Shown here one piece after another: positions 1 through 64,000 of a stretch of 64,000 nucleotides of DNA. The stretch lies in the IMG/VR virus record IMGVR_UViG_3300023235_000008, positions 62,001 to 126,000 of that record; one strand, 5' to 3'. Position numbers and translations under genes: made by a program. The notes beneath the pieces were generated by a model. That model was not told where the DNA came from. It saw only the letters and a list, made by a program, of their open reading frames with translations, and searched no databases. Numbering within the stretch: the first letter of the stretch is position 1; each line of letters begins with the position of its first letter.

Positions 1-639
1 GATAGTGACATTCGTTTTAGCAAACTTCCCGGCAAAACAATCGGGACATATAATAAGTCTTCCCGTAATATTATCATCCAATATTCTGCTAAGAAAACAC
101 AGGAAGTAATCTATACAATCATTCACGAATATGGGCATAAATTCTGGTATGAGTATATGACCGATAAACATCATACCCATATCAAAAATATGTTTGAAAA
201 GATTAAAGGCGTTGAAAAATATAGCAATATTCACCAAAGCACACGTGATGAGTATATGGCAGGTATTATTCCACAACTTAAAGTAGGTCAAGAAGTGCAT
301 TATCTTGGCAGGAAACGAACATATAAGAGCAACTCCCCGTTTACTATTACAGCCGTATCTTCTGAACAGCTAGTTCTTAATGCTTTACACGGCGGCACAT
401 TAACGGGAACACCAGCGTTTATTCTTGGTGGAAAATGGAAAATAGAAGGTGTTGATATGAGTCCACCGAAAACCACTGACTACATCAATAAATCAGATTG
501 GTTTCCGACTAGTTATTCTCAGAAAGATCACGAAGAATGGTTCTGTGAAATATTTTCATTCTATGTAAATAACTCATTGGATGGTAAACCAAAAGAATGG
601 ATGGAAGGTCTTTTGACCCTTGGAGCAAAAAATGCGTGA
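1..639 (+). CDS. 5'-truncated zincin-type metallopeptidase-like protein
   Basis: Frame is open from base 1 (DSDIRFSKLPGKTIGTY...), upstream of the track's Met. HEYGH (HExxH) at 124-138 and a downstream EEWFCEIF third-ligand-like motif. Confidence 0.6.
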   Translation, partial: DSDIRFSKLPGKTIGTYNKSSRNIIIQYSAKKTQEVIYTIIHEYGHKFWYEYMTDKHHTHIKNMFEKIKGVEKYSNIHQSTRDEYMAGIIPQLKVGQEVHYLGRKRTYKSNSPFTITAVSSEQLVLNALHGGTLTGTPAFILGGKWKIEGVDMSPPKTTDYINKSDWFPTSYSQKDHEEWFCEIFSFYVNNSLDGKPKEWMEGLLTLGAKNA

Positions 640-2326
640 TATATTGAATAAAATAAAACTACTTGAAAATATTCTTATTGAATACTACGACTACAATAAT
701 GAAGTATTGATGAAACGAATGAACCGAGATAACTCATTCGGTATGTATAAAGATAAGATTGGCGAAGAAGGTGAAAACTGGACCGATTGGCTTGCTGAAC
801 AAGACCCAACGCAGAATAAAAAATACGTAAACTGGATGATTACCAGATACCTTAAAGGTGGTATTCAACGCCTCGAAGATATCCCATCAAAAATCACACC
901 AGCATTAACAATCTATGCTAAACTAGCTGTAAAGAAAAAGCTAAATCCAGAACACCGTGATATCAATCGATTTAAAAACTTAGATCAATTCGTTGACGCA
1001 GTTGCTTCCTATACCGAAACAGTAGCGTCGGACGTTCTTTCCAGTAAGAAGGAAAAGAAGGTTAGTATTGAACAGGAAATGTATGCCAGCGGTGATGCTG
1101 AACTTGTATTCAACGACAAAGAATATAAGATAATTATTCCACATTCGCATAAGGCAAGTTGCTATTTCGGTAAAAATACAAAATGGTGCACGACTGCGGC
1201 TGACAATGATAGTTATCACAACCAGTATAGCGCACAGGGACCAATGTATATCATTTTACATAAACCAACGAATTCAAGATGGCAATTCCATTTTGAATCA
1301 AAGCAATATATGGATGAACAGGATCATCAAATTCAGTTGGGAACCTTCTTCGAAGAACATCCAACAATCTTTGATGTATTTCAAGAACGTGATCTATTGC
1401 CACCAAGTTTTACTATTATTCGAGATATACGTAAAGAGGGCGGTGTTACGAAAGACAACCTTAATGTTCTTTACGATGCGCTACGTGATGAAGGTGTCGC
1501 ACCGCATAATTTTCAACAGATGGATAAATCAAGCACTGATACTCGTCAAGATATTATGATTGAAGATTTCAGTGATGTTGCTGATTTTGCAAATGATAAA
1601 CTTAATAGCGATCACCCGGTTCACACATTGATCAATATTATCGAAGACCCAGATATGCTGGGTGAACTAACTGATTTTGAACCAACCGATATTCCCGATG
1701 ATTATTATGCCAAAATGATTGAATTATTGGAACCATATTATCAGGACAAAATCTTTCAGGCGGCGGGTAATACAGACGACCCACAACGTGCATTTTGGAG
1801 ACTTGAAAGAGAAGGACATCGATACTATAATCTTATGATTGATTCTTTTGAAAAAGCATTCAAAATCGGCGAGGGAAGCCAAGATGAGATTATTAAAAAT
1901 CTAAAAGAACGTGCTGTTAAATATATACAATATACTGCTTTTAATCCATCCTCACTTCAAGTGAGGATTGTTAACTATGACAGTGAAATCCAACTTATTG
2001 TATCCGTTGACACGTTATTGGATGCACTTGAAGCAAGTGGGTCTGATTACGATGATGAGTTTGAAGGAAGGATTTACGACATCATTATGTTGGGTTGGGG
2101 ATATCAAGAAGAAGGTTACGATTATAGAGAAATGTTTGGTTCATATTCCAGTGAGCAACTTATCAATGATGAAGATGGGCAGGATAAATATCTTGAAACA
2201 TTAACTAATCAAGCAAGTGTTGATATGGCAAAAGCCCTTGATTATTTTGAGCGTGAGTTTAAAATGACCGAATCCAAAAAAACGGACAAACTCCTTCAAG
2301 ACATCACACGTTTATCCAAGATTTAA
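632..2326 (+). CDS. Large acidic phage protein, paralog of 50827..52458 (putative head/ejected protein)
   Basis: ATG at 632 after GGAG. Shares DPTQNxKYVNWM...YLKGGIQRLEDIP and ASCYFGKNTxWCT blocks with 50827..52458. Confidence 0.75.
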   Translation: MRDILNKIKLLENILIEYYDYNNEVLMKRMNRDNSFGMYKDKIGEEGENWTDWLAEQDPTQNKKYVNWMITRYLKGGIQRLEDIPSKITPALTIYAKLAVKKKLNPEHRDINRFKNLDQFVDAVASYTETVASDVLSSKKEKKVSIEQEMYASGDAELVFNDKEYKIIIPHSHKASCYFGKNTKWCTTAADNDSYHNQYSAQGPMYIILHKPTNSRWQFHFESKQYMDEQDHQIQLGTFFEEHPTIFDVFQERDLLPPSFTIIRDIRKEGGVTKDNLNVLYDALRDEGVAPHNFQQMDKSSTDTRQDIMIEDFSDVADFANDKLNSDHPVHTLINIIEDPDMLGELTDFEPTDIPDDYYAKMIELLEPYYQDKIFQAAGNTDDPQRAFWRLEREGHRYYNLMIDSFEKAFKIGEGSQDEIIKNLKERAVKYIQYTAFNPSSLQVRIVNYDSEIQLIVSVDTLLDALEASGSDYDDEFEGRIYDIIMLGWGYQEEGYDYREMFGSYSSEQLINDEDGQDKYLETLTNQASVDMAKALDYFEREFKMTESKKTDKLLQDITRLSKI

Positions 2327-2327
2327 G

Positions 2328-2356
2328 TTGACTTGACTCCGCCAGTGTAGTATACT
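2328..2356 (+). promoter_or_regulatory. sigma70-like promoter
   Basis: TTGACT-N17-TATACT in an intergenic gap. Confidence 0.7.
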
Positions 2357-2388
2357 GGGTATTCAAAGCGTGGAATTTGGGAGTTAAT

Positions 2389-2598
2389 ATGGACAAACAA
2401 AAAGAACTCGACCATTATACTACCAAATTCGCAATGCATTCCGAAAGGGTGCGCCGTCTTGAAAAACTGCGTGAAACCGACCGTAGTTCATCCGCCAAGA
2501 AACGATTGGTTGATGAGAAAAAACTTAAACTTCACGCCAAAGAACGTATTGAACAACTAACGAAAGAACAAAATGGAACAAGTTATATTATACTTTGA
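2389..2598 (+). CDS. Small basic hypothetical protein
   Basis: ORF with GGAG RBS downstream of a promoter. Confidence 0.55.
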   Translation: MDKQKELDHYTTKFAMHSERVRRLEKLRETDRSSSAKKRLVDEKKLKLHAKERIEQLTKEQNGTSYIIL

Positions 2599-2878
2599 GC
2601 CAAACCCCGGCGTGTGTGTAAATCATACCCCTATGTTCAAACACTATGTTATGAACTGGCTAAGTGACCATCCCGTTGAGTTTGGCGGCTACATCGCAAT
2701 GAATGCACTTGCCAAAAAACATGACTCTAAGGAGCCTGTGTATCAGGTCATCTGTAATGACGCATATTATTTTGATGATCTATTGGAATACGTCAAGTAT
2801 GAACCACTAGAAGGCTATACTATCCACGTATATGCCAAAGAAGTAAATGAAAATCTAAGGAAAATAAATGAACATTGA
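2573..2878 (+). CDS. Hypothetical protein
   Basis: ORF overlapping neighbours in an operon. Confidence 0.55.
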   Translation: MEQVILYFEPNPGVCVNHTPMFKHYVMNWLSDHPVEFGGYIAMNALAKKHDSKEPVYQVICNDAYYFDDLLEYVKYEPLEGYTIHVYAKEVNENLRKINEH

Positions 2879-3275
2879 TTTAAACAAATACAAAGACTTC
2901 GTAGATGAAGTCACTAGCGACGAAAGCAGCGATGCTGCCAAAATGATTAACACCATTCTCCGCCTACAAGCAGAATCTGGTGTAAAAATGTCAAACCTTC
3001 TTACGGCTGGTATTGGTATGTCAAGCGAAGGAGGTGAGTTCAACGAAATCATCAAGAAATGTATCTTCCAAGGCAAACCTATGGATGAAGATACCATATA
3101 TCACATGAAGCGAGAGCTAGGTGATGTCATTTGGTATTGGATGCAAGCGTGTATCGCATTGGGCGAAGACCCTAACGACATCATTAATATGAATGTAGAA
3201 AAACTTCAAGCACGGTATCCCGGCGGCGAGTTTAACCCATATTACAGTGAAAATCGCAAAGAGGGTGATATATAG
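2868..3275 (+). CDS. MazG-like (all-alpha) nucleotide pyrophosphohydrolase
   Basis: SEGGEFNEIIKK...KRELGDVIWY...NVEKLQARYP motifs. Confidence 0.85.
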   Translation: MNIDLNKYKDFVDEVTSDESSDAAKMINTILRLQAESGVKMSNLLTAGIGMSSEGGEFNEIIKKCIFQGKPMDEDTIYHMKRELGDVIWYWMQACIALGEDPNDIINMNVEKLQARYPGGEFNPYYSENRKEGDI

Positions 3276-3288
3276 GCATAAATACAGT

Positions 3289-3531
3289 ATGTCACATCCA
3301 CTAGTAAACAAACTAACCGATTTGAGCGACGAAGAACTTACTATGAAGCTTGGTGAGTTACATAGCAAATATGCGTATGCTTCACGTGCAAATCCCTATT
3401 TAGCATCACAAATCTATGCCCTTATTGACGACTACAATGCAGAAATGTTGCAGCGTCAAGCCGAACACGATAAAGAAATCGAAGAAGCATTGGGCACTGA
3501 TTTCTTTTCGGATAATGTTAACATTAAATGA
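3289..3531 (+). CDS. Hypothetical coiled-coil protein
   Basis: ATG 4 nt after ATAAATA (3278-3284), probably leaderless. Confidence 0.55.
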   Translation: MSHPLVNKLTDLSDEELTMKLGELHSKYAYASRANPYLASQIYALIDDYNAEMLQRQAEHDKEIEEALGTDFFSDNVNIK

Positions 3532-4169
3532 CCAACATCATATGGAAGACTGATTTTCTAACAACATTGGCGTTAGAAGATGAACTCATACCTAATGGAT
3601 ACTCTTTAAAGATTGAACTTATTCCCAACACAAAACACGTTGAGGAACAGGCTATCGCATTAGAACGATTACGTGTATTTTGCGAAACTATTGTAAGCGG
3701 GAGTATTCTTAGTAGTTTTGAAAACAAAAACTTAGAAAAGCTGATGGAAACCTACGTAACAAACGTGATGTTTCTACCAGATGATCCATACGATCAGTTG
3801 TTTACGATCATACTTCATAGTAAACTATCGGCTATTCTTGAACAACGATGCTTTATTACGAATATGTCACTGTCCAGCACTATGGGAAACCTTGAATACG
3901 TATTCGATTCAGAAACATTCGAATATCCTGATATTCTTACTGAAGATATTTTACCGGGCAAGTGTGCTTGGTGGGGTAGACCCGACATATCCACGATGGA
4001 TATAATCATTGAAAAAGACGATGAACTATCAATCCATGACCAAGAGTTTAACTGGGAACATATTGGATTGACGTGGGACGGTGATAAAGAAAAAGAAGGC
4101 AAGATTATCGACGTAAAGAAGTTTAGACCAAAGATTGTAGAAGGAAAACCAAATGATACCGATGATTAA
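3528..4169 (+). CDS. Hypothetical protein
   Basis: 213-aa ORF with ATGA overlap to the upstream gene. Confidence 0.65.
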   Translation: MTNIIWKTDFLTTLALEDELIPNGYSLKIELIPNTKHVEEQAIALERLRVFCETIVSGSILSSFENKNLEKLMETYVTNVMFLPDDPYDQLFTIILHSKLSAILEQRCFITNMSLSSTMGNLEYVFDSETFEYPDILTEDILPGKCAWWGRPDISTMDIIIEKDDELSIHDQEFNWEHIGLTWDGDKEKEGKIIDVKKFRPKIVEGKPNDTDD

Positions 4170-4350
4170 AATGCATAACGGTATGGGTATTAATAGTGTT
4201 TTTTGGGTAGATGAAAAAGACTACGATAAACACGTCCGCAATAGTTGTATTAATGCTACCTTATTTTATAGACAGCAAGAAGCCAAATATGCTATACTTA
4301 GAAGAGAACTAGAAAAAGAGTTAGTAGAACATAATGTTGACAGATTGTAA
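4153..4350 (+). CDS. Hypothetical protein
   Basis: Overlapping operon ORF. Confidence 0.45.
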   Translation: MIPMIKMHNGMGINSVFWVDEKDYDKHVRNSCINATLFYRQQEAKYAILRRELEKELVEHNVDRL

Positions 4351-4843
4351 CGGTTTTGTATATTTTGACGAAGAAGATTTACTAAACGAGCTATACAAGA
4401 ATCCAGACTTAGACTTATCATTGTTTCAAACGGTTGATACGGTTATGTATCATTCATACCGTACGGCAGCAGAGGCACATTTTGAAGAGCCGTTATTGCA
4501 GCTTGGATCGTTAGAAGGCACCGAAAGTCACGATGATATAAATCGTCGTTGGCGAATGCCAGAAGAATATAAAGATATGGATATCGCCGAATGGGTATTG
4601 GGTCAATGTAAAACCGATGCCGAACTGCAACGATGTGCAGAAGAACTATTACTATTTCAAGAACGTGATATGTTTGGGTTATTACAATACCTAAAATATT
4701 TCGTAGATACGATGCGAAAAAATAAAATAGTATGGGGGGTTGGTCGTGGGTCAAGTGTAGCCAGTTACGTGTTATACTTAATCGGAACCCACAAAATCGA
4801 CAGCCTCTTTTACGAACTAGATATTAAGGAGTTTTTAAGATAA
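4334..4843 (+). CDS. Stand-alone fragment of a DNA polymerase III alpha (DnaE)-like domain
   Basis: R..EEL..F......L.YL.Y.VD....N.IVWGVGRGSSVASYVLYLIG.HKID matches the DnaE GRGS region. It ends at the FERFL-equivalent (IKEFLR). Confidence 0.75.
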   Translation: MLTDCNGFVYFDEEDLLNELYKNPDLDLSLFQTVDTVMYHSYRTAAEAHFEEPLLQLGSLEGTESHDDINRRWRMPEEYKDMDIAEWVLGQCKTDAELQRCAEELLLFQERDMFGLLQYLKYFVDTMRKNKIVWGVGRGSSVASYVLYLIGTHKIDSLFYELDIKEFLR

Positions 4844-5118
4844 TGGGAAAAGAGTATAGAACAGCACAAGGCAAGGCATTAGATATGCAAAGCTTTGTAT
4901 TAAAAAACGAGAAAGTCCGAGCAGTTGGTAATGTCAGTGTGAATGCACGGGGCGATGAAATCGATTCGTCGGGTAATATTACTCGCACTCGTGATGAGAT
5001 TATGAAACAACATTACAAGAATACCGATAAATCGCAGACACCAAATCAGTTGACACCTGATGAAGATGTTGCTGCGCCAGCAGAAGAAGTAAAGGAAACG
5101 CCAAATGCCAGTGAATAA
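4843..5118 (+). CDS. Hypothetical protein
   Basis: Translationally coupled ORF (TAATG). Confidence 0.6.
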   Translation: MGKEYRTAQGKALDMQSFVLKNEKVRAVGNVSVNARGDEIDSSGNITRTRDEIMKQHYKNTDKSQTPNQLTPDEDVAAPAEEVKETPNASE

Positions 5119-5473
5119 CACTATTGTACGTGGAACAATCACCCCGATTAAAAAGAATATCCTAATCTATGATATGAACTTTGGCGAACGCACTACTAAA
5201 GCTGGTCTTATTTTGATGGGCGATGATGGTAAGCAGCGTGGTATTCGTCCACGTTGGGGCAAGGTTTTAGCCGTTGGTCCAGAACAAGATTCTGTTGAGC
5301 CGGGACAATGGGTATTAGTAGCGCACGGGCGATGGTCACGTGGTATTCAGTATGAAGTTGATGGCAATATGCAAGAAGTTCGTATGGCAGACCCAGATGA
5401 TATTCTTGGTGTGCAAGACGATGTGCCCGATGATGCTTACGTTGCAAGCACCGATACGGCTACTGCGTATTAA
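5105..5473 (+). CDS. groES: GroES-like co-chaperonin
   Basis: GERTTKAGLIL mobile loop, GKVLAVGP, VEPGQWVL, DDILGV. Confidence 0.8.
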   Translation: MPVNNTIVRGTITPIKKNILIYDMNFGERTTKAGLILMGDDGKQRGIRPRWGKVLAVGPEQDSVEPGQWVLVAHGRWSRGIQYEVDGNMQEVRMADPDDILGVQDDVPDDAYVASTDTATAY

Positions 5474-6153
5474 AACTTAGGGCGGCGACCGTTATAGTTT
5501 TGTTGGATTTGTGCGAAGTCTTCATCGAAGTCCATAAGTTCAGTTTGGGTCCACTTTAATAGTTGTGACATATACTTTTTAAGTGTATCGGCAACACCTT
5601 CGTGAACGATACTTTCTTTCTTCATTTTGGGCTGTGTAATAGCACCGATCTTTCCCTTTTTGACTTTCTTTTCAAGCTTAGTATGTTTTTCTTTTAGTTT
5701 CAAAACTACTGGAATAAGGTCTTTGTCAAGAAGTTGAATAAGTTCACCCATAAACTTCTCGGTATCTAACACTTCTTCTTCGGTCGTCGATGCTTCTACA
5801 TCCTTGCCCATTTGAACAGTAAGGGATACTGTTTCAATAACACGGGTCAAAGCAGCATCTTCGGCGGCAAATAATAAGTCAAAGATAGGACGCATTTCTT
5901 CTTCTTTAACAAGTTCACGGCGTTTGGTGAACTCTTTGGTGGCACGATCCAGAACAAGATAACGCTTCGATAGTTTAGTTAGCTTTTCAGAAGTTGTGCC
6001 TTTTACCATTGCAGTAACTTTGGTGATATCACCAATGACTTTATCTGCTTTTGATTTACCCTCTTCTTTATAATCTATACTGGGGTCACGGGTGCCCGCT
6101 TCTTCGATATCATTGAAGCCTTCAAGCAGTGTTCTAAAGTCGTTAACTCTCAT
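5470..6153 (-). CDS. Hypothetical coiled-coil protein with an N-terminal LLE motif (putative head protein)
   Basis: The translation MRVNDFRTLLE... reads on the reverse complement (CAT at 6151-6153, stop TTA at 5470-5472). The track's + label is wrong. Preceded by AGGAG and ATAAATA on the minus strand. Confidence 0.8.
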   Translation of the reverse strand: MRVNDFRTLLEGFNDIEEAGTRDPSIDYKEEGKSKADKVIGDITKVTAMVKGTTSEKLTKLSKRYLVLDRATKEFTKRRELVKEEEMRPIFDLLFAAEDAALTRVIETVSLTVQMGKDVEASTTEEEVLDTEKFMGELIQLLDKDLIPVVLKLKEKHTKLEKKVKKGKIGAITQPKMKKESIVHEGVADTLKKYMSQLLKWTQTELMDFDEDFAQIQQNYNGRRPKF

Positions 6154-6157
6154 TTGG

Positions 6158-6221
6158 TAAATCTCCTGTTATGGTATTTATCTTATATAAGATAAATCTC
6201 CTGTTATGGTATTTATCTTAT
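6158..6221 (-). repeat. 29-bp direct repeat x2 containing a late promoter and RBS
   Basis: TAAATCTCCTGTTATGGTATTTATCTTAT at 6158-6186 and 6193-6221. On the minus strand it reads AAGATAAATACCATAACAGGAG. Confidence 0.9.
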
Positions 6222-6249
6222 TGACAATAGTTTTAATATATCGTATAAT
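6221..6249 (+). promoter_or_regulatory. sigma70 consensus promoter of the clamp loader operon
   Basis: TTGACA-N17-TATAAT. Confidence 0.85.
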
Positions 6250-6276
6250 AATGTACACACTTAATAGAGGTAATAA

Positions 6277-7191
6277 ATGCTCTGGACGGAAAAATACAGA
6301 CCGAAAACCGTAGACGACTATGTGTTTCACGGTGACGAACAAAAAGCACAAGTAAACGAATGGATTAAGAAAGGGGATATTCCACATATCCTATTCCACG
6401 GTCCACCGGGTACTGGCAAAACCACATTGGCAAAAGTTCTTATCAACGAACTAGATATTGATGAGTATGACGTAATGATGCTCAATGGTTCAAAAGAAGG
6501 TCGTAAAATCGATGAGTTCAATGCCAAACTTGATGGCTTTACACAAACGATGCCATTCGGTAACTTCAAGATTGTATTGATTGATGAGGCTGATTACCTA
6601 AACCTACATTCAGTCCAACCATCCCTACGAACCCCGATGGTTGAAAATACAAGTTGTCGTTTCATTCTGACGTGTAACTACGTGCACAAGATTATGCCAG
6701 CGATTCAAGATCGTTGTCAGGTTTTTAAGATTGAAAAACAAGATCATACCGAGTTTACCGCACGTGTTGCCGAAGTGTTAATCAATGAAGAAGTAGACTT
6801 TGACATTGACTTACTTGACAACTACGTAAAGGCAACGTATCCAAGTTTGCGTAAAGCATTGAACTTGGTCCAACAAAATACGATTGATGGCAAGTTGAAG
6901 ATTCCGACAGTTAGCGAAACAACGGTAGACATCAAGTTGGCGTTTGTTGAGTTGGTTAAGGATTCACGTTATCGTGAGGCAGTTAAGCTATTGTCGGATA
7001 ACATTCGCCAAGACGAGATTGAAGATATGTTCGTATGGTTTTATAACAACGTTAACCTGTTTGCTGAAACCGATGAACAATACTTTCGTGCAAACAAGAT
7101 TATTCGTGATGCTATCGTGGCTATTCCGAGTATCGCACACCCAGACATTCACGTTACCGCTACGGCTGGTGACTTATTAGGAATCAAATAA
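6277..7191 (+). CDS. Clamp loader AAA+ subunit (RFC small subunit / T4 gp44-like)
   Basis: LWTEKYRP, GPPGTGKTT, DEAD, SRC-like DRCQ motifs. Confidence 0.92.
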   Translation: MLWTEKYRPKTVDDYVFHGDEQKAQVNEWIKKGDIPHILFHGPPGTGKTTLAKVLINELDIDEYDVMMLNGSKEGRKIDEFNAKLDGFTQTMPFGNFKIVLIDEADYLNLHSVQPSLRTPMVENTSCRFILTCNYVHKIMPAIQDRCQVFKIEKQDHTEFTARVAEVLINEEVDFDIDLLDNYVKATYPSLRKALNLVQQNTIDGKLKIPTVSETTVDIKLAFVELVKDSRYREAVKLLSDNIRQDEIEDMFVWFYNNVNLFAETDEQYFRANKIIRDAIVAIPSIAHPDIHVTATAGDLLGIK

Positions 7192-7201
7192 AGGAAATAA
7201 A

Positions 7202-7525
7202 ATGGCTAGAGTAAAAAACAGACACATCGTTGCATATTACGCATTAAAACCACGCAAAGGCGTTCCAACCCACATCAAAGGTTGGATGAATGATGATCGT
7301 AATATTCAGTGGGACGAAACAATGAAAATGACTGACGGTTTACGTAAACGTGACGAACTGGAAGCACAGGTTATTCTCGATGTTGACGAAAAACGGATCG
7401 TTAAAAACTGGAAAGCTAATGACGGTGAAAATGATTACGACAAGTTATACGACTACTATGCTCAAAACTACGAACACTATATCAATGATTATTTGCGGTT
7501 ATCTGATAAACAACGCTTGACATAA
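7202..7525 (+). CDS. Hypothetical protein
   Basis: ORF with AAGGA RBS following the clamp loader. Confidence 0.65.
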   Translation: MARVKNRHIVAYYALKPRKGVPTHIKGWMNDDRNIQWDETMKMTDGLRKRDELEAQVILDVDEKRIVKNWKANDGENDYDKLYDYYAQNYEHYINDYLRLSDKQRLT

Positions 7526-7566
7526 CCTTGCGTTATACTACAGTTAAATCATAACGGAGCAATACA

Positions 7567-8334
7567 ATGAAAAAGCAGCCTTTACCACTTCGTGAAGTTT
7601 TAGCAGTAGCTGTCGCAGCAAGCGATGTTAACTCTTTTGAAAAGTTGGGATACGTTAAAGCAGCGTATCCAGTAAACCGCCGTATTTTTGATGGCACAGT
7701 TCAAACAGTAGCAGTGCCCGAAGGATATGACGGGGTGTATGATGGCGAACCATATGTATTCGCAAATAAAGACATCGTGAAAGAGTTTTTCGGACACAAA
7801 TCAGTTACGTACTGGAATAGCGAAAAGCATCATATTCCAAAACTTAATGTAACCGAAGAAACGTATGCCAAGGCTGACGAGATTATCAAGCACTTTCAGA
7901 AACTGATGTTCAGTGCACTCGGTGGTCAGTTAAATGATTACACGCAGTTGATTTATGATATCATTGATTCTGGCGAAGTTACGCCACGAAATATGGGTAT
8001 CGTCGCATCAATGCCTAGTTCATTTGAACGTGATGCTGTCAATAAGAAGCACCAAGAAGAAATCGACGAACTTGCACATACAAGTGAATATATCGGCGTG
8101 GTCGGTGACAAGATTGAGGTTGATATTAAAATCATCACCAGCAAGTTCATTGAGAAGTTTGGTTGCTATGTTTATAATGCTTCGACGGGCGAGAATGCTG
8201 TTACTTTCTGGTCGCAGAAGGCACCCGAAGTGTTCGGCGAAACATGTCGTATTAAGGGTAAAGTAAAGCGCACTAAGGTTAGCGATTACACCCGTGCCAA
8301 AGAAACAGAACTAAACTACGTCAAGGTGGTATAG
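7567..8334 (+). CDS. Hypothetical protein with a C-terminal OB-fold-like region
   Basis: YIGVVGDKIEVDI...IKGKVK...TELNYVK pattern; upstream promoter and GGAG. Confidence 0.55.
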   Translation: MKKQPLPLREVLAVAVAASDVNSFEKLGYVKAAYPVNRRIFDGTVQTVAVPEGYDGVYDGEPYVFANKDIVKEFFGHKSVTYWNSEKHHIPKLNVTEETYAKADEIIKHFQKLMFSALGGQLNDYTQLIYDIIDSGEVTPRNMGIVASMPSSFERDAVNKKHQEEIDELAHTSEYIGVVGDKIEVDIKIITSKFIEKFGCYVYNASTGENAVTFWSQKAPEVFGETCRIKGKVKRTKVSDYTRAKETELNYVKVV

Positions 8335-8407
8335 TAGGTCATTTTAGCTTGACAAACACCGCTGCATTTGGTAGTACATAGTAATGAGAAACAAGGAAAA
8401 AAACAAT

Positions 8408-8989
8408 ATGAACAAAACGATTTTGTGCGACTGTGATGGAGTTGTCGCAGACTGGGTTGGCGGCTTTGAAGAGTGGCTGAAAGAAACTCATGATCGTGAA
8501 CTTGAGCCAGAGTCAGAAGGTGTTTATAAAGTTGAATACCGTATTCCCGGCGTGACAAGCGTTGAAGGCGCTGCATTCGTTGAAGAGTTCAATCGTTCTG
8601 ATTACATTGGTCGCCTAGCACCATTTCGTGACGCACAAGAGTATGTTGCGAAGTTGCATAGCGAAGGCTTTGTGTTCCACGTAATCACCGCCATTGAAGA
8701 TACTCCTGAGATTTACGAGCGTCGGTTGAAGAATCTGACTGACCTGTATGGTTCAGCGATTAGTAAGCTGACATTGGTTGGTGATATACCAAACAAGATT
8801 CATCACTTGACCAAATACCGTGACACTGGACGTTTCTGGATTGAAGATTCAATCGGCAATGCAAAAGACGGTCACGAGTTGGGTCTAGAAACTATCTTGG
8901 TTAAGCACGGACACAGTGTAAACTTCACACACGACGACATTCACCCAATCGAAACGTGGGCAGAAATCTACGAAATCATTTCAGAGTAA
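8408..8989 (+). CDS. HAD-family 5'(3')-deoxyribonucleotidase-like protein
   Basis: ILCDCDGVVADW (DxDGV), VITA, WIEDS...N motifs. Confidence 0.8.
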   Translation: MNKTILCDCDGVVADWVGGFEEWLKETHDRELEPESEGVYKVEYRIPGVTSVEGAAFVEEFNRSDYIGRLAPFRDAQEYVAKLHSEGFVFHVITAIEDTPEIYERRLKNLTDLYGSAISKLTLVGDIPNKIHHLTKYRDTGRFWIEDSIGNAKDGHELGLETILVKHGHSVNFTHDDIHPIETWAEIYEIISE

Positions 8990-9126
8990 GGAACATCACA
9001 CGTAAGCAAAGAAACCTTCCGTGAATATCAAGAAGAGTATGGCGGAACCCCGTGCTTTGATAGGAATGGTAACTATGCAGGATTTATGCCCGAACCGTTT
9101 GATAACACCGAACATCAAAATAATGA

Positions 9127-9154
9127 TTGACAACGCCGACAATCCTGCTATACT
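9127..9154 (+). promoter_or_regulatory. sigma70-like promoter
   Basis: TTGACA-N16-TATACT with TG extended -10. Confidence 0.7.
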
Positions 9155-9190
9155 CCAAAAGTAAGTTGATTCAAACGGAGAGATTGAAAA

Positions 9191-9610
9191 ATGACCATCA
9201 AGACATTTAATCGTGGTAACCTAAACGCAGTTCGCAGTGACGTTATGGCAGCACTTGCTGAAGTTGGCGAAAAGCACGGCGTAGCATTTGACCTTGGCAA
9301 CATTCGCTTTGAAGATAAAGCATTCCGTGTCACAATGAACGCTAGTGTAACCGCAGTTCCCGACGAAAAAGAACAGTTTTGGGAAGCAATGTCCCAAAAC
9401 GCCGATGAAGCCGAACTGATTCGTGAAACTGCTTTTACGAACGTTCTGCCAGCATCGCTTCGTGGCCGACAGTTTGAAATCGGTGGTCGTATCTTTACAC
9501 TAGTCGGTGTTAAGAAATCCCGCTACAAGTATCCATTCTCAGGCGTCGGTCAACAAGGCGGTCGTTACAAGTTTACTGTTGATCAAGTCGTGAACGGCTT
9601 GATTGCTTAA
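9191..9610 (+). CDS. Early hypothetical protein
   Basis: GGAG RBS; follows an early-type promoter. Confidence 0.65.
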   Translation: MTIKTFNRGNLNAVRSDVMAALAEVGEKHGVAFDLGNIRFEDKAFRVTMNASVTAVPDEKEQFWEAMSQNADEAELIRETAFTNVLPASLRGRQFEIGGRIFTLVGVKKSRYKYPFSGVGQQGGRYKFTVDQVVNGLIA

Positions 9611-9632
9611 CCCAATAAACGGAGATATTAAA

Positions 9633-9962
9633 ATGACTAAAGCACTCGTTGATGCACATTACGCAGCCAAGTTCGAAGCCGCCAAAGCGTCCAAAGAAGT
9701 TTATGACAAAACGGGCGATGCCTTTTATTGTGGTTTTGCTTGGGTATCAGTCAAACTTGATGGTCGCAACCGTAAGACTGCCGCAGCACTGGTTAAGATG
9801 GGTTTTCGCAAAAGCGTGTATCCCAAGCGGTATGATCTATGGAATCCCGGCGGACTTAATGTCCAAAATGTTGACATCAAAGAAGTTGGCGCAAAAGCAT
9901 ACGCTGCTAAGTTTGGCGAACTAACGGGACTTGATGTTTATGCTGATTCACGACTAGATTAA
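9633..9962 (+). CDS. Phage hypothetical protein
   Basis: CGFAWV...DSRLD C-terminal pattern; GGAG RBS. Confidence 0.65.
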   Translation: MTKALVDAHYAAKFEAAKASKEVYDKTGDAFYCGFAWVSVKLDGRNRKTAAALVKMGFRKSVYPKRYDLWNPGGLNVQNVDIKEVGAKAYAAKFGELTGLDVYADSRLD

Positions 9963-10089
9963 GAATACCCGAACCTTACCCTTTTAGAAAATGGTTTACA
10001 CGAAGTCACATAAAAGATAACTTGCTATAGGTCAAAATCCACAAGTAAGGTCGGGCGTTGTTTGTATGGTGGGAAAGTTATCAATCGTG

Positions 10090-10121
10090 AAAAACCCCGG
10101 TTTGTTATGACCGGGGTTTTT
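10090..10121. terminator. Bidirectional intrinsic terminator
   Basis: AAAAA-CCCCGGT-loop-ACCGGGG-TTTTT between convergent genes. Confidence 0.85.
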
Positions 10122-10131
10122 GCTATCGGAA

Positions 10132-10848
10132 TCAATCGTCGTTATAAATCCGCAATACTTCTCGTACTGCTTCACTTCGTTGTACGTCTGTTTTATCAAA
10201 CGATGAATGTGAAATAACATCAGACGAACGCTGTTGCATAAGTCCAATAAACTCAACCAAGCCGTTTTTTCTAATAATATCGGTTTGTGCCAAGTCGCCC
10301 GTTAGGACAAGTTTACTGTTTTCTCCAATGCGTGTTAGTAGCATTTTCATCTGGTTTTCAGTGGTATTTTGAACTTCGTCAGCGATGATGTATGAATTTC
10401 GAAATGTTCGTCCTCGCATCATAGCCAATGGTGAAATCTCAATGACATTTTCATTAACGTATGTTTCAATGCTTTTGGCAGAGTAATATTCTTCCAATAC
10501 ATCAAAAATAGGTCGTGTCCAAGGTGCCATCTTTGCATTTAGGTCACCCGGCAAGAAGCCATGTTTTTCGTCGTCAACGCCAACTGCTGGTCGTGTCACA
10601 ACGATCTTTTCTACTTTTCCTTCTTTGAACGCTTTAATCGCCGCCATCACAGCCAACAGGGTTTTACCTGTTCCAGCTGGTCCAGTAGCGAACACAATCA
10701 ATTTATCTTCATTTAGAAGATTGTCAATGTATTCTTCTTGATTCAGTGAACGTGGAATCATTTGAACGGATTGTTTCTTTTGAACGAATTCATTGAATTG
10801 AATGGTGTTGTCTTTTGGTGCTTTTTGTGCGCGTTTTCTTCTTGACAT
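10132..10848 (-). CDS. phoH: PhoH-family ATPase
   Basis: GPAGTGKT, GFLPGDL, RGRTF, ADEVQN, GDLAQTD motifs. Confidence 0.95.
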   Translation of the reverse strand: MSRRKRAQKAPKDNTIQFNEFVQKKQSVQMIPRSLNQEEYIDNLLNEDKLIVFATGPAGTGKTLLAVMAAIKAFKEGKVEKIVVTRPAVGVDDEKHGFLPGDLNAKMAPWTRPIFDVLEEYYSAKSIETYVNENVIEISPLAMMRGRTFRNSYIIADEVQNTTENQMKMLLTRIGENSKLVLTGDLAQTDIIRKNGLVEFIGLMQQRSSDVISHSSFDKTDVQRSEAVREVLRIYNDD

Positions 10849-11002
10849 ATGTTTTCTTCTCCATTGTTATATGGTGACCCAGAAGGTAAACACTATGTGC
10901 TTTTATTGCGAAACCTCGTTTACCTTGGCTCACAATATTATTTACTTTAAAAAAATGTTTTAGAAGTAGGTATATTATAAATTTATATAAAAGATAAAAG
11001 GG

Positions 11003-11518
11003 CTATCTTTTCCATTCACAATACAATCTTTTTCCGTCTTGCTGAAAATCAACAACGTCATACCCAAATAATGCCGCAAAATGACGCAATAAATCTTCAC
11101 TCCATTCAAACACTTGTATGCCTTTGAAATCATCGTTTCCGTGATCGTGTTGTCCGGGATTGCAACGCCAGAAGATTCGGGCGGAGGTACTACATAATGC
11201 GTCGTCTACACATTTTATCTGATTTCGAATATCGGAATATGTACCGAAGTTTATGCTGCCGAGACAAAAAGCCACATCGAAATATTCTTTTGGCTTGAAA
11301 TCTTCAATAGCCACCACTTCATCAGCACCCACATCCGTGATATCTATGCCATACACATCTAGTTTTCCTTTAAATGGGTTGGTGCCGCAGCCAACATCCA
11401 ATACACGTTCGTGTCCAATCTTGTCAAGCAATGCCCAACCTGAATGCTCATATTGATCCAATGTCCTATCACGCTGTAACCACGTTGTTGAAAAATATTT
11501 TTTAAGTAATGTATGCAT
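11003..11518 (-). CDS. Class I SAM-dependent methyltransferase
   Basis: VLDVGCG motif I, FDVAFCLGS. Confidence 0.75.
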   Translation of the reverse strand: MHTLLKKYFSTTWLQRDRTLDQYEHSGWALLDKIGHERVLDVGCGTNPFKGKLDVYGIDITDVGADEVVAIEDFKPKEYFDVAFCLGSINFGTYSDIRNQIKCVDDALCSTSARIFWRCNPGQHDHGNDDFKGIQVFEWSEDLLRHFAALFGYDVVDFQQDGKRLYCEWKR

Positions 11519-11533
11519 ATAAATATTTATATG
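11516..11533. promoter_or_regulatory. 18-bp perfect palindrome with back-to-back late promoters and two divergent ATGs
   Basis: CATATAAATATTTATATG equals its own reverse complement. Confidence 0.7.
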
Positions 11534-12070
11534 ATTTCATTATTACCAGAAAAAATCTTCTATACAGGTGCGCCGGGAAGCAAGTGGAGCGGTGTTGCCC
11601 AGAAGTTCGAGCAGAATCACGGATTTGATACATCGGACAGAACGCCATATAGGCAATACAGCCACGGCAAGTTCAGTGGTCATATAGGTGCATATTTCGG
11701 CACAGGTATGGAGTTTCCAGCCCTTGTAGATGATTGGATTTTAAAGAAGCCGTATTCGGACGAAGGTATTCCATTATTGAAGTCACACGAATGGGTATAT
11801 AAACTACCAGAGATTCAGCGAGTATTCCCCGATGATTGGATTGTCTTTGTGTGGCGAGATTCAGAACAATGTTTTGATTGGTGGAAACAAGCGGGTGGAT
11901 GGAATATTACATATCCGAACTACGATTGGTACGTTAACGACAAACTTATGTATGCACGTATCGAAGAACAGAATCAACTTATGCTGGATTTTGCGGCATT
12001 ACATAATCTAGCGTGGCATCAACAATCTCCAAAAACCGATGATGTATGGGTGGCAGTGTATAAGCCGTGA
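11531..12070 (+). CDS. P-loop/sulfotransferase-like hypothetical protein
   Basis: FYTGAPGSKWS N-terminal loop; LKSH and IVFVWR strands. Confidence 0.45.
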   Translation: MISLLPEKIFYTGAPGSKWSGVAQKFEQNHGFDTSDRTPYRQYSHGKFSGHIGAYFGTGMEFPALVDDWILKKPYSDEGIPLLKSHEWVYKLPEIQRVFPDDWIVFVWRDSEQCFDWWKQAGGWNITYPNYDWYVNDKLMYARIEEQNQLMLDFAALHNLAWHQQSPKTDDVWVAVYKP

Positions 12071-13491
12071 TTATAGCAGCAGCATTAATAGCGGGTATTC
12101 TTTATGGATTTATAGTTGGTATCGTTCCAGCAGCGGGTGCGACCACAGGATTGGTTGCATTGTATGCAGTAATGCCGTTCTTATTGGCTGACCCATATGC
12201 GGGCGTGGTATTCTTAATGGCGGTGGTAGCGGCCTCAACAACCGCCGATAGTTTCACCAGTATCTTATTGGGTATTCCCGGTGCCAATAGTTCAGCAGCC
12301 ACGATGGTTGACGGATTTCCATTAGCACAACAGGGTCGGGCAAGTTATGCCATTTCTGCCGCCGTCACCACATCTACGGTCAACGGATTATTTTGGGGTT
12401 CTATCGTGTTCCTGTTACTTCCTATATACAGTCAAGTCATATTAATCTTTGGTATACCAGAACTATGGGCGTTCACTGTATTGGCATTGGCGACAGTGGG
12501 GTTTCTTTCAACAGACAAGCCACTATTGAGTATAATCGCCATTGGTGCTGGTATCTTCCTTGGATTAGTAGGGGTTGACCCAGCTACCAATGACCCCCGT
12601 TTCACAATGGGATGGTTCTATTTACAAGATGGTATCCAGTTGATTCCAGTGGTGGCAGGATTATTTGCGGTTCCCGAGTTGCTTGAAGGTTTTAAGAAAC
12701 GCCGTGCCACCACAACGGTTGCAAAACGTGAAACTATTGAAGGAATGAAGGCAGTATGGGATAACAAATGGTTATCGATGCGTGGTGGATTTATAGGTGC
12801 GCTTGTTGGATTATTGCCGGGTCTTGGCGGATCGGTCAGTGATTGGTTATCGTATTCACAGGCTGTTGCAAGTAACCCAAATGAAGAGTTTGGTAACGGC
12901 AACATCAAAGGCGTGATTGGACCTGAAGGCTCTAATAATGCACAAAAAGCTACCAGTATGATTCCGACTGTATTGTTCGGTATTCCCGGTGCACCATTCG
13001 CAGCGGTTCTAATGGGATTGTTTGCGTATCTTGGCATAGAGTTGGGTTCACCTGACCTTATGAATGACACACAGTTTTTTCAAAGTATGAGTATCGGTTT
13101 TCTTGCCGCCACCCTAATCGTTGGTATCATTTCATTAATATTCGTTAATACCGTATGCAAAATCACGAGTATTCCATACATATACTATTTTCCGTTGTTA
13201 TTGGTAATGATAGTATGGGCGTGTATGCAATACACGGGTGGATGGGAAGATTTTGCGGTGTTGGCATTCTTTAGTTTTTTTGGAGTGGGTATGAAAAGAT
13301 ATAAATATTCACGACCGGCGTTGTTGGTTGCATTTATTCTAGCAAGCAAAGTAGAAGCATTATCGATACAACTTACAACCCTATACGATTTCACTACCCT
13401 CATAGAAAGACCGCTGTTCTTGATTTTAATGGTTATAATCATTGCGGTGTTCGCATTTAGTTTCAAGAAAGGAAAAATCAAATATGCGTAA
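12067..13491 (+). CDS. tctA: Tripartite tricarboxylate transporter permease (TctA-like)
   Basis: SILLGIPG...AATMVDGFPLAQQG, GPEGSNNA, LFGIPG motifs; polytopic membrane protein. Confidence 0.88.
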   Translation: MIIAAALIAGILYGFIVGIVPAAGATTGLVALYAVMPFLLADPYAGVVFLMAVVAASTTADSFTSILLGIPGANSSAATMVDGFPLAQQGRASYAISAAVTTSTVNGLFWGSIVFLLLPIYSQVILIFGIPELWAFTVLALATVGFLSTDKPLLSIIAIGAGIFLGLVGVDPATNDPRFTMGWFYLQDGIQLIPVVAGLFAVPELLEGFKKRRATTTVAKRETIEGMKAVWDNKWLSMRGGFIGALVGLLPGLGGSVSDWLSYSQAVASNPNEEFGNGNIKGVIGPEGSNNAQKATSMIPTVLFGIPGAPFAAVLMGLFAYLGIELGSPDLMNDTQFFQSMSIGFLAATLIVGIISLIFVNTVCKITSIPYIYYFPLLLVMIVWACMQYTGGWEDFAVLAFFSFFGVGMKRYKYSRPALLVAFILASKVEALSIQLTTLYDFTTLIERPLFLILMVIIIAVFAFSFKKGKIKYA

Positions 13492-14524
13492 ATTTTTAGT
13501 AGCCTTATTTTTGGTGTTGGCTACACCAGTATCCGCCGATATCACATTCGTTGTGCCACAGAAACCCGGTGGCGGAACAAGTGTTTGGGCACAGATTGTT
13601 GCTACTGAACTTGAAAAGAAACTTGGCGAAAAGATTGTTATTCGCCACATTCCCGGTGCAAGAGACATTCCCGGCTTTAATAAGTTTCATAATGAGTTGC
13701 AGCACGATGATAATATGGTGATGATTTCACACGGCGGTAATGCTGTTAGTTTTCTACAAGAAGAAGTAGATTATAACTATGCTGATTATGATAGCATTGG
13801 TTCAATGAACTTGAATATTTTAGTAGCCAAGAGAGCGGATGCATCTGGCAAGATTAGATTCGCCGCAGGTTCTGGTATGGTTCCAGAAGCATTGGCTATG
13901 TCTATTTTGTTATGCGATGATGGCAAAGCACAAACATATGCATATTATGCTAAGTGTTTCAGTGACAATGTGGTATGGGTTAAAGGAATGAGTGGCGGCG
14001 AACGCAGACTAGCATTCCGCAGAGGCGAACTAACCGCAACTCGTGAAAATCCAGCAGCATTCAAGAAGCACGTTAATCCGATGATTGAATCGGGTGAAGC
14101 ATCATATTGGTTTGACCACGGTGTATTAGATACTGAATCGGGTAAACACACTACCGATCCAAACACTGGCAATACCAAAATAACTGCATTATCGTTAGAT
14201 ACACAATCAAGTGATTTTTATGCAGCATATAATCTAGTTACAAGCTTCCGTGATGGTTTACAGAAGGCATTGTGGGTGCGTAAGGGCAATCCTAATACTG
14301 AAAGATTGCGTCAGGCATTGACAGAAATGGCTAATGATCCAGAATCAGTAAAGATTATCCAATCTAAAGTTGGTGTATACGAATGGAAGATTGGCGAAGT
14401 GGGAAATGCACATCGTGACCGTATTATGAGCTTTGTAACAGAATCATCGTTGCGGGCATTGGTTAGATTTAATAGTGAAGTGCTTGGTTTAAGTAGTGTG
14501 TATAAGAAAGAACTTGTTGATTAA
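13484..14524 (+). CDS. tctC: Tripartite tricarboxylate transporter substrate-binding protein (TctC/Bug-like)
   Basis: Signal peptide, then ITFVVPQKPGGGTSVWAQIVA...IPGA, the typical Bug/TctC N-terminus. Confidence 0.78.
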   Translation: MRKFLVALFLVLATPVSADITFVVPQKPGGGTSVWAQIVATELEKKLGEKIVIRHIPGARDIPGFNKFHNELQHDDNMVMISHGGNAVSFLQEEVDYNYADYDSIGSMNLNILVAKRADASGKIRFAAGSGMVPEALAMSILLCDDGKAQTYAYYAKCFSDNVVWVKGMSGGERRLAFRRGELTATRENPAAFKKHVNPMIESGEASYWFDHGVLDTESGKHTTDPNTGNTKITALSLDTQSSDFYAAYNLVTSFRDGLQKALWVRKGNPNTERLRQALTEMANDPESVKIIQSKVGVYEWKIGEVGNAHRDRIMSFVTESSLRALVRFNSEVLGLSSVYKKELVD

Positions 14525-14654
14525 TGATACACGTTAGCTCACCGATTGGGGGATTAGACACCGATATTTTTGGGATGGTGGACTTCATTGTATCACACTT
14601 GATCTTTATCGTGAAGGTGAAATGGAAGATTATTTTCCCGAAAGAAAGTATTGA
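14524..14654 (+). pseudogene. Internally deleted amidinotransferase remnant
   Basis: Reads RHRYF/WDGGLHCITLDLYREGEMEDYF, an amidinotransferase-type C-terminus with the GGxHC catalytic Cys. It is only ~130 bp long and has a 1-nt T-run deletion. Confidence 0.55.
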
Positions 14655-14689
14655 AAAGCATAAATACTTAAAACGAGGGTGATCACCAA

Positions 14690-15229
14690 ATGGATTTAAA
14701 AAATGTAGTTGACAATACCCGAAATCTTTATATGACAGATAGTATACTGTCATCATTACTTGATTTCGAACGTGTTCTAGATAGTGTGGATATATATGCA
14801 TTCAAGCATTGGATTAAGGGCGAGCTAGTAGCTGGACCAGAAGTTGAGAAGTATTGGGTTACTTGTCAGTTTATGTATCCATACAAACTAATGCCCGATC
14901 CAGCCGCTTCAAGACGTTTGCTTGATTATAACTGCAAAGTGCATTTCCAAAAAACAGAGCTACAAACACCAGTTAAGGTAGAAACACCCGACGACTTTAA
15001 ACCCGGTACACAACTACCAAAACAACGCAGTGTGCCTATATGGTTGGTAACTATTCGTATGCCTAAAGACTTGATTGGCGATATTCGTCAAGGATTTATT
15101 GAGATTGAAGGTCAGAATATTAATATGGAAGATATCGATCAGGCTATGGAAGAAGATTTGGACGAAGAAGGTGCAGCAGAAGGCGGTATCGAAGATGCAG
15201 CCGACGAAGAATTAGGATTAGAGTTTTAA
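14690..15229 (+). CDS. Hypothetical protein (late-promoter driven)
   Basis: ATAAATA at 14660-14666 and GAGG RBS; acidic tail. Confidence 0.7.
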   Translation: MDLKNVVDNTRNLYMTDSILSSLLDFERVLDSVDIYAFKHWIKGELVAGPEVEKYWVTCQFMYPYKLMPDPAASRRLLDYNCKVHFQKTELQTPVKVETPDDFKPGTQLPKQRSVPIWLVTIRMPKDLIGDIRQGFIEIEGQNINMEDIDQAMEEDLDEEGAAEGGIEDAADEELGLEF

Positions 15230-15846
15230 TGTATAGTTTTATCAATAAACCACTTAACGAAGGGTTAAAAGAACAGGAGCTACGTGATCTTATCCATGAT
15301 GAAATTCACATTGATGAGTTTCAAGCCAAAATGGGCGATGATGATCAGATTATTGTAGTTAGCTTCAAGGTAAAATATCGAGCAGCAGCAGCTGATCTAG
15401 AAAGCTTTCTTGAAAAAGGATATGACATCGTATTGGATGCAGAAGCTGGTAAAGCCGAGTTCCAAGATGGTTGGTATTTGGTATTTGTAGAGTTTGAACG
15501 CAGACTTACATTCCCAGAGCAACTTATGCTTATCCTTAAAGAATTAAAAAATATCAGTAACGTGGATAAATGGAAATTTCGTTATGGCGCATCACGTAAG
15601 CGTAATGTTCCAGAATGGGAGTTAACAGTTAATAACTTGAAACGCATTGTTCCGATGAGTCCACAAAAATATCGTGAAATACACACACAAGAAGAAGAAG
15701 AAACACTTGCGTTAGAAAGTATGTTAACAAACAGTAATATTAAGCGAACACCGTATAAGGATTTGACGAAAGAACAATACGAAATGCGTATGTCCGCAGG
15801 GCTTGCTGTAAATGGATTTAAGATTTTAGATAGGGGTAGACGATGA
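15229..15846 (+). CDS. Hypothetical protein
   Basis: Coupled ORF; N-terminal ...LNE motif. Confidence 0.7.
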   Translation: MYSFINKPLNEGLKEQELRDLIHDEIHIDEFQAKMGDDDQIIVVSFKVKYRAAAADLESFLEKGYDIVLDAEAGKAEFQDGWYLVFVEFERRLTFPEQLMLILKELKNISNVDKWKFRYGASRKRNVPEWELTVNNLKRIVPMSPQKYREIHTQEEEETLALESMLTNSNIKRTPYKDLTKEQYEMRMSAGLAVNGFKILDRGRR

Positions 15847-16523
15847 GTTTTTTCAGTTGGTTAAAAAATATATTTAAGACCGAGCAGAAAAGCGAACTTG
15901 AAGTTAACCGCAGTAAGGCACAAAAGAAAAAAGAAAAGGCAGTCGCCGTTCGTGAAAAACAACGCCAAAAAGCAATAACCCAACAAGAAGCCGATGAAAA
16001 AGCAGAGAAACAGGCAACCGTAGACGCAACGAAAGCATCTGCCGATATCGCTAAAGAACGCAAACAAACAATATCTACAGAAGACTTTATTGTTAAACTA
16101 CGTAGCGACTTAGAGCGTGACGAAGGTATTAAATATGAAATATATCTTGACCATCTTGGATATCCTACGTTCGGGATTGGTCACTTAGTTAAACCCAGTG
16201 ATCCAGAATACGGAAAACCAGTTGGCACACCAGTATCAAAAGAACGTTGCTACGACGCATTCAGAGAAGATATCCAAATATCCATCAATGATTGTCGCCA
16301 ACTATTCGCAGATTGGGATAACCTACCCGAAGAAGTTAGACTTATCACTGCAAATATGGCGTTTAATATGGGTAGAAATCGTTTGGGTAAGTTCCAACGA
16401 ACCATTGCTTTCATTGATAACGCAAAATGGATTAAAGCAGCAGATGAAATGGTTAACTCACGTTGGTATCGACAAGTAACCAATCGTGCAGAACGACTCG
16501 TAAAACGTATGCGAACCGTTTAA
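15843..16523 (+). CDS. Phage lysozyme (T4 e / GH24-like) with a Lys-rich N-terminal extension
   Basis: LERDEG...YLDHLGYPTFGIGHL catalytic E/D/T region; AADEM..SRWY..V..RA. Confidence 0.88.
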   Translation: MSFFSWLKNIFKTEQKSELEVNRSKAQKKKEKAVAVREKQRQKAITQQEADEKAEKQATVDATKASADIAKERKQTISTEDFIVKLRSDLERDEGIKYEIYLDHLGYPTFGIGHLVKPSDPEYGKPVGTPVSKERCYDAFREDIQISINDCRQLFADWDNLPEEVRLITANMAFNMGRNRLGKFQRTIAFIDNAKWIKAADEMVNSRWYRQVTNRAERLVKRMRTV

Positions 16524-16570
16524 CTAAGATAAATAATATACATATTAACTAAGATAAATAATATACATAT
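16521..16570 (+). repeat. 25-bp tandem repeat x2 containing the late promoter ATAAATA
   Basis: TAACTAAGATAAATAATATACATAT at 16521-16545 and 16546-16570. Confidence 0.92.
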
Positions 16571-16589
16571 ATAACTAGGAGTTATCAAA

Positions 16590-16961
16590 ATGGAAACATC
16601 AGTAATCGATCTAAGTCCAGTTCTAACCATCCTACTACAATGCCTCGGCGGTGTTGTTCTAGCAGTTGGTAGTTGGGCATTATACAAAGTTCAGCAGAAG
16701 TTTGGACTAGAAAACGAAGACAAAATTCGTGAAGTAGTTATGGGCGCTATTGAGCGTGGCGTTACTTACGGCAAGCACAAAGCCGAAGAAGAACTTAAAG
16801 ATGCCGATTGGGCTAAAGTTGAAACAAAGAATGCATTGGTCGCTCACGCAGCATCATACGTTCTTACTAAGGTTCCTGACGCTGTTAAGAAGTTCAAGTT
16901 GTCTGAAGATCAGGTAAAAGAGTTGGTTCTTACTAAACTCGACGTGCCAGCTAAGAAGTAA
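16590..16961 (+). CDS. Holin-like protein (single N-terminal TM helix)
   Basis: Hydrophobic N-terminus, AIERGV..., position between lysozyme and spanins. Confidence 0.6.
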   Translation: METSVIDLSPVLTILLQCLGGVVLAVGSWALYKVQQKFGLENEDKIREVVMGAIERGVTYGKHKAEEELKDADWAKVETKNALVAHAASYVLTKVPDAVKKFKLSEDQVKELVLTKLDVPAKK

Positions 16962-17200
16962 TGAACTTTTTAGCGAGCCTTGCTGGAAAACTATTTGACA
17001 GCCTTGTTGGTGGTGTTATCAAAGCTTGGGAATCAAGCAAGCGTGATGCTACTAATATTGAAAAAGGCGCAGATAAAGTAATAAAGGAGCAACTTAAAGA
17101 TGAAGTTGAACGAGCTAAAGAAGCTGGCGATATTGAGGACGATGTTCGTCGTCAGTCTGATGATGATCTCCTTGACAGCTTGCGTAACCGTAAAGGTTGA
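16961..17200 (+). CDS. Putative inner-membrane spanin (Rz-like)
   Basis: N-terminal amphipathic/hydrophobic segment plus coiled coil; overlaps a lipoprotein gene. Confidence 0.5.
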   Translation: MNFLASLAGKLFDSLVGGVIKAWESSKRDATNIEKGADKVIKEQLKDEVERAKEAGDIEDDVRRQSDDDLLDSLRNRKG

Positions 17201-17372
17201 CGGAATTGTTTCGAATGGTTGCGTGTGGACAGACCCAATCAACCTATCCGAAGCAACTATTACAGCCTTAGAACCGGGTCTTCGTAAAGGCGACCGCAAC
17301 ATAAGGTTAGACCTTGAAGCGATAGACGCACATAACAAAAAATATGATGCGAACTGTCCATCAGAAAAATAA
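17100..17372 (+). CDS. Putative outer-membrane spanin lipoprotein (Rz1-like)
   Basis: Lipobox LTA-C after a hydrophobic stretch; later Cys residues; overlaps the Rz-like gene. Confidence 0.65.
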   Translation: MKLNELKKLAILRTMFVVSLMMISLTACVTVKVDGIVSNGCVWTDPINLSEATITALEPGLRKGDRNIRLDLEAIDAHNKKYDANCPSEK

Positions 17373-17374
17373 CT

Positions 17375-17402
17375 AAAAGGGGGTGGACAAGCCTCCTTTT
17401 TT
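17375..17402 (+). terminator. Intrinsic terminator after the lysis cassette
   Basis: AAAAGGGGGT-loop-GCCTCCTTTT followed by a T-run. Confidence 0.65.
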
Positions 17403-17619
17403 ATTGTATAATACTCCAATGAATAAAAAGCTATTTTGGCCAGCTATGGCACGTGAAGAAACCCCCGACGATGTTAGGCGTGGGTGCATGACTTGTGTGC
17501 ATAATGCCTATTACCCAGCAGCTTGCAACCACCCAGATGTAACCCATGCGGGTATGAGTGTCTTGAGAATGATCGTATATTCTGGAAATGGCACAATGAA
17601 ACAGATGGGTAAATAGAAT

Positions 17620-18462
17620 ATGGACTATTATCAAGTTCTCGGGGTAGAAAAAAACGCTTCGGACAATACAATCAAACAAGCATACAAGACACTGGCTAAA
17701 AAGCATCATCCAGACTTGGGCGGTGATGAAAATCAGTTCAAACAAATCAGCGAAGCGTATGACACATTAAAGAACCCTGAGACACGACAGGCATATGATG
17801 CACGTTCACAGTTTGGTGGACGCCAACAAAACCGATTTGAAGAGTTCAGAAGTGGTAGAGGAATGGAAGATATTCTACGCCAAATGGAAGAACAAATGGC
17901 AGCAAGAGGCGGCGGGTTTCGTCCACGTCAAACAAAAAACCATAATCTGAACATTACACTAAATGTAACACTTGACGAACTTATAATGAATGAAACCGAT
18001 GTATCTGTTGAAAAGCATTTAAGCATCAGAATGAGTAATGGTGAACGTGAACTTGTAAAAGTCAACATTCCGCCTTATATTCAACATGGCGAAACACTTC
18101 ATATCGCTGGTCTTGGAGATAATGCCAATCCATCATTGACAAGGGGTGACTTGTATGTTACTATAATGCTTAGTCCTCATAAAACCTTTGAAAAGAAAGG
18201 GTTGGACTTGGTTTCTACTATGGTTATCGATAGTCTTGACGCCATTCTTGGGTGTGAAGAAATAATACAGACATTATCAGGAAAGAACTTGAAAGTGAAA
18301 ATCCCAGCAGGGACAGACAATGGACAAGTTCTGAATCTAAGAGATGAAGGTCTTCGTTTCCGAGAAAAGAAGGGAAGTATCTTTATCCAAGTGAGCGTTA
18401 AGACACCAAAAAATCTAACCCCTAAACAACTTGATTTTATCAAGAAAGCAAAATCGGAGTAA
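17620..18462 (+). CDS. dnaJ: DnaJ/CbpA-type co-chaperone (no Zn finger)
   Basis: DYYQVLGV, HPD motif, FKQISEAYDTL, C-terminal GDLYV and VKIPAGT. Confidence 0.92.
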   Translation: MDYYQVLGVEKNASDNTIKQAYKTLAKKHHPDLGGDENQFKQISEAYDTLKNPETRQAYDARSQFGGRQQNRFEEFRSGRGMEDILRQMEEQMAARGGGFRPRQTKNHNLNITLNVTLDELIMNETDVSVEKHLSIRMSNGERELVKVNIPPYIQHGETLHIAGLGDNANPSLTRGDLYVTIMLSPHKTFEKKGLDLVSTMVIDSLDAILGCEEIIQTLSGKNLKVKIPAGTDNGQVLNLRDEGLRFREKKGSIFIQVSVKTPKNLTPKQLDFIKKAKSE

Positions 18463-18465
18463 ACA

Positions 18466-20766
18466 ATGTTAGAAGAAAATCCAGATATCAACAAGATCAT
18501 TGATGCATCACAAGACTATGCAGCAAAACTAAAGCATCAATATGTTACACTTGAACACCTTTTGTTCGGGTTGATCAAAGACCGAGAGTTTTCAACCATT
18601 CTTGCAGAAGTCAAGGTTGACGTTGAAGGACTTCGTGATGAGTTAGTAACTTATATGCGGGATCGTCCAGAACTTATCAGTCGGCATACAGGCACACCAA
18701 AGCGAACACATGCCCTTGAGCGTGTATTTAACCGTGCCTATACACAAGTGTTGTTCAGTGGTCGAAGCCGTATGGATAGCATTGACCTATATTTGAGCAT
18801 CCTTGCCGAAACCAACTCACACGCCGCATATTATCTTCTTAAATATCTTCCTTCTAAAGACGATATCATGGAAATGTATCAGCCCAAGGACAAAAAGGGC
18901 GCAACAAATAAATCTAAAAAAATGAACGAAACCCAAGCGCAAGAGTTGCTTGAAGAATACTGTAGCAATCTTAACGAGATGGCAGATAACGGAAAGATTG
19001 ATCCCGTTATTGGACGTGATGCCGAACTTGATGATATTGCACAAGTTCTTGCAAGACGCACAAAGTCAAACGTGCTAATGGTCGGTGATCCCGGCGTTGG
19101 TAAGACTGCGATTGCAGAAGGATTGGCATTGAAAATCAACGAAGGCAAAGTGCCTGACTATCTTGTAGGATGGGCGGTGTGGAACCTTGATGTTGGGTCA
19201 TTGCTTGCAGGTTGTAAGTTCCGTGGTGAGTTTGAAGAGAAAATCAAAGAAACCATTGAAGCACTTGAAGCACGTGGCAAGTCAATCTTGTTTATCGACG
19301 AAGCGCACACGATGCGTGGTGCTGGCAATGCTGGCACTGGCGGCGGTCCAGATTTCGCCAATATGCTGAAGCCAGCACTTGGTCGTGGCGGAATCAAGGT
19401 TATTGCATCAACAACATGGGATGAATATACCACATCATTCGAAAAAGACCGTGCTATGATGCGGCGTTTCTATCGTTTGACCGTTGATGAACCAACGCCA
19501 GAAGTTGCCAAGGATATTGTTGCGGCGATTTCGGTATATATTCGTGAACATCATGGCGCAAAGGCTATCAAAAAGGATGCCATCGAAGCGGCGGTTGATT
19601 ATTCCGTTCGTTATCAAGCCGATAAGAAACTTCCCGACAAAGCGATTGATTTGATTGATGCGGCTTGTGCAAAGCAACGGTTGCTTGGTAATAAGAACTT
19701 CGTAATCAAGAAAGTTGATGTATTGACGGAGTTAGCCCGTGCAACGGGTGTTCCAATGAATACAATGGACGATAAAGAAAAGTCCGAGAACTTGCAAAAT
19801 ATTGAAATCAATATCAAAACCAATGTGTTCGGTCAAGATGATTCAGTTGATAAAGTTCTTGATAAAATCTTCGTGGCAAAGGCTGGATTGAAATCACACG
19901 ACAAGCCGATTGGTTCCTTTATGTTTATGGGTCCAACGGGTGTGGGTAAAACCGAGTTGGCGAAACAGCTGTCACGTGAACTTGCAATGAAACTGTTGCG
20001 ATATGATATGAGTGAATATCAAGAGAAACACGCCATTGCACGTTTCGTTGGTGCCCCTGCGGGTTACGTAGGTCACGACGATACACCGGGTCTTTTGATT
20101 AAAGACATCAAAGAAAATCCTAACGCTATCATTCTTTTTGACGAAGTTGAAAAGGCGCACCCTGATGTTCTAAACATCTTGTTGCAAATGATGGACGAAG
20201 GTTATGTCACCAGTGCCAAAGGTCAACGAGCAGATGCACGTAACTGTGTTATCATTTTGACATCAAACTTGGGTGCTGCGGCAAACGAGAAAAACAACAT
20301 CGGCTTCGGATTATCCGGTGCAGCGTTGCAGAAATCAGGTGAAGAAGATAAAGAGTATGAAGCATACTTTGCACCAGAATTCCGTAACCGTGTCGATGCT
20401 GTATGTAAATTCGGCAAGTTATCTAAAATGGCGATGAAAAAGATTGTCAATAAGTTCATGAATGATGTTAATGAACTTCTTAGTGAACGTGATATGAAAA
20501 TTCGTACCACGGATGAACTTGTAGAATACCTTGTAGATAGTGGCTTTGATCCAAAGACGGGTGCACGTCCATTGGCACGTATCATCGATCAAGAAATCAA
20601 AGTCCCGCTTGCCAAGAAGATGCTGTTCGAAAAACTTGACAAAGGTAGCATTATTGTGGTAAACTATAAGGATAAAGAGGTCACATTTGACTTCACAAAT
20701 CCCCTTCCAATTGAAAATTTAGAAAAAGAGGCCATTAATGACCAAGGTATTATCGAAATCGATTAA
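18466..20766 (+). CDS. clpA: ATP-dependent Clp protease ATP-binding subunit (ClpA-like)
   Basis: Clp N domain, two AAA modules (GDPGVGKT, GPTGVGKT), LPDKAIDLID, IGF-like loop (NIGFG). Confidence 0.92.
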   Translation: MLEENPDINKIIDASQDYAAKLKHQYVTLEHLLFGLIKDREFSTILAEVKVDVEGLRDELVTYMRDRPELISRHTGTPKRTHALERVFNRAYTQVLFSGRSRMDSIDLYLSILAETNSHAAYYLLKYLPSKDDIMEMYQPKDKKGATNKSKKMNETQAQELLEEYCSNLNEMADNGKIDPVIGRDAELDDIAQVLARRTKSNVLMVGDPGVGKTAIAEGLALKINEGKVPDYLVGWAVWNLDVGSLLAGCKFRGEFEEKIKETIEALEARGKSILFIDEAHTMRGAGNAGTGGGPDFANMLKPALGRGGIKVIASTTWDEYTTSFEKDRAMMRRFYRLTVDEPTPEVAKDIVAAISVYIREHHGAKAIKKDAIEAAVDYSVRYQADKKLPDKAIDLIDAACAKQRLLGNKNFVIKKVDVLTELARATGVPMNTMDDKEKSENLQNIEINIKTNVFGQDDSVDKVLDKIFVAKAGLKSHDKPIGSFMFMGPTGVGKTELAKQLSRELAMKLLRYDMSEYQEKHAIARFVGAPAGYVGHDDTPGLLIKDIKENPNAIILFDEVEKAHPDVLNILLQMMDEGYVTSAKGQRADARNCVIILTSNLGAAANEKNNIGFGLSGAALQKSGEEDKEYEAYFAPEFRNRVDAVCKFGKLSKMAMKKIVNKFMNDVNELLSERDMKIRTTDELVEYLVDSGFDPKTGARPLARIIDQEIKVPLAKKMLFEKLDKGSIIVVNYKDKEVTFDFTNPLPIENLEKEAINDQGIIEID

Positions 20767-21466
20767 GAAAACATTGGACGATATCAATACTGTTAAAATC
20801 GTAGATTCACACAAGTATAGTGTGTCAGAACACGGAAAAATGTGGTTTAGTAAATTCAATACCCGTATTTCATTTCGTATTGATTCAGAATATGTTATCG
20901 ACGGGCGGCGTAGATACGGAACATATGACCATCTTGTGCATGAAGTCAAAACAATTGCTAGAGATATCTACACAACAGATGGTTGTAGATTCCGAGATGA
21001 TTATATCAGTATCAGCCTATTTGTAATACAGGGCGACGATAAACTTGAGTTACTGCTGGAAACGGTCAAGACATGGGCTGATAACTACGCAAAGAAAAAC
21101 CGTGGATACAAGCCGATTACTATCAATGATATTTCTCATACGATGGTAGAAGATCAACATCAAAGTGTGGTTATTCGCAAAGACACACTACCACATGGTG
21201 GCTATCGCTATAAGATGTATCTTTCTACCGACAGGGCAATGGACCGAGCAGACGATTTGGTGCGTCTTATTAAAACGGACGGGTATTTAACTAGCGACTA
21301 TACCATGGATAGATTATCATCCTCATCAGGGTATTTTTTTTATAATTCACAGCCATTCGTGTGGGCAAAAACCAAAAAAGATATGTTTGCAATGTCACTC
21401 GCAATGGGTGACGTAATTAAAAAAGTGGAGGAATATAGGTTAGAAAATGAAGACAACATTAGTTAA
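20738..21466 (+). CDS. Hypothetical protein
   Basis: 242-aa ORF within the clp operon. Confidence 0.6.
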   Translation: MTKVLSKSIKKTLDDINTVKIVDSHKYSVSEHGKMWFSKFNTRISFRIDSEYVIDGRRRYGTYDHLVHEVKTIARDIYTTDGCRFRDDYISISLFVIQGDDKLELLLETVKTWADNYAKKNRGYKPITINDISHTMVEDQHQSVVIRKDTLPHGGYRYKMYLSTDRAMDRADDLVRLIKTDGYLTSDYTMDRLSSSSGYFFYNSQPFVWAKTKKDMFAMSLAMGDVIKKVEEYRLENEDNIS

Positions 21467-21773
21467 TAAATTTCGTGAGCTTGGTATTATTCAATACGAA
21501 ACAAAAGTTCATGCCACCGTTAATGCCAAAGGTATCGGATACGAGAAGGTTAGAATCAATAAAGAACTAGTCCTTCAACGAGTAGAAGACGCCGGGTGTT
21601 CCGGTATTAGCCCCCGTGATCCACATATTACCTATACTATTACGTATGGAGATATTCACAGGATTGACGGAATGAATATAGAACGATTAGCACAATCGTA
21701 TGATTTAAATATTGATGGCACACCACGTGCTGTCGGACTCAAACCGGGAAGGAAACCCAAAACAGATGTCTGA
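21447..21773 (+). CDS. Hypothetical protein
   Basis: Overlapping operon ORF. Confidence 0.6.
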   Translation: MKTTLVNKFRELGIIQYETKVHATVNAKGIGYEKVRINKELVLQRVEDAGCSGISPRDPHITYTITYGDIHRIDGMNIERLAQSYDLNIDGTPRAVGLKPGRKPKTDV

Positions 21774-22320
21774 AGATAATAAAAATGAAAAGAAGTCACT
21801 AAACGATAACGGTATGTATCTTTTTATGACCGAAGTTACACAAGCGTCACTTAAACCAGTCATCGAATGGATTATTGAAGAAAATCTTCAAGCCAAGAAA
21901 AAGAAATATATCACACTTATTGTCAATTCACCCGGCGGCGACGTAAATGCTTGTTTTGCATTGATTGATACAATGAAGGGTTCTTCTATCCCTGTCCGCA
22001 CAGTCGGCATTGGCATGATCGCAAGTTGTGGCTTACTTATGTTCATGGCTGGTGAAAAAGGTCACCGTACTCTTACACCGAATACGTCTATCTTGTCACA
22101 TCAATATAGCGGGGGATCACGTGGTAAGGAACACGAACTATTTTCAGTAACAAAAGAGTTTAATCTTACAAGCAGACGATTATTAGATCATTACACTAAG
22201 TGCACTGGTTTATCAGAAAAGAAAGTTCGCAAGAAGTTGTTACCAGAATCCGATGTATGGCTTGATGCCGAAGAAGCATTGGCGCTTGGTATTTGCGACA
22301 AAATAAAGGAAACATATTAA
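21766..22320 (+). CDS. clpP: ClpP-like serine protease subunit
   Basis: VNSPGG, IASCG (catalytic Ser), ILSHQ (His), WLDAEEALALGICD. Confidence 0.9.
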   Translation: MSEDNKNEKKSLNDNGMYLFMTEVTQASLKPVIEWIIEENLQAKKKKYITLIVNSPGGDVNACFALIDTMKGSSIPVRTVGIGMIASCGLLMFMAGEKGHRTLTPNTSILSHQYSGGSRGKEHELFSVTKEFNLTSRRLLDHYTKCTGLSEKKVRKKLLPESDVWLDAEEALALGICDKIKETY

Positions 22321-22724
22321 TGGTTAAAAAGAGTAAAAAAGACAGTGTAACCGCTGGCAATAAGGAAACCTTCGAAGAAACAAAGAAGCGTATTGAAACG
22401 TTGGGGCGTATCGAGCAGATCAAAGACAAAGAACTTGATATTCTTAAAGAAGGAAATGATGGTGAACTAAAGGATTATGAGCCAGACTTTATGCTTGTAT
22501 TCCGTGAAAAGGATGGCACGTGGTATTATGGCTCATCACGTATCCTTGATAACGATAACCACCAAATGAATGGTATGAAGGTTTACGAGGTCAAAGACTT
22601 TGACCGTACATTGGAAGACCTACGTGCCCGTCAAAAGTTTGACATTAGTTTACCGAATATGATTATTTGGAAAGACTATGATAACCAAGACGAGTTGGTT
22701 GGTTGGGCTGATCCGTACGCATAA
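22320..22724 (+). CDS. Hypothetical protein
   Basis: Coupled ORF (TAATG). Confidence 0.6.
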   Translation: MVKKSKKDSVTAGNKETFEETKKRIETLGRIEQIKDKELDILKEGNDGELKDYEPDFMLVFREKDGTWYYGSSRILDNDNHQMNGMKVYEVKDFDRTLEDLRARQKFDISLPNMIIWKDYDNQDELVGWADPYA

Positions 22725-23257
22725 TGATTTCAGCAATCTTAGCCATTGATGAAAACGGGGCTATCGGTAACAAAGGTGCGTTACCGTGGCCCCGTAGTGA
22801 TCACGATATGAAATGGTTTCGCAACCTAACTAAAAATAACAATGTCGTTATGGGGCGAAAGACGTGGGATAGTTTGCCGAGCAAACCCCTGCCGAACCGT
22901 TTAAGTCTGATCGTTTCTAAAACTCTAACACAGCGTGATATTGGACGCAATGAAGCCTATGCGATGGTATTGGGGGATGATTGGAAAAATTTTGTTATTA
23001 ATCTACATCTACGCAACCAACTATCCATCCCGCCTGTTACATGTGACACGTTTATCATAGGCGGGGCTGAAATATATAGACAAACGTTTGATATATGTGA
23101 TAAAATATACCTAACGACATTTAAAGGTGTATTTGAAGCCGATACATATATTACCCATGATCTTGGTCTTCATATTGGTAACTTTGAATGCATTCAGCGA
23201 ATCGAACATCCAGAATGTAAAATGGAAGCGTGGGAACGTATACCAGATTATGAGTAG
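22724..23257 (+). CDS. folA: Dihydrofolate reductase
   Basis: AIGNKGALPW, DMKWF, VVMGRKTWDSLP.KPLPNR, IIGGAEIY, ADTY. Confidence 0.95.
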   Translation: MISAILAIDENGAIGNKGALPWPRSDHDMKWFRNLTKNNNVVMGRKTWDSLPSKPLPNRLSLIVSKTLTQRDIGRNEAYAMVLGDDWKNFVINLHLRNQLSIPPVTCDTFIIGGAEIYRQTFDICDKIYLTTFKGVFEADTYITHDLGLHIGNFECIQRIEHPECKMEAWERIPDYE

Positions 23258-23843
23258 AGAAAGTTTTGACGATACTTGGCTAACAGAAATGCCAGAGAAT
23301 ATAGGCGATTTTGAACTGTTTGATATGTTGGAATACCATATCAAAGATCGCCTAAAACATACCAGTAAAGTATCATTGGGCGATAATTGGTTCAAGATGG
23401 GTAATGAAGTGGTATCCTATTGGTATGAAAAAAATGGTGAAATATTATTAGCAGCAGAATTTGATGTGAAGCCACAATCATATGTTGTCAATTCGGTAGG
23501 AAAAAAATACAAGGGATCAATGCCCTATGCATCTGACCTATACAACCGTGTGTTGAAAGATACTCACAAATCTATTAGAATTATGAGTGATGTTCAATTA
23601 TCCAATGAGGGGTTTAGTATCTGGGAGAGATTGATAGATCAGGGACATTCAATATCCGTGTATAATAAAAACGAACCGGGTAGGTCATTTAAGATTTTAA
23701 ATAAAAATGATCTAAAAAAATATCATCAAGCGGATACAGATTTCCGTAAATATCAATTTATTATTTCGGAAAGCTCATATATAAACGAAACTGCTGCGGT
23801 ATTCGGCACCCGGCGTATGCGTGAATTAACTGGAAGAATATGA
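23250..23843 (+). CDS. GNAT-like hypothetical protein with an N-terminal LTE motif
   Basis: ASDLY...IRIMSDVQLSNEGFSIWERL resembles the GNAT-like module of 29476..32871. Confidence 0.45.
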   Translation: MSRESFDDTWLTEMPENIGDFELFDMLEYHIKDRLKHTSKVSLGDNWFKMGNEVVSYWYEKNGEILLAAEFDVKPQSYVVNSVGKKYKGSMPYASDLYNRVLKDTHKSIRIMSDVQLSNEGFSIWERLIDQGHSISVYNKNEPGRSFKILNKNDLKKYHQADTDFRKYQFIISESSYINETAAVFGTRRMRELTGRI

Positions 23844-23912
23844 ATGTGATTGGTATCCATATGTGTTCAAATGTAGCAAATGCAAACAGACTTATATGTA
23901 CGGATGGTCATA

Positions 23913-24203
23913 ATGTCACTGTTTGAAATCTGTCCATTATGTTGGCGTGTACTAGGAATAGTGAACATAGACGAGCATCACTTGATTCCTAAAACTTTCA
24001 AGGGTAAAGCAAAAGAACCATTACATAAAATATGTCACAGAAAGATACACGCAACCTTTACTGAACGAGAGTTACTAAAACATTATCATACTTGGGAAAG
24101 ACTTAGGGAACATGAGCAAATCCAGACTTTCGTGAAGTGGGTCCAAAAGAAAGACCCCAGCTACTATGACGGAAGCAAAGATTCAAACCGGAGAAGAAGA
24201 TGA
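23913..24203 (+). CDS. Small HNH endonuclease-like protein
   Basis: CPLC...EHHLIPK...LHKICHRKIH. Confidence 0.75.
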   Translation: MSLFEICPLCWRVLGIVNIDEHHLIPKTFKGKAKEPLHKICHRKIHATFTERELLKHYHTWERLREHEQIQTFVKWVQKKDPSYYDGSKDSNRRRR

Positions 24204-24204
24204 C

Positions 24205-24501
24205 ATGAAAATATTACCACGCTATAGAACAGATCAATGGACAAGAGGGGAAGATTTCCCCAACGAGCCGTTTGTGTTTGATGTGCGTAATTGGGACATC
24301 GCTCATACTATGTACCGAATGTTGATGACACCTAAGTTACAACAGGATCGCAATGTAGTCGCAGTATCCTTGCGTGGTATTCCAACCGCTAACGAACTTC
24401 GCTGGTGTGAAAGAGCCGCCAGAAAAGGTAACTTCAGAATAATATGGCTTAGTACAAAAATGAAAGAAACATCAGATGCAGAACTACCTAACAACACTTA
24501 A
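24205..24501 (+). CDS. Hypothetical protein, paralog of 46087..46374
   Basis: Shared [17 protein letters not shown] and [12 protein letters not shown] blocks. Confidence 0.7.
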
Positions 24502-26128
24502 ACACATCATGGACAACGGCGTAGATCGTGGCGATAGAACGGGCACAGGCACACGCTCTGTATTCGCTCACCAGATGCGATTTGATTTGTCAGAAGGCTT
24601 TCCAGCCGTTACAACCAAGAAGCTGGCGTTCAAAGCTGTAAAGAGTGAACTGCTATGGTTCCTAGAAGGGTCTGGTGATGAAAGACGATTAGCTGAAATC
24701 AATGGCACTGAACGCACAATCTGGACTGCTAACGCTGAAGCTGACTATTGGAAACCCAAAGCAAAGTTCGAAGGCGACCTCCAAAAAGTATATGGCTACC
24801 AATGGCGAAAATGGTCAAAATATGATTCTTGGCGAGATTCTGTAACTCTAATAGAACAGGGCACTAAAATTGGTGACGATCAACCATTTTCCTTGGATTT
24901 TGATTTAGAACAAGTAGATTACACAGGTGGTGATGATTTTGTAGGAAAGATTTTTGATACAAATCAATCAGGGCAAATAAAAATTCTTAAAAAACTTGAT
25001 GTGAGAAATGGCAATTCGTATTACCGAGTTCAATTTTTAGAAGGTATCAACACCATCATAGACTGCTCTCGTCCTAACATTCGTTCAAAAACTGTAAAGA
25101 ACCCATATGCCATGACTGCGGCTGAAGGTGCTGGGTGTTATGGAGTAGTCGATAAACGATCAAAATATTTAACATCAGCATATAATATGTGGCTCAATAT
25201 GATGGAGCGGTGTCATGGTGAAAATACTGAGAAGACACTATTTTATAAACAACAAGGTATTTATGTGGATTCTAAGTGGAGATGTTTTAGTAATTTTTAC
25301 AGAGATATTCATGGTTTGGTTGGATTTGACAAATGGGTTATTAACCATTCAAAATATGAATTAGATAAAGATTATTTTGGTAATAAATTTTATGGAATAG
25401 AATCAACTATATTTCTACCTATGTGGTATAATCAATATATTTTACCTAAACATAATAATGATTTGATTATTGCGACCAATAAGAAATCTAATGAAGAATT
25501 CAAATTCACAACACCATCCTTGTTCTATAAACAAAAAGATATTAAAGATACTGATATGGTAAATAGAGCATTCCGTGAACAAAACGGCAATTCTATAAAT
25601 TGGTCATTTAGCAAAAAATCACCGCCAATCGGATATAAATGGAGACAGCAATTTTTTGTAGATCAAATCGCTGATGTCATTGAAAGCATTAAGAATGACC
25701 CTGACAGCCGTAGACATATCGTTACAGCGTATAATCCGGGAGAACTTCAAGATATGGCTCTACCACCGTGTCATATGATCTTTCAATTCTATGTGGCTAA
25801 TGGCAAACTATCATGCCATATGAACCAGCGTTCTTGTGACCTTTTTTTAGGCGTTCCATTCAATATCGCCAGTTATGCTTTACTTACACATATGATTGCT
25901 CAAGTATGCGGGCTTGATGTAGGTGAACTAATCCTGACATTAGGCGATGCTCACATTTATAGCAATCACTTCGATCAAGTCAATGAACAGCTATCACGAG
26001 AACCACAGGATTTACCAACGCTATGGTTGAACCCTGATATTAAAGATATTGATAGTTTCACAATGGATGATATCAAGCTTGAGAACTACAATCCACAGGA
26101 CACTATAAAAGCAAAGATGGCAGTGTGA
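24476..26128 (+). CDS. thyA: Thymidylate synthase ThyA with an in-frame endonuclease insertion
   Basis: DRTGTGT, TTKK, ELLWFL, YGYQWR, DSRR, LPPCH, QRSCD, GDAHIY. It is 550 aa versus ~264 for an ordinary ThyA. Confidence 0.93.
24815..25657 (+). mobile_element. In-frame HNH-like homing endonuclease domain inside thyA
   Basis: W..MMERC...Y...GIYV...W..FSNF...LDKD...NK.Y...T.FLP..YN pattern; visibly AT-richer than its flanks. Confidence 0.7.
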
Positions 26129-26388
26129 CCACCAAAGAAAAACAAGATTTTTGGAACGCATTAAGTGAACCGCAACCGATATCCGATGTATTTCTGGAAC
26201 TTGACCAACTGATATGTGATAAGAATATCAATCCCCATTATCATATGGATATGTGTAATTCAATGGTAGATTATATCAGGAATAAACACAATATCACGGT
26301 GACGATTGAAGAAACGTATGAACCAGAGCGGGATAAAAAACTTATCAGAATCAATTACAATGGATATTGGTATGAACGACGATATTAG
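26125..26388 (+). CDS. Hypothetical protein
   Basis: GTGA overlap with thyA. Confidence 0.5.
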
Positions 26389-26896
26389 TAAAGAAGATTT
26401 CATAGGAGTGTTATCCACCGATATTGGACAGTTTAAGCGCCATAAAATAATAAAAGAAATATGGGTGATTATACAGAGATATCCGAATGTACTGGAAAAT
26501 CCACACACACGCACAACACTAGAAAAAAATCTGGTTGATTATTATGGAATGAAAAATGTTACGTGCTATAGAGATTTTGAGGCACAAGGATACGTATTGA
26601 CATTTCAATGGGATTCACATCATATACCTTATTCTAAATTATGGATAAGCGAATATATAAATGATTATGAAATAAGTGATATACAATGAACTATAATAAC
26701 AAACAATTTACAACAGCATTGATGGAATGCGAAGTAGATTTATTGCGTAAGCTATTAGTCATAGGTGTGGCGGGTATGCCCCCTGCTTCGTTGCATGAAT
26801 GGGCACTTGAGTATCTGTCCGAAGAGGAATTCGAAGATTTTTATTTAACATTCTTTGCCAGCAAATGATAAATACTATATTAAGGAGAGTTATCAG

Positions 26897-27064
26897 ATGG
26901 CTAAAATGAATGAAGAAATGGTTGTGATTAAAGTATCAGAACTAATTAAAGACGATGCTAACGCATCAGCAATTCTGACAGACGATATGCTAGAAGGCGT
27001 AGAAGCTGTAGTTCAAGAACTAGTAGGCGAAGGCAAACTAGTAGAAATCATTAAGGAAGTTTAA
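26897..27064 (+). CDS. Small acidic hypothetical late protein
   Basis: ATAAATA at 26868-26874 and AAGGAG RBS. Confidence 0.6.
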   Translation: MAKMNEEMVVIKVSELIKDDANASAILTDDMLEGVEAVVQELVGEGKLVEIIKEV

Positions 27065-27435
27065 TGCCCGCAACATCACTAACCCTAATCCCGTCAATTT
27101 CACAGGGAACACCAAATGAAAACTTGAACTATGATGGTTCAAGTGCGTCGTTCCAAACCGATAAGGTTAAAGGCGATGGATATTATGGGTATGATGGAAT
27201 CCATACCGTGGCTTACTTTCCGAACCTATTTATTGGCACTATTAAAATGCAAGGTTCATTGGCAACAACGCCAACATCGACTGATTGGTTTGATATAGAT
27301 GGCACAACAATGACCAATGCGGTTGCTGGTTCAGTCGCCGTTACATACAACTTCACTGGAAACTTTGTTTATCTTAGAGCGGCTGTTTCTGGATTTTCTG
27401 AAGGAAGTATAACGAAAGTACAACTGAACTATTAA
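27064..27435 (+). CDS. Putative virion structural protein (beta-rich)
   Basis: Thr/Ser/Gly-rich, GNFVYLRA motif, in a late operon. Confidence 0.5.
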   Translation: MPATSLTLIPSISQGTPNENLNYDGSSASFQTDKVKGDGYYGYDGIHTVAYFPNLFIGTIKMQGSLATTPTSTDWFDIDGTTMTNAVAGSVAVTYNFTGNFVYLRAAVSGFSEGSITKVQLNY

Positions 27436-28652
27436 TGATAAATTTCGTTTATGACTTTAAAAACGAACAAACCTATCTCCCAAATCTTGTAAAAGATACC
27501 ACCCTTGTACCTAAATCAACCGAGTGGTATGATCTAGCACTAAAAACCCCATTCTCACAAGAAAACCGTCTAGTAAAATATATGCGATTGGATAATGCTC
27601 CGCATCGTGAAATGCTATCGACCGAATTGCCATTAGACCAAATCGGGCATTATATGGTAAATCTAAATTTCTTCGATATCGACATAGACTACTTTGAATT
27701 GATGGAAAAAAGATCAAGGAAGATGTTACGCAACAAACGCCTCGTATTTGTATTCTATTATAGTGAAGGCGATTGGCTTGATGACGGCATTGCCGACCAT
27801 ATAAATGATCTTTGTATTAGGCATAATATAAGCCGTGAGTATGTAAAATTTGTTTGTGCCAACGCATTAGCACCGACATATGGGAACTCATTTGTGTACT
27901 TTCCCGACGACGAGTTATATTATCGTTATCTACATATACATAAAAAAGATTATGTAACCGAAGTCAATATGCAGCCACGCAGTAAGAAGTTTACATTCTT
28001 GAATAGAATAGACAAACCGTGGCGCAAAGCGTTTGCTGCATCATTATGGCAACACGGTCTGCAAAATGACAGTTATTTTAGTTACCAAGATAAACAATAT
28101 ACAACCAGCCACGATCCTTTTGATATTCGTGACGATGATCCTATGGAATGGTGTGATTACTGGAATGACGTGGACAGACTGGTTGCACAGTTTGATTTAT
28201 ACACGCCGTTATCGTGCGATGATATGACCGATGATGAACACAACAATCATAGCATCATTCATAAACCTTTCTTCGATGACGCATATTGGAATTTTGTTAC
28301 CGAGACACACTATACCGACGATACTATTTTTCTGACAGAAAAGACATTTAAATGTATATTAAACCTACAGCCGTTTGTGATTATTGGTAATCCCGGCAGT
28401 TTAATGGTTTTACATGATTTAGGATACAAGACATTCGACGACTATATATTCGAAGATTATGATAGTGTAGAAAATGGTGAAAAGCGGATGCATAGTTGTT
28501 TTACCGAGTGTTATAAACTGGCTACATATGATGATAATGCACATCGTAAGGTTATGCGTGAATTGAAGCCGTTACTTGAATACAATCAACGAGTTTTTCT
28601 TGCATCGAAATTGGGGCGTATAAATACCTTAGTTAAAGAATTACAGGTATAA
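27435..28652 (+). CDS. Putative glycosyltransferase-like protein
   Basis: WNFVTET...FLTEKTFK.I...QPFV..G.PGSL..L..LGYKTF block; family assignment uncertain. Confidence 0.4.
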   Translation: MINFVYDFKNEQTYLPNLVKDTTLVPKSTEWYDLALKTPFSQENRLVKYMRLDNAPHREMLSTELPLDQIGHYMVNLNFFDIDIDYFELMEKRSRKMLRNKRLVFVFYYSEGDWLDDGIADHINDLCIRHNISREYVKFVCANALAPTYGNSFVYFPDDELYYRYLHIHKKDYVTEVNMQPRSKKFTFLNRIDKPWRKAFAASLWQHGLQNDSYFSYQDKQYTTSHDPFDIRDDDPMEWCDYWNDVDRLVAQFDLYTPLSCDDMTDDEHNNHSIIHKPFFDDAYWNFVTETHYTDDTIFLTEKTFKCILNLQPFVIIGNPGSLMVLHDLGYKTFDDYIFEDYDSVENGEKRMHSCFTECYKLATYDDNAHRKVMRELKPLLEYNQRVFLASKLGRINTLVKELQV

Positions 28653-28656
28653 ATTT

Positions 28657-29088
28657 ATGGAAAAACTAAGTTTTGCGATTACGCTGGCGTCCACTGGTAC
28701 GCCGTATGCACTAGTACACATTAACGATAGATTGATAGATGATTCGATTATCCACGAAGAGAAGATTATCACATTTGAAGTAGAATGCGGCGAAGAAAAC
28801 AAATTAAATATTGAGTTGGGTAATAAGAAAGAATCCGATGTTGTTCTTGATGACGAGGGTAATGTAATCAAAGATCAACTATTGCATATTAAAAAAATAG
28901 AAATAGATGAGATTGATATCACCAATCTTTGTCGGTTTAAATCCAAATATATTCCGTCAGATAGATGGTATGCTGAAAATCATCCCGATACACCCGTATT
29001 ACGCAATCATATGGACCTTGGATGGAATGGCGTATGGTTTATCGAGTTTAATACACCATTTTATATATTTTTGCTAGAAAATATGTAA
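28657..29088 (+). CDS. Hypothetical protein
   Basis: 143-aa ORF in a late operon. Confidence 0.6.
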   Translation: MEKLSFAITLASTGTPYALVHINDRLIDDSIIHEEKIITFEVECGEENKLNIELGNKKESDVVLDDEGNVIKDQLLHIKKIEIDEIDITNLCRFKSKYIPSDRWYAENHPDTPVLRNHMDLGWNGVWFIEFNTPFYIFLLENM

Positions 29089-29128
29089 TACGCTAATAGT
29101 GATAAATACATTAAATAGGATTTTCATT

Positions 29129-29476
29129 ATGTTTTTAACAGATATTAGCGCACCCGAACACGAAACACTAATTAAAGAATGCAACGAACTACTCGAAGGC
29201 ATTAAACTAGGCGGTCCCGACATTAAGGATCAGCCACGTTCATCGTCACCACCAGATGAAATGAGATTTTCACGCCGCGGCAGAGCTATCTATCCCGGCA
29301 AAACTGGAATCGTGCAAAGTGCTAGCGAATATATCCAACGTGCCAGCGAAATCCTTGATAAAATGAACAATCCTTCTATCAAGCAAGGGCATTTCGAAGC
29401 AGAAGTGTATGACAAGGTTATCACACAGTTACGTGCTATTCGTGACAAACTAGCAACATATAAGGCACAAGCATAA
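29129..29476 (+). CDS. Hypothetical late protein
   Basis: ATAAATA at 29102-29108 and AGGA RBS. Confidence 0.6.
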   Translation: MFLTDISAPEHETLIKECNELLEGIKLGGPDIKDQPRSSSPPDEMRFSRRGRAIYPGKTGIVQSASEYIQRASEILDKMNNPSIKQGHFEAEVYDKVITQLRAIRDKLATYKAQA

Positions 29477-32400
29477 TGAGTTATCTAACCGAAGTAACAA
29501 TGTCGGATTTACAAGGATTGGATCAAGCACTTGATCGTCTTTGGTCTAAACTAGGCATCGATGTAGTATTCACAAAACACTTCGCTGACCGTTTTAACCG
29601 TCCTGAACATAAATCAAAGCCAGTAACACAAAAAGAAGTATATGATTTATTCGTAAAAATTCAAAGCAAACACGGCAACAAGATAAAGCATCTTGGTACT
29701 GATATGGAAGCAGTTATGACTGATCTATCAAATGATTTGAATGTTCCTTTCGTTATCCTTGACAATCCACGACACGACCGCAACCCTGATGCACCTCGTT
29801 TTCAGTTGGTTACCAAAACGATGATGAAGAAGAAAGCATTCAAGCCAACTGGTATCATTAAAAAACAGTTCAAAGTTGAAAATAAGAATCTATCTGAAAA
29901 GAAAAAAGAAGATAAAAAAGGCGGTAACGACGAAATCAACCTATCTAACTTTGACCCGAGCATCTATCCATTTATCAAAAAAGCATTATATCGCTTTCCT
30001 ACCGCACATAATGAGATTGAGGCATTGGCTAAACTTGTTCAAGCCTTAGATTCAAAAGTAGGTGATGGTGCCAAGGAGATGGGCGATATTGAAACCGATT
30101 TAGGCAGTAATGATGATATCACTATGTCAAACCAACGTATTCTTACAGATATTTTGGATAGACTCGAATCGCTGGAACAAACCGTACACACAGAGCAACC
30201 TATTACGACAGAAGGATATGGTTTTGTACACGAAGTTGCAATGAATACCATTACTAAAGGTAAGTTCAATGATTCACTGGTATTGACACTAAATGCCGCC
30301 GAATTTGCGGAGAGTGTTGAAGAAGAAAATATGGAACTCATCGGCAAGGTAGCCAGCTTAAATATTGAGTTTTGGTTATGTGAAGAAATTGAAGAAGTCC
30401 AAATATTTCAACGTGGCGACGATGACAGTCGCACACAAAAAGGTATGCTTAGTTATTGGAAGACAGACGCAGGTTATACTATGGCGGATATGTCAATCCA
30501 CGAGAGTATCCAAGGATACAACGTTGGTTTCCGTTTGTATACGTGGTTGATGAAAAGCCTTGGTTGGACGATTATATCCGATGAAACGCAATCTGAAGGT
30601 GCCATCAAACTATGGAAAAAGATTGTTGCACATCCTAACGTGGTTGCGTGGGGTGAGATTAGTGGCTACAGTGACGGACCAATGCCACTGCATTATGACG
30701 CAGAAGACGATGAGATTGAAGGACCATTGGACACACACCAACCACACTACAATGATTCATTCAGCAAAGAAAAGGAAGACCAATCCGAAAAGTTAAGAAA
30801 GGCTTGGACGGACGGTAAGTTATCCGATGACCGGTATCACAAAGCGATGGCAAAACTTGGCACAGAGTATGCAGATGATATTGAAGGCGAGGCACTTTCG
30901 GGTGATTTGCTTATCTATGCTATGTGGGGTGATAAAAAAACAAACGAATCATTTAGTTTAAAGAAAGCGATTGCTTTAAAAGAATTAAAAATCATTAAAC
31001 CGACAGATACCCGTTGGGATATTCCACGTAACAAAATGCCACAAGTAAGCAGCGATGATATGCCAGAGCTAGTTAAATGGCTCGAAGATCGTGGCGTTTC
31101 ATTCCGTAACAAAAGCGTCGATACCAAATCATTGAAACCCACACAAGGTGAGTTTGATGACGAAAAGATTGAAAAAAGTATTAAGCGTGGTATTTCAACA
31201 AAGCCATTATTGGTAAGTGCTGACAACTATATTGCTGACGGACATCATCGTTGGTTAGCAGCATACAACGTCGGTCAACCTATTAACATCACACAGACAA
31301 GCATCGACATCGAAGAATTGATGGGCTATCTACGCAAGTTTCCGAAGACATTCTACAAAGAACTTGAAGAAGGCGTAGGACGTATTACTGATTACAACAC
31401 TACCGACGATGTTGGTAAGGATGAGACACGAGTGCAGGGAAAAAAGTTCGGATTTGACGTTGACAGTGATGGCTACCCGCCATTGTTAAGTGGTGGGAAT
31501 CGTCGTCGCAAGTTATCGTCAAAAGAGAACACCGAAGCAGCATACAACCTTGGTATTGCAGAAGGATACGATTTCCTGAATGATGAAACCAAGATAAACG
31601 AAAGCCCAGTGTCTAAGTATTGGATTCATCCAGCCAGCAAGAAGATTATTGAGCTAGCCAGCGAAGGTGAACATCATACACAGGATGCTTTATTAAAACC
31701 ACAAAAATATGGTGTGAGCTTTAAAGAGCTTGGCGATAATTACACGCCTACCAGTAAGTATTATGATATTCCCGTTGCTATGATTATGTATGCAAATGGT
31801 TGGGTGCGTTTCAGTTCTGAAAGTGGTAACGGATACTTCACTAGCGACGATAATATGAAGCTAGCAAAAGCATTAGCACTTATTACTGACAATAACATTC
31901 ATATCAAAGTTGCTACTATGGAAAATGAAGCAACAGGGAAGAATGTTAACCTTGATACAAACGCTGCAATGCGTGAATTCAAGAGAACAGGTAAAAAACC
32001 AGTGTCCAAGATGGCAGCATTCCGTGAAAGTCAGTTGAAAGATGATGAAACTTTGGAACTACCTGACATCGACGTTGGCGACGAACTTATGGTTGGGAAG
32101 TTCAAGAACCGCAAGGCTACTGTCAAAGGCTTTAAGAAAGACAAACACCAGCAGCCGATAGCGAAAACCGATAAAGGCGACCAGCAAATATTCAAAGGTC
32201 GTGTAAAGAAATTAATGCCCGAGACACAGTTGAATGAAATTGAAAGTCCAGTCAAAACTGTTATTCTATATAAGTTGTTTAAAACTGATGCCAGCGGAAA
32301 GATTTATCCACTGTATATCGATGCTAAAACACCTGTTCCAGTAGGTAAATGGTTACCAGCAAAAATCGGCGAAATGACACCTACCGGCGGTAAAGTGAAA

Positions 32401-32871
32401 TCTTCACTTGGACCATTGGCTATGCGCCCCGGTTGGCACGGTGGTAATCTACCTATAGCAACACACATTGGCGGAAAGAGTGGCGGCGCTTCGCAAACAA
32501 AACCAGATTATCGTCTTGAAAACCAAGTATGGGCAGAAGTATTATTTGCGAATGATGTAGATTGGCAGGATGAGGCTAACAAAAGAGCAGATCGTAATAA
32601 AAAGGGCGATATTGTTCCAAGAACTGCCCACATCACCGATCAGGTTCCGCAGGGCGGTCATTACAGATACAAAACCAATGCCAATATGACAGGGGAATGG
32701 CTAATCGGTGGTGAAATGAAAGTTGTCAAGGTTTTATCCCACGAAGAAGTTTTAGCCATTAACTCCGCTGCCGGTGTTGCAGATTTGCCACGATTTGACG
32801 AATTGCCTATGGAAAAACAAAATCAGATTACTGCACGTATTGAAGCCAAAAGAGCAAAGACCGCTAAATGA
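29476..32871 (+). CDS. 1131-aa multi-module protein (RNase-like, GNAT-like, ParB/Srx-like, KOW-like and other modules)
   Basis: ParB-like LKPTQ...PLLVSADNYIADGHHRW; GNAT-like GFRLY...IISDETQSEGAIKLWKKI; modules separated by xxE linkers. Confidence 0.65.
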   Translation: MSYLTEVTMSDLQGLDQALDRLWSKLGIDVVFTKHFADRFNRPEHKSKPVTQKEVYDLFVKIQSKHGNKIKHLGTDMEAVMTDLSNDLNVPFVILDNPRHDRNPDAPRFQLVTKTMMKKKAFKPTGIIKKQFKVENKNLSEKKKEDKKGGNDEINLSNFDPSIYPFIKKALYRFPTAHNEIEALAKLVQALDSKVGDGAKEMGDIETDLGSNDDITMSNQRILTDILDRLESLEQTVHTEQPITTEGYGFVHEVAMNTITKGKFNDSLVLTLNAAEFAESVEEENMELIGKVASLNIEFWLCEEIEEVQIFQRGDDDSRTQKGMLSYWKTDAGYTMADMSIHESIQGYNVGFRLYTWLMKSLGWTIISDETQSEGAIKLWKKIVAHPNVVAWGEISGYSDGPMPLHYDAEDDEIEGPLDTHQPHYNDSFSKEKEDQSEKLRKAWTDGKLSDDRYHKAMAKLGTEYADDIEGEALSGDLLIYAMWGDKKTNESFSLKKAIALKELKIIKPTDTRWDIPRNKMPQVSSDDMPELVKWLEDRGVSFRNKSVDTKSLKPTQGEFDDEKIEKSIKRGISTKPLLVSADNYIADGHHRWLAAYNVGQPINITQTSIDIEELMGYLRKFPKTFYKELEEGVGRITDYNTTDDVGKDETRVQGKKFGFDVDSDGYPPLLSGGNRRRKLSSKENTEAAYNLGIAEGYDFLNDETKINESPVSKYWIHPASKKIIELASEGEHHTQDALLKPQKYGVSFKELGDNYTPTSKYYDIPVAMIMYANGWVRFSSESGNGYFTSDDNMKLAKALALITDNNIHIKVATMENEATGKNVNLDTNAAMREFKRTGKKPVSKMAAFRESQLKDDETLELPDIDVGDELMVGKFKNRKATVKGFKKDKHQQPIAKTDKGDQQIFKGRVKKLMPETQLNEIESPVKTVILYKLFKTDASGKIYPLYIDAKTPVPVGKWLPAKIGEMTPTGGKVKSSLGPLAMRPGWHGGNLPIATHIGGKSGGASQTKPDYRLENQVWAEVLFANDVDWQDEANKRADRNKKGDIVPRTAHITDQVPQGGHYRYKTNANMTGEWLIGGEMKVVKVLSHEEVLAINSAAGVADLPRFDELPMEKQNQITARIEAKRAKTAK

Positions 32872-33143
32872 TTAAACTAGAGATTGATTTATATGCGGAT
32901 ATTCAACGTGATAGTATTCCATATCGGATATATGTTAACGACGAACTAATGACAGAACGAGACTATGTGTGGGATAATAAAGAACAATATATAACTGAAG
33001 TGGTGCCGTTATTTCTTGGCGAAGGTGTGCATACTATTAACGTCGAGAATTTATATCCAAAGAATGGTTCACTAAAGATAAATACGATAAGGGTTGATGG
33101 TAAAACCACTACCTTATTCAACGGACGGGAGTTTAAGCTATGA
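32868..33143 (+). CDS. Hypothetical protein
   Basis: ATGA-coupled ORF. Confidence 0.6.
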   Translation: MIKLEIDLYADIQRDSIPYRIYVNDELMTERDYVWDNKEQYITEVVPLFLGEGVHTINVENLYPKNGSLKINTIRVDGKTTTLFNGREFKL

Positions 33144-33562
33144 AGATCAAGGATATTATGGAAATGACAAGTAGTGGAAGTGTAGCTTCCGTTGCAATGC
33201 CATTGGGTAAAACTAATCGTCGTGGTGACCAAGGCGTTTATCGCAAAAAAACCGACGAAGCATATCCTGATAACTTTAGTGGGATACCATCCGACAACGA
33301 GCCAAGCGAACGTGAAAAAAATGAAGTACATAGCGAACTAGTATATCTTGCAAAACAAGGTGTTAGAGAGTTTATGAAAATGGGTCGCCTTTCAACTGAG
33401 CTTGATCCAAGAAATGCACAAGAGTTTAAAGCAGCCGTTGAACATATCGTTGATAATAACGTATACGCTGAAATGAACTCCCGTTACGAAGGTTGGTATG
33501 AATGGGAAGAAATGGAACATGTTGTTGAAAAGATTCTTGTAAAGGCAATGAAAAATGGATAA
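33140..33562 (+). CDS. Hypothetical protein with an N-terminal MKIKDIME motif
   Basis: ATGA-coupled; head-targeting-like N-terminus. Confidence 0.6.
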   Translation: MKIKDIMEMTSSGSVASVAMPLGKTNRRGDQGVYRKKTDEAYPDNFSGIPSDNEPSEREKNEVHSELVYLAKQGVREFMKMGRLSTELDPRNAQEFKAAVEHIVDNNVYAEMNSRYEGWYEWEEMEHVVEKILVKAMKNG

Positions 33563-35411
33563 TAGTTTTAGAAGTCTTGTAGAAAATATTCAACGATTAG
33601 ATGAAAATGCACCCGCCGATCAAGTCAAGGGTAAAGAAAAAGCTAAGAAGTCAAAGAACGGCGAACATCCTTTCAAGGATCGTTTGGTCGGAGAAGGATG
33701 GAATGATGAAGTTGAAGCTGGCGGGCATGACGAGTTTATGTTTGATGGTGAACTTGTAACAGTTGTTGGCGGTCCAAAAATGTTTGGTGACGAAAAAGGA
33801 CTACAAATATATTCAAAGAGAGATAACGACACACGTTGGGTTAATATCAAAGTGTTGAAGAAAAGTGTTGAAGAAGATTATGGATTCCTATCGCAGTATG
33901 TAGCAGAAGACGAGTTAGAAGAAGATATTGTTACACAAATGAAACGTGAAATGGGCGACTATATGAAGACAGCAGAATCTGACGAAGATGCCAAACCAAA
34001 GCAATTCAATCGTGGTATCAAAGGTCAATCACGTGATGTTCAAAAGAAAGGCACTAAGAAAGTGACCGATCCCGATGGACCACTATTTGATGATGTTGAT
34101 GAAGGTTTATCCGCAAGTCAAAACCGTGATCGCCTTATGAAAATAATGAAAAAGAATGCACCGAACGCATTTAAAAAGCCTAAAGAAGAGCCTAAAAAGA
34201 AAACAGAATCTAAAGGGCGACCATCCCCATCTATGCGTAAAAAATCAAGAGATTTTGGCAATGATAGACCGTCACCTAAAACTAATCACATTAAAATGAC
34301 AATGCCAGACCAAAACGGGGCGTATATCGGGAAAGATAAATGGGTTTCGCCAGAAGAAGTTGACGAATACCTTAATAAAGGATGGAAGAGATACGATAGT
34401 GTCCAAACATCAAAATGGGAAAAAACCACAGAAAATGATGATCCATGCTGGGATTCACATAAGCAAATAGGAATGAAGAAAAAGAACGGCAAAAAAGTTC
34501 CTAACTGTGTTCCAGAGTCCGAAGAAGAAGCTGATGCCCAACTAGATAGCCCACAAGATGTAATGGGTGGCAAAACACCAACAGCAAAAGAGATTGCTGA
34601 AAAGCATGGCGTTGATATTACTTCAATCGTTAAGCAGTTGGTTAAAGGTCGTAAGATTGAAAAAGAACACACAGATGATGCAAAAGTAGCAGACGAGATT
34701 GCCCGTGACCACCTAGCTGAACTACCAGATTATTATGATCGTTTAGATAAGATGGAAGAAGGCGAGGGAATCGATGAAGCAAAACAGGCAGTTGCTGGTG
34801 GAAAAGTGCAAAAGTATATAACAGGATTCGGACTTACACTAAAAGGTGAGAAATATGATGAAGTTGATTTTGAACTTCAAAATATTGATAACAATTCTGG
34901 AATGGTTACACTCAAAGTTCTTCCTCGCAACGGACATCCATCAAATGATTTACACGGCGAACAAATAAAAGTTCCTTTCAAATTAATGAGAAGAGGTCCA
35001 TTTATGGCAACCGATGTTACCAAGAATACGATGGGCGAAGGTATTATGGATAAAGCCAAAGATATGATGGGGTGGGATGAAACTGATGCTGAAGCACGGG
35101 ATAGCAAAAACACTGACAGTGCATATAAGAAGCGCCGTGGTCAAAAAGCAAAACACCGTGAACTGAAACCAGACGAAAAAATGGGTGCATTAATGGACAG
35201 CGATGATCACGAAATATCAATGGCACATTCGCAACTATCCGCCATTATTGAACACGCACAGGAACTTGAAAAACTCATTATGAAGCTAGACGACGATGAT
35301 AACCTACAATCATGGGTTCAATCCAAGTTGACAACAGCAAATGATTACTTGTCGAAAGTATATCATCATATGGAACACAAAACCGAGCATCCTTCCGAGG
35401 ACGACAAATAA
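33555..35411 (+). CDS. 618-aa charged multi-module protein (putative internal head protein)
   Basis: Short modules (CWDSHKQIGMKKK..VPNCVPE; EKEHTDD..A.EIARDHL.E.PDYY; DHEISMA...WVQSKL) separated by xxE linkers. Confidence 0.65.
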   Translation: MDNSFRSLVENIQRLDENAPADQVKGKEKAKKSKNGEHPFKDRLVGEGWNDEVEAGGHDEFMFDGELVTVVGGPKMFGDEKGLQIYSKRDNDTRWVNIKVLKKSVEEDYGFLSQYVAEDELEEDIVTQMKREMGDYMKTAESDEDAKPKQFNRGIKGQSRDVQKKGTKKVTDPDGPLFDDVDEGLSASQNRDRLMKIMKKNAPNAFKKPKEEPKKKTESKGRPSPSMRKKSRDFGNDRPSPKTNHIKMTMPDQNGAYIGKDKWVSPEEVDEYLNKGWKRYDSVQTSKWEKTTENDDPCWDSHKQIGMKKKNGKKVPNCVPESEEEADAQLDSPQDVMGGKTPTAKEIAEKHGVDITSIVKQLVKGRKIEKEHTDDAKVADEIARDHLAELPDYYDRLDKMEEGEGIDEAKQAVAGGKVQKYITGFGLTLKGEKYDEVDFELQNIDNNSGMVTLKVLPRNGHPSNDLHGEQIKVPFKLMRRGPFMATDVTKNTMGEGIMDKAKDMMGWDETDAEARDSKNTDSAYKKRRGQKAKHRELKPDEKMGALMDSDDHEISMAHSQLSAIIEHAQELEKLIMKLDDDDNLQSWVQSKLTTANDYLSKVYHHMEHKTEHPSEDDK

Positions 35412-35412
35412 G

Positions 35413-35441
35413 TTGACTTTAACCTACGTTTAATATATAGT
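35413..35441 (+). promoter_or_regulatory. sigma70-like promoter
   Basis: TTGACT-N17-TATAGT. Confidence 0.7.
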
Positions 35442-35450
35442 GGATAGATT

Positions 35451-36506
35451 ATGAGATTAAATGAAATAGCAAACCCAAACTTAGCGCCGGGAATGGCATA
35501 CTGGATTTCACCACGTGGTGAGATATTGGATATTGCTGGTCAAATGCATATTCAGACAGTTATTGAACGTCCTGAGAAGTTCGGGCTAACCAAGGAATAT
35601 ATTGATAAACTTTACGCCGACTTTGATGAGCCTATGGGCACTGAGGGCAAAGCACGTGAACAAATCATTTTGGCACTTGTCAAAAGGGGGTGGATTAGAA
35701 CTCGATTATATCGCAAACAGTATTTCTGGGCAATGAATATCAATCGTATGACTAACGTTACGTATGATAATATAATTAAATGGGCAAAGTATCATACCGA
35801 ACGTACCGATATCGGCAAACAGGCTGGTAACTTCGCTGATGTTAAACTTTCTAAGGGCGATGAAGCAGAAACAAAAGATATCGGTCAACTTATCAAGATT
35901 GCAGATGGTCAGCTAAAAGAAGCATTTATCATTGAAGACGATGGCGGTGAACTTATTACGTTAAGTGTGGTTGAATCAGTTCATGACATGATTGGCGAAT
36001 CGTCACTTGGTCGTATTTTCCAGCATCTTGATAACCCAAATCGTCCCGTAGCGTTTATTACTGCGTTCCGTGGCGGACAGGAAAATCGTCACGAAAATCT
36101 ACGCCGTAACCGCCAACTTGCTGGACAAGTAAAGAAAGCCGGGTATGGATATACGTTTATCGACGGCGGCTGGATTGAAAATCAAGGCACACCCGAAGAA
36201 CAAAAAGTTGAAGAAGATACCGTATTCATCGTCGGAAACGAGAATGATAGTGGTAATCTTAAAGGTCTTGTTAAGAAACTTATGGTACAGTATGATCAAG
36301 ATGGTGTTCTATTCAAACCCGCTGGTGGCAATGAAGTTCATTTGTTATTGAATAGCGGCGAGAACATCAACCTTGGAAAGTTCACGATGGGTACTGCCGA
36401 AGAAGGATATTCACGTATCCGTGGGCGGGAATTCCATTTTGAAAGCACAAGGGAACCACGTAAGAACTGGATTTCCAACATTGCAGCAGCAAAAGGTGTA
36501 AAATGA
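35451..36506 (+). CDS. Two-domain hypothetical protein (MRLNE N-terminus)
   Basis: The YWISP.GEI...H...P.KFG module resembles one in 29476..32871; C-terminal AFITAFR...EN..RN.QL domain. Confidence 0.65.
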   Translation: MRLNEIANPNLAPGMAYWISPRGEILDIAGQMHIQTVIERPEKFGLTKEYIDKLYADFDEPMGTEGKAREQIILALVKRGWIRTRLYRKQYFWAMNINRMTNVTYDNIIKWAKYHTERTDIGKQAGNFADVKLSKGDEAETKDIGQLIKIADGQLKEAFIIEDDGGELITLSVVESVHDMIGESSLGRIFQHLDNPNRPVAFITAFRGGQENRHENLRRNRQLAGQVKKAGYGYTFIDGGWIENQGTPEEQKVEEDTVFIVGNENDSGNLKGLVKKLMVQYDQDGVLFKPAGGNEVHLLLNSGENINLGKFTMGTAEEGYSRIRGREFHFESTREPRKNWISNIAAAKGVK

Positions 36507-36709
36507 AAATATTACCATCAAGTGTTAACATTAACCTTGACAGCCGTGGTGCGGCGATGGCTTATGAAAATCGTAGTCGTAGTGCAATGGCACGTGAATA
36601 TGAATTGGCAAGCATAGAAAAACGCCAATCATATGATGAAACCTACGGTCCAACAGACGTAAGTTCCATCAATGTGACTCGTGGTTTAAAAATTAATATC
36701 TTAGTTTAA
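36503..36709 (+). CDS. Small hypothetical protein ending GLKINILV
   Basis: ATGA-coupled ORF. Confidence 0.5.
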   Translation: MKILPSSVNINLDSRGAAMAYENRSRSAMAREYELASIEKRQSYDETYGPTDVSSINVTRGLKINILV

Positions 36710-37020
36710 TTGTTAGGTATATTCTCTACCATTGCTAGTACCCGCTCATACGCTTGAATACGTGTGGGTGCAGGGAATATTTCACCTTGTGCTGCTTCAA
36801 GCATATCAATCAACTGCTTTGTCGGAAGGCTTTGATAGAATAGCTCTTTTTCACGGCGTTCTTCCGCACGTGCTTCACGGCGTTCCTGTTGTTTTTCATA
36901 CTCAGACTTTTGTTCTTTTTCTTCTTCAGTCTGCGTAACTTCCTCGACAACTTGTGTTACTTTGGGTAATTGTCCGTTGTCCGTGGACAAAGGACGCCCC
37001 GTAATTGTTAGATCATCCAT
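36706..37020 (-). CDS. Hypothetical charged protein downstream of flagellin
   Basis: AGGAG RBS on the minus strand. Confidence 0.6.
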   Translation of the reverse strand: MDDLTITGRPLSTDNGQLPKVTQVVEEVTQTEEEKEQKSEYEKQQERREARAEERREKELFYQSLPTKQLIDMLEAAQGEIFPAPTRIQAYERVLAMVENIPNN

Positions 37021-37031
37021 TTTTATCTCCT

Positions 37032-37060
37032 AAAAAATAGTGGGGGAATTTCACCCCCAC
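37032..37060 (-). terminator. Intrinsic terminator after flagellin
   Basis: Minus strand GTGGGGG-loop-CCCCCAC followed by TTTTTT. Confidence 0.8.
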
Positions 37061-37070
37061 CCATTATCCC

Positions 37071-37903
37071 TTATCTAAAAAGACTAAGGATTGCTTGTTC
37101 AGATTGAACAGCAAGACTCAACGAGTTGTTAGCTAGTGCTTGGCGTGTCTGAAGAGCTAGCAAGTTAGCTGATTCTTCGTTTAGGTCTGCGTTGACCAAG
37201 TTACCAGCGCCTTCTTTGAGGCTGTTAATCATATTAGCTGTGAACTCTTCACGTGACTGAATCAACGCTGCATTTGTACCAAGCGTCTTAGCTGATGTAC
37301 GAACAGTTGACAATGCTGCATCAATCTTTGCGATATCAACATCAATGGCGGTCGTACCAGTTGCTATGGTGGCGTTTTCCCAATCACCAGCGTCGGTTAC
37401 TGCAAGACCAACTTGATCAGAAGCAATACCCGCAACCGTCAATGTTGTTGTGGTTTCGTTTAGCTTCACGGTCAAGCTATCTGGCGTAGCTTTCAGTAGT
37501 CCAACACCATTGAATGTAGCGTCTGCACTGGTGTTGTTGATCTGGTCAAGAATACCATCATATTGTGCTGAGAATGTAGTACGTTCTGCCACGCTTGAAG
37601 ATGCTTTAGCAGATTCAGCAACAGCTTTTGCTTGCTTTAGCAGACCTTCAATGGACTCTAGAGCATCAGTAGCTGTTTGTACAGTAACGATGTTGTTTGC
37701 TAGGTTTTCTTTTACCGTCAATAGATCGGATGCCGACTGCTTAAACCACGTGCAATAAAGAATGATGATGGATTATCAATAACATTGTTGACTTTCTTTC
37801 CTGACGAAAGGCGTCCTTGTGTCATTTCTAAGAGGTTAGTTGTATTTTGTAGTGAGTTTAGGTTACTGCGAATACTCGCAGATAGAGTTACTTCGTTTGA
37901 CAT
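37071..37903 (-). pseudogene. Alphaproteobacterial-type flagellin with a 1-nt deletion
   Basis: N-terminus VTLSASIRSNL..LQ.T..LL..TQ.RLSSGKKVN..DNP and C-terminus ADLNEESANLLALQTRQ.L...SLSLA.QS.Q.IL.LF. Adding one G at 37733-37734 restores SRASDLL and a 277-aa ORF. Confidence 0.88.
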
Positions 37904-37983
37904 TTATATTCTCCTTCTGGATATATGTCTATGTGGCGCTTTCCATTCTTGGAGAGCGTAATGAAACATTCTTGCTTCATTTA

Positions 37984-37990
37984 TATTTAT
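37984..37990 (-). promoter_or_regulatory. Late-type promoter of flagellin
   Basis: GATAAATA on the minus strand ~80 nt upstream of ATG; leader hairpin at 37937-37958; GAAGGAG RBS. Confidence 0.6.
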
Positions 37991-38043
37991 CATTATACGT
38001 GATAAGTATATATTTGTCTATATCTTTTTTTAAAAGAAATATA

Positions 38044-38072
38044 TTGATACAGGGTGCATATGCTGCTATAAT
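38044..38072 (+). promoter_or_regulatory. sigma70-like promoter of the polymerase operon
   Basis: TTGATA-N17-TATAAT. Confidence 0.7.
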
Positions 38073-38095
38073 GGGTAATCATTTAAGGAGATAAT

Positions 38096-38359
38096 ATGAC
38101 TGCTAATAACCGAGTGTTCTCGTCGGAAGAAACAACTAAACTAGACCATCTTATGCGTGAAGGTGTACAAACCCTGCAAGAAGTAGAAGATTTAACAGAA
38201 GGTCTAAACGATACCGTTAAGGCTATCGCTGAAGAACTACAAATCAAACCAGCCGTTTTAAAGAAAGCGATTAAAACCGCACAAAAAGATGATTTCCAAA
38301 ACAAATCGGAAGATCACGACTTGCTCGAAACTATATTGGCTTCAGTAAAACGCATTTAA
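38096..38359 (+). CDS. Small DNA-binding protein (T4 DsbA / GapR-like)
   Basis: EVEDL.EG..D.VK...EEL..KP.VLKKAIK pattern. Confidence 0.5.
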   Translation: MTANNRVFSSEETTKLDHLMREGVQTLQEVEDLTEGLNDTVKAIAEELQIKPAVLKKAIKTAQKDDFQNKSEDHDLLETILASVKRI

Positions 38360-38637
38360 TGATTAAAAATATATGGGCGTTTTGGGTAGAAACGTGGCAC
38401 GACAATAAGCCATTGTTTTGGTGTGAAGCCGTTGCCACAATAGTAAGCGTTATTGCCAGTTTCTTACTGGCGTTTCTAACCCCAACACCACCATTGCTAA
38501 TCATCTTTATCTGCTATCTTGTGGGTAGTGTGCTATTAATGGCAGCAATGTATATGAGAAAAAGCTCGTGGATGTTTGTTCTTATGGGATGGTATTCCTT
38601 AATGAACATCGTGGGCTTATTGAATGCAGCATTTTAG
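38359..38637 (+). CDS. Small membrane protein (3 TM)
   Basis: Three hydrophobic segments. Confidence 0.6.
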   Translation: MIKNIWAFWVETWHDNKPLFWCEAVATIVSVIASFLLAFLTPTPPLLIIFICYLVGSVLLMAAMYMRKSSWMFVLMGWYSLMNIVGLLNAAF

Positions 38638-38646
38638 GAGTGAATA

Positions 38647-40290
38647 TTGAGTTACGTTGACGCAATCTACGATAAACGAAATAACGTTGTTAAGGTAGTT
38701 GAAAGACTGAATGGTAAACGAATAGTAACCGAACATCCGTGTAAATGGACGTTTTATTATGACGATCCAGCTGGAAAGTATAATACTATTTTTCGTAATC
38801 CTGTTTCCAAATTCGAATCTGATAGTAAAAAGGAATTTCATCGTGAGTTGAAAAGTCGTAGTCAGACACGTGTATGGGAAAGTGATATAAATATTGTTAA
38901 TAAGACACTTGAACGTCACTATATTGGGCAGATGTCGCCCAAGCTAAACGTGTGCTTCTTCGATATTGAGGTTGACTTTTCGCCTACGCTTGGTTTTGCG
39001 CCACCCGATGACCCGTTCAATAAAGTAACGGCTATCTCATTATATTGTTCGTGGATGGATGAAATGGTTACGTTAGCTATTCCACCAAATACACTGACGC
39101 TTGAAGAAGCCGAGGCAATGATGGATTTCCCCAACACATACCTATTCAGTAACGAAGGGGATATGATTGAAACGTTCCTTGACTTAATCCAAGAAGCCGA
39201 TGTGCTTACGGGTTGGAACAGTGAAGGCTACGATATTCCGTATATGGTTAACCGAACGGCACGGGTTCTTAGTAAGAATGACACACGCCGTTTCTGTTTA
39301 CTTGACCAACTCCCAAAAGAACGTGAATACGAAAAATATGGCAAGATGCAAAAGACGTATGATTTACGTGGACGTATTCACTTGGATAGCCTATCATTGT
39401 ATCAGCAATATACCTATCACGAAATGCATTCGTATTCGTTGGATACCATTTCTGAATATGAACTAGGTGCCCGTAAAATCCAATACGCAGGATCGCTAGA
39501 TAAGTTATACAATGACGACTTTTATAAGTTCATTGAATACAACCGTCAGGATACTTTGCTATTAAAGCAACTTGATGATAAGCTACAGTTTATTGATCTA
39601 TGCAATGAAATCGCACACGATAATACAGTGCTTATTGCGGCAGCTATGGGTGCCGTTGGTGTTACTGACCAAGCCCTTATCAACTATGCGCATTCACTTG
39701 ATATGGTTGTGCCTAATAAGGTTCATTATGGCGACGACGAAGATCACCGTGCGGCTGGTGCTTATGTGGCGCATCCGAAGAAAGGCACACATAAATGGGT
39801 AGGTGCTATCGATATTAACTCACTATATCCATCGGCTATTCGTGCATTGAATATGAGTCCCGAGACATTTGTAGCACAGTTATTGCCTACACATACACGT
39901 CCGCTTATTGAAAAACGAATGGCTGAAGGCAAGTCGTTTGCAGGAGCATGGGAAGGGTTATTTGGTACACTTGAATATTCCTTTATGGATGATAAAGATG
40001 ATACCACACCACTCAAAGTACAATGGGCAGATGGCAAGCAAACCACACATACTGGCAAGGAAATTAACGATATTATTTTCCATGGTGGTGAAAAATGGGT
40101 AGTAAGCGGTAACGGCACAGTATTTGAGTATAATAAGCAAGGCATCATTCCCGGCATACTTGAAAAATGGTACGCAGAACGCCAAGAACTACAAGCCAAG
40201 AAGAAGGCAGCGGCGGTTATTGATGATTCTACCATAGAAGTACCTAATGATATTATGTCTAAACTTGGAAAGGATTTGATAGACGACTAA
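38647..40290 (+). CDS. Family B DNA polymerase, piece 1 (N-terminus, 3'-5' exonuclease, palm motif A, first finger helix)
   Basis: FFDIEV (ExoI), GWNSEGYDIPY (ExoII), YNRQD (ExoIII), AIDINSLYPS (motif A), GIIPGILEKWY.ER; then a stop. TTG start with AGGAG. Confidence 0.93.
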   Translation: MSYVDAIYDKRNNVVKVVERLNGKRIVTEHPCKWTFYYDDPAGKYNTIFRNPVSKFESDSKKEFHRELKSRSQTRVWESDINIVNKTLERHYIGQMSPKLNVCFFDIEVDFSPTLGFAPPDDPFNKVTAISLYCSWMDEMVTLAIPPNTLTLEEAEAMMDFPNTYLFSNEGDMIETFLDLIQEADVLTGWNSEGYDIPYMVNRTARVLSKNDTRRFCLLDQLPKEREYEKYGKMQKTYDLRGRIHLDSLSLYQQYTYHEMHSYSLDTISEYELGARKIQYAGSLDKLYNDDFYKFIEYNRQDTLLLKQLDDKLQFIDLCNEIAHDNTVLIAAAMGAVGVTDQALINYAHSLDMVVPNKVHYGDDEDHRAAGAYVAHPKKGTHKWVGAIDINSLYPSAIRALNMSPETFVAQLLPTHTRPLIEKRMAEGKSFAGAWEGLFGTLEYSFMDDKDDTTPLKVQWADGKQTTHTGKEINDIIFHGGEKWVVSGNGTVFEYNKQGIIPGILEKWYAERQELQAKKKAAAVIDDSTIEVPNDIMSKLGKDLIDD

Positions 40291-40312
40291 TCTCGTCTTT
40301 TGTCCTAAATAA

Positions 40313-40669
40313 ACCAAACAATATGAGTTTCTAAAAGAGAATGAAGTTGAAAGTCACCATTACCGTTATGACGGGCATTCTGTTAAAAATATAAAGTGCT
40401 ATAAGTATAAAGATTATATTGCTATTGGCGGCAAAAATATGATATCATTATTACAAGAGAATCAAATAGATATTCCAAGAAAATACGTGGATGATATAGA
40501 AATGTCTTTTCCTAAACCTCATCACAATATGCGTGAAGATAGGAAAAACTTTTTCGGTGAATATCACGGGAAATGCCTAAAAGATTTAGGTGTTGCCAAA
40601 TATAAACTCACAGAGATAGGAGAATTGAATGGATTTAGTCTCTACAATCCAAGACCTCATCAGCAATAA
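40313..40669 (+). pseudogene. Start-less degenerate ORF between PolB pieces (possible homing endonuclease remnant)
   Basis: Open frame of ~118 codons with no start near its 5' end; AT-rich; no motif firmly recognised. Confidence 0.3.
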
Positions 40670-41582
40670 CGAAACTGAAAAGTTAGAACAAGTGATGAGA
40701 GAAAACGATTTGGTTGTAAGAAACGGCAAGATTGAAAACAAAGATAGGGGTGCAGTAGCATTCCGGGATAAGCGGCAGTTGGTCAAAAAGATCAACTTGA
40801 ATTCGTAAATATTGCGACTTTATATAGTAATATATAATGAAAAACTCCTCTAACTGCGGGGAACTCTCACCGAGACAATCCGCAGCCAAGCCCGTAAGGG
40901 AAGGTTCAACGACTATGCGAAAGCAGTAGTATCAAGTGATACGAAACGGGGAGCAACCTTCAAGGTTGGTGATATAGTCTAATCTGTATGGCGACATACA
41001 GCAGTTCATGAGAGAACGCACATAAACTAACGACTTATGTGGAATATAAATGTGTATGGTGCTGTATTGAATAAGCATTGTCGTTTCTACGTCTTTGATA
41101 TCGGACAGTCAACCACACTAACTGGTCGGTGTATTGCAAAGCATATGTCAGCATACGTGAATCAATCACTGGCGGGTGAATACGATCATACTGGAAAAAG
41201 TATTGTGTATGGCGACACAGACTCAGAATTTGCCGAAACCATACACAAGACCAATTGGGGTGAGCTTACCGTAGAAGAATTGTTCAACCGAGGGCAGCGT
41301 TATTGGAATGATGCCAAGGATGATACAAAGGAATATAGTGCTAACGATGATTTGAAGGTTCTTTCGTATAACCCGGAAGAAGGCAAAGCGTATTACGGGC
41401 ACATCAATTATATCTACAGGCATAAGGTATCTAAAGAACAATGGGAAATTGAGGATCAATATGGTAATACCATTCGTGTAACTGGCGATCACTCAGTTAT
41501 GGTTGAGAGAGATGGCGTATTGATGGAAATAAAACCACGAGATATATTGAAGGATGATTTACTTATTACTACTACTGAATAA
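40629..41582 (+). CDS. Family B DNA polymerase, piece 2 (spliced 40629-40806 + 41053-41582): second finger helix, motif B, YGDTD, IntN
   Basis: ATG at 40629 after AGGAG. Splicing restores DKRQLVKKINLNSLYGAVLN. The spliced length is 708 nt, giving 235 aa. Confidence 0.85.
40807..41052 (+). mobile_element. ORF-less group I intron (246 nt) in PolB motif B
   Basis: P AACTGCGGGGAA, Q AATCCGCAGC, R GTTCAACGACTA, S GATATAGTCT. The exon ends in U pairing U.G with IGS GCGACTT, and the intron ends in G. Confidence 0.9.
41223..41579 (+). mobile_element. Split intein N-fragment (119 aa, Ser1, no Cys)
   Basis: Follows YGDTD; block B TGDHSVMV; stops at 41580-41582. Confidence 0.88.
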
Positions 41583-41701
41583 GGTCTTCATCATATGCTA
41601 CCAATAATGGATACGAGGTATTTGTTATCTGGGAAAATGATTGGTATCACGACCAATATACTATTATACAACGAGTAAAGGAATGGTGGAATGGAAGTTA
41701 A
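41583..41701 (+). pseudogene. C-terminal remnant of a Vsr-like (EDxHD-type) endonuclease between the intein halves
   Basis: Reads SYATNNGYEVFVIWENDWYHDQYTIIQRVKEWWNGS* with no start. Confidence 0.55.
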
Positions 41702-41822
41702 AAAAGCTAAAGTAAAATCTGTCAAACAGTTAGACAACTTTGATGATGAATATGTCTATGACATAGGCATGAAGAATGAAGAGCATCCATGGTTCTTCGG
41801 CAACAACATTCTCGTTCATAAC
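41691..41822 (+). mobile_element. Split intein C-fragment (44 aa, His-Asn, +1 Ser, no Cys)
   Basis: Block F YVYDIGM and block G NNILVHN/S. Confidence 0.9.
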
Positions 41823-42680
41823 AGCGTGTATTTTTCAATGTGGCCAGTTATCGAAGATGCGGTTAATAATGGTGAAATGGAATGGTCGAAAAAAATCTGC
41901 ACCGAAGTATACGATCAGGTGTCGGAAGCCGTAAATGAATCGTTTCCTCCGTTTATGAAGAAAGCATTTAACTGTCCGCAACATATGGGCGAAATCATTG
42001 AAGGTGGCCGAGAACTTATCGCAACAAAAGGATTGTTCATAAAGAAGAAGCGGTATGGTCTTATGATTTATGACGACGAAGGAACACGCCGTGATGTTGA
42101 TGGCAAAGAGGGCAAAGTCAAAGCTATGGGCTTGGACTTGAAGCGTTCGGATACGCCGGGGTATATGCAAGAATTTCTTATGGAAATCCTTATCGATGTG
42201 TTAACAGACAAAGAAGAAGATGAAATCATTGGTAAGATTTTTGACTTCAAAAAAGAGTTTGTAGAACGTCCGCCTTGGGAAAAAGGTACGCCAAAACGTG
42301 TGAACAACCTTACCAAGTACACCAAGATGTATGAAAATAAGGGCATGAAAGGCGTAATGATTCCCGGTCACGTATCGGCAGCTATTCATTGGAATAAGTT
42401 AAAAAAGTTCTATTCTGATAACTATTCAATGGATATTCAAGACGGTCAAAAGACTATTGTGTGTAAGTTAAAGAATAATCCGCTTGGATATACGAGCATC
42501 GGGTATCCGATTGATGAACCACATATTCCAGACTGGTTTAAGGATTTGCCGTTTGATAACGAGTTAATGCTTGCAACTATTGTGGATCAAAAAATTAAAA
42601 ACTTGCTTGGTGTTATGAAGTGGGATTTGGATACTAAAACAGACGTTACTTCGACTTTTAATACACTATTTGATGTATAG
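41691..42680 (+). CDS. Family B DNA polymerase, piece 3: IntC (44 aa) plus remaining palm and thumb
   Basis: VYDIGM..HPWFFGNNILVHN|SVYF; KKKRYG, KAMGLDLKRSDTP, KGTPKRVN. Confidence 0.92.
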   Translation: MEVKKAKVKSVKQLDNFDDEYVYDIGMKNEEHPWFFGNNILVHNSVYFSMWPVIEDAVNNGEMEWSKKICTEVYDQVSEAVNESFPPFMKKAFNCPQHMGEIIEGGRELIATKGLFIKKKRYGLMIYDDEGTRRDVDGKEGKVKAMGLDLKRSDTPGYMQEFLMEILIDVLTDKEEDEIIGKIFDFKKEFVERPPWEKGTPKRVNNLTKYTKMYENKGMKGVMIPGHVSAAIHWNKLKKFYSDNYSMDIQDGQKTIVCKLKNNPLGYTSIGYPIDEPHIPDWFKDLPFDNELMLATIVDQKIKNLLGVMKWDLDTKTDVTSTFNTLFDV

Positions 42681-42704
42681 TAATATACACACATAAATAG
42701 GTAT

Positions 42705-43622
42705 ATGGATGCTAACAAATATTGGGATTTAGTTAAGAAATACGATGAATTTAAACGGATTGACTATGCACCGTTATCGGAAACGTTGAGTAGTTATTCC
42801 AGTATCGCATCCACTATTCGAAATGGTGAAGATTTAGCCAAAGACTTACTTGAAATGCAACATATCATTGGTCGCAGAACAGTAAAAAAATTAGATAAGA
42901 AATTTCAAGAAGAAATACGAAAATATGAGATAGAGTTTATTCAGCAAAGTTATCGTTATTATGATAGCGAAATGAAGTTTGACGACTATGCACATATCAA
43001 CCAATATTACACAGATTTGCATTTACCCGTTGCTGCAAAAGAAATAATAGAAGGAAAAATAAATCTTGCTATCAAATGGCAGTATCCCGGTATGGAATTA
43101 AGTCCCGGCATAAATCATTTTACGGATAAATTGGTGGGGCTTGATCCTTTGTATATCGTTGATAAGCATTCTGAGTCTCTTATTAATACGAAAAACAAGT
43201 TCAACGATGCGTATCAGCGACGATTGCGCACATATCACGCCCACGGCGACGTGGACTTTAGATCATTGCCAGTTGGGCAAATGGGTCTTATTTTTAGTTT
43301 TGGATTTTTCGAAAGATTGCCGCTTGATGTTATTAAAATATACTTAACCGAATTTAAAAAACTTCTTCGACCTGATGGACGAGTTATTATGAGCTATAAT
43401 AATTGTTTGCTGAAATCGAGTCTTGATAACACTATCTTTAAAAAATATAGATTATTCAATACACGTGATTACATTGAGCCTTTGGTTTATGGGCTAGGAT
43501 TTGATAATATTAGTACAACTGATATTGAACCAAATATATCCATATTGGAATTCACGCAGCCCGGAGAATTTTACACACAACGTGCTGGTCAAACTCTTGG
43601 AAATATCAAAAAAACATATTGA
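42705..43622 (+). CDS. Methyltransferase-like protein
   Basis: GMELSPG, YIVD, LIFSFGFFE...LLRPDGRV; ATAAATA 5 nt upstream. Confidence 0.5.
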   Translation: MDANKYWDLVKKYDEFKRIDYAPLSETLSSYSSIASTIRNGEDLAKDLLEMQHIIGRRTVKKLDKKFQEEIRKYEIEFIQQSYRYYDSEMKFDDYAHINQYYTDLHLPVAAKEIIEGKINLAIKWQYPGMELSPGINHFTDKLVGLDPLYIVDKHSESLINTKNKFNDAYQRRLRTYHAHGDVDFRSLPVGQMGLIFSFGFFERLPLDVIKIYLTEFKKLLRPDGRVIMSYNNCLLKSSLDNTIFKKYRLFNTRDYIEPLVYGLGFDNISTTDIEPNISILEFTQPGEFYTQRAGQTLGNIKKTY

Positions 43623-43684
43623 TTTTACTATCCGCAGTTTGATATAATATATTATAAACAAATGACAAATTACATGGAGTTTAA

Positions 43685-44413
43685 ATGAAAGACGCATTAC
43701 TTGATATCGTCCAACATACAACTGGATTGGGTTTTATTGACCTAGTAAAAGTTGTTGGCGACGTAGACCAAACAGCAGTAAATGGAATGGCAGACGACCG
43801 TTCTGTAGTAGTTGAAGCAAAGTTCAATTCCCCAGTGACCGAGTTCAGTGGCACATTTGGGATGCCGAACCTAAAAAAGCTTCAAACACTTCTAAACATC
43901 CCGGTATATGCCGAAGATGCAAAGCTTGAGTTATCCACGCAGGATCGCAATGGCGAAAATGTTCCAGTTGGTATTCACTTCGAAAACTCTACTGGTGACT
44001 TCAAGAACGACTATCGTTTTATGACTATGGACGTTATTAACGAAAGGCTGAAGAGCGTAAAGTTCCGAGGCGCAAACTGGAACGTAGAGTTCAAACCCAG
44101 CGCAGCCGCTATCCAGCGGTTTAAATACCAAATCCAAGCAAACAGTGACGAAGAAAGCTTTATCGCTAAAACGGAAGACGGCGATCTTGTTTTCTATTTT
44201 GGCGACCACTCAACACACGCCGGTAACTTTGTATTCCAGCCAAGCATTGAAGGCAAATTAGCACGTGCTTGGAAATGGCCAGTGGCACAAACATTGGCTA
44301 TCCTAAATCTAAACGGCGACATCACCATGAAATTCAGCGATGATGGTGCCGCACAAATCACTGTTGATAGCGGCCTTGCTATTTATGAATACATCTTACC
44401 AGCTAAACAATAG
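43685..44413 (+). CDS. DNA polymerase sliding clamp (gp45/PCNA-like)
   Basis: ~240-aa acidic protein near PolB ending in ITVDSGLAIYEYILP; GGAG RBS. Confidence 0.65.
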   Translation: MKDALLDIVQHTTGLGFIDLVKVVGDVDQTAVNGMADDRSVVVEAKFNSPVTEFSGTFGMPNLKKLQTLLNIPVYAEDAKLELSTQDRNGENVPVGIHFENSTGDFKNDYRFMTMDVINERLKSVKFRGANWNVEFKPSAAAIQRFKYQIQANSDEESFIAKTEDGDLVFYFGDHSTHAGNFVFQPSIEGKLARAWKWPVAQTLAILNLNGDITMKFSDDGAAQITVDSGLAIYEYILPAKQ

Positions 44414-44422
44414 GATATAAAA

Positions 44423-44638
44423 ATGAAAAACGAAGTAACTAAAATCTATAACGACCTCGACACATTCCGTGATTTCTGCCGAGAAGAAGGATTCGTCTTT
44501 CGAGAAGGTGATCTCTATAATCAAAAAACTTATTGGGGTCTTATGGATCGTCGTAATAATCGTGGATTGATTATTGACAACCAATGGGAAAAGGGTGCGA
44601 AGATTTTCCGTCGCCCCATTCATCACAGGAACAAATAA
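44423..44638 (+). CDS. Hypothetical protein
   Basis: AGGA RBS. Confidence 0.55.
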   Translation: MKNEVTKIYNDLDTFRDFCREEGFVFREGDLYNQKTYWGLMDRRNNRGLIIDNQWEKGAKIFRRPIHHRNK

Positions 44639-44639
44639 A

Positions 44640-44900
44640 ATGGACCTAACTGCCCTCCCTTATACATACCATGCTCGGGTTGATAGTATCACCTATAGAC
44701 CATCGAGAACCGGACAACCGGGCGGCGCATTAAACGCCAACTGGTCTACCGTTGATGCCATCGCCATCGTGTGTGCTAAGGCCGGAAATCTCGGCCTGAA
44801 ATATGGTGAAGATTTCTGGTGGGAAGGGACAGGAAGTGATATACTCCACTTTCGTTTCAAAGATGAAAAATACATTATGATGTTAGGATTATCAATATGA
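44640..44900 (+). CDS. Hypothetical protein
   Basis: Operon ORF with an ATGA overlap downstream. Confidence 0.5.
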   Translation: MDLTALPYTYHARVDSITYRPSRTGQPGGALNANWSTVDAIAIVCAKAGNLGLKYGEDFWWEGTGSDILHFRFKDEKYIMMLGLSI

Positions 44901-45655
44901 AGATAATTGTTGCTAGTGGTGGGTTTGATCCTTTGCACAGTGGGCATATTGCTTACCTAAATGAAGCAAGCAAACTGGGAGATAAACTATTAGTCGGCGT
45001 AAACTCCGATCCATGGTTGGCGCGTAAAAAAGGACGGGCTTTTATGCCTTACGATGAACGTGCAGAAATTATTAACAATATTAAATCTGTTGATTTAGTA
45101 TATGGGTTTGACGATTCGGACGGTTCGGCATGTGAACTACTTCGTGATATTCAACAAGAGTATCCAAGTGATGAAATCATCTTTGCCAATGGCGGCGATA
45201 GAACATCCACAAACATTCCCGAGATGAACGTGCTTGGGGGTCGAATTAAATGTATATTCGGCGTCGGTGGCAATGATAAAAAGAACAGCAGTTCTACTAT
45301 TCTCAAAGGATGGGATAAACAATATAAAGATACCCGATGGGGATATTGGGAAGTTCTTGACAATGAGTTCACACAGGCCAAGATGAAGAAACTTGTTGTA
45401 AAGCCCGGTGGTTGTTTGTCTTATCAAAGACATCAACATCGCAACGAACATTGGTTTGTCGTTGATGGTAAGGGTAAGGTCATTACTAGAAAAGATATGA
45501 CAGAAACTATCAATAGATTGACGAGGTTTGATATGATTCAAATCCCGCAAATGTCTTGGCATCAACTTATCAACGATAGCCGAGATGAAGATTTGGTAAT
45601 CTACGAAATACAATACGGCGAAAAGTGCGTTGAAGAGGATATTGAAAGTGAATAA
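44897..45655 (+). CDS. Cytidylyltransferase-like domain fused to a cupin (mannose-6-P isomerase type II C-terminal-like)
   Basis: SGGFDPLHSGH (HxGH), FANGGDR, RWGYWEVL, LSYQRHQHRNEHW. Confidence 0.85.
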   Translation: MKIIVASGGFDPLHSGHIAYLNEASKLGDKLLVGVNSDPWLARKKGRAFMPYDERAEIINNIKSVDLVYGFDDSDGSACELLRDIQQEYPSDEIIFANGGDRTSTNIPEMNVLGGRIKCIFGVGGNDKKNSSSTILKGWDKQYKDTRWGYWEVLDNEFTQAKMKKLVVKPGGCLSYQRHQHRNEHWFVVDGKGKVITRKDMTETINRLTRFDMIQIPQMSWHQLINDSRDEDLVIYEIQYGEKCVEEDIESE

Positions 45656-45659
45656 ACAA

Positions 45660-45992
45660 ATGAAACGAGTTATAATCGAAAGCCCATATGCGGCAGATAC
45701 CAAAGAAGGCATTGCTGCCAATGTGGCATATGCCCGAAAAGCAGTAAGAGATAGTCTAAATCGTGATGAAGCGCCTATTGCCAGTCACTTGCTTTACACT
45801 CAAGAAGGTATTTTGCGTGACGAGATTCCAGAAGAAAGAATGTGGGGCATAAATGCCGGACTAGCTTGGCGTGAAGCATCGTCAGGAACAGTAGTTTATC
45901 AAGATCGTGGTATCACATCAGGAATGCAATATGGCATTGATAAGGCCGAGGACTCCGGTAAGCCAGTAGAATACAGGAACATTGAAGAATGA
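45660..45992 (+). CDS. Hypothetical protein (nucleoside deoxyribosyltransferase-like fold)
   Basis: RVIIESPYA...APIASHLLY...GI..GMQYGI. Confidence 0.55.
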   Translation: MKRVIIESPYAADTKEGIAANVAYARKAVRDSLNRDEAPIASHLLYTQEGILRDEIPEERMWGINAGLAWREASSGTVVYQDRGITSGMQYGIDKAEDSGKPVEYRNIEE

Positions 45993-46086
45993 TTGCAGCA
46001 ATATTTTTAGCGATAATCACAACCGCAGTTGGTTGGTATGTTGTTAGGTTATTGAATAAGGTTGCCGAACGACTTGATAAAGAAGA

Positions 46087-46374
46087 ATGACAGTTTTAAA
46101 GAGATATCGCACCACGGATTGGGTAAATGGTGCTGATTTTCCAGATGAACCATTCGTGTTTGATGTTCGCAACTGGGACATCGCGAACACAATGCAACAC
46201 ATGCTACTGACGCCCAAAATACAGAACTGTGAAAATCTAGTGGCCGTTACTCTTCGTTGTTTGCCTGTAATGGAAGAACTATATCGATGTGAGCGAGCGG
46301 CCCGCAAAGGAAACTTTCGCATACTCTGGATGAAATCCAAACTACAAGAAACATCTATGGAGAACATAAAATGA
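46087..46374 (+). CDS. Hypothetical protein, paralog of 24205..24501
   Basis: Shared sequence blocks. Confidence 0.7.
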   Translation: MTVLKRYRTTDWVNGADFPDEPFVFDVRNWDIANTMQHMLLTPKIQNCENLVAVTLRCLPVMEELYRCERAARKGNFRILWMKSKLQETSMENIK

Positions 46375-46547
46375 AAACACTAGAAGAGGCAGCAATCGCC
46401 TTATATATGGCTGGACGATGGGAACTCCCACACGATAGACTTGATCCCACTAAAAATGATATTGATCAAGCAAAGTTATGGGAAGATTTACGCGATGCAC
46501 TGGACCTTCCAGAAGGTACGGCAACGGATGCGGGAGTTGGTAAATGA
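46371..46547 (+). CDS. Small hypothetical protein (58 aa, below the track cutoff)
   Basis: ATGA-coupled, GGAG RBS; MKTLEEAAIALYMAGRW... Confidence 0.55.
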   Translation: MKTLEEAAIALYMAGRWELPHDRLDPTKNDIDQAKLWEDLRDALDLPEGTATDAGVGK

Positions 46548-46599
46548 CGAAAGAAAAGATATTTATTGAATTGATGGAAGCACAAATAAAGGATTATAA

Positions 46600-47631
46600 A
46601 TGGCAAAAACTGCCCTGATAACAGGATGCACTGGACAAGACGGATCATATTTAGCAGAATTATTGCTCGCCAAAGGGTACATGGTTCACGGTATTCGTCG
46701 CCGTTCAGCGACTGACAACACAAACAATATTAAACATATACTGGGTCACGAGCGATTGAATCTTCATTACGCTGATCTTACCGATGCAGCAGCGATCTTG
46801 GGTGTTTTAAAAGCAACTCGCCCAGATGAAATCTATAATCTTGCCGCACAATCGCATGTACGTGTATCGTTTGATATTCCAGTACAGACCTGCGATATCA
46901 ATGCCCTTGGAACAATGCGCATCCTCGAAGGTATGCGACACCTGAATATGTTTGAGACAACACGATTCTATCAGGCATCAACCTCAGAACTCTATGGTGA
47001 AGTGAAGGCTGTTCCGCAAGATGAGAACACACCATTCCATCCTCGCTCACCATATGGTGTATCAAAGTTGTATGCATATTGGGCAGTAAAAAACTACAAA
47101 GAATCATACAATCTATTTGGATGTAATGGAATTTTATTCAATCACGAAAGCCCGAGGCGAGGTGATGATTTTGTAACAAAGAAGATTACCAATCACGTAT
47201 GCGCTTACAGGGATGTCATTTTGAACCCAGAAAATACAAATGTAACAATGGATGTATTAGAACTTGGTAATATTGATGCGAAGCGTGACTGGGGGCATGC
47301 CAAGGATTATGTTGAAGGTATGTGGCGAATGCTGCAACAAGATAAACCCGATGATTATGTTCTGGCTACGGGCGAAACAAAAACAGTCCGTGAACTTGTA
47401 GAAGTTGCATTCAGTCACAAAGATATGGATATTAATTGGGAAGGCGAAGGCGTAAAGGAAGTTGGATTCAGCAACGACGGCGAAGTTCTTGTAAGAATCA
47501 ATCCTGAGTTCTATCGCCCTGCCGAAGTTGATTTACTTATCGGTGACCCTACAAAGGCTGAAACCGTTCTTGGGTGGAAGCGTCAATATGATTTTGAAGC
47601 ATTAGTAAAGGATATGATGAATGGCTATTAA
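46600..47631 (+). CDS. gmd: GDP-mannose 4,6-dehydratase
   Basis: [58 protein letters not shown]. Confidence 0.95.
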
Positions 47632-47998
47632 AAATAAATCAGATTATTGGGGCACTCGTGGACTGGGCACTGCGGCGAGCGATTGGACAAATACTTACAC
47701 AACAACTAGTAGTAATGCTTACTCAGGCACCATTACAATAGATAATATTCAACCAAGCGACAAGACCGCAATGATTAACGGTGACTTGGATGTAACGGGC
47801 GATATTAAAGTAGATGGTGAAAAACTATCTGACAAACTATCACGCATTGAACACGAACTAAGCCTACCGGACGTGATTAAGGATCATCCAGAACGCAGAC
47901 GTAAACATGCCACACTGCAAAAAATCTACGATGAATATATGCGTGAAGAAGAAAAACTTAAAATGTGGGAACGGTTAAAAGGCGAACGTGACGATTAA
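47621..47998 (+). CDS. Hypothetical protein
   Basis: AAGGA RBS; overlaps the gmd stop. Confidence 0.6.
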
Positions 47999-49217
47999 GT
48001 GTCAATGACGATTATATCATCGCCCTTGGACATAGTAGTATAACCGTCTTCACTTTTTACATCCCAGTTAGAATCATCTGAATGGGATGTTCCGCCAATG
48101 ATGCCAAGATTTCCATCTGATAGTTTTTCAACCACACTAGGGTCAAATCGCATTGTGCCCGATGTTTCAGTTCACCATCACTGATGAACTAACTGCTAAT
48201 TAACGATACTTAGCGAAGTATCTGACTTTAGATGCTACGTATGTTGATGGCACATGTGCGTGACTATCTAGAAGCTATTGGATTAGTTTCATCATCATTC
48301 AACTCATATACACGATCATCGTCATTCGTGTCAATCGTTCAACAGTAACCCGAACGTCTTCATATAACCGATTACGCCAGATGAACCTATTGCCCCGATT
48401 ACACCAGAGCCAGAAGTCATCGTTTTAGGTGATTTAGAAAGGGTTGATTTAAAATGAAAAATTGTCGTGCAGTTGATTTAAGATTGTAGTGAATTCACCA
48501 GTTTCAATGATAGTCACGGTTGGCACATTGTCTGATTCTGGTGCAATGTCTTGTGCAGTAGTAGGGATTTCTTCAACACCTGCATCGGTAGTAAAATCAT
48601 TTAATGCCTCGATATCTTCGTCCAACACTTGCATCGATTCTTCTAAGTATGATAATGCTTTGCCGTAAGCATCTACTATTTGTGCATCTGTGAAAACAAC
48701 CATATTACCAATATCATCCGTATTAACAATAACAGTATTATTCTTTTGATTAATAACAAGCAACTCGCCGCTTACTGCCTCAACGATAATCTCGCCGACG
48801 AACCCGCCAGCTTCTTCCATAAGGGAAACTTGTGTTCCATTATCATCAACGATTATACCGATTTGTGTTCCTCGAATACCGATAGTGGCAACAGGCGTGG
48901 TTAGTGTCATAGCATCAGGGTCTGTTTTTGCGATAGAGCCACTAACATGTAGCAATGCCTGTCAAAACCGACAAGCCCATAGAACCTTCCTGTGTCGCAG
49001 GGTCATAAATCATTTCGTCAATAACCATTGCGCCATCACTACCCATAGCAAATGCACTACCATCTTCGAAAATCATTGAAATATTACCAGACGATCCTGT
49101 ATTGATTTCGTCACCTTGAAAAATATTGTCGCCTTCTGATAATAGTATTTGCGTACCGTCAGCCTTTGTGACGGTTACATTACCTTCTAGAATATCTACT
49201 TTACCTATTGCTTTCAT
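47995..49217 (-). pseudogene. Degraded FecR-domain exoprotein-like gene
   Basis: AIGKV..LEG.V....DG...GD.I.TG...VSGSIAKTDPDAM.L.TPVATIGIRGT. Frameshifts near 48945, 48335 and 48160; ATAAATA and AGGAG upstream. Confidence 0.75.
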
Positions 49218-49259
49218 TTTTGTTTGACTCCTACTGTATTTATGTGTATGATAATCGTT

Positions 49260-49634
49260 ATGAATGAAAAACAAGGGTTTTGGAAATCATTGAATTGGGA
49301 TGATGCGGTATTTAATGACGCATTAAACAATAGTATGTTTGATTATGATGATCCATTTCTTTCAGTCACCCGTAACGTGACTAGCACCGAAGAAGACTTG
49401 ACAGGGGAAATCAACGATATATTTGTATTTTCGGGTTTGCCAAAAACAGTAGTAGATATAGATATTGACGAATATATAGACGACTATCATGAAGAATATG
49501 ACTACGAAATTTGCATTACAATGAATAAAGCTTCCATTAAAGAAATGTATTTTACGCATCCGAGTAACAATATTACCGAGTTTATCAAGGAACTTGAACA
49601 CATGGTTCGGAAGGCATTCGATAATATCACTTGA
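49260..49634 (+). CDS. Acidic hypothetical protein
   Basis: Open frame divergent from the FecR gene. Confidence 0.45.
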   Translation: MNEKQGFWKSLNWDDAVFNDALNNSMFDYDDPFLSVTRNVTSTEEDLTGEINDIFVFSGLPKTVVDIDIDEYIDDYHEEYDYEICITMNKASIKEMYFTHPSNNITEFIKELEHMVRKAFDNIT

Positions 49635-49693
49635 CATTGTTTGTCATTTCGTATAATATCTATTTGTAAGTTGATGAAACAGGAGTTACCAAA

Positions 49694-50041
49694 ATGAAGT
49701 TCAAGCTTTTTCAGATTCAGTTGACCGACGCAGAAGTTGCAAAAATCAATGCCGCTGGCGATCACAGTGCTGTTCCAAAGCAAGCAGCACGCATGGCACT
49801 TATGTTTGGTGATCATACAGTATCAGCCGCAGCCACAGCAATCGCCAAAGGGTTTTACACCCACGTTTCAAATATTACAGCCAATGATTTAGACGGCGTT
49901 TTTGAAGTTGGTAACATCGGTCCAGAAGAAAACATCGAGCGTTTTGGTCCAATGAGCAGCGTAAGCGTTGGCGATTTAATCGAAGACGAAGACGGAAATC
50001 GAGTCGTAGTAGCATCATTTGGTTTTAAAGAGGTAGCATAA
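49694..50041 (+). CDS. Early hypothetical protein
   Basis: AGGAG RBS downstream of TTGACA/TATAAT (49631-49657). Confidence 0.65.
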   Translation: MKFKLFQIQLTDAEVAKINAAGDHSAVPKQAARMALMFGDHTVSAAATAIAKGFYTHVSNITANDLDGVFEVGNIGPEENIERFGPMSSVSVGDLIEDEDGNRVVVASFGFKEVA

Positions 50042-50256
50042 TGACATTCCAAGAATTGAGAGCAGAGTTCAGTCGGCTGGACAATATAGGTGTTCCCCGA
50101 TATGTCATTCGTGCCAAGACAGGATCGGGCGGGACACTCACGCTGTTTACTTATCGTGGTTCACCAGAAGATGGTATTGCAAAAGCCAAAAGTGAAGCAG
50201 CCGCATTCGGTCAAACCGACCTTTACGATTTCACTGCGGAGAAAGCCAGTGCGTGA
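50041..50256 (+). CDS. Hypothetical protein
   Basis: GAGG RBS, coupled. Confidence 0.55.
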   Translation: MTFQELRAEFSRLDNIGVPRYVIRAKTGSGGTLTLFTYRGSPEDGIAKAKSEAAAFGQTDLYDFTAEKASA

Positions 50257-50412
50257 TCCAGAACGTATTACTGAAGTTCTTGAAGAACTCGAACGAGTGT
50301 GGCGCAAGAACCCTGACTGGCGATTAGGTCAAGTTATTGGCAACGTCATCCGTCCAAGCAATGATCCGTTTTATATCGAAGACGACAAAATGCTCGCAAG
50401 GCTTAAAAAGTT

Positions 50413-50733
50413 ATGAAAGAACAATACACACTGGTTGAGCATTCTGGACTTAGCGGTGCGGTAGAATGGATAGGCATTACCGCCAACGAAGCTACTCGTG
50501 TTGAAAAAGCGGGAGGGATTATGTTCGAAACATACCACGCCGCAGAAACCGCCGAATACGCTGCCAACTATCCAGACGATGATGAAATGGATGGTTTTTC
50601 CTTATATCCGACAGCCAAAGGAACATTTTCAACTAAGAAGTTGCGAGGTTTGCGAATCTATATTCCACGTGAACCTACCAAGGAAGAGTTTTGGGGGCAA
50701 ATGAACGGAACTCGAAAGAAAGCAGTTCTATAA
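50413..50733 (+). CDS. Hypothetical protein
   Basis: ATGA-coupled ORF. Confidence 0.55.
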   Translation: MKEQYTLVEHSGLSGAVEWIGITANEATRVEKAGGIMFETYHAAETAEYAANYPDDDEMDGFSLYPTAKGTFSTKKLRGLRIYIPREPTKEEFWGQMNGTRKKAVL

Positions 50734-50781
50734 GGGGTGGTCACCAAATAGACCCACGTGGTGTCACGGTTAGCCCACACG

Positions 50782-50807
50782 AAACCCCGACATATGTCGG
50801 GGTTTTT
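50782..50807 (+). terminator. Intrinsic terminator
   Basis: AAACCCCGACA-TA-TGTCGGGGTTTTT. Confidence 0.85.
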
Positions 50808-50826
50808 GTTTTTTGATAAATAACAT

Positions 50827-52458
50827 ATGAGAGCAAAACAGTTTTTAACCGAATATTATAACTATGATATTGAAAAGATGCAAAGCCGTCTTCTTCAAGA
50901 TAATTCTGCCGAACATTACGCAGACGAGTTTAGCAACTATTATAACTTTGCTAACCAATTGCCCGAATGGCTATCCCAATATGACCCAACACAGAATAAC
51001 AAGTACGTGAACTGGATGCTGGTAAAGTATCTCAAAGGCGGTATTCAACGTCTAGAAGATATTCCAGCAAAGATCGCCGATGCATTGGAATTATATTCTC
51101 GCTTGGCATTGAAAAAGAAGCTTGAGCCATTACATCGTGACATCAACCGTTTCAAAGGAACGAATGATTTACTTGATGTGTATGATTTTTACAAAGAGAA
51201 ATATGCTGATCAAGAGGATGATATTTCGGCGTCTAAGCAAGATAAAGCTAAGAGCATTGAACAGGAAATGATTGACAATAAGGAAGTTCATATTCTTCAT
51301 AACGATGCTGAATACAAAGTAGTCATTCCAGTTACCCATCGTGCAAGTTGTTACTTTGGTAAGAATACTCGTTGGTGTACCACTTCTGAAAACTCACCAA
51401 TGTATCACGATATGTATTCCAAAGATGGTCCGTTGGTTGTTATTCTACACAAACCATCTAACTCACGCTGGCAGTTCCACTATCCAACAAAACAGTATAT
51501 GGATGAACAAGACAGTCAAATAAACCTACAAGACTTCTTTGTAGAACACCCAAAAATGGTGAAACTGTTTATGAAGATGGGTCAAAAAGATGAAAGCGGT
51601 ATGGTTGAATCTCTTGGTGATGGGTTAGTATTGTTATTCGGCTCAGTGGTTGCAAGAGAAACAGGTGAATTAGTTAATTTATCTGATCTAAGTGATATAG
51701 CACCAGAAGCATTGCCAAAAATTATCAATGCGAAGATTGCCGAAACAGGCTACGACATCTTAGATATTCGTGATGGTAATGTTATTATTAATAAATGGAA
51801 AGATATTACTGAGTTTGCAAGTGAGTTGCAAGATATTACGGGTGAATGGCACGGCAGAGATAACCCTTCAATTTTTTGGGGATTGAAGGAGCTTGAAGAA
51901 CCGGAAATGGCTGATTTCCACGATTCAGACGTGGATGGTTTCTTTGCCTACCATACAAATCCTAAACTTGATAAAGTTATGGAAAAAGCAATGAAAGCTG
52001 AGTTAGATAATCTTGGTGTAGAATATGAAGAAGATGAATCTAATTCTGGTCTATATGATATTCTCCAATCAGAAGCAAGTTGGGATAGTGAAGTATTCTT
52101 GGCAATTAATAATGGTATCCGTTATGGGGAAGAGACTGGTCGCTATAAGGAACTATCATCAGATGTATGGAGTGCTATTGATGAAGTTGCTACGTCATAC
52201 GGTGGTCACGTTATATTCTATGGTGGCCAACCAGCATTTGACACCGAAGTATTCCTTGTTGCGCCATTGAACGACTTTATGCAAGAAATGAATTCTGAAT
52301 ATTTTGAAGAAAACTTGGGATACAGTGGATGGCTCAATGAAGAATTCCTTGAACGTGGCGCTGGTTTTGTCGAACAACCAAGATATGGATGGTCTGGTTT
52401 TGATGAAGACTCTGCCAATCAGCATATTATGTCAGAACTTGGAGCCTACGCAAAATAA
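50827..52458 (+). CDS. Large acidic phage protein, paralog of 632..2326
   Basis: MRAKQFLTE N-terminus; shared N-terminal domain blocks; ATAAATA 4 nt upstream. Confidence 0.78.
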   Translation: MRAKQFLTEYYNYDIEKMQSRLLQDNSAEHYADEFSNYYNFANQLPEWLSQYDPTQNNKYVNWMLVKYLKGGIQRLEDIPAKIADALELYSRLALKKKLEPLHRDINRFKGTNDLLDVYDFYKEKYADQEDDISASKQDKAKSIEQEMIDNKEVHILHNDAEYKVVIPVTHRASCYFGKNTRWCTTSENSPMYHDMYSKDGPLVVILHKPSNSRWQFHYPTKQYMDEQDSQINLQDFFVEHPKMVKLFMKMGQKDESGMVESLGDGLVLLFGSVVARETGELVNLSDLSDIAPEALPKIINAKIAETGYDILDIRDGNVIINKWKDITEFASELQDITGEWHGRDNPSIFWGLKELEEPEMADFHDSDVDGFFAYHTNPKLDKVMEKAMKAELDNLGVEYEEDESNSGLYDILQSEASWDSEVFLAINNGIRYGEETGRYKELSSDVWSAIDEVATSYGGHVIFYGGQPAFDTEVFLVAPLNDFMQEMNSEYFEENLGYSGWLNEEFLERGAGFVEQPRYGWSGFDEDSANQHIMSELGAYAK

Positions 52459-52460
52459 AC

Positions 52461-52489
52461 TTGACATAACCCCCCTACTAGCGTATAAT
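52461..52489 (+). promoter_or_regulatory. sigma70 consensus promoter
   Basis: TTGACA-N17-TATAAT. Confidence 0.85.
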
Positions 52490-52517
52490 ATAATGATATA
52501 TACCTATAGGAGTTAAT

Positions 52518-52799
52518 ATGCCACGACACTTTATTGTTGAAGTAAACCAAGATAATATCCGCATTGACGAAATGACCGAAGAAGGCAAGTATATTGATAC
52601 TTACCACAATACGGACGTAACTCGATTCATTGCACAAAATAACGTACAATCAAAATCTACAAAAACCAAACCACGTACAAAGTTTAAAAAACTAGATATC
52701 ACTATATCAGATGAAGCTATCCTTGAAACATACTTGCTGGTGGTAGAACAACACACAGATGGTACAGTAACCGATATTCATTATGACACTGAAATTTGA
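52518..52799 (+). CDS. Hypothetical protein
   Basis: AGGAG RBS. Confidence 0.6.
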   Translation: MPRHFIVEVNQDNIRIDEMTEEGKYIDTYHNTDVTRFIAQNNVQSKSTKTKPRTKFKKLDITISDEAILETYLLVVEQHTDGTVTDIHYDTEI

Positions 52800-52924
52800 A
52801 CTGATTGATTTTGCAAAAGCCAAGGCTCGTATCCTGCGTGAACGTGCCATTAAGCGTAGCAAGAATATAGTCGCATTTCCAAAGAAGCCAAAGAAATGAT
52901 TAAACAAATGAAAAAGGAATTGTT

Positions 52925-53233
52925 ATGATTACGTTAAAAGCATACCTGATGGCGCTAAGTAGAATTGTATCCGCTGAATTTTTTATGTTTTTCGGATTAG
53001 TATTAATGATAGTCGCACTTGGGTTGGAAGCCATTGGGCACGATTTGTATATGTTGTGGGTGGTATGGATATCCGTGGCGTTTCTGTCAGGATCAGCTCT
53101 ACACTTTTTATTTCAGGAAATTATAAACCCGATAAAAGTAAAATGGCAGCTGGCGGCTGAAAAAATACGCACGGAACTCATTGAAGATGAAAAGTACGGC
53201 GGCAAGAAGAAGCACAATTTTGGGAAACAATAA
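52925..53233 (+). CDS. Small membrane protein (2 TM)
   Basis: Two hydrophobic segments; AAGGA RBS. Confidence 0.55.
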   Translation: MITLKAYLMALSRIVSAEFFMFFGLVLMIVALGLEAIGHDLYMLWVVWISVAFLSGSALHFLFQEIINPIKVKWQLAAEKIRTELIEDEKYGGKKKHNFGKQ

Positions 53234-53450
53234 AGGATCAAGAAAATGATTAAACGTATATGGTTAGCATTGCTCGGCAATAAGTTCGCCCGTGCACGTC
53301 TGTTTAGCAGTAAACGACACACACCACATATTCCACCATCCGCTGTCGATGATGAAACTGTTGATAAATTACGAAAGGCTGGATTGTGATATTGCTATTT
53401 GCCCGAACTAATGCTATAATGGTATATTAAAACAAATGAAAATGGAGAAT

Positions 53451-53645
53451 ACAATGAAACTAAGCGATAAATTAAACAAAGTAGACGAACAGTTCACAAT
53501 CAATATGTACGATAATGGCTTCATGGTTGAAGTATGTGGTCGTGATAACGCTGATGAATGGACAAGCGCAAAGATTATGTGTAACACCGAAGATGAAGTT
53601 GTTGCACTCGTCAAAGAAGCCTGTTCAATGGGACGAACCACCTAA
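53451..53645 (+). CDS. Hypothetical protein
   Basis: GGAG RBS; FTINMYDNGFMVEV. Confidence 0.6.
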   Translation, partial: TMKLSDKLNKVDEQFTINMYDNGFMVEVCGRDNADEWTSAKIMCNTEDEVVALVKEACSMGRTT

Positions 53646-54278
53646 ATGGAACCCACCGAAGTTCTCAAGATATGGAACTACAAAGCTGGATATCAAGTCA
53701 GAACAGAAATACACGATGGTTCAGCATATGGATGCAGTGATACGATGATGAGAGTAGCATACTCCACCGATGGCGCTTATATCGGGGATTCTGTTTCAGC
53801 ATATCGAAAAGCTAAACGATTTGGTATCCAGCAATGGGAAAAATCTGCCGACGATCATAATGTATGTAGTATTGGCTTTAGCCCACGTGACCAAAAATGG
53901 TATGGATGGTCACATAGAGCTATTTACGGTTTCGGCATTGGTTCGGATTGTAAAAAAGGTGACTGTGGGTATATCCCCGAAGATGGTGAAGATTATCTTG
54001 ATGAAATGATTGCGTGGTGGACTGACGAATACTGCGAAAAAATATGGGGCGAACACGGAACACACCAACAGGAATACTACGACTATATTGAAGTCCCTTG
54101 CTCAAAAAAAGGTATGGGAGCGTATGCGCCTGATCCAGAATCAAAAACTCTTGGTGAAATAGAACACGGCGTATGGGTGCATTCATTATACAACGATAAA
54201 GTGCCAAACGAAAAACTACGTGGGACAACAAAAAGTAATTTTTCACCGTATCCAGATTTTGGCAAAGGTGATCAGTAG
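53646..54278 (+). CDS. Phage hypothetical protein
   Basis: CSIGFS...QKWYGWSHRAIYGFGIG motif. Confidence 0.6.
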   Translation: MEPTEVLKIWNYKAGYQVRTEIHDGSAYGCSDTMMRVAYSTDGAYIGDSVSAYRKAKRFGIQQWEKSADDHNVCSIGFSPRDQKWYGWSHRAIYGFGIGSDCKKGDCGYIPEDGEDYLDEMIAWWTDEYCEKIWGEHGTHQQEYYDYIEVPCSKKGMGAYAPDPESKTLGEIEHGVWVHSLYNDKVPNEKLRGTTKSNFSPYPDFGKGDQ

Positions 54279-54697
54279 TGCCTCTTTTTGATGATACTAA
54301 GGATGAATATAAGTTGCTGTTTGGTTGGGTTCTGAATACGCACGGAGTTACACGTACAGTAATACTTACGAAAAAGTATGCTATCAAATTACCTGCTTTA
54401 CACTACGGTTGGAAAAACACACTGTGGGGTCTTCTAGCTAACATGCAGGAAGCCTCATTCTCTAGTCTTGTAAAAGAAAGTGAAGGCAAGTTATGCCCTG
54501 TGTTATTCAATATTCCGGGGGGCTGGATGACCATTCAACCCCGATGCGAGCCTATGGAATTTCAGGAGTTCCTTGAATTTTACTCCGAGTTAAAAAATTG
54601 GAAACAGCTAGACAATTTCGATATACCCTGTGAAGACAAACATGATAGTTTCGGTAGACTAAACGGAAAAATTGTTTGTTTTGACTACGGCACTTAA
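54278..54697 (+). CDS. Hypothetical protein (possible kinase-like fold)
   Basis: GVTRTV...YAIKLP...E.K..SFG.L.GKIVCFDYG. Confidence 0.45.
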   Translation: MPLFDDTKDEYKLLFGWVLNTHGVTRTVILTKKYAIKLPALHYGWKNTLWGLLANMQEASFSSLVKESEGKLCPVLFNIPGGWMTIQPRCEPMEFQEFLEFYSELKNWKQLDNFDIPCEDKHDSFGRLNGKIVCFDYGT

Positions 54698-54710
54698 CCG
54701 GAGAAATACT

Positions 54711-54970
54711 GTGGCAACTAATACCCTTAAGCGAGAAGCTGTTACCCCACGTAGCCCTATTTGGTATAGTGTACAGGAACTCTTGCACAACCATTTAGGT
54801 AATCAACCAAACCTACGTCCTCATACGTTGATACGAAATATCGACAATTTGGATAGTCTCGATTCCCTTGAAATACCCCTTGGCAATCGAAGCTGAGTAC
54901 GGTATAAACGTCAGTGACGATGAATTTGAAAGCTGCTCCACGCTCGAAGATTTAGTAGGTCACCAACGGC
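54711..54970 (+). pseudogene. Frameshifted acyl carrier protein-like gene
   Basis: LDSLDSLEI(P)L/AIEAEYGINVSDDEFE...TLEDLV. DSL is the phosphopantetheine Ser motif; there is one extra C in the run at 54876-54879. Confidence 0.7.
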
Positions 54971-55066
54971 ACAGGATTTTGCCCGTTTATTGTGAACGCC
55001 GTCGTTTAATATCCTTGGTTTTACTTATCTTATGTCTATATGTTATTTATGTTTTTTATGTTTTTA

Positions 55067-55095
55067 TTGACATTTGGTTAAAAAACCTGTATAAT
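55067..55095 (+). promoter_or_regulatory. sigma70 consensus promoter
   Basis: TTGACA-N17-TATAAT. Confidence 0.85.
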
Positions 55096-55126
55096 AAAGC
55101 TATAAACAATAACAATTGGAGTTAAT

Positions 55127-55684
55127 ATGACAAATAATGTAGAACGGCCAGACTGGTCGAGGTACTATATTTCGATGTGCTACTTGGCTGCGTCAAGATC
55201 AACAGACGAATCAACACACGCTGGCGCAGTTATTGTCCGTCCTGATAATAGTGTCGTGTCTACAGGATACAACGGACCTATTCGTGGAATGGACATAGAT
55301 GACGTTCCCCAAACTCGCCCAGAGAAGTATTTCTATATGGAACACGGCGAGAGGAACGCTATATACAACGCTGCAAAGAATCAAGGCGGTCTGGATGGAT
55401 GTAGGCTTTACGTGAACTTCCTGCCGTGTGCTGACTGCGCAAGGGCCATCGTACAAGCTGGCATCACAGAAGTTATTGTTCACGTAGAAGGTCAAGCAGC
55501 ATTTGAAGAAGCTAATGGAAACACTGGTGGTGAATGGGATGCTTCACAGCAAGCTACGATGAAGATTTTTGAAACAACGGATGGATATGGTCCTACAAAA
55601 ATAATATCAAGTATCCTTCGTTGGTGGTCTGGTGAACTTCATACACCAACAGGATTTTTCAGAGGAAAGGAGTTTAACTTATGA
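55127..55684 (+). CDS. dCMP deaminase
   Basis: A.RS.D...GAVIV...STGYNG, EHGERNAI, PCADCARAIVQAGI. Confidence 0.9.
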   Translation: MTNNVERPDWSRYYISMCYLAASRSTDESTHAGAVIVRPDNSVVSTGYNGPIRGMDIDDVPQTRPEKYFYMEHGERNAIYNAAKNQGGLDGCRLYVNFLPCADCARAIVQAGITEVIVHVEGQAAFEEANGNTGGEWDASQQATMKIFETTDGYGPTKIISSILRWWSGELHTPTGFFRGKEFNL

Positions 55685-55975
55685 ACAAGTTAGATGATTA
55701 TATTTCAGATGCTATCAGTGATTTCTTGTATTACGACAGGGAAGAAGATGAAGACCTACCTGCTGGGGAAATTGAGCGCATGATTGAAGATGGCGAAGTA
55801 ACAGTGGATCAAATTACTGAAATGTTCAAAAAACATTTAGAAGAAGGATTAGGTTCGTTCACTGGCAATGAATGCTCTTTTGAAATCACGTATATGACCA
55901 ACCGCAATACGCTATGTCCAGTGTGGCATTAAGCCAAGATCACGTTGTATTGAGTATTAGAAAAAAGGATTAAAA

Positions 55976-56314
55976 ATGTTCGGACTATTTAAAAAGAAAA
56001 AGGTTGACCCGTCCAAATCAGAAAAAGAAATCGCCACCGAAAAAGGCGAAATATATTTCAAAGTATTACAGTTTGATTTTGAGCCAGAAAATCCATCCGA
56101 AGGTTCATTTGAACTCGATTGGAATATCTTTGCTGTTCAGAAACTGCGTGAAATGGGATACCCCGGTCAAAGCGACGAAGACGTTATCGATAACTATTTC
56201 ACATACGTTTGTCGCAATATTGCGTTACAACAGTATGAAAATGAAATGGGCGATCCGTCAAATCGTTTACCAAAACGTGTTGACTTGGGCGATGGGCGAG
56301 CCGAGTATAAATGA
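55976..56314 (+). CDS. Hypothetical protein
   Basis: AAGGA RBS; FELDWN.F...L...GY.G. Confidence 0.65.
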   Translation: MFGLFKKKKVDPSKSEKEIATEKGEIYFKVLQFDFEPENPSEGSFELDWNIFAVQKLREMGYPGQSDEDVIDNYFTYVCRNIALQQYENEMGDPSNRLPKRVDLGDGRAEYK

Positions 56315-57000
56315 TTCTCGTAACAAACGGCGATAGTCATACGGCTGGTGCAGAACTATACGATGATTATTGTTTTGCTAATGATGATCCAGACTATGTA
56401 GTGTTTGGTCGAAAACCACACCCATCATGTTTAATGAAGTCGTTCGGTGAAAAGATTGCCAATATGCACGACATTGAACACGTATCATTCGCCGAGTCAG
56501 CATCGTCAAATCAACGCATAATTCGCACAACGCCATGGAAGTATCTATCGGAGCAACCATCATTTTTATTAGTTGGTTGGTCAACGTGGGAACGTGAAGA
56601 ATGGGAGTTAGGCGAGGAATATTATCAGCTTACTGCATCAGGAGCTGATGATGTTCCCGAAGGATATAAAGAACGATACAAGGATTGGGTTCGGGCACAA
56701 ACACCTGAAATGATTCAAAATAAAATGTATGATTGGAATGACCGAATCTACCAATTTCATCTGCGTCTAAAAGACGAGAAGATTAAGCATTTATTCTTTA
56801 ACGCTATCAACCCGCTCGAAGTAGGTGATTACGAACACGATTTTGGTGACAGCTATTTCCACCCATATGAAAAACAATACACGATGTGTCAGTATCTAAA
56901 AAATAGCAAACATAACCCAAATAAAAACAACCATTATAACGAAATAGCACACGCCGATTGGGCGAACGTGTTGTATGAAAAAATAAGATTTAAATTATAA
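56311..57000 (+). CDS. SGNH/GDSL-like hypothetical protein
   Basis: LVTNGDSHTAG, ASSNQRI, C-terminal H in NHYNE.AH. Confidence 0.55.
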   Translation: MILVTNGDSHTAGAELYDDYCFANDDPDYVVFGRKPHPSCLMKSFGEKIANMHDIEHVSFAESASSNQRIIRTTPWKYLSEQPSFLLVGWSTWEREEWELGEEYYQLTASGADDVPEGYKERYKDWVRAQTPEMIQNKMYDWNDRIYQFHLRLKDEKIKHLFFNAINPLEVGDYEHDFGDSYFHPYEKQYTMCQYLKNSKHNPNKNNHYNEIAHADWANVLYEKIRFKL

Positions 57001-57056
57001 AATATTGACATCAATAACTATATGATGTAAAGTAGTATATAAAAGGATTACACACA

Positions 57057-58124
57057 TTGGCAAAATATCTATTAGTTGATACACTGAATACTTTCTATCG
57101 GGCGCGCCATATGGCACCTCGCCGCTCAGATGCTTGGACAAAGATTGGCTTTGCACTGCACATCACTCTAAGCATCGTCAATAAATCGTTCCAGAAGGAA
57201 GGTGCGGATCACGTTGTTTTCTGCACCGAAGGGCGTAGTTGGCGTAAAGAAGTATACGAACCATATAAAAAGAATCGTCAGGTATTACGTGACAAGAAAA
57301 CCGTTGCCGAAACCGAAGAAGATGAAGAATTCTTTGAAGCATACAAAGAGTTTCTTGATTACATTCGAGAGAAATCCAACTGCACCTTATTGCATTGTGA
57401 TATCGCAGAAGCCGACGACTTGATTGCACGATGGATCGCACAGCACCCAGATGATGAAAACGTCATTTTGAGTAGTGATAGTGACTTCGTTCAGTTAATC
57501 AATCCCAACACACACATCTATAACGGCATCAACAACCACTTGATTACTACCGAGGGTTATTTTGACGATAACGGACATCGTGTGAAGCAAACTATAAAAG
57601 CACGTGATGCTGGTGGCAATCTTATCAAAGAAGAAAAGATGGTTGGCGGCAAGATGAAAAAAGTTCAGGTTATGACCAAAGAAGAGAAACCTGCACCTGA
57701 TGTAAAATGGGCGTTATTTGAAAAATGTATGCGTGGCGATACAAGCGATAACATTTTCAGTGCATATCCCGGTGTTCGCACAAAGGGTAGTTCTAAAAGC
57801 ATCGGTCTTGAAGAAGCATTTGCCGATATGGATAACCGTGGTTTTAAGTGGAATAATATGATGTTGCAACGTTGGACAGATCACAATGATGTAGAACATC
57901 GAGTGCTTGACGACTACAACCGCAACGTAGAGTTGGTCGATCTTACGGCGCAACCGGAAAGCATCAAAGAATACATTGATGAAAGCATTGCATCACAACT
58001 ACAAGCAAAGAATGTACCACACGCTGGTCGGGAGTTTCTTCGTTTCTGTGGTAAATATGATTTGAATAAACTTGCCGATTTTACGAAACAATATACACAA
58101 TGGCTTGGAAAGAATTACGAATAA
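57057..58124 (+). CDS. 5'-3' exonuclease / phage RNase H (T4 rnh-like)
   Basis: LLVDT.N.F.R, EGRSWRK, EADDLIA, LSSDSDF, GDTSDNI. Confidence 0.9.
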   Translation: MAKYLLVDTLNTFYRARHMAPRRSDAWTKIGFALHITLSIVNKSFQKEGADHVVFCTEGRSWRKEVYEPYKKNRQVLRDKKTVAETEEDEEFFEAYKEFLDYIREKSNCTLLHCDIAEADDLIARWIAQHPDDENVILSSDSDFVQLINPNTHIYNGINNHLITTEGYFDDNGHRVKQTIKARDAGGNLIKEEKMVGGKMKKVQVMTKEEKPAPDVKWALFEKCMRGDTSDNIFSAYPGVRTKGSSKSIGLEEAFADMDNRGFKWNNMMLQRWTDHNDVEHRVLDDYNRNVELVDLTAQPESIKEYIDESIASQLQAKNVPHAGREFLRFCGKYDLNKLADFTKQYTQWLGKNYE

Positions 58125-58185
58125 TATTGCAATTGTCGATAAATAGGTATATAATGTGTATTAATATTAACAGGGGAGAAAAGTA

Positions 58186-58884
58186 ATGAAGAAAATTATA
58201 GAAATACGCTCCGCAGAAGGTGGGGCAGATAGCCAAATGTTTGTTGGCGATTTAGCCAACGCATACCAGAAATATTTCAATCGTGTAGGTTGAAGTAATC
58301 GCATCGTTCGGGAAAGACCCAGTGATGCGGGGTACTACGAAATTGCCATTGAAGTTGAAGGCAAAAATCTCCAAAAATTAGAAAATGAAACAGGTGGACA
58401 TCGTATTCAACGAGTTCCACCAACGGAAAAGCGTGGGCGGGTTCATACCTCTACGGTAACTGTTGCTGTTCTTGATACTAATGTTAAAACTGATTCGAAG
58501 TATGATTTACTTGACGAACAACATTTCTACGTTGAGTGGTTTAGTGGAACTGGGGCTGGTGGTCAACATAGAAATAAAACTCAAAATAGTTGCAGACTAT
58601 ATCATTTGCCTACAGGATTGGTTGAAAGCCGACAAGGTAGGAAGCGTGATAATAACTTAAAGGATGCCAAGTCAGCATTACTCGAAATATTAAAGAATGC
58701 GAAAAATGGACAAATACAATCCACCAATTCATCTATTAGAAAATCGCAGTTAGGTGCTGGGTGTAGGGGGGATAAAACATTTACTATTAGATTTCAAGAT
58801 GATCAAGCCATTTGTCATGCCAATGGAAAAACAACTACATCCAAAAAGTATATGAAAGGGTTTATGGATGAGTTGTGGTCATAA
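58186..58884 (+). CDS. RF1-type peptide chain release factor homolog with an in-frame UGA at codon 36
   Basis: EIRSAEGG, GGHRIQRVPPTEKRGRVHTSTVTVAVL (PxT), GAGGQH (GGQ). TGA at 58291-58293 with the same frame continuing; GGGGAG RBS. Confidence 0.88.
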
Positions 58885-58946
58885 ATATATTGAGTTGTCA
58901 CGCACAAAAATGGTATAATATATAATAATAGTAAAAGGAAAAAAAT

Positions 58947-59399
58947 ATGATCAAAGCGACACCATTACTTAAAAACAAACTATGGGTATTAGAACAAGAC
59001 GGTCAAAAAATCGGTGCACTACAACTTTCTGAAGATGGATATACAGTCATTCGTGAAGAAAAGAAAGAAAAGTTCTTTACGCCCGAAGAGTTGGCACAGC
59101 ATTATGCTATCACATACGAAAAAGCAAGACCAAAAAGTAAGAAGCAAAAAGTCCTGTATGATTTTCCAACAAACACAACACCGCATAACGAACTATATGA
59201 TGTGCAGCACAGTGTTCCTATCTTTACAAAAGGTGAAAAGTCAAAGTCATTTTATTGTGCTGGTTATTTCATTGTTAACAGTATTGGTAACGTTTGGGAA
59301 AAGATTCATTGCCCAAAGCTATTGATAGTTCAGCGTTATCCCCACTTGGGTCCATTTAAGACCAAGGAAGAAATGAATGCAGCCTACAAAAATATCTAA
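58947..59399 (+). CDS. Hypothetical protein
   Basis: AAGGA RBS; upstream promoter-like sequences. Confidence 0.65.
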   Translation: MIKATPLLKNKLWVLEQDGQKIGALQLSEDGYTVIREEKKEKFFTPEELAQHYAITYEKARPKSKKQKVLYDFPTNTTPHNELYDVQHSVPIFTKGEKSKSFYCAGYFIVNSIGNVWEKIHCPKLLIVQRYPHLGPFKTKEEMNAAYKNI

Positions 59400-59561
59400 G
59401 AAAATATTTATCGAAGGATTAAGCGGAACGTTCGAAAAGAAATGCAGCAACTGTAAATGGGAATACCCCATGGGAAAATACGAAACTGGATGTAATCGCA
59501 AAAACAAATATAAAAATCATTGTAGTGTATCAGCACCAAATGCTTGGAAATGGAACGGAAA

Positions 59562-59789
59562 ATGAATAAACCTAACCTTATAAATATTGATAGAATCAAA
59601 AAGAAAATCCGTAACCTTAATAAACCAAATATGACACTAACCGCCGCCGAACTAAAAGCAGTGGATGCTGATATTGACCAGTTAATGCAATATACCATCG
59701 AACTACAAACAAAGGTTATCGATTTGCAAAATAGTAAGCAAAATGTGTCACAGATTGAAATTGGTGGCGGAGACTTCTTCGGAAAATAA
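59562..59789 (+). CDS. Hypothetical coiled-coil protein
   Basis: ORF ending IEIGGGDFFGK. Confidence 0.55.
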   Translation: MNKPNLINIDRIKKKIRNLNKPNMTLTAAELKAVDADIDQLMQYTIELQTKVIDLQNSKQNVSQIEIGGGDFFGK

Positions 59790-59836
59790 TTTTTCTAGGA
59801 TAAATACATTATATATGTATATTACTAGGAATTTTA

Positions 59837-60130
59837 ATGGCACGACCTAAACCAAAAGTCCTTTCCGAGATTGCGGATAAGGAAGAATACAAAGTTGATC
59901 AAGTTCTCAGAAGCGAGGCTATCTGGGCTATTTTGTATCAAGGCAACCTGATCAATCTAAAATCATCTTCAATGACCAAGAATGGTCTTATCCACAAGTA
60001 TAAGAAAGTAAGTTTTTCTAACAGTGGACACGCTATTAATCTAGCCAAAAAATTAAACAAACAATTCAAATCAACTGAGTTTACAGTGGTTAAACTCACT
60101 GCTGGCGAAACAGTATATGACGAAGGATGA
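59837..60130 (+). CDS. Basic hypothetical protein (late promoter)
   Basis: ATAAATA at 59800-59806; YKKVSFSNSGHAINLA. Confidence 0.65.
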   Translation: MARPKPKVLSEIADKEEYKVDQVLRSEAIWAILYQGNLINLKSSSMTKNGLIHKYKKVSFSNSGHAINLAKKLNKQFKSTEFTVVKLTAGETVYDEG

Positions 60131-60473
60131 ATACAATAATGTATTTAAAGCCGCTTTGTCAGAAAACGGAAGCCAAGTCGATCCACACGATATATGGTTG
60201 AATCCACGCCGTGGACTAAGATTAACCCACTTTGGTTTTCACACTCTCAGAAATGACATAGGATTAGACCCAACATTCTTTGTTTTGGACGACGATTGGA
60301 GTCAAAACAAAATGATGCTCTCATTGGAAAAATATATGCCGAGTCCATACTTCTTGTTATCTTCATATCAAGAGGTAGCTATCTTTTCCGGTAAAGTTGC
60401 AATGTCAATCGGATTAATCGGGTCGGTTGAACAATACACAAAAAATATTGAAAATCATAAAAATAACCATTGA
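60117..60473 (+). CDS. Hypothetical protein
   Basis: Overlapping ORF; GLRLT..GF motif. Confidence 0.6.
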   Translation: MTKDEYNNVFKAALSENGSQVDPHDIWLNPRRGLRLTHFGFHTLRNDIGLDPTFFVLDDDWSQNKMMLSLEKYMPSPYFLLSSYQEVAIFSGKVAMSIGLIGSVEQYTKNIENHKNNH

Positions 60474-60533
60474 CTATATCCTATAAGTAGGTATAATCCT
60501 CTTAGAGTTAATCAACAGAGAGGAAATGCCCAA

Positions 60534-60860
60534 ATGAGTTTTGCCCCAAATTCCACTTACTTTGATATCGGCGATGGTTCAATCCTTGGCTATTTCATTG
60601 AAAAAGAAACAGGCAATCTTTTTGAGTTCTCTGAGAATCCTGACTTGGTTATGTTCCCGCTGGCACACGGCGGGCGCAACACTGATTATCCTCACATGGT
60701 ATGGGTTACCACGCCAGTTGAAGGTATTGACTGTGGATATCGCCAAGCCAAAGTTCTAAACACTGTTATTCACATTGTCACCGACGAACGAGCCGATGGT
60801 TCCGCAGTTGTTGAACGATGGGAAATAAAAAAATTGACGAAATACGAAAAAACCACTTGA
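60534..60860 (+). CDS. Early hypothetical protein
   Basis: Promoter at 60470-60497 and GAGG RBS. Confidence 0.55.
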   Translation: MSFAPNSTYFDIGDGSILGYFIEKETGNLFEFSENPDLVMFPLAHGGRNTDYPHMVWVTTPVEGIDCGYRQAKVLNTVIHIVTDERADGSAVVERWEIKKLTKYEKTT

Positions 60861-60885
60861 CTTAACCGAACGTTTCGGCTATAGT
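60857..60885 (+). promoter_or_regulatory. sigma70-like promoter
   Basis: TTGACT-N17-TATAGT; the spacer contains the inverted repeat CCGAA-CGT-TTCGG. Confidence 0.7.
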
Positions 60886-60937
60886 CTGATTATTGAAACA
60901 CAGCAAATCAAACCAAACCTACACAGGAGTATATTAA

Positions 60938-62074
60938 ATGTCCGCTGTTGAAGCACGAAGTGTTACCCTCGCTCAAGCCGAGCGTCTTGTTAAAAAAGCT
61001 TTCACGTCTAAGCGTCGTGGTAAAGCTGCACCAAAAGTCCCTATGCTTTGGGGTCAGCCCGGTGTTGGTAAATCCGAACTTATTGAAGGTATCGCCGCAA
61101 GCGGTGCGCTTGGTAACTGCAAAGTTATCGACATTCGCCTTCCACTGATGGAGCCTACCGATATTCGTGGTATTCCATACTTCCACCCAACTGAACAGAC
61201 AATGAAATGGGCACCTTCTGAAGAATTCCCTTCTGAAGAAACAGCCGCCGAATACGATCACATGATCTTGTTCTTGGACGAACTTTCCGCTGCCCCGCAG
61301 TCAGTTCAAGCCGCAGCATATCAGCTGATGTTGAACCGCCGTGTTGGTACATACGTCTTGCCTGATAACGTGTTCGTGGTCGCCGCTGGTAACCGTGAAG
61401 GCGATGGTTCAGTGTCCTACAAGATGCCACAGGCACTACGTAACCGTATGATGCACTTCGAAATCCGAGTTGACTTTAACTCTTGGTTCGATTGGGCGAT
61501 TGATGCGGGCATCAATGCCGAGGTTCTGGCTTACCTGTCCAATGCAAAAGGTGACTTGAACAAGTTCAACGCCCGTTCAGCAGAACGTGCATATGCAACC
61601 CCACGGTCTTGGACCTTCGTTTCCGACATTATGGAAGACGCTGGCGAGAGTTCTGAAGGTGACCTGATGGAACTTGTTGCGGGAACAGTTGGCGAAGGTA
61701 CGGCACAATCGTTCATCGCTTACCGTGCAATCGGTAAAGACTTGCCAACACCAGCAGATATCCTGTCTGGTAAAGCCACCGAACTCAAGAATAAAGAAGC
61801 GTCAGCTGCTTACTTCCTGATGTTCAACCTTTGCGAAGAACTTCGGGGTGTGTCTGAAGACAAATCAGTTAAAGCCAAAAAGTTCCACGAAATGGTAAAC
61901 AACGGTCTGGTGTTTATGATGAAGAACTTCACCAAGGATATGACCGTGATGGGTGCACGAACAATGTTGTTCACCTACAAACTCCCAATCAGCCCTGCCG
62001 TGTTGGACTGCTTTGACGAGTTGTATGAAAAGTTGGGCAAGTCAGTCGCCAAGGCGATGCGTCTGGAAAAGTAA
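60938..62074 (+). CDS. MoxR-like AAA+ ATPase
   Basis: GQPGVGKS, LFLDE, AAGNR, ALRNR, TPRSW. Confidence 0.85.
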   Translation: MSAVEARSVTLAQAERLVKKAFTSKRRGKAAPKVPMLWGQPGVGKSELIEGIAASGALGNCKVIDIRLPLMEPTDIRGIPYFHPTEQTMKWAPSEEFPSEETAAEYDHMILFLDELSAAPQSVQAAAYQLMLNRRVGTYVLPDNVFVVAAGNREGDGSVSYKMPQALRNRMMHFEIRVDFNSWFDWAIDAGINAEVLAYLSNAKGDLNKFNARSAERAYATPRSWTFVSDIMEDAGESSEGDLMELVAGTVGEGTAQSFIAYRAIGKDLPTPADILSGKATELKNKEASAAYFLMFNLCEELRGVSEDKSVKAKKFHEMVNNGLVFMMKNFTKDMTVMGARTMLFTYKLPISPAVLDCFDELYEKLGKSVAKAMRLEK

Positions 62075-62093
62075 TCAACAGCGACAAACTGGG

Positions 62094-62120
62094 GCGGGGG
62101 AAATCCCCCCGTCACTTTTT
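62094..62120 (+). terminator. Intrinsic terminator
   Basis: CGGGGG-AAAT-CCCCCCG followed by TTTTT. Confidence 0.7.
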
Positions 62121-62240
62121 CAAATGGAACCTTGACAATGAATGATAAACCTCTTAATATAAACGAACTGATTAATGGCTACGGTTTTATCGAACTTGAT
62201 ACCGATAGCTTTTGGAATACAACCGAAGAGGATGAAGACT

Positions 62241-62846
62241 ATGAGCAAGACTAAATCAACCGAAGAAGTTGCCGATGATATCCGCAACAAAGTCAAAGAT
62301 CACGTGACGCAAGCAACGCAATCAAATGACGAAGACGAGCGTGAGCCTCGTTTCAAAATCGCAATCACGGTATTAAATCCAGAAATGCTTCAAGAAGGTG
62401 CCGAAACGGAAATGACCCAAACCGCACCAGACGAAGAAGGTGTCAAAAGTCTTTTACAGTCACTGAATAGTTATCGTGCCCGTGGTATTGATATTGAAAC
62501 CGATATCGAAGATATGGAAGGCAATAAGTTTGAGCCTTGGGATTTTGGAATGCCAAAGCCAAGTGCATATCAGCGCCGTATCGCCAAAGCAATCGGCAAA
62601 GCAATGGATAACCCAAGCCGTGATACATTCGAAACCCTATGCGAGATTATGGCTTCTAAGCAGTGGCAGACGTGGGATATCATCGAGTCGCTAGACGAAG
62701 TGTTTGGTGAATGGAATGCCGATACTGGCACAATGGATAAGGCCGTTTATGATTTCAGCGACGAGAAAGTTGAAACGGCAATGACCAAAGACAAACTTTC
62801 CAAAGAAGAGTTCTTGGAAGGTCTTTCGCAGAAGGTGAACAACTAA
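62241..62846 (+). CDS. Acidic hypothetical protein
   Basis: Long ORF; start uncertain. Confidence 0.5.
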   Translation: MSKTKSTEEVADDIRNKVKDHVTQATQSNDEDEREPRFKIAITVLNPEMLQEGAETEMTQTAPDEEGVKSLLQSLNSYRARGIDIETDIEDMEGNKFEPWDFGMPKPSAYQRRIAKAIGKAMDNPSRDTFETLCEIMASKQWQTWDIIESLDEVFGEWNADTGTMDKAVYDFSDEKVETAMTKDKLSKEEFLEGLSQKVNN

Positions 62847-63043
62847 TGGCAAGTTCTATTATGTTACATTGGCAAGAACGACTTGACCGTGATTTGGTTG
62901 GTCGTGCTGAAGAGATTATGAACGATCTTGAACACGGCGTCATTGATGAAGACGAAGCATATGAAGAACTTATGTGCAACGAACTCACATGTGACGAAGC
63001 CGAAGACGCCGTTAATCAAGCTGTTTCTTGGAGGGATTCCTGA
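62846..63043 (+). CDS. Small acidic hypothetical protein
   Basis: Coupled ORF. Confidence 0.5.
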   Translation: MASSIMLHWQERLDRDLVGRAEEIMNDLEHGVIDEDEAYEELMCNELTCDEAEDAVNQAVSWRDS

Positions 63044-63363
63044 TGCGAGAGAATCGTCGTAAAGTAACAATCCGTGAAGATGCCACTGGCATTTACTTTA
63101 ACGCCATGGGAGTTACGTGGCGTCCTGATCCTTGGTTCAAAAAGGATAGTGCATTTTGCAATGAAGCAAGAGAGTTTCGGAAAAGCCATGGCGGTATAGT
63201 CGAAGGGTCATATACCCCTGACTATCCAAATACGGGCGACAAAATCTTTGCTGAACCCGATCCAGCCAAAGGCTCTTCGATGGTCGAAGTTCCAATATTG
63301 ATCAATGGTGATGAAGGTTATAGCACCAATAACTGGTCAGATGAAACACTAAAGGATATTTGA
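63043..63363 (+). CDS. Hypothetical protein
   Basis: GGAGGG RBS, TGATG overlap. Confidence 0.5.
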   Translation: MRENRRKVTIREDATGIYFNAMGVTWRPDPWFKKDSAFCNEAREFRKSHGGIVEGSYTPDYPNTGDKIFAEPDPAKGSSMVEVPILINGDEGYSTNNWSDETLKDI

Positions 63364-63635
63364 ATATGTTGATGCCGTATGAAGAGTTTGTCCAGTTGAT
63401 GGTGGACCGTGGCTTTGGCTACTCGTTTACCGATCACGATGGTAAACTACAGCTTGAGTTGGAATACCTGATGGTGTTGGCGCACGAAGATCACTACGAG
63501 TTATTCGTAACCCAAACCGCTGGTGACACCTATCTCATTAAAAAGTTGACGCAATCACTGAACGATATTGACGGTGTTGTAATTAACCAAACCCCTGCGG
63601 AACCTTTCACTCTTGAAGACGAATGGACTTTATGA
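63360..63635 (+). CDS. Hypothetical protein
   Basis: Overlapping ORF. Confidence 0.45.
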   Translation: MNMLMPYEEFVQLMVDRGFGYSFTDHDGKLQLELEYLMVLAHEDHYELFVTQTAGDTYLIKKLTQSLNDIDGVVINQTPAEPFTLEDEWTL

Positions 63636-63999
63636 TGGACTTATCACTTTTTGACGTTTACCTGATTATGCAAGCCGATACTTTCAATGAGGGTATCACT
63701 GTATTATTGGTAATATTTGCCGCAGGAACGGTTGGTTCATTAATGCTTATGGGATTAGCGTCGTTCGATACAGATAATCCAGTTAAAAACCCGTGGGGTA
63801 CGCGACCAGCGTGGTTGATTGCAGTGGGGGTTTTCATTCTATTGAATATTACCTTCCCATCAACCAAAACATCCAGATTTCCAAAGACCTTGCCAATAAC
63901 GAGAACGTGCAAGAAATCGGCGGACTTGCTAACGACGCCCTTAAAAAGCTTCTGAAAGAATACATTGAAGAAGATAAATCAAACGAAGGAAACAAATAA
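63623..63999 (+). pseudogene. Frameshifted membrane protein gene
   Basis: The 2-TM N-part (...ITFPSTKT) continues in another frame as IQISKDLANNENVQEIGG... Confidence 0.4.
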
Positions 64000-64000
64000 T

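What the first reader, a model, noticed from the sequence alone, without database searches (positions are those of the whole stretch)
24476..26128. ThyA carrying a ~280-aa HNH-like endonuclease in frame without intron or intein signals
Seen: the insert lies between YGYQWRKW and VDQI, there is no stop, and all ThyA catalytic motifs are intact. No group I P/Q/R/S elements and no terminal His-Asn/Cys-Ser-Thr intein ends were found. The insert is AT-rich and ends in KWRQ, echoing QWRK at the left junction. Inference: a homing endonuclease tolerated as a permanent domain in a ThyA surface loop, i.e. a bifunctional, self-mobilising enzyme that avoids any splicing.
Basis: partly seen in the sequence, partly recalled or inferred. 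Interest (0 to 1): 0.65.

Follow-up and report, generated by a model that had tools for sequence, protein, structure and literature searches.

The report
Homing-endonuclease-like module inside phage ThyA
A salt-lake jumbo phage's only thymidylate synthase gene carries a complete homing-endonuclease-like protein as an in-frame insert in a surface loop, with no sign of an intron or intein. The same arrangement recurs in many other phage ThyA genes, which suggests selfish nuclease genes can invade an essential gene without any splicing.

Summary
Window 24476-26128 (+) is one 550-aa ORF: ThyA residues 1-113, a 281-aa insert (114-394), then ThyA 395-550. All ThyA catalytic residues are intact. The insert is AT-rich (GC3 23% against 35-45% in the flanks). 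It gives no Rfam hit, has no intein motifs and shows no Hint fold.

It belongs to PHROG 2081, labelled "HNH endonuclease", whose members are also encoded inside group I introns of Bacillus phage polymerase genes. AlphaFold models it confidently (pLDDT 94.7) as an SH3-like barrel, a helical domain ending in a beta-beta-alpha unit, and an I-HmuI-like DNA-binding domain. The beta-beta-alpha unit has D297-K298-D299...N319, so Lys sits where HNH enzymes have His.

Free-standing proteins of 230-290 aa match the whole insert. At least 75 protein clusters (50% identity) are ThyA-insert-ThyA fusions at this same loop, including Bacillus phage Kioshi. The closest ThyA, from a syntenic relative, is 80-86% identical and lacks the insert. 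On the ThyA tree the insert needs at least 14 gains or losses.

Best reading: a homing-endonuclease-derived element carried unspliced inside ThyA, mobile now or recently. Nuclease activity, lack of splicing and ThyA activity of the fusion are all untested. It is a new variant of a known kind; the nearest precedents are the ShiLan insertion and rps3-LAGLIDADG fusions.

The parts
24476..24814 (+). thyA, N-terminal part (residues 1-113), ending in ...YGYQWRKW
   Evidence: Pfam PF00303 and PDB ThyA chains align to residues 1-117. It is 80% identical to the insert-less ThyA of the syntenic relative L006.
24782..24811 (+). Insert-associated substitutions in the left ThyA flank (Q103, K104, Y108, K112)
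   Evidence: Position 103 is G in 65/65 insert-less ThyAs but mostly Q/N in insert-bearing ones. Position 108 is V in 58/65 insert-less against Y in 21/34 insert-bearing. The excess identity of the junction-proximal over the distal flank is larger among insert-bearing genes (p 4e-4 on the left, 4e-13 on the right).
24815..25657 (+). In-frame insert (residues 114-394, 281 aa): a complete homing-endonuclease-like protein without its own start or stop
   Evidence: phrog_2081 'HNH endonuclease' E 1.7e-23. The AF2 model of residues 114-387 has pLDDT 94.7 and pTM 0.86. Free-standing P0096 aligns end to end with the Kioshi insert, and P0051 aligns to residues 131-390. GC3 is 23%.
24815..24922 (+). 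N-terminal linker of the insert (residues 114-149)
   Evidence: Conserved among insert-bearing ThyAs (consensus ..Y..W...V.LI.Q....G...PF). Also present in free-standing P0096, P0051, P0121, P0136 and P0177. Block-mean pLDDT is 85-97 over residues 114-153.
24923..25093 (+). SH3/Tudor-like beta-barrel (residues 150-206)
25169..25453 (+). Central helical domain ending in a beta-beta-alpha unit (residues 232-326); putative nuclease core
   Evidence: DSSP on the models: strands 294-297 and 312-315, helix 316-325. Invariant Y236, W239, C246, W268, F271, F274, L296, D297. No significant solved-structure match for this part.
25364..25372 (+). D297-K298-D299 motif (Lys where HNH enzymes have the general-base His)
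   Evidence: D/K/D are conserved in 112/115, 111/115 and 111/115 ThyA-embedded copies, and in 68/78, 74/78 and 70/76 free-standing copies. hhalign pairs YELDKD with LELDHI of a true HNH_3 protein, but probability is only 0.35.
25430..25432 (+). N319 in the helix of the beta-beta-alpha unit (candidate metal ligand)
   Evidence: N in 96/114 ThyA-embedded and 67/72 free-standing copies. Its position as the equivalent of the last N/H of HNH is an inference from motif order.
25454..25627 (+). C-terminal DNA-binding-like domain (residues 327-384)
25631..25657 (+). Conserved tail of the insert (G386-Y-K-W-R390-Q-Q-F-F394)
   Evidence: G386 is 32/34 and R390 is 34/34 in insert-bearing ThyAs; both are absent or not conserved in the 65 insert-less ones. 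Free-standing P0096 ends with the same Y-R-Y-E-L tail as the Kioshi insert.
25658..26128 (+). thyA, C-terminal part (residues 395-550, VDQI... to the stop), holding the catalytic Cys432
   Evidence: PDB ThyA chains align 394-550 to E. coli 108-264. It is 85-86% identical to L006. The ThyA part of the full-length model superposes on E. coli ThyA with TM up to 0.96.
22724..23257 (+). Dihydrofolate reductase gene (context: its partner enzyme in the thymidylate cycle)
   Evidence: Pfam DHFR_1 E 3e-32. The same gene order is seen in relative L006.

Best explanation
The insert is a whole homing-endonuclease-type gene that has entered thyA in frame. It consists of a linker, an SH3-like barrel, a D-K-D...N beta-beta-alpha core and an I-HmuI-like DNA-binding domain. 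It lacks its own start and stop codons and occupies a length-variable surface loop between ...QWRKW and VDQI....

It is translated as part of ThyA and most likely stays in the mature protein as a self-folding domain, leaving the ThyA fold and catalytic residues intact. No RNA or protein splicing would then be needed.

The element spreads, or spread until recently, between phage thyA alleles. The proposed route is endonuclease-triggered recombination during co-infection, which drags short stretches of flanking thyA sequence along.

Shown here: the anatomy, family membership, absence of intron and intein signals, recurrence at one site in very different ThyAs, patchy distribution, insert-linked flank changes, and conservation of the putative active site.

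Inferred: DNA cleavage, the homing mechanism, persistence of the insert in the mature protein, and ThyA activity of the fusion.
For: (1) Anatomy. There is one ORF, with ThyA split at residues 113/395. The full-length AF2 model has pLDDT 92.9 and pTM 0.88, and its ThyA part superposes on E. coli ThyA at TM 0.96.

(2) Family. The insert matches phrog_2081/953/374 'HNH endonuclease'. PHROG 2081 proteins are encoded inside group I introns of Bastillevirinae DNA polymerase genes (PMC11878797). Among solved structures the best matches, both weak, are I-HmuI and SH3-like barrels. The top hit is another 564-aa 'thymidylate synthase'.

(3) The insert is a complete gene. Free-standing P0096 (275 aa) covers Kioshi insert residues 118-391 (E 3e-47). 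In L089 an intact homologue (P0051) survives inside a decayed thyA, of which only the N-terminal ~78 model positions and the last 30 aa remain.

(4) Recurrence. The same site is occupied in Bacillus phage Kioshi ThyA, which is 29% identical overall. There are 32 clusters in the word search. 75 of the top 149 representatives of the profile search are N-insert-C fusions. More are in L055, L113, L128 and L129.

(5) Mobility signals. The syntenic relative L006 has 80-86% identical ThyA parts and no insert. The insert needs >= 14 changes on a 99-sequence ThyA tree, 6 of them forced by well-supported branches. P0017 and P0023 have cores only 40-46% identical, but inserts 53-59% identical. In P0017 both junction flanks are 66-71% identical; in P0023 only the right flank is raised (62%) and the left is 32%. 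In some pairs the insert is more alike than ThyA itself, for example 74% against 63/67%. Insert-specific flank residues and a raised junction-proximal identity are seen. GC3 is 23%.

(6) Selection. D297/K298/D299/N319 and about 15 other insert positions are conserved in embedded and free copies alike. ThyA catalytic residues are invariant. This is the only ThyA, and there is no ThyX, in the 230-kb record.

(7) No splicing signals. No sizeable alternative-frame ORF lies in the insert.
Against: - No experiment or RNA/protein data exist. All 24 runs that hold this DNA are DNA runs.
- The canonical HNH general-base His is replaced by Lys. No Pfam or NCBIfam nuclease model matches. hhalign to a true HNH_3 protein is not significant. 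The central domain has no significant solved-structure match. Catalytic activity is therefore uncertain.
- AU tests did not reject two host-tree clades on the insert data (p 0.24 and 0.22), so insert/host incongruence is not formally shown. Repeated loss could explain part of the patchiness.
- No insert-less allele of this same phage was seen in four runs. Contigs cannot show absence.
- Rfam's group I model is known to miss phage introns (PMC11878797).
Confidence: 0.6

Rival explanations
1. Domesticated domain. The module came from a homing endonuclease but is now a fixed, useful part of ThyA. It might tether the enzyme to DNA or the replication machinery, or attack the thyA of competing phages. 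It would no longer act as a self-mobilising element, and its patchiness would reflect recombination and loss.
For: - Strong conservation of the insert over 31-64% identity, and a very confident fold.
- pTM 0.88 for the whole protein suggests a fixed orientation relative to ThyA.
- Lys replaces the catalytic His.
- AU tests do not reject co-inheritance for two clades.
- An intron endonuclease that serves phage competition is known (PMC11620839).
Against: - The closest relative lacks the insert.
- The insert needs >= 14 changes on the ThyA tree.
- The same D-K-D...N signature is kept in free-standing copies that lie in typical homing-endonuclease positions.
- An intact copy survives in a decayed thyA, so its selection does not depend on ThyA.
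- The low GC3 points to recent arrival.
Confidence: 0.22
2. An unrecognised self-splicing element: an intein of a new class or an atypical intron. It would be removed after translation or transcription, so the mature ThyA would be of normal size.
For: - In-frame continuity is what an intein needs.
- Non-canonical inteins and hard-to-detect phage introns exist (bioRxiv 10.1101/2025.01.02.630785; PMC11878797).
- thyA is a classic host of group I introns; L122-L125 and phage LY2 show interruptions elsewhere in the gene.
Against: - There is no conserved Cys/Ser/Thr at either junction, no terminal His-Asn, no TxxH block and no Hint Pfam hit.
- The model shows an SH3-like barrel, a helical domain and an HTH-like domain. 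No Hint/intein chain is among the listed fold matches.
- There are no Rfam hits at E <= 10.
- Every part of the 843 nt is protein-coding and conserved as protein, which leaves no room for a ribozyme core.
- An intron would not need to stay open and in frame with the downstream exon in more than 100 divergent genes.
Confidence: 0.08
3. The insertion has inactivated ThyA. On this view the gene is a decaying relic that still happens to be open.
For: One such relic exists elsewhere (L089: truncated thyA around an intact insert-type ORF).
Against: - All catalytic residues are invariant in 31 insert-bearing ThyAs, and the frame is open in all of them.
- The ThyA fold is predicted intact.
- This is the only thymidylate synthase in the record, and it sits next to DHFR.
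- The ThyA parts are 80-86% identical to an uninterrupted relative.
Confidence: 0.04

Closest known systems
ShiLan domain in actinobacteriophage DNA methylase genes (Arsenault, Gosselin & Gogarten 2025, PMC11855218)
   Same: Both are homing-type insertions in a conserved phage enzyme gene. [quoted passage not shown]
   Different: In ShiLan the HNH endonuclease is encoded in another reading frame, and the in-frame reading gives a poorly structured loop. Here the endonuclease-like protein is itself the in-frame reading and folds with high confidence, and no alternative-frame ORF of note exists. The host gene and the nuclease family also differ.
rps3-LAGLIDADG in-frame fusions in Ophiostomatales mitochondria (Gibb & Hausner 2005, as cited in PMC7902536)
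   Same: A homing endonuclease coding sequence is fused in frame to a host protein-coding sequence, without its own intron or intein.
   Different: That case is organellar, uses a LAGLIDADG enzyme, and occurs in a few instances. The present case is a phage ThyA with an internal loop insertion flanked by both halves of an enzyme, is HNH-like, and is found in at least 75 clusters.
PHROG 2081 intron-encoded 'HNH endonucleases' of Bastillevirinae DNA polymerase genes (PMC11878797)
   Same: It is the same protein family (E 1.7e-23 for the insert; 7e-47 and 3e-47 for free-standing P0096 and P0051). In both, domain databases detect only the DNA-binding parts.
   Different: Those copies sit in loops of self-splicing group I introns with their own start and stop codons. 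Here no ribozyme is present and the protein is translated within ThyA.
I-HmuI (HNH homing endonuclease of Bacillus phage SPO1; PDB 1u3e)
   Different: Sequence identity is about 10%. The catalytic His of I-HmuI corresponds to Lys here. The N-terminal barrel and the helical domain are not shared. I-HmuI is intron-encoded.
Inteins with HNH endonuclease domains
   Same: Both are in-frame endonuclease-bearing insertions in conserved phage enzymes, thymidylate synthases among them.
   Different: The insert has no Hint splicing domain and no junction nucleophiles. The thymidylate synthase entry in that survey carries a different InterPro accession (IPR003669). My own knowledge, not tested here, is that this is ThyX rather than ThyA.

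Membership tests
Thymidylate synthase ThyA (Pfam PF00303) | Sequence match over the whole domain above the curated cut-off | tested here: met
   355 bits against a 24.3-bit cut-off, in two stretches that together cover profile positions 1-266.
Thymidylate synthase ThyA (Pfam PF00303) | Catalytic Cys and the dUMP/folate-binding residues (E. coli R21, E58, Y94, R126/127, C146, R166, D169, N177, H207, Y209) | tested here: met
   R21, E58, Y106, R412/413, C432, R452, D455, N463, H493 and Y495 are present and invariant in 31 insert-bearing homologues. The numbering offset comes from the PDB alignment.
Thymidylate synthase ThyA (Pfam PF00303) | Enzyme activity of the insert-bearing protein | not testable with these tools
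   Only the predicted fold could be assessed (TM 0.96 to E. coli ThyA).
PHROG 2081 (phage 'HNH endonuclease', partly intron-encoded) | Significant profile match | tested here: met
   E 1.7e-23, residues 157-382 against profile positions 29-252 of 433. Only the first ~60% of the profile is covered.
HNH / His-Me finger endonucleases | Beta-beta-alpha-metal fold | tested here: inconclusive
   A beta (294-297), beta (312-315), alpha (316-325) unit is predicted. No significant structural match was found for this part.
HNH / His-Me finger endonucleases | General-base His following the Asp at the end of the first strand | tested here: not met
   That position is K298, and it is Lys in 111/115 embedded and 74/78 free copies.
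HNH / His-Me finger endonucleases | Metal-ligand Asp and Asn/His | tested here: inconclusive
   D297 and N319 are conserved in the expected order. The equivalence rests on motif order and on a non-significant hhalign pairing.
HNH / His-Me finger endonucleases | Match to curated HNH models (Pfam HNH, HNH_3 and others) | tested here: not met
   No Pfam or NCBIfam nuclease model matches at E <= 1.
Homing endonuclease gene (functional sense) | Site-specific cleavage of the empty allele and biased inheritance | not testable with these tools
   Only indirect evidence is available: one insertion site shared by ThyAs 29-86% identical, a patchy distribution, and flank signatures.
Intein | Hint fold with blocks A/B/F/G, N-terminal Cys/Ser, C-terminal His-Asn and a +1 Cys/Ser/Thr | tested here: not met
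   The junction positions are variable or non-nucleophilic (residue 114 is S/N/G/D/...; residues 395-396 are V-D). There is no conserved His-Asn, no Hint Pfam hit, and no Hint/intein chain among the listed fold matches.
Group I / group II intron | Ribozyme core detectable by covariance model; interruption of the reading frame | tested here: not met
   No Rfam hit at E <= 10. The frame is open and conserved as protein throughout, in more than 100 homologues. Caveat: Rfam's group I model misses some phage introns.
ShiLan-type unorthodox insertion | Endonuclease encoded out of frame within an insertion that is open in frame | tested here: not met
   ORFs lying mainly within the insert in other frames are 46-49 aa at most, and were not identified as anything. 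The in-frame reading is the endonuclease-like protein.

The most novel reading that the evidence does not exclude
Direct in-frame insertion of a whole, self-folding endonuclease into a permissive loop may be a third general way, besides introns and inteins, for homing endonucleases to colonise essential conserved genes. Phage ThyA would be its first large natural example, with at least 75 sequence clusters and hosts from salt-lake jumbo phages to Bacillus phages. The product would be an active bifunctional ThyA-nuclease. Its nuclease core would be a so far uncharacterised Lys-for-His variant of the beta-beta-alpha-metal fold.
Probability: 0.4. Interest if true: 0.8.

Novelty: new variant of a known kind. 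Interest (0 to 1): 0.68.

Why it matters
Textbook accounts say a homing endonuclease can sit inside a conserved essential gene only if a self-splicing intron or intein removes it. Here a full endonuclease-type protein appears to be simply tolerated as an extra domain of thymidylate synthase. This has happened, or spread, across many unrelated phages at one and the same loop.

If confirmed, this would have several consequences:
- It would widen the known life styles of selfish nucleases.
- It would explain a class of over-long 'thymidylate synthase' annotations (about 520-600 aa).
- It would point to a permissive insertion site in a well-studied drug-target enzyme.
- It would expose a very large phage protein family with no curated domain model (36,504 representative proteins at E <= 1e-3). 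That family's D-K-D...N core may be a new catalytic variant.

Bacillus phage Kioshi, a cultured phage, offers a direct experimental system.

Tried and rejected
- **Group I/II intron.** An Rfam scan of 23500-27000 at E <= 10 found nothing.
- **Intein.** No Hint models, junction residues or fold were found.
- **Target-site duplication ('KWRQ echo').** No direct repeat of 7 nt or more lies at the junctions. I first took WR..VDQI for native ThyA sequence because L006 has GDWRTHYIDQI. Column counts show the tail belongs to the insert.
- **L006 loop as a scar.** I tested whether the 34-aa loop of L006 is a leftover 'mini-insert' (linker plus tail). A profile of those segments does not hit it; L006 is not among the hits at E <= 10.
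- **L. casei small domain.** I considered equating the site with the 50-aa 'small domain' of L. casei ThyA. I rejected this from the known numbering: that insert lies upstream of Tyr146/Tyr94, in a different loop. This rests on my own knowledge and is only consistent with, not tested by.
- **Insert/host incongruence by AU test.** Not significant for two clades (p 0.24, 0.22). Three further tests did not finish.
- **Homology to true HNH.** hhalign against an HNH_3 protein of the same phage gave probability 0.35.
- **Word search with the insert alone.** It found only one fragment.
- **Closest relatives of the divergent host ThyA of P0017.** None is closer than 51%, so its recipient lineage could not be identified.
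- **ORF upstream of P0096.** This 51-aa ORF looked like a ThyA C-terminus by eye, but BLASTP and the HMM do not support that.
- **RNA evidence.** No RNA run holds the stretch.
- **Empty-site allele.** In four metagenome runs no joint was found, and contigs cannot show absence.
- **In-frame insertion in other host enzymes.** The ten longest non-ThyA hits are tandem copies of the module, not other enzymes.
- **Not done.** The ThyA dimer with the insert could not be modelled (1100 residues is over the limit). 
Full report
**1. The observation**

Window 24476..26128 (+) is a single 550-aa ORF. Pfam and PHROG see thymidylate synthase in two pieces. Solved ThyA chains align to residues 1-117 and 394-550, and only about two residues lie between these pieces in Brucella ThyA.

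With the offset from that alignment (residue 394 = E. coli 108), the catalytic Cys146 is C432. R126/R127, R166, D169, N177, H207 and Y209 are R412/R413, R452, D455, N463, H493 and Y495. All of these, with R21, E58 and Y106, are invariant in 31 insert-bearing homologues.

The insert (residues 114-394, nt 24815-25657) has GC 31.8% and GC3 23.0%. The flanks have GC3 of 45.1% and 34.8%, and the window has 40% GC.

The sequence is not an assembly artefact. Two other IMG/VR contigs are identical over 8.5 kb. Contigs from further salt-lake metagenomes bridge both junctions with no differences.

**2. What the insert is not**

- *Not an intron.* No Rfam family matches 23500-27000 even at E <= 10.
- *Not an intein.* No Hint or intein model matches. 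The junction residues are not conserved nucleophiles, and there is no terminal His-Asn.
- *No hidden gene.* No ORF longer than 49 aa lies mainly within the insert in another frame. A hidden out-of-frame endonuclease of the ShiLan type is therefore absent.
The G-Y-K-W-R-Q-Q-F tail is specific to insert-bearing ThyAs. R390 is 34/34 in these and is not conserved in 65 insert-less ones. The tail also ends the free-standing relatives.

**3. What the insert is**

It matches phrog_2081 (E 1.7e-23) and three further PHROGs labelled HNH endonuclease. According to PMC11878797, PHROG 2081 proteins are encoded within group I introns of DNA polymerase genes of Bastillevirinae phages. InterPro recognises only DNA-binding domains in them.

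No Pfam or NCBIfam model covers the family.

With an alignment of only 31 sequences, AlphaFold2 gives a very confident model: pLDDT 94.7 and pTM 0.86. The model has five parts:

| Residues | Element | Evidence |
|---|---|---|
| 114-149 | Linker | conserved among insert-bearing ThyAs |
| 232-326 | Helical domain ending in strand 294-297, strand 312-315, helix 316-325 | DSSP on the models |
| 386-394 | Conserved tail | |

Foldseek's top solved-structure hit is also I-HmuI, though at E 0.1. In the viral model library the matches are strong, down to E 1e-15. The best is another 564-aa 'thymidylate synthase'. The rest are 180-320-aa phage proteins, most of them without a name in the tables at hand; several of the named ones are labelled homing, HNH or I-HmuI-like endonucleases.

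The beta-beta-alpha unit carries L296-D297-K298-D299 and N319. By order and spacing this mirrors the D-H...N of HNH enzymes, with Lys in the place of the general-base His. The four residues are kept in 96-97% (D, K, D) and 84% (N) of ThyA-embedded copies, and in 87-95% of free-standing copies. Homology to true HNH could not be shown statistically. hhalign against an HNH_3 protein of the same phage pairs YELDKD with LELDHI, but at probability 0.35.

I therefore call it HNH-like and do not file it as an HNH member.

**4. The insert is a whole gene**

Free-standing proteins of 230-290 aa match the module from end to end. P0096 (275 aa) aligns with residues 118-391 of the Kioshi ThyA, at 37% identity and E 3e-47. 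P0096 lies just upstream of a DHFR gene.

P0051 (287 aa) aligns with residues 131-390 of the window protein. It sits in a decayed thyA. An N-terminal fragment covering model positions 1-78 lies in another frame before it, and only the last 30 aa of ThyA follow it. Its ORF has therefore stayed intact while most of the surrounding thyA was lost.

Other relatives lie between replication or repair genes, as free-standing homing endonuclease genes typically do:
- between DNA polymerase I and the clamp loader in Rhizobium phages;
- between exonuclease and D14 genes in Vibrio phage Hades;
- two genes upstream of an intron-split thyA in Bacillus phage LY2.

All of these keep L-D-K-D and the Asn.

**5. 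It is a class, not a one-off**

Bacillus phage Kioshi gp41, annotated 'thymidylate synthase' at 548 aa, has a homologous insert at the same loop. Its ThyA is only about 29% identical overall.

The word search found 32 clusters of ThyA-with-insert, at 31-64% identity in the insert.

A profile of the insert searched against 1.84 billion representatives found 36,504 proteins at E <= 1e-3 and 265 at E <= 1e-30. The 149 newly returned proteins among the 150 listed break down as follows:
- 75 are ThyA(N)-insert-ThyA(C) fusions;
- 7 are fragments of such fusions;
- 67 are free-standing or tandem modules.

The ten longest non-ThyA hits contain no other host enzyme.

Further in-frame cases turned up in L055, L113, a contig binned with a Thaumarchaeota MAG, and a Fictibacillus genome contig. 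The first three were checked and have no stops; in the Fictibacillus contig the gene is one 547-aa ORF.

**6. Evidence for mobility**

*Insert-less close relative.* Locus L006 comes from a syntenic relative with the same order of genes: ClpP-like, a 146-aa ORF, DHFR, a small ORF, thyA and the downstream genes. Its ThyA is 80% (N part) and 85-86% (C part) identical to the window's. It has only a 34-aa loop at the site. No insert-bearing ThyA is that close; their cores are 40-74% identical.

*Variable loop.* Among 65 insert-less phage ThyAs the loop is 2-34 aa long.

*Patchy distribution.* On a maximum-likelihood tree of 99 ThyA cores with the insert columns removed, the insert needs at least 14 gains or losses. 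Six of these are forced by well-supported branches, and none of 500 label shuffles gave as few.

*Chimeric genes.* P0017 and P0023 have ThyA cores only 40-46% identical to the window's, with long branches. Their inserts are 53-59% identical. In P0017 both junction flanks are 66-71% identical; in P0023 only the right flank is raised (62%), while the left flank is 32%.

*Insert more alike than host.* In several pairs the insert is more similar than the highly conserved enzyme around it, for example P0005/P0006 at 74% against 63% and 67%.

*Flank signature.* The excess identity of junction-proximal over distal flanks is larger for insert-bearing than for insert-less genes (left: +11.2 against +2.8 points, p 4e-4; right: -3.6 against -29.3, p 4e-13). 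Specific flank residues go with the insert: G103 is universal without it and mostly Q/N with it, and V108 becomes Y. These could be co-conversion tracts, compensatory changes, or changes that protect the carrier from its own nuclease.

*Limits.* AU tests on the insert alignment did not reject two clades taken from the host tree (p 0.24, 0.22), so strict incongruence is not demonstrated. No empty allele of this very phage was seen.

**7. Is ThyA still functional?**

The full-length model has pLDDT 92.9 and pTM 0.88. Its ThyA part superposes on E. coli ThyA with a TM-score up to 0.96.

The gene is the only ThyA in the 230-kb record, which CheckV rates 65% complete. There is no ThyX, and no second copy of the module. 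DHFR lies 1.2 kb upstream.

The first Met inside the insert is M213, beyond the barrel, so the module is not obviously translated on its own.

**8. Mechanism proposed**

The module is translated as part of ThyA and remains as an extra domain projecting from a surface loop. That loop corresponds to E. coli 102-107. From my own knowledge it is the same loop as the first 'eukaryotic insert' of human TS; this was not tested here.

During co-infection the fusion, through its DNA-binding domains and its D-K-D...N centre, would nick or cut insert-less thyA near the conserved ...YG.QWR.W / DQ... coding sequence. Repair from the insert-bearing allele would copy the module and short flanks. Later decay or recombination would remove it.

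The anatomy, distribution and conservation are shown. Cleavage, homing and the unspliced state are inferred. I put 0.6 on this reading. I give 0.22 to a domesticated, no longer mobile domain, 0.08 to an unrecognised splicing element and 0.04 to an inactivated gene.

**9. Comparison with what is known**

The closest phage precedent is the ShiLan insertion in actinophage methylase genes (PMC11855218). It too is neither intron nor intein and is open in frame. There, however, the HNH is encoded out of frame and the in-frame product is a disordered loop.

In fungal mitochondria, rps3 is in a few instances fused in frame to a LAGLIDADG endonuclease (PMC7902536).

Inteins with HNH domains, and introns in thyA (T4 td, Bacillus phages beta22 and Bobb), use splicing.

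In five full-text searches, and in the eight papers I then read, I found no description of an in-frame endonuclease-type module in ThyA.

Hence: a new variant of a known kind.

Noticed in passing
window 23127-24203: Compared with the syntenic relative L006 (DHFR, one small ORF, thyA), the window has two extra ORFs between DHFR and thyA. One is a 238-aa ORF (23127-23843). The other is a 107-aa ORF (23880-24203) whose CxxC...EHH...HxxxH pattern looks HNH-like by eye. Neither hits Pfam or PHROGs. This may be a second selfish insertion next to thyA.
   Followed up: partly
L089:2763-3956: This is a thyA relic. An N-terminal ThyA fragment (model positions 1-78) lies in one frame. An intact insert-type ORF (P0051, 287 aa) with its own start lies in another. 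After it only the last ~30 aa of ThyA remain. The endonuclease-like gene has stayed intact while most of thyA was lost.
   Followed up: partly
L122-L125 (for example L122:838-2890): These thyA genes are interrupted at a different place, inside the C-terminal part, by about 1.2 kb with a frame change. They look like classical intron-type interruptions. The same gene family is thus targeted by two kinds of element.
   Followed up: no
L084:2489-5465 (Bacillus phage vB_BceH_LY2): A free-standing member of the insert family (246 aa, annotated HNH endonuclease) lies two genes upstream of a thyA. That thyA is itself split by an 'intron-associated endonuclease 1'.
   Followed up: no
P0014, P0022, P0028 (alignment A1 columns ~530-580): Some insert-bearing ThyAs carry a second, unrelated insertion of about 45 aa in another loop, just after the QFYV strand that follows the catalytic Cys.
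   Followed up: no
P0050, P0075, P0079, P0097 and others: Free-standing relatives occur as tandem fusions of two whole modules, or with 2-4 repeats of the SH3-like barrel before one D-K-D core. The barrel thus behaves as a repeatable DNA-reading unit.
   Followed up: no
L129:1551-3697 (Fictibacillus nanhaiensis contig): A Kioshi-type 547-aa ThyA-with-insert sits in a 626-kb bacterial contig. It is followed by what looks like only the C-terminal half of a DHFR (90 aa). The surroundings look phage-derived, but this was not examined.
   Followed up: no
window 21712-22320: This ORF resembles a ClpP-type protease by eye and is conserved in relative L006 (1808-2365). No family scan was run.
   Followed up: no
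whole record (G000, 230,059 bases): The phage is a large, uncultured virus found in many salt-lake metagenomes. 9 runs hold at least half of the sampled words. Three IMG/VR contigs are identical over the 8.5 kb compared.
   Followed up: partly

What the first reader, a model, noticed from the sequence alone, without database searches (positions are those of the whole stretch)
37071..37990. Phage-encoded flagellin with a late promoter, structured leader and its own terminator
Seen: a full-length alphaproteobacterial-type flagellin (277 aa after restoring one G in CGG-GCA, giving SRASDL). It has ATAAATA upstream like other late genes, a 5' hairpin, a strong RBS and an intrinsic terminator. Its codon style resembles the phage genes and it lies between phage genes, so it is not a host contig fragment. 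Inference: a phage flagellin could be exported into the host filament to alter motility, block flagellotropic competitors, or act as a virion or decoy protein. Flagellins are not a recognised phage auxiliary gene to my knowledge. The single 1-nt lesion implies very recent inactivation, slippage-based on/off variation, or a read error.
Basis: partly seen in the sequence, partly recalled or inferred. Interest (0 to 1): 0.8.

Follow-up and report, generated by a model that had tools for sequence, protein, structure and literature searches.

The report
Broken flagellin gene in jumbo phage
A giant bacteriophage from a salt lake carries a bacterial-type flagellin gene, switched off here by one missing base. 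It belongs to a previously undescribed clade of intact flagellin genes kept by T4-like and jumbo phages, complete with the host-style control hairpins of flagellin mRNA.

Summary
The gene is real. It lies on the minus strand (37903 to 37071) and encodes a 277-codon, Caulobacter-type D0/D1 flagellin split by a 1-nt deletion at 37733/37734. The same break is present in every copy found: IMG/VR and JGI contigs, and three further Logan assemblies that span the site. It is therefore neither a read error nor a chimera.

All 55 invariant positions of its clade are kept, so the inactivation looks recent. No slippery site supports recoding.

Sixteen intact relatives (51-76% identical) form one clade (support 95/95) apart from alphaproteobacterial flagellins. 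All nine whose neighbourhoods I examined lie among phage genes. One is followed by FlbT and FlaF, the flagellin regulator and chaperone.

The structured leader and terminator are confirmed. The "late promoter" is not supported: ATAAATA occurs at chance frequency, and a sigma-70-like promoter (11 of 12) fits better.

The leader carries AGAA-loop hairpins that also mark Rhodospirillaceae flagellin leaders. A model built from bacterial leaders alone hits one phage relative at E = 2e-12.

Likely function in intact relatives, inferred only: a flagellin exported into the host filament under the host's FlbT/FlaF checkpoint.

Prophage flagellins (FliCP-TldR) are already known, so this is a new variant rather than a new kind.

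The parts
37992..38020 (-). Sigma-70-type promoter TAGACA-17 nt-TATAAT (11 of 12 consensus positions). It is divergent from a + strand promoter at 38044..38072 that serves the gene at 38096.
   Evidence: sequence read
37984..37990 (-). ATAAATA, read in context as GATAAATA (7 of 8 of the T4 late consensus TATAAATA), directly after the -10 box. It is not enriched in the window.
   Evidence: relatives L004, L008 and L091 have an exact TATAAATA upstream
37960..37981 (-). Leader hairpin 1: 9-bp stem with an AGAA tetraloop (AAUGAAGCA-AGAA-UGUUUCAUU).
37937..37958 (-). Leader hairpin 2: inner stem UCCA-AGAA-UGGA inside an outer GC stem. It also has an AGAA loop.
37904..37921 (-). UCC-AGAA-GGA mini-hairpin, whose 3' arm is the Shine-Dalgarno GGAG (37914..37911), followed by a 7-nt spacer to the ATG.
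   Evidence: same arrangement (UCCU-AGAAn-AGGA) in bacterial flagellin leaders
37718..37903 (-). N-terminal piece of the flagellin: 57 flagellin codons, then 4 out-of-frame codons and TGA.
37733..37734 (-). Site of the 1-nt deletion (-1 frame change) between the Arg57 codon CGG and the GCA of the ASDL motif.
   Evidence: same sequence in all other assemblies
37071..37732 (-). C-terminal 220 codons of the flagellin in the -1 frame, plus stop. ORF-listing runs 37071..37721 from an internal TTG.
37030..37061 (-). Intrinsic terminator: GGTGGGGG-TGAAATT-CCCCCACT followed by ATTTTTT, 9 nt after the stop codon.
   Evidence: a GC-rich hairpin follows the stop in most of the seven relatives folded

Best explanation
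This is a flagellin gene resident in a jumbo phage genome of at least 230 kb. It is a self-contained unit with its own promoter, a leader carrying AGAA-loop hairpins, an RBS, a 277-codon D0/D1-only flagellin of the Caulobacter/Rhodospirillaceae type, and its own terminator. It sits divergently next to the DNA polymerase genes.

In this phage population the gene is a recent pseudogene. One base is lost at 37733/37734, and nothing else has decayed.

It belongs to a single clade of flagellins carried by T4-like and jumbo phages. The other 16 clade members are intact and under purifying selection.

The following is inferred, not shown. In the intact relatives the protein is made during infection from an mRNA that keeps the host's flagellin-specific translational control element. 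It is handed to the host flagellar export apparatus through the FlaF/FlbT pathway and built into the filament. This would keep up or change the filament (motility of the infected cell, or a filament surface that flagellum-binding competitors no longer recognise). That would be a lytic-phage counterpart of the FliCP filament swap of temperate phages.

My confidence differs by step: about 0.9 that this is a real phage gene and a real recent frameshift, about 0.85 that the phage clade exists, and about 0.4-0.5 for export into the filament as the function.
For: Identity. Pfam Flagellin_N and Flagellin_C match the two pieces. The clade profile aligns end to end with Caulobacter FljK/L/M/N (E = 5e-47). 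A model of the closest intact relative finds the FljK filament first (probability 1.00, 35% identity).

Phage residence. PolB is 43-45% identical to jumbo phages Phosso and PA5oct. The window also holds a clamp loader, a Lon-like protease, ThyA and an exonuclease. The 16-kb context is identical in three IMG/VR contigs.

The break is real. Logan contigs of runs X6, X7 and X8 span it unchanged. L010 carries it too. Both pieces are called as separate genes on 11 and 5 contigs, and there is no intact allele above 76% identity among 5.8 billion protein clusters.

The break is recent. 55 of 55 invariant columns are kept.

The clade. 17 rows form one side of a branch at 95/95 support. Besides the window, nine relatives lie in phage contexts: baseplate and gp53; RNR, PAAR and S21; ClpX and ClpS; gp44/gp62 and RegA; an ORF matching phrog_1221 and two matching a window ORF; PHROG families; T4 RnlA; tail fibre and RIIA. 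Among 185,579 species genomes nothing bacterial exceeds 52% identity. dN/dS is 0.09-0.16. Gene GC tracks each phage's GC.

Link to the host pathway. One phage has FlbT and FlaF right after its flagellin. 50 of 72 of the nearest bacterial loci have FlbT within 4 kb. AGAA-loop hairpins occur on average 1.02 times per bacterial leader against 0.09 in shuffles, are present in all phage leaders, and are rare before other ORFs of the window. A covariance model built from bacterial leaders alone hits phage L013 at 42.9 bits, E = 1.8e-12. FlbT is known to act on the flagellin 5' UTR (PMC3930126, PMC7591256).
Against: No expression, export or filament data exist for any member. The copy in this window cannot make a full-length protein. 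No FlbT or FlaF gene lies in the window. The bacterial-leader model does not hit the window's own leader, which has different spacing and an extra hairpin. That FlbT binds the AGAA hairpins is my inference and has no published support. Seven of the 17 clade rows were not checked for context, and L008, whose DNA was used, had its neighbours left unexamined. Only contigs, not raw reads, could be laid, so a minority intact allele cannot be excluded. Whether the gene is expressed early or late is unresolved. The host is unknown.
Confidence: 0.55

Rival explanations
1. Regulatory decoy rather than building block. The phage flagellin acts like Caulobacter FljJ, binding FlbT as a co-repressor or soaking up the FlaF chaperone. 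This would shut down or re-time host flagellin synthesis and free resources for phage production. Filament incorporation would be incidental.
For: In Caulobacter one flagellin paralogue (FljJ) is the co-repressor that lets FlbT block translation of the other flagellin mRNAs (PMC7591256). One phage relative carries FlbT and FlaF beside its flagellin. The phage leaders carry the same hairpins as host flagellin leaders, so the phage gene sits inside that regulatory circuit.
Against: The whole D0/D1 polymerisation core, both termini included, is conserved end to end against filament-forming flagellins. That is more than a regulator would need, although FljJ also keeps it. Nothing distinguishes FljJ-like from structural paralogues in the data at hand.
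Confidence: 0.2
2. The gene still works in this phage despite the break. This could be through ribosomal or transcriptional frameshifting, or as two products: a 61-residue N fragment with the export signal, plus a C fragment restarted at the UUG that overlaps the UGA.
For: All other features are intact and no further damage is seen. The break is fixed in all samples, including one with a separate JGI sample code (Ga0075119). The C-frame UUG overlaps the stop codon (UAUUGA).
Against: No X XXY YYZ slippery heptamer and no homopolymer longer than GG lies in the overlap AGC AGU CGG CAU CCG AUC UAU UGA. All 16 relatives are single intact ORFs with no shift. A C fragment without the N-terminal D0 helix would lack the export region of flagellins (established knowledge). 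No RBS precedes the UUG.
Confidence: 0.06
3. Virion or adsorption protein. The flagellin-like protein is a structural part of the particle, for example a fibre that binds or mimics flagella, rather than a host-directed gene.
For: In the closest intact relative the gene directly follows a 914-residue tail-fibre or virion structural gene. Three relatives have an exact T4 late-promoter consensus upstream.
Against: In the window it lies in the replication module behind a sigma-70-type promoter. Neighbourhoods differ in every phage. The host-type flagellin leader and the FlbT/FlaF partners point to the flagellar export route. Loss of the gene is tolerated by this phage.
Confidence: 0.07
4. Artefact: assembly chimera with host DNA, or a sequencing error creating the frameshift.
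For: Metagenomic origin. Depth in the extra runs is only 3-5x, and only contigs could be laid.
Against: The sequence is identical across the break and across both gene borders in three IMG/VR contigs, one further JGI contig, and Logan contigs of several runs. Gene GC matches the phage and not the GC-rich nearest bacteria. The nearest relatives are also in phages.
Confidence: 0.02

Closest known systems
FliCP, the flagellin of TldR-carrying temperate phages of Enterobacter and relatives (Nat Microbiol 2026, PMC13418256; bioRxiv 2023.11.30.569447)
   Same: It is a phage genome carrying its own flagellin with a conserved D0/D1 core. There it is shown to be exported and to replace the host filament, changing motility, immune recognition and possibly phage susceptibility.
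   Different: FliCP sits next to an RNA-guided repressor (TldR) that silences host fliC. It belongs to lambda-like prophages of gammaproteobacteria and has large outer domains (D2-D4). Here there is no TldR-like neighbour and the phages are T4-like or jumbo with replication modules. The flagellin is a 277-residue D0/D1-only alphaproteobacterial type. The regulatory link is a host-type mRNA leader, plus FlbT/FlaF in one relative. The copy in this window is broken.
Caulobacter crescentus flagellins FljJ-FljO with FlbT/FlaF control (PDB 6XKY, 8UXJ, 8UXN and others)
   Same: Same size and architecture, aligned end to end (E = 5e-47, about 35% identity). FlbT and FlaF genes lie next to the nearest bacterial homologues and next to one phage homologue. 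Regulation acts through the 5' UTR.
   Different: Those are chromosomal genes in flagellar loci with sigma-54 or cell-cycle control. The phage genes stand alone among phage genes, with sigma-70-like or T4-late-like promoters and phage-like base composition.
Rhodospirillaceae flagellins (Insolitispirillum peregrinum, Rhodospirillum rubrum, many MAGs)
   Same: They are the nearest cellular relatives (46-52% identity). Their leaders share the AGAA-loop hairpin followed by UCCU-AGAAn-AGGA holding the Shine-Dalgarno sequence.
   Different: They are separated from the phage clade by a branch with 95/95 support. They are GC-rich, and 50 of 72 loci have FlbT within 4 kb.
Phage morons and auxiliary genes that keep a host function running during infection (for example cyanophage psbA; motA/motB reported on a glacier-ice viral contig, PMC8290583)
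   Same: A host structural gene is captured, adapted to phage composition and kept under purifying selection, with its own promoter and terminator.
   Different: No flagellin of this type has been described in virulent-type phages in the literature I could search. A preprint lists FlaA annotations in a Nitrosospira phage without analysis.

Membership tests
Bacterial flagellin (FliC/Fla; Pfam PF00669 + PF00700) | N-terminal helical region (D0/D1) | tested here: met
   The N piece matches PF00669 positions 9-52 (E = 4.9e-5, 23.8 bits). That is below the 26.6-bit cut-off only because the piece stops at residue 57. The rest of D1 continues in the C piece. All 16 relatives carry PF00669.
Bacterial flagellin (FliC/Fla; Pfam PF00669 + PF00700) | C-terminal helical region | tested here: met
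   PF00700 positions 1-86 of 86, 31.9 bits against a cut-off of 23.
Bacterial flagellin (FliC/Fla; Pfam PF00669 + PF00700) | Fold and full-length match to filament-forming flagellins | tested here: met
   The clade profile covers positions 3-276 against residues 5-273 of Caulobacter FljK/M (E about 1e-47). The AlphaFold model of P0002 (pLDDT 74) hits 6XKY first (probability 1.00, TM 0.57-0.59).
Bacterial flagellin (FliC/Fla; Pfam PF00669 + PF00700) | One uninterrupted reading frame | tested here: not met
   The window copy has a -1 frame change at 37733/37734, the same in all assemblies. It is a pseudogene of the family.
Bacterial flagellin (FliC/Fla; Pfam PF00669 + PF00700) | Export by the flagellar type III apparatus and polymerisation into a filament | not testable with these tools
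   This needs expression of an intact relative in a flagellated alphaproteobacterium.
FliCP-TldR prophage flagellin module | Adjacent TnpB-derived TldR gene with guide RNA targeting host fliC | tested here: not met
   The neighbours within about 3.5 kb upstream and 750 bp downstream are a 104-residue ORF with no match, an S-AdoMet-lyase-family protein, a DUF5661 protein, an 87-residue phrog_12534 protein and a 92-residue ORF with no PHROG match. No TnpB-like domain is present. None was seen in the relatives' loci.
FliCP-TldR prophage flagellin module | Carried by a temperate phage or prophage | tested here: inconclusive
   The window is the replication module of a phage of at least 230 kb related to PA5oct and Phosso. 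Relatives have T4-type genes such as gp44/62, RegA, RIIA, RnlA and baseplate. No integrase turned up among the ORFs I scanned, but only 64 kb of the genome was read, and only about 30 of its ORFs were scanned.
FliCP-TldR prophage flagellin module | Flagellin with large surface domains D2-D4 | tested here: not met
   277 residues with a D0/D1 core and a short beta-hairpin insert only.
FlbT/FlaF-controlled alphaproteobacterial flagellin genes | Nearest relatives are flagellins with FlbT/FlaF genes alongside | tested here: met
   50 of 72 nearest bacterial loci have FlbT and 40 have FlaF within 4 kb. Phage relative L091 has both directly downstream. The window itself has neither.
FlbT/FlaF-controlled alphaproteobacterial flagellin genes | Leader RNA shared with those genes (AGAA-loop hairpins, the last one holding the Shine-Dalgarno sequence) | tested here: met
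   The window leader has two AGAA-loop hairpins of at least 4 bp plus UCC-AGAA-GGA at the SD. Enrichment is 1.02 against 0.09 per leader in bacteria. The bacterial-only model hits phage L013 at E = 1.8e-12, but not the window, whose spacing differs.
FlbT/FlaF-controlled alphaproteobacterial flagellin genes | Binding of FlbT to the leader and repression until the hook-basal body is complete | not testable with these tools
   The FlbT recognition motif is listed as undefined in the review PMC4347634. An RNA-binding assay is needed.
T4-type late gene | TATAAATA late promoter at the transcription start | tested here: not met
   The window has GATAAATA (7 of 8). The motif is not enriched. A sigma-70-type promoter scoring 11 of 12 overlaps it. 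Relatives L004, L008 and L091 do have an exact TATAAATA.
Programmed -1 ribosomal frameshift site | Slippery heptamer X XXY YYZ in the overlap, conserved in relatives | tested here: not met
   There is no such heptamer between the last possible shift point and the TGA. Relatives have no shift.

The most novel reading that the evidence does not exclude
Virulent-type T4-like and jumbo phages of alphaproteobacteria have maintained, from a single capture, their own flagellin. It comes with the host's flagellin-mRNA control hairpins and, in at least one phage, its own FlbT regulator and FlaF chaperone. If so, lytic phages plug into the flagellar assembly checkpoint to rebuild or re-regulate the host filament during infection. 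The shared AGAA-loop hairpin would then be the long-undefined RNA element through which FlbT recognises flagellin mRNAs.
Probability: 0.4. Interest if true: 0.75.

Novelty: new variant of a known kind. Interest (0 to 1): 0.62.

Why it matters
Phage-encoded flagellin has so far been shown only for temperate enterobacterial phages, where it comes with an RNA-guided repressor. A second, unrelated clade in large lytic-type phages of aquatic alphaproteobacteria would show that taking over the flagellar filament is a recurrent phage strategy. This clade uses a different regulatory hook: the host's own translational checkpoint.

It also offers natural test material. There are 16 intact alleles, one natural knock-out (this phage) and one phage with the full flagellin-FlbT-FlaF set. 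It also supplies a concrete candidate RNA motif for FlbT, whose target has been undefined since 2000.

For the window itself the practical message is more modest. The gene is a recently dead copy, so this phage does without it.

Tried and rejected
- Megablast of 36000-39000 against GenBank phages found no match.
- tblastn of the C piece against 50,697 GenBank phages found no match at E <= 1e-3. The clade is therefore absent from isolated or deposited phages.
- Two IMG/VR scans, one with the C piece and one with the clade alignment, returned only this phage itself.
- The metagenome scan added only L008 and L010.
- Rfam found no family at the leader or terminator. The three hits at E of 1.3-3.5 are chance.
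- ATAAATA/TATAAATA enrichment as evidence for late promoters was negative.
- Covariance model R1, built from bacterial leaders, did not match the window's own leader.
- FlbT and FlaF searched by tblastn in the window and six phage loci were found only in L091.
- Synteny around the flagellin between phages is absent. Only the clamp loader and a few other genes are shared, at much lower identity than the flagellin.
- The 104-residue ORF downstream (36706..37020) has no Pfam or PHROG match and no counterpart in the other loci. I do not count it as part of the unit.
- Presence of the hairpin is not associated with FlbT adjacency across bacterial loci.
- Read laying could use only Logan contigs, so allele frequencies at the break could not be measured.
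- The ORF at 27064, flagged with two AGAA hairpins upstream, is most likely chance, because the hairpins appear to lie inside upstream coding sequence.
Full report
**1. What is in the sequence**

The feature lies on the minus strand. Reading 38020 down to 37030 gives the following parts, in order:
- A sigma-70-type promoter, TAGACA-17-TATAAT, at 38020..37992 (11 of 12).
- An 83-nt leader.
- GGAG, 7 nt before the ATG at 37903.
- A 61-codon ORF ending at TGA 37720..37718.
- A 216-codon ORF in the -1 frame ending at 37071.
- An 8-bp GC-rich hairpin followed by a T run at 37061..37030.

Pfam places Flagellin_N on the first ORF and Flagellin_C on the second. Alignment with full-length relatives shows that the two ORFs are one flagellin. 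It is interrupted between Arg57 (CGG) and the conserved ASDL. One base is missing from what would be CGG-GCA, at + strand 37733/37734. Read through, the gene has 57 + 220 = 277 codons.

**2. Is the break real, and is the gene really in the phage?**

- Three IMG/VR contigs (121, 142 and 230 kb, three different samples) are 99.99-100% identical to the window over 16 kb and carry the same break.
- A fourth JGI contig, from a sample with a separate code (Ga0075119), also carries it.
- Eighteen 'salt lake metagenome' runs hold the sequence. In four further runs the Logan contigs show no difference. Three of these runs span the break with more than 31 nt on each side. Separate contigs cross each border of the gene into the phage flanks.
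- In the collection of 15 billion proteins both pieces are called as separate genes, on 11 and 5 contigs. No intact allele closer than 76% identity exists.

A read error and a host-phage chimera are therefore excluded as far as contigs allow. Minor alleles could not be measured, because no raw reads were served.

The overlap AGC AGU CGG CAU CCG AUC UAU UGA has no slippery heptamer and no homopolymer longer than two. Relatives show no shift. Programmed recoding is therefore unlikely.

**3. The genome around it**

- PolB (38647-40290) is 43-45% identical to the polymerases of Sinorhizobium phage Phosso and Pseudomonas phage PA5oct.
- The window also holds a T4-type clamp loader, a Lon-like protease, thymidylate synthase, an exonuclease and many ORFs that match PHROG families or nothing.
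- It has no tRNA gene.
- GC is an even 0.36-0.44. The flagellin gene has GC 0.43.

The gene lies in the replication module of a jumbo phage, divergent from the gene cluster that leads into PolB.

**4. Relatives**

The C piece finds 16 unnamed full-length proteins (274-289 residues, 51-75% identical), followed by hundreds of alphaproteobacterial flagellins at 50% identity or less.

I looked up the neighbourhoods of nine of the 16. All are phage-like:
- P0003: baseplate, gp53, SegE and a Rad50-like protein.
- P0007: RNR, PAAR, nuclease, methyltransferase, S21 and HSP20.
- P0004: ClpX, ClpS, S21 and HSP20. This contig was binned into a MAG labelled Enterobacteriaceae.
- P0010: gp44/gp62 clamp loader, RegA and gp49.
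- P0017: one ORF with a PHROG match (phrog_1221), and two that match the window's first ORF.
- P0011: ORFs with PHROG matches.
- P0013: T4 RnlA.
- P0002: tail-fibre or virion protein, M15 peptidase and RIIA.

A careful maximum-likelihood tree puts the window plus these 16 on one side of a branch (95/95) against 40 bacterial representatives. P0042, which fell near the clade in the quick tree, lies in a bacterial flagellar locus and separates in the careful tree.

Among one genome for each of 185,579 species, the only match above 52% identity is the mis-binned phage contig. All the others are Rhodospirillaceae or other Alphaproteobacteria.

Gene neighbourhoods differ in every phage. The flagellin is much more conserved between them than shared replication genes are: 57-60% against 29% for the clamp loader between the window and L013. 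Gene GC follows the GC of each phage locus (0.42-0.54), not that of the GC-rich bacteria. Pairwise dN/dS is 0.09-0.16, with synonymous sites saturated.

So this is an old, selected phage gene family and not repeated fresh captures.

The window copy keeps 55 of 55 invariant and 19 of 21 near-invariant columns. That is no worse than intact members in a leave-one-out test. The frameshift is therefore its only visible damage.

**5. Fold**

The clade profile aligns end to end with Caulobacter FljK/L/M/N (E about 1e-47). An AlphaFold model of P0002 (pLDDT 74) retrieves the FljK filament structures first. These are minimal D0/D1 flagellins with a short beta-hairpin insert.

**6. Promoter, leader and terminator**

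The 'late promoter' is the weakest part of the finding.
- ATAAATA and TATAAATA occur at chance frequency in the window.
- In the window the motif reads GATAAATA and abuts a near-consensus sigma-70 promoter.
- L011 has TTGACT-18-TATAAT, whereas L004, L008 and L091 have an exact TATAAATA upstream.

Timing may therefore differ between phages and stays open here.

The structured leader is confirmed (z = -5.2), and it turned out to be informative. It has two hairpins with AGAA loops and a third small one (UCC-AGAA-GGA) that ties up the Shine-Dalgarno sequence. Every phage relative has the same kind of leader.

So do the nearest bacterial flagellin genes. They have a variable-stem hairpin with (C)AGAA in the loop, followed about 10 nt later by UCCU-AGAAn-AGGA(G).
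- Such hairpins occur 1.02 times per bacterial leader against 0.09 in shuffles.
- All six phage leaders tested have them, five with two copies.
- Before other ORFs of this window they average 0.12, and only one of 84 ORFs has two.

A covariance model built only from 12 bacterial leaders finds the leader of phage L013 exactly in place, at 42.9 bits and E = 1.8e-12. It does not find the window's leader, whose spacing differs. Rfam has nothing there.

A GC-rich hairpin follows the stop codon in most of the seven relatives folded, so the gene travels as an autonomous unit.

**7. Link to FlbT/FlaF**

In L091 the phage flagellin is followed directly by FlbT and FlaF genes. That FlbT is 44% identical to a bacterial one. 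Of the 72 nearest bacterial loci, 50 have FlbT and 40 have FlaF within 4 kb.

From the literature:
- In Caulobacter it does so together with the flagellin FljJ.
- FlaF is the secretion chaperone (PMC3930126, PMC7591256).
- The RNA element FlbT recognises was listed as undefined in a 2015 review (PMC4347634).

That the AGAA hairpins are that element is my inference.

**8. Mechanism**

Shown:
- A phage-resident flagellin family exists. It is conserved, complete, and carries the host-type leader.
- One member has FlbT/FlaF alongside.
- The copy in this window is broken.

Inferred: in intact members the mRNA is subject to the host's flagellin checkpoint, and the protein leaves through the flagellar export gate and enters the filament. 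This would sustain or alter motility or the filament surface during infection.

The main rival is a regulatory decoy of the FljJ type. Lesser rivals are a virion role, residual function of the split gene, and artefact.

**9. What is known**

Prophage flagellin FliCP with TldR is established experimentally. Its authors call it the first known prophage-encoded flagellin. Searches for other phage flagellins found only an annotation list for a Nitrosospira phage and motA/motB on a viral contig.

The present clade differs in phage type, flagellin type and regulatory logic, and it lacks TldR. I therefore rate it a new variant of a known kind. The window's own copy is a pseudogene of that variant.

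**10. Limits**

- The host is unknown.
- There are no expression data.
- Seven clade members were not checked for context. L008's DNA was used, but its neighbours were not examined.
- dS is saturated.
- Contigs hide rare alleles.

Noticed in passing
window 38647-42680 (+), intron at 40789-41001: The family-B DNA polymerase is in three ORFs (38647-40290, 41037-41582, 41691-42680). A group I intron (Rfam RF00028, 105.8 bits, E = 2e-26) lies in the first gap. The second gap, of about 110 nt, is unexplained.
   Followed up: partly
window 24476-26128 (+): The thymidylate synthase ORF of 550 residues matches ThyA in two stretches, with an HNH endonuclease domain (about residues 157-382) between them. 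This looks like an in-frame mobile insertion.
   Followed up: no
window 12067-13491 (+): A phage-borne TctA-family tripartite tricarboxylate transporter large subunit (Pfam PF01970, E = 5.7e-95, full length) with no PHROG match. This is an unusual membrane-transport auxiliary gene for a phage.
   Followed up: no
L091:2764-3502 (+): A T4-like phage contig (Logan ERR7015313) carries FlbT and FlaF genes directly downstream of its flagellin. It is the only phage locus of those examined that has them.
   Followed up: partly
L018-L089 (bacterial flagellin loci), for example L019:3942-3994, L030:3954-4003, L052:3953-4003: Flagellin leaders of Rhodospirillaceae and related Alphaproteobacteria share an apparently undescribed RNA motif. 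It is a hairpin with (C)AGAA in the loop, followed by UCCU-AGAAn-AGGA(G) enclosing the Shine-Dalgarno sequence. It has no Rfam family and is a candidate FlbT target.
   Followed up: partly
L017 / L011 (CAYMPA010000032.1): A 24-kb contig with phage genes (ClpX, ClpS, S21, HSP20, phage-clade flagellin) is binned in a MAG labelled 'uncultured Enterobacteriaceae'. This is probably a binning error.
   Followed up: no
window 35451-36506 (+) and 18466-20766 (+): A 351-residue protein has an S-adenosylmethionine lyase family domain, a possible anti-restriction function. A 766-residue Lon-like ATP-dependent protease (phrog_4871, E = 5e-235) is also present.
   Followed up: no
window 620-2326 (+) and 50827-52458 (+): Two ORFs of about 550 residues each match the same PHROGs of unknown function (phrog_17056, phrog_28193). 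They are probably paralogues 50 kb apart.
   Followed up: no
window 38044-38072 (+): A second near-consensus sigma-70 promoter (TTGATA-17-TATAAT with an extended TG) faces away from the flagellin promoter. It drives an 87-residue phrog_12534 protein with a weaker match to a transcriptional-regulator PHROG.
   Followed up: no

Follow-up and report, generated by a model that had tools for sequence, protein, structure and literature searches.

The locus described here lies in a window of 64,000 nucleotides (positions 62,001 to 126,000 of the IMG/VR virus record IMGVR_UViG_3300023235_000008). It encodes a B-family DNA polymerase (PolB) in three cistrons, and the gene is interrupted by a decayed homing-endonuclease insertion, a group I intron, and a split intein (Table 1). 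The pieces together retain Exo I-III, motifs A, B, and C, and KKRY in intact form. The phage is a distant relative of PA5oct, Phosso, and the Rak2-like phages.

Table 1. Coordinates, in the window, of the polymerase pieces and of the elements found in and between them.
Feature	Position	Strand	Content and evidence
Piece 1	38647..40290	+	gp43A-like, 547 aa; TTG start, AGGAG 7 nt upstream
Hairpin, 6 bp, over the piece 1 stop codon	40281..40298	+	weak T run after it; consensus match only
3' remnant of a free-standing GIY-YIG/NUMOD3 (Seg-like) homing endonuclease gene	40313..40669	+	88% identity to P0001 residues 199-315
Piece 2, whole	40629..41582	+	ATG at 40629 with AGGAG before it
Piece 2, exon 1	40629..40806	+	finger-tip head, second finger helix, motif B to ...KKINLNS and first base of the Leu codon
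ORF-less group I intron, 246 nt	40807..41052	+	in motif B (NS|LYG); RF00028, exon alignments, and related introns
Piece 2, exon 2 extein	41053..41222	+	(L)YGAVLNK... to ...YGDTD (motif C minus Ser); 61-70% identity to uninterrupted relatives
IntN, 119 aa + stop	41223..41582	+	PF14890, E 4e-8
3' remnant of a Vsr-like / PD-(D/E)xK homing endonuclease gene, ~28-30 codons	41594..41677	+	inside the 108-nt spacer 41583-41690
Piece 3, whole	41691..42680	+	IntC + extein
IntC, 44 aa	41691..41822	+	block F VYDIGMKNEEHPWFF; block G GNNILVHN
Piece 3 extein, 285 aa + stop	41823..42680	+	+1 Ser (YGDTDS), rest of palm (KKKRY), thumb; 52-59% identity to relatives

Piece 1 comprises the N-terminal domain, the 3'-5' exonuclease, palm motif A (DINSLYPS), and the first finger helix (WYAERQELQAKKK). 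It matches PF03104 as well as positions 1-138 of the 453 in PF00136. A previous sequence-only reading of the window had placed its end just past the first finger helix, and the open reading frame, the PF00136 match, and the alignment with RB69 gp43 agree on this. Residues 190-432 and 444-489 of RB69 gp43 (the latter being the first finger helix) align to piece 1, as do residues 1-579 of the Phosso PolB. Since piece 1 ends after this helix and motif B lies in piece 2, the break falls between the two finger helices, as in split PolBs of the gp43A/gp43B type. The second cistron has the AGGAG-ATG that had been proposed for it, and its start is at the same aligned position in contigs L046, L050, L054, and L055. 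Beyond ...ERQELQAKKK, piece 1 runs on for about 25 residues, the finger-tip tail. This tail and the ~40 residues at the head of piece 2 had been read as additions to the enzyme. They are present, but they are extra only with respect to relatives with short finger tips: the piece 2 head resembles the contiguous long finger tips of the uninterrupted PolBs of Phosso and KP13-7 (z 6-7), a likeness that is less clear for the piece 1 tail. The tails, which travel along with the endonuclease cassette discussed below, may serve as a docking interface. The hairpin over the piece 1 stop codon is conserved in L046 and is putatively terminator-like or regulatory.

The sequence-only reading had overlooked the nature of the gaps between the cistrons: both are remnants of homing endonuclease genes. 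The first holds the last 117 codons of a GIY-YIG endonuclease gene, in a 118-codon open frame followed by a stop and lacking a start codon before 40439. The intact 315-aa endonuclease (P0001) is encoded between piece 1 and piece 2 in L046. Compared with this contig the window lacks ~835 bp, including the GIY-YIG (P0001 residues 4-91) and NUMOD3 (98-117) parts, and only the equivalent of residues 199-315 is left. The second gap holds the tail of a Vsr-like endonuclease gene. Over 28 aa this tail shares 46% identity with residues 290-317 of a Vsr-like endonuclease from Klebsiella phage KP13-7, a 325-aa protein whose gene separates IntN from IntC in that phage, and the tail also gives weak matches to PF18741 (E 0.014) and phrog_22677. 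The frame of the first remnant overlaps the ribosome-binding site (RBS) and start of piece 2, and that of the second continues over those of piece 3. Exactly these overlapping 3' ends have been kept in both cases, and the overlap may explain their retention.

Unspliced, the piece 2 frame opened at 40629 encodes 59 aa, ending in ...DKRQLVKKINLNS, and its TAA is cut by the splice site. The intron interrupts the motif B Leu codon after 178 nt of piece 2. The Rfam model RF00028 matches positions 40789-41001 over all its length (model positions 1-253 of 253) with 105.8 bits (E 1.9e-26), well above its gathering score of 50. Ligation after T40806 and after G41052 gives AAT TCG T|TG TAT GGT, i.e., N S L Y G in frame, so the proposed interruption just before LYG holds. 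The comparison with uninterrupted PolBs points the same way, because in roughly 35 such relatives a single codon, for Leu, separates the end of exon 1 from the start of exon 2, as the spliced reading requires. The related phage introns align as far as G41052 and not beyond. The P1 helix, read by hand, has 7 of 8 positions paired, with U40806 opposite G40814, and the terminal G is at 41052. The intron core is complete and 94-98% conserved relative to L046, from which a putative P2 hairpin differs by one compensatory change (U-A to C-G).

Piece 2 ends in an IntN, as had been anticipated. Taking the intein blocks as defined for MIJ3 (PMC6892783), we found block A from Ser1 (SEFAETIH...), N2 (TVEELFNR), B (NTIRVTGDHSVMV), and N4 (LMEIKPRDILKDDLLI) conserved in IntN, which is 49% identical to the contiguous mini-intein of SCTP-2 and 43% identical to the IntN of PA5oct. 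IntC is 57-70% identical to those of SCTP-2, PA5oct, L048, L050, and L054 and ends in ...ILVHN, followed by SVYF.... The locus thus has the blocks A, B, F, and G, with Ser1, TGDH, His-Asn, and Ser+1, that define a class 1 split intein (HINT domain), and both halves share 49-60% identity with the contiguous intein that SCTP-2 carries at the same site. The PF14890 matches of the halves (E 4e-8 for IntN, 7.7e-3 for IntC) are both below the gathering score of the family, as expected because each covers half an intein. The halves belong to separate polypeptides, the first closing with the stop codon at 41580-41582 and the second opening with an ATG at 41691, and the junction YGDTD|SVYF restores motif C. 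Piece 3 begins with IntC and provides palm and thumb, as the sequence-only reading had it, but of motif C it supplies only the Ser rather than the remainder of the motif. A typical fractured gene in the sense of Dassa et al. has a free-standing endonuclease between the intein halves, where the window has only the tail of ~28 codons; judging from its sequence, the intein region is a former fractured gene whose endonuclease has since been lost.

These elements suggest a scenario for the origin and assembly of the enzyme. A free-standing GIY-YIG endonuclease cassette in the finger tip would have split the gene into piece 1 and piece 2, leaving the 3' third of the endonuclease gene. A mini-intein at YGDTD|S would itself have been broken by the Vsr-like endonuclease gene. 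The three cistrons would be translated separately, once the ORF-less intron has self-spliced to give a 235-codon piece 2 mRNA. IntN and IntC would then associate and trans-splice, producing a 401-aa piece 2+3 (116 + 285 aa), and this product would pair non-covalently with the 547-aa piece 1 via the two antiparallel finger helices and the tip, in parallel with gp43A/gp43B. The sequence evidence covers the anatomy of the locus, its intact motifs, purifying selection, recurrence in relatives, and the mobility of a cassette; RNA splicing, trans-splicing, complex formation, and collaborative homing are what we infer. With the intron, the intein blocks, and the junction residues intact, the reading of three pieces rebuilt by three mechanisms holds at this level, and all the features that it named stand at the positions it gave. 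We conclude that the locus is real and probably functional, the gene for the replicative PolB of a large, uncultured phage, and that the enzyme is most likely still made despite colonisation of the gene by selfish elements at three sites.

The architecture is not a one-off: two more distant contigs, L054 and L055, carry all three lesions. We also found ~19 metagenomic proteins (235-252 aa) that look like whole piece 2 genes, with a Met at the same aligned position (three of their contexts were read), and the association of the finger-tip split with the split intein appears widespread in metagenomes. The boundaries of the pieces are kept in relatives that are only 39-64% identical. Some copies of the architecture may be dead, or their contigs erroneous, since the variant L056 has an in-frame stop in IntN and the intron of L055 lacks the catalytic core.

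The main alternative is that the gene is a decaying pseudogene whose pieces no longer form an active enzyme, the phage being replicated by another polymerase, of its own or of the host. Erosion of the locus is evident from the decay of both homing endonuclease genes, and the defects of L056 and L055 fit this explanation. Furthermore, the genome measures 230 kb or more, of which the window covers 64 kb, and a second polymerase might be encoded elsewhere. However, the loss of selfish endonuclease genes is their expected fate and is uninformative on the host gene. All catalytic and splicing residues are intact, dN/dS relative to L046 is 0.085 for piece 1 (with saturated dS) and 0.08 for exon 1, the boundaries are unchanged in the diverged relatives, and the sequence is the same or nearly so in three metagenomes. 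We thus regard a pseudogene as unlikely.

Pieces 1 and 2 could instead be joined covalently across 40291-40628, by a second intron, RNA trans-splicing, ribosomal bypass, or frameshifting. Gene 60 of T4 illustrates that an endonuclease insertion can come with translational bypass, and the hairpin on the piece 1 stop codon is compatible with such a process. Yet a permissive Rfam scan of 40100-41800 gave only chance-level matches in the gap, which has stops in all three frames and whose sole long open frame is the endonuclease remnant. In addition, the gap is occupied by the complete 315-aa gene in L046 and by an opposite-strand gene in L050 and L055, and the separate AGGAG-ATG of piece 2 is conserved in position. 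Together these observations make covalent joining highly improbable. We give equally little credit to a four-piece enzyme, in which the intron is retained and exon 1 (59 aa) is made separately from an exon 2 frame. The in-frame ATG at 41037 does open a 181-aa ORF, and gene callers report similar ORFs in relatives, but motif B would then be severed at NS|LYG. The ATG at 41037 lies within a conserved 3' segment of the intron and shows no sign of an RBS, and the complete, conserved core and the compensatory change argue against retention of the intron. Finally, the sequence derives from metagenomic assemblies, but an artefact or chimera, including one at 40290-40629 as the sequence-only reading had cautioned, has a negligible probability: one IMG/VR contig is identical to the window (and is likely its own source), a second has a single-base difference over 13.6 kb, and a third encodes identical polymerase pieces, which, coming from three separate metagenomes, makes an assembly artefact very unlikely, and the same junctions are found in the diverged contigs L046, L054, L056, and L057 of other projects.

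The closest known system is gene 43 of Aeromonas phage 25 (Petrov, Ratnayaka & Karam 2010), summarised in PMC2988022 and PMC2993671 as 43A / seg43(25) / 43B with a group IA2 intron. Its products gp43A and gp43B co-purify and are active (PMC2988022). The finger-tip split, the free-standing GIY-YIG endonuclease, and the ORF-less group I intron near motif B have thus been published as a unit (PMC2988022, PMC2993671), and the intron lies ~60 codons into the second cistron in both cases, exon 1 encoding 66 aa in phage 25 and 59 aa in the window. The two loci differ in lineage (T4-like for phage 25, the PA5oct/Phosso-like clade for the window), and their endonucleases show ~26% identity in the GIY-YIG domain. 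The intron of phage 25 is ~5 codons further downstream (after ...NSLYGALN), the endonuclease between its two cistrons is intact whereas that of the window is truncated, and the phage 25 gene is without an intein. In the Pseudomonas phages MIJ3 and PA5oct, an endonuclease gene separates the two parts of a split PolB intein, and Salicola phage SCTP-2 has a mini-intein (PMC6892783). The window shares with them the insertion site YGDTD|S, the intein family, and block G (GNNILVHNS), with 43-49% identity in IntN and 60% in IntC. These phages have an unbroken finger tip and lack an intron, whereas the window has both lesions; it has a 108-nt spacer with an endonuclease tail where PA5oct has an intact endonuclease gene and SCTP-2 a contiguous intein.

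More distant parallels exist. In the 'fractured genes' of Dassa et al. (2009), a free-standing endonuclease gene, which is often Vsr-like, lies between the halves of a split intein, and the model includes the later loss of the endonuclease; the same paper mentions additional residues where an SbcD gene is fractured without an intein (PMC2677866). The window is at a late stage of this process, the endonuclease being nearly gone, and has an intein-less fracture and an intron in the same gene. The PolB of Nanoarchaeum equitans (Choi et al. 2006, cited in PMC2677866) is likewise a B-family polymerase made from two genes via protein trans-splicing, but it is archaeal, and its genes are far apart, without an intron or a non-covalent split. 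Aeh1 NrdA is an essential enzyme cut by the mobile endonuclease mobE and reassembled non-covalently (PMC3045599). Breaking Pfu polymerase at the finger tip leaves it fully active (PMC3061061). The former is a different enzyme and the latter is engineered; neither combines RNA and protein splicing. A literature search returned no paper describing a finger-tip split, a group I intron, and a split intein in one gene, and the three lesions together seem undescribed so far, in agreement with the sequence-only reading. That reading had, though, listed each lesion as a separate precedent, while the finger-tip split and the intron already occur together in phage 25. The published precedents are only pairs (phage 25 gene 43 and the split PolB intein of MIJ3/PA5oct); each element is of a known kind and the novelty is the combination.

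The comparison with relatives also bears on how the lesions spread. Between the piece 1 tail and the intron (40190-41060), the window is ~80-98% identical to L046, and the flanks only 55-75%; for most of the segment the contrast is one of about 90-98% with about 70% in the flanking polymerase. Such high identity amid a diverged polymerase implies that the segment moves as a cassette. In the strain variant L056, the GIY-YIG remnant, exon 1, and the intron are 0-1% diverged from the window and IntN 2%, while the exteins differ by 22-27%. Similarly, the piece 1 of P0059 is only 70% identical, yet its tail is the same save one residue. The GIY-YIG gene, intact or remnant, adjoins the intron in the window, L046, L054, and L056, and is co-transferred with it. 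By analogy with Aeromonas phage 25, the neighbouring endonuclease probably mobilised the ORF-less intron; this would be collaborative homing, for which the adjacency and co-transfer are circumstantial evidence.

A more tentative possibility, which we consider rather doubtful, is that the piece 1 tail, the GIY-YIG endonuclease, the piece 2 head, exon 1, and the intron make up a single composite mobile cassette supplying both halves of its own finger tip. In favour of this, the tails fall within the tract of high identity and are missing from the nearest relatives with short tips, and the piece 2 head is like contiguous long tips. Co-conversion of donor exon sequence beside the endonuclease is a simpler alternative. 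If the composite cassette is real, it could break any PolB with a short finger tip between ...KKKAA and FWDKRQ... and leave an enzyme that can still be assembled. It would then resemble the interaction domains donated by the mobile element in Aeh1 NrdA, and the long contiguous finger-tip inserts of the Phosso and Rak2-like PolBs would be the healed scars of such cassettes.

Open reading frames and Pfam domains place three PolB-homologous pieces on one strand, in agreement with the sequence-only reading. So does the comparison that it proposed with an uninterrupted polymerase, in which the pieces tile residues 1-1010 of the 1012-aa PolB of Sinorhizobium phage Phosso, whose gene is uninterrupted. 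Piece 1 aligns with Phosso residues 1-579, exon 1 of piece 2 with 596-656, exon 2 (counted from the Tyr of LYG) with 658-716, and the extein of piece 3 with 713-1010, leaving exactly one residue between the two exon matches. The alignment of piece 1 with RB69 gp43 reaches residues 444-489, i.e., the first finger helix, and the break between pieces 1 and 2 thus lies in the finger tip. The hairpin across the piece-1 stop codon is kept in L046, a related contig; its role may be that of a terminator or of translational control, and similar hairpins have been described in front of free-standing endonuclease genes. In a promoter scan, matches were no more frequent than in shuffled sequence, and we claim no separate promoters.

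Features of the polymerase locus, other genes of the window, and related loci
Feature	Contig	Coordinates	Strand	Description
Lon-like ATP-dependent protease	window	18466-20766	+	large; phrog_4871, 783 bits
Thymidylate synthase ORF	window	24476-26128	+	550 aa; two ThyA halves around ~290-aa insert
Flagellin-like gene	window	37071-37903	-	two ORFs, 4-nt overlap: 61 aa (Flagellin_N), 216 aa (Flagellin_C)
Piece 1 ORF	window	38647-40290	+	547 aa; PF03104, then start of PF00136
Hairpin	window	40281-40298	+	6 bp
Gap-A open frame	window	40313-40669		no start codon before 40439
Exon 1 ORF	window	40629-40808	+	59 aa; PolB homology
Group I intron	window	40789-41001		complete Rfam match
Exon 2 + IntN ORF	window	41037-41582	+	181 aa; PF00136, then PF14890 (intein)
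IntN block A	window			begins at Ser1
IntN block N2	window			TVEELFNR
IntN block B	window			NTIRVTGDHSVMV
IntN block N4	window			LMEIKPRDILKDDLLI
Gap-B spacer	window	41583-41690		108 nt
Piece 3 ORF	window	41691-42680	+	329 aa; end of PF14890, then PF00136
IntC block F	window			VYDIGMKNEEHPWFF
IntC block G	window			GNNILVHN; then SVYF
Piece-1 homologue	L046	4478-6055
Endonuclease	L046	6309-7256		intact
Exon 1	L046	7219-7398		59 aa; then group I intron (92 bits) and rest of polymerase; no intein
Related PolB	L048 / L049	1755-7865		four pieces; layout as in L050 plus one further break in piece 1
Locus	L050			piece 1, opposite-strand ORF, piece 2, Vsr-like endonuclease, piece 3
Piece 3	L053	1504-3021		IntC, then second mini-intein
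Locus	L054			GIY-YIG endonuclease, exon 1, group I intron (75.5 bits), exon 2-IntN, 67 nt, IntC-piece 3
Locus	L055			piece 1, opposite-strand Vsr-like endonuclease, exon 1, truncated intron, exon 2-IntN, IntC
Truncated intron	L055	3226-3374		only ~150 nt; 20 bits Rfam; core missing (putative P7/P3'/P8 segment)
Strain variant	L056	1-1887		equivalent to window 40152-41987

A group I intron had been proposed to interrupt piece 2 before LYG, and both its Rfam match (105.8 bits, gathering score 50, E 1.9e-26) and the restored motif KKINLNSLYG bear this out. The two exon matches lie three bases apart, in one frame, in about 35 uninterrupted IMG/VR relatives; ligation after T40806 and after G41052 supplies this missing Leu codon, as T and TG. 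These splice sites are supported by the introns of Bacillus phage 11143, crAss-like cr116, and Twort orf142, whose alignments end at G41052, by a P1 helix read from the sequence (7/8 paired, with a U40806-G40814 pair), and by a compensatory change from U-A to C-G, between the window and L046, in the putative P2 hairpin.

Exon 2 runs to YGDTD and is followed by a 119-aa IntN, and piece 3 begins with a 44-aa IntC followed by SVYF, so that the spliced junction is motif C, YGDTDS. This junction and the intein blocks confirm that piece 2 ends in IntN and piece 3 starts with IntC. The blocks agree with the published ones of the split PolB intein in MIJ3 (a phage; PMC6892783), and the two halves share 49-60% identity with the contiguous mini-intein that Salicola phage SCTP-2 carries at this site.

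Each of the three cistrons has an SD-like sequence and a start codon. An active enzyme would require that the intron self-splices, that IntN and IntC ligate the 116-aa and 285-aa exteins into a 401-aa protein, and that this protein and the 547-aa piece 1 dock at the tip and along the antiparallel finger helices. Precedents for such docking are gp43A and gp43B of Aeromonas phage 25, which co-purify and are active (PMC2988022), and a Pfu polymerase split at the finger tip (PMC3061061). One alternative is an unspliced enzyme of four pieces, with exon 1 and exon 2 apart; the ribozyme core of the intron is intact. Another is covalent joining of pieces 1 and 2 across gap A, the interval between them (40291-40628), where a permissive Rfam scan for a second intron or other RNA gave chance-level matches alone. 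As for a pseudogene, two related contigs (L055 and L056) possibly carry inactivating defects, and the IntN of L056, a strain variant, has an in-frame stop; in the window, Exo I-III, motifs A, B, and C, and KKRY are all present, the splicing residues of the intein are intact, and dN/dS relative to L046 is 0.085 for piece 1 and 0.08 for exon 1, values that point to strong purifying selection. The assembly artefact considered in the sequence-only reading does not hold, since three contigs from separate metagenomes match the window: one, probably its source, is identical over 13.6 kb, the second differs by one base, and the third encodes identical pieces. The three-piece polymerase is real and probably functional; the analysis covered 64 kb of the phage genome.

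Both gaps between the pieces hold endonuclease remnants. The open frame of gap A is 88% identical to the last 117 residues of P0001, a 315-aa protein encoded in L046 with GIY-YIG (residues 4-91) and NUMOD3 (98-117) domains. This match came from an exhaustive HMMER search; a word-indexed homologue search with the same frame gave no matches, and Pfam and PHROGs searches with it were uninformative. Relative to L046, the window has lost ~835 bp, comprising the region upstream of the endonuclease and its first ~198 codons. L056 has 79 nt more of the GIY-YIG gene than the window but a 16-nt internal deletion, and the three sequences look like an endonuclease decay series. By analogy with phage 25 (PMC2993671), the neighbouring GIY-YIG enzyme would mobilise the intron.

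In gap B, between IntN and IntC, one frame of the spacer matches the C-terminus of a Klebsiella phage KP13-7 ORF (residues 290-317 of 325) at 46% identity across 28 aa. This ORF itself sits between IntN and IntC and matches PF18741 and homing-endonuclease PHROGs. The polymerase gene of the window is therefore what Dassa et al. (PMC2677866) call a 'fractured gene', with a Vsr-like endonuclease almost wholly lost. A weak blastx similarity would make gaps A and B the halves of one Vsr-like endonuclease, a reading we rejected because gap A matches the GIY-YIG/NUMOD3 tail. The surviving 3' end of each remnant extends over the RBS and start codon of the polymerase piece that follows, which may be why these 3' ends persist.

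The finger tip of the closest uninterrupted relatives (proteins P0063 and P0064, loci L008-L040) reads QAKKKAA, seven residues, FWDKRQLVKK. Exactly these seven residues are replaced by the ~25-aa tail of piece 1, the endonuclease remnant, and the ~42-aa head of piece 2. The head shows significant similarity to a segment of the long contiguous insert in the finger tip of Phosso (z 6.1, 0/500 shuffles) and of KP13-7 (z 7.4); the tail resembles that of Phosso alone (z 4.5). Tail and head are thus each one half of a finger-tip module that is found undivided in other polymerases. They could be either exon sequence co-converted from the donor or a component of the mobile cassette.

Identity contrasts indicate that the endonuclease-intron cassette and the intein both moved recently between diverged polymerase genes. 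The window and L046 are 78-98% identical in DNA over ~40190-41060, spanning the piece-1 tail, endonuclease remnant, exon 1, and intron (94-98% for the intron alone), against 55-75% in the body of piece 1 and down to 48-74% past 41060. The mosaic L056 diverges from the window by 0-1% in the endonuclease remnant, exon 1, and intron, 2% in IntN, and 4% in the gap-B spacer, compared with 27% in the 170-nt exon-2 extein lying between these elements and 22% in the piece-3 extein. Piece 1 of the related protein P0059 is only 70% identical to that of the window, yet its tail differs by one residue.

No near-identical DNA was found in GenBank phages, and the nearest cultured relatives are 38-45% identical in protein. 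PA5oct and KP13-7 have the split intein and an endonuclease gene, without finger-tip break or intron. Searching with the exon 2 + IntN ORF returned ~19 proteins of 235-252 aa (42-61% identity) that start where the piece-2 Met lies in the finger tip and finish in IntN, and thus look like whole piece-2 genes without intron; the gene context was read in L048, L049, and L050. In L048 and L049, piece 1 is broken once more, after residue ~113, beside the finger-tip split and a split intein with intact Vsr-like endonuclease. In L053, IntC is followed ~6 codons later by another mini-intein of this family, which is contiguous, so that two inteins stand almost in tandem. Multi-locus Rfam scans found no intron in L048, L050, and L052, where exons 1 and 2 are contiguous in frame; this result is slightly less secure because such scans overlooked the L054 intron, recovered by a targeted scan. 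In both L054 and L055, an ORF starts at the YG of motif B, as in the window. The layouts of these lineages, only 39-64% identical to the window, place all three lesions together in at least two further lineages, with piece 1 of L054 lying outside a contig that starts within the endonuclease gene. The L055 intron, at the same site, is either dead or cut by an assembly gap.

Some of these elements have been published together. Like the window, Aeromonas phage 25 combines a finger-tip split, a GIY-YIG endonuclease, and an ORF-less intron near motif B (PMC2988022, PMC2993671); its genome (NC_008208) carries 43A, the endonuclease gene, and 43B, whose exon 1 of 66 aa ends in NSLYGALN. MIJ3 and PA5oct share with the window the split PolB intein (PMC6892783). 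In the literature available without subscription, we found no description of a phage-25-type unit and a split intein in one gene, nor of a finger-tip split combined with a split intein. The locus is therefore a new combination of known kinds of elements. The earlier statement that no description of all three within ~1.5 kb of one gene was known stands for the literature searched, but the arrangement is not unique in nature, as L054 and L055 show.

A second core gene of the phage appears colonised: the insert of its thymidylate synthase has HNH-endonuclease similarity at residues 157-382 and probably represents an intein or an endonuclease inserted in frame. A flagellin-like gene, unusual for a phage, lies on the opposite strand immediately upstream of the polymerase; its two ORFs may be two cistrons or the product of a frameshift in one gene. 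The window also encodes a Lon-like protease.

Such polymerases show up in annotations as several short 'hypothetical' ORFs. They offer new naturally split Ser1/Ser+1 inteins and natural PolB split points for protein engineering. The recombination boundaries are clear and show that modules of the size of an element move between polymerase genes 25-30% diverged. The locus and its relatives represent successive stages in the life cycle of selfish elements, from intact endonucleases (L046, L050) to partly deleted ones (L056, then the window) and a split intein without endonuclease. If the enzyme is active, an essential replication protein would need ribozyme splicing, protein trans-splicing, and subunit docking at once, and the locus would be a compact natural example of core-gene fragmentation by selfish elements with function kept.
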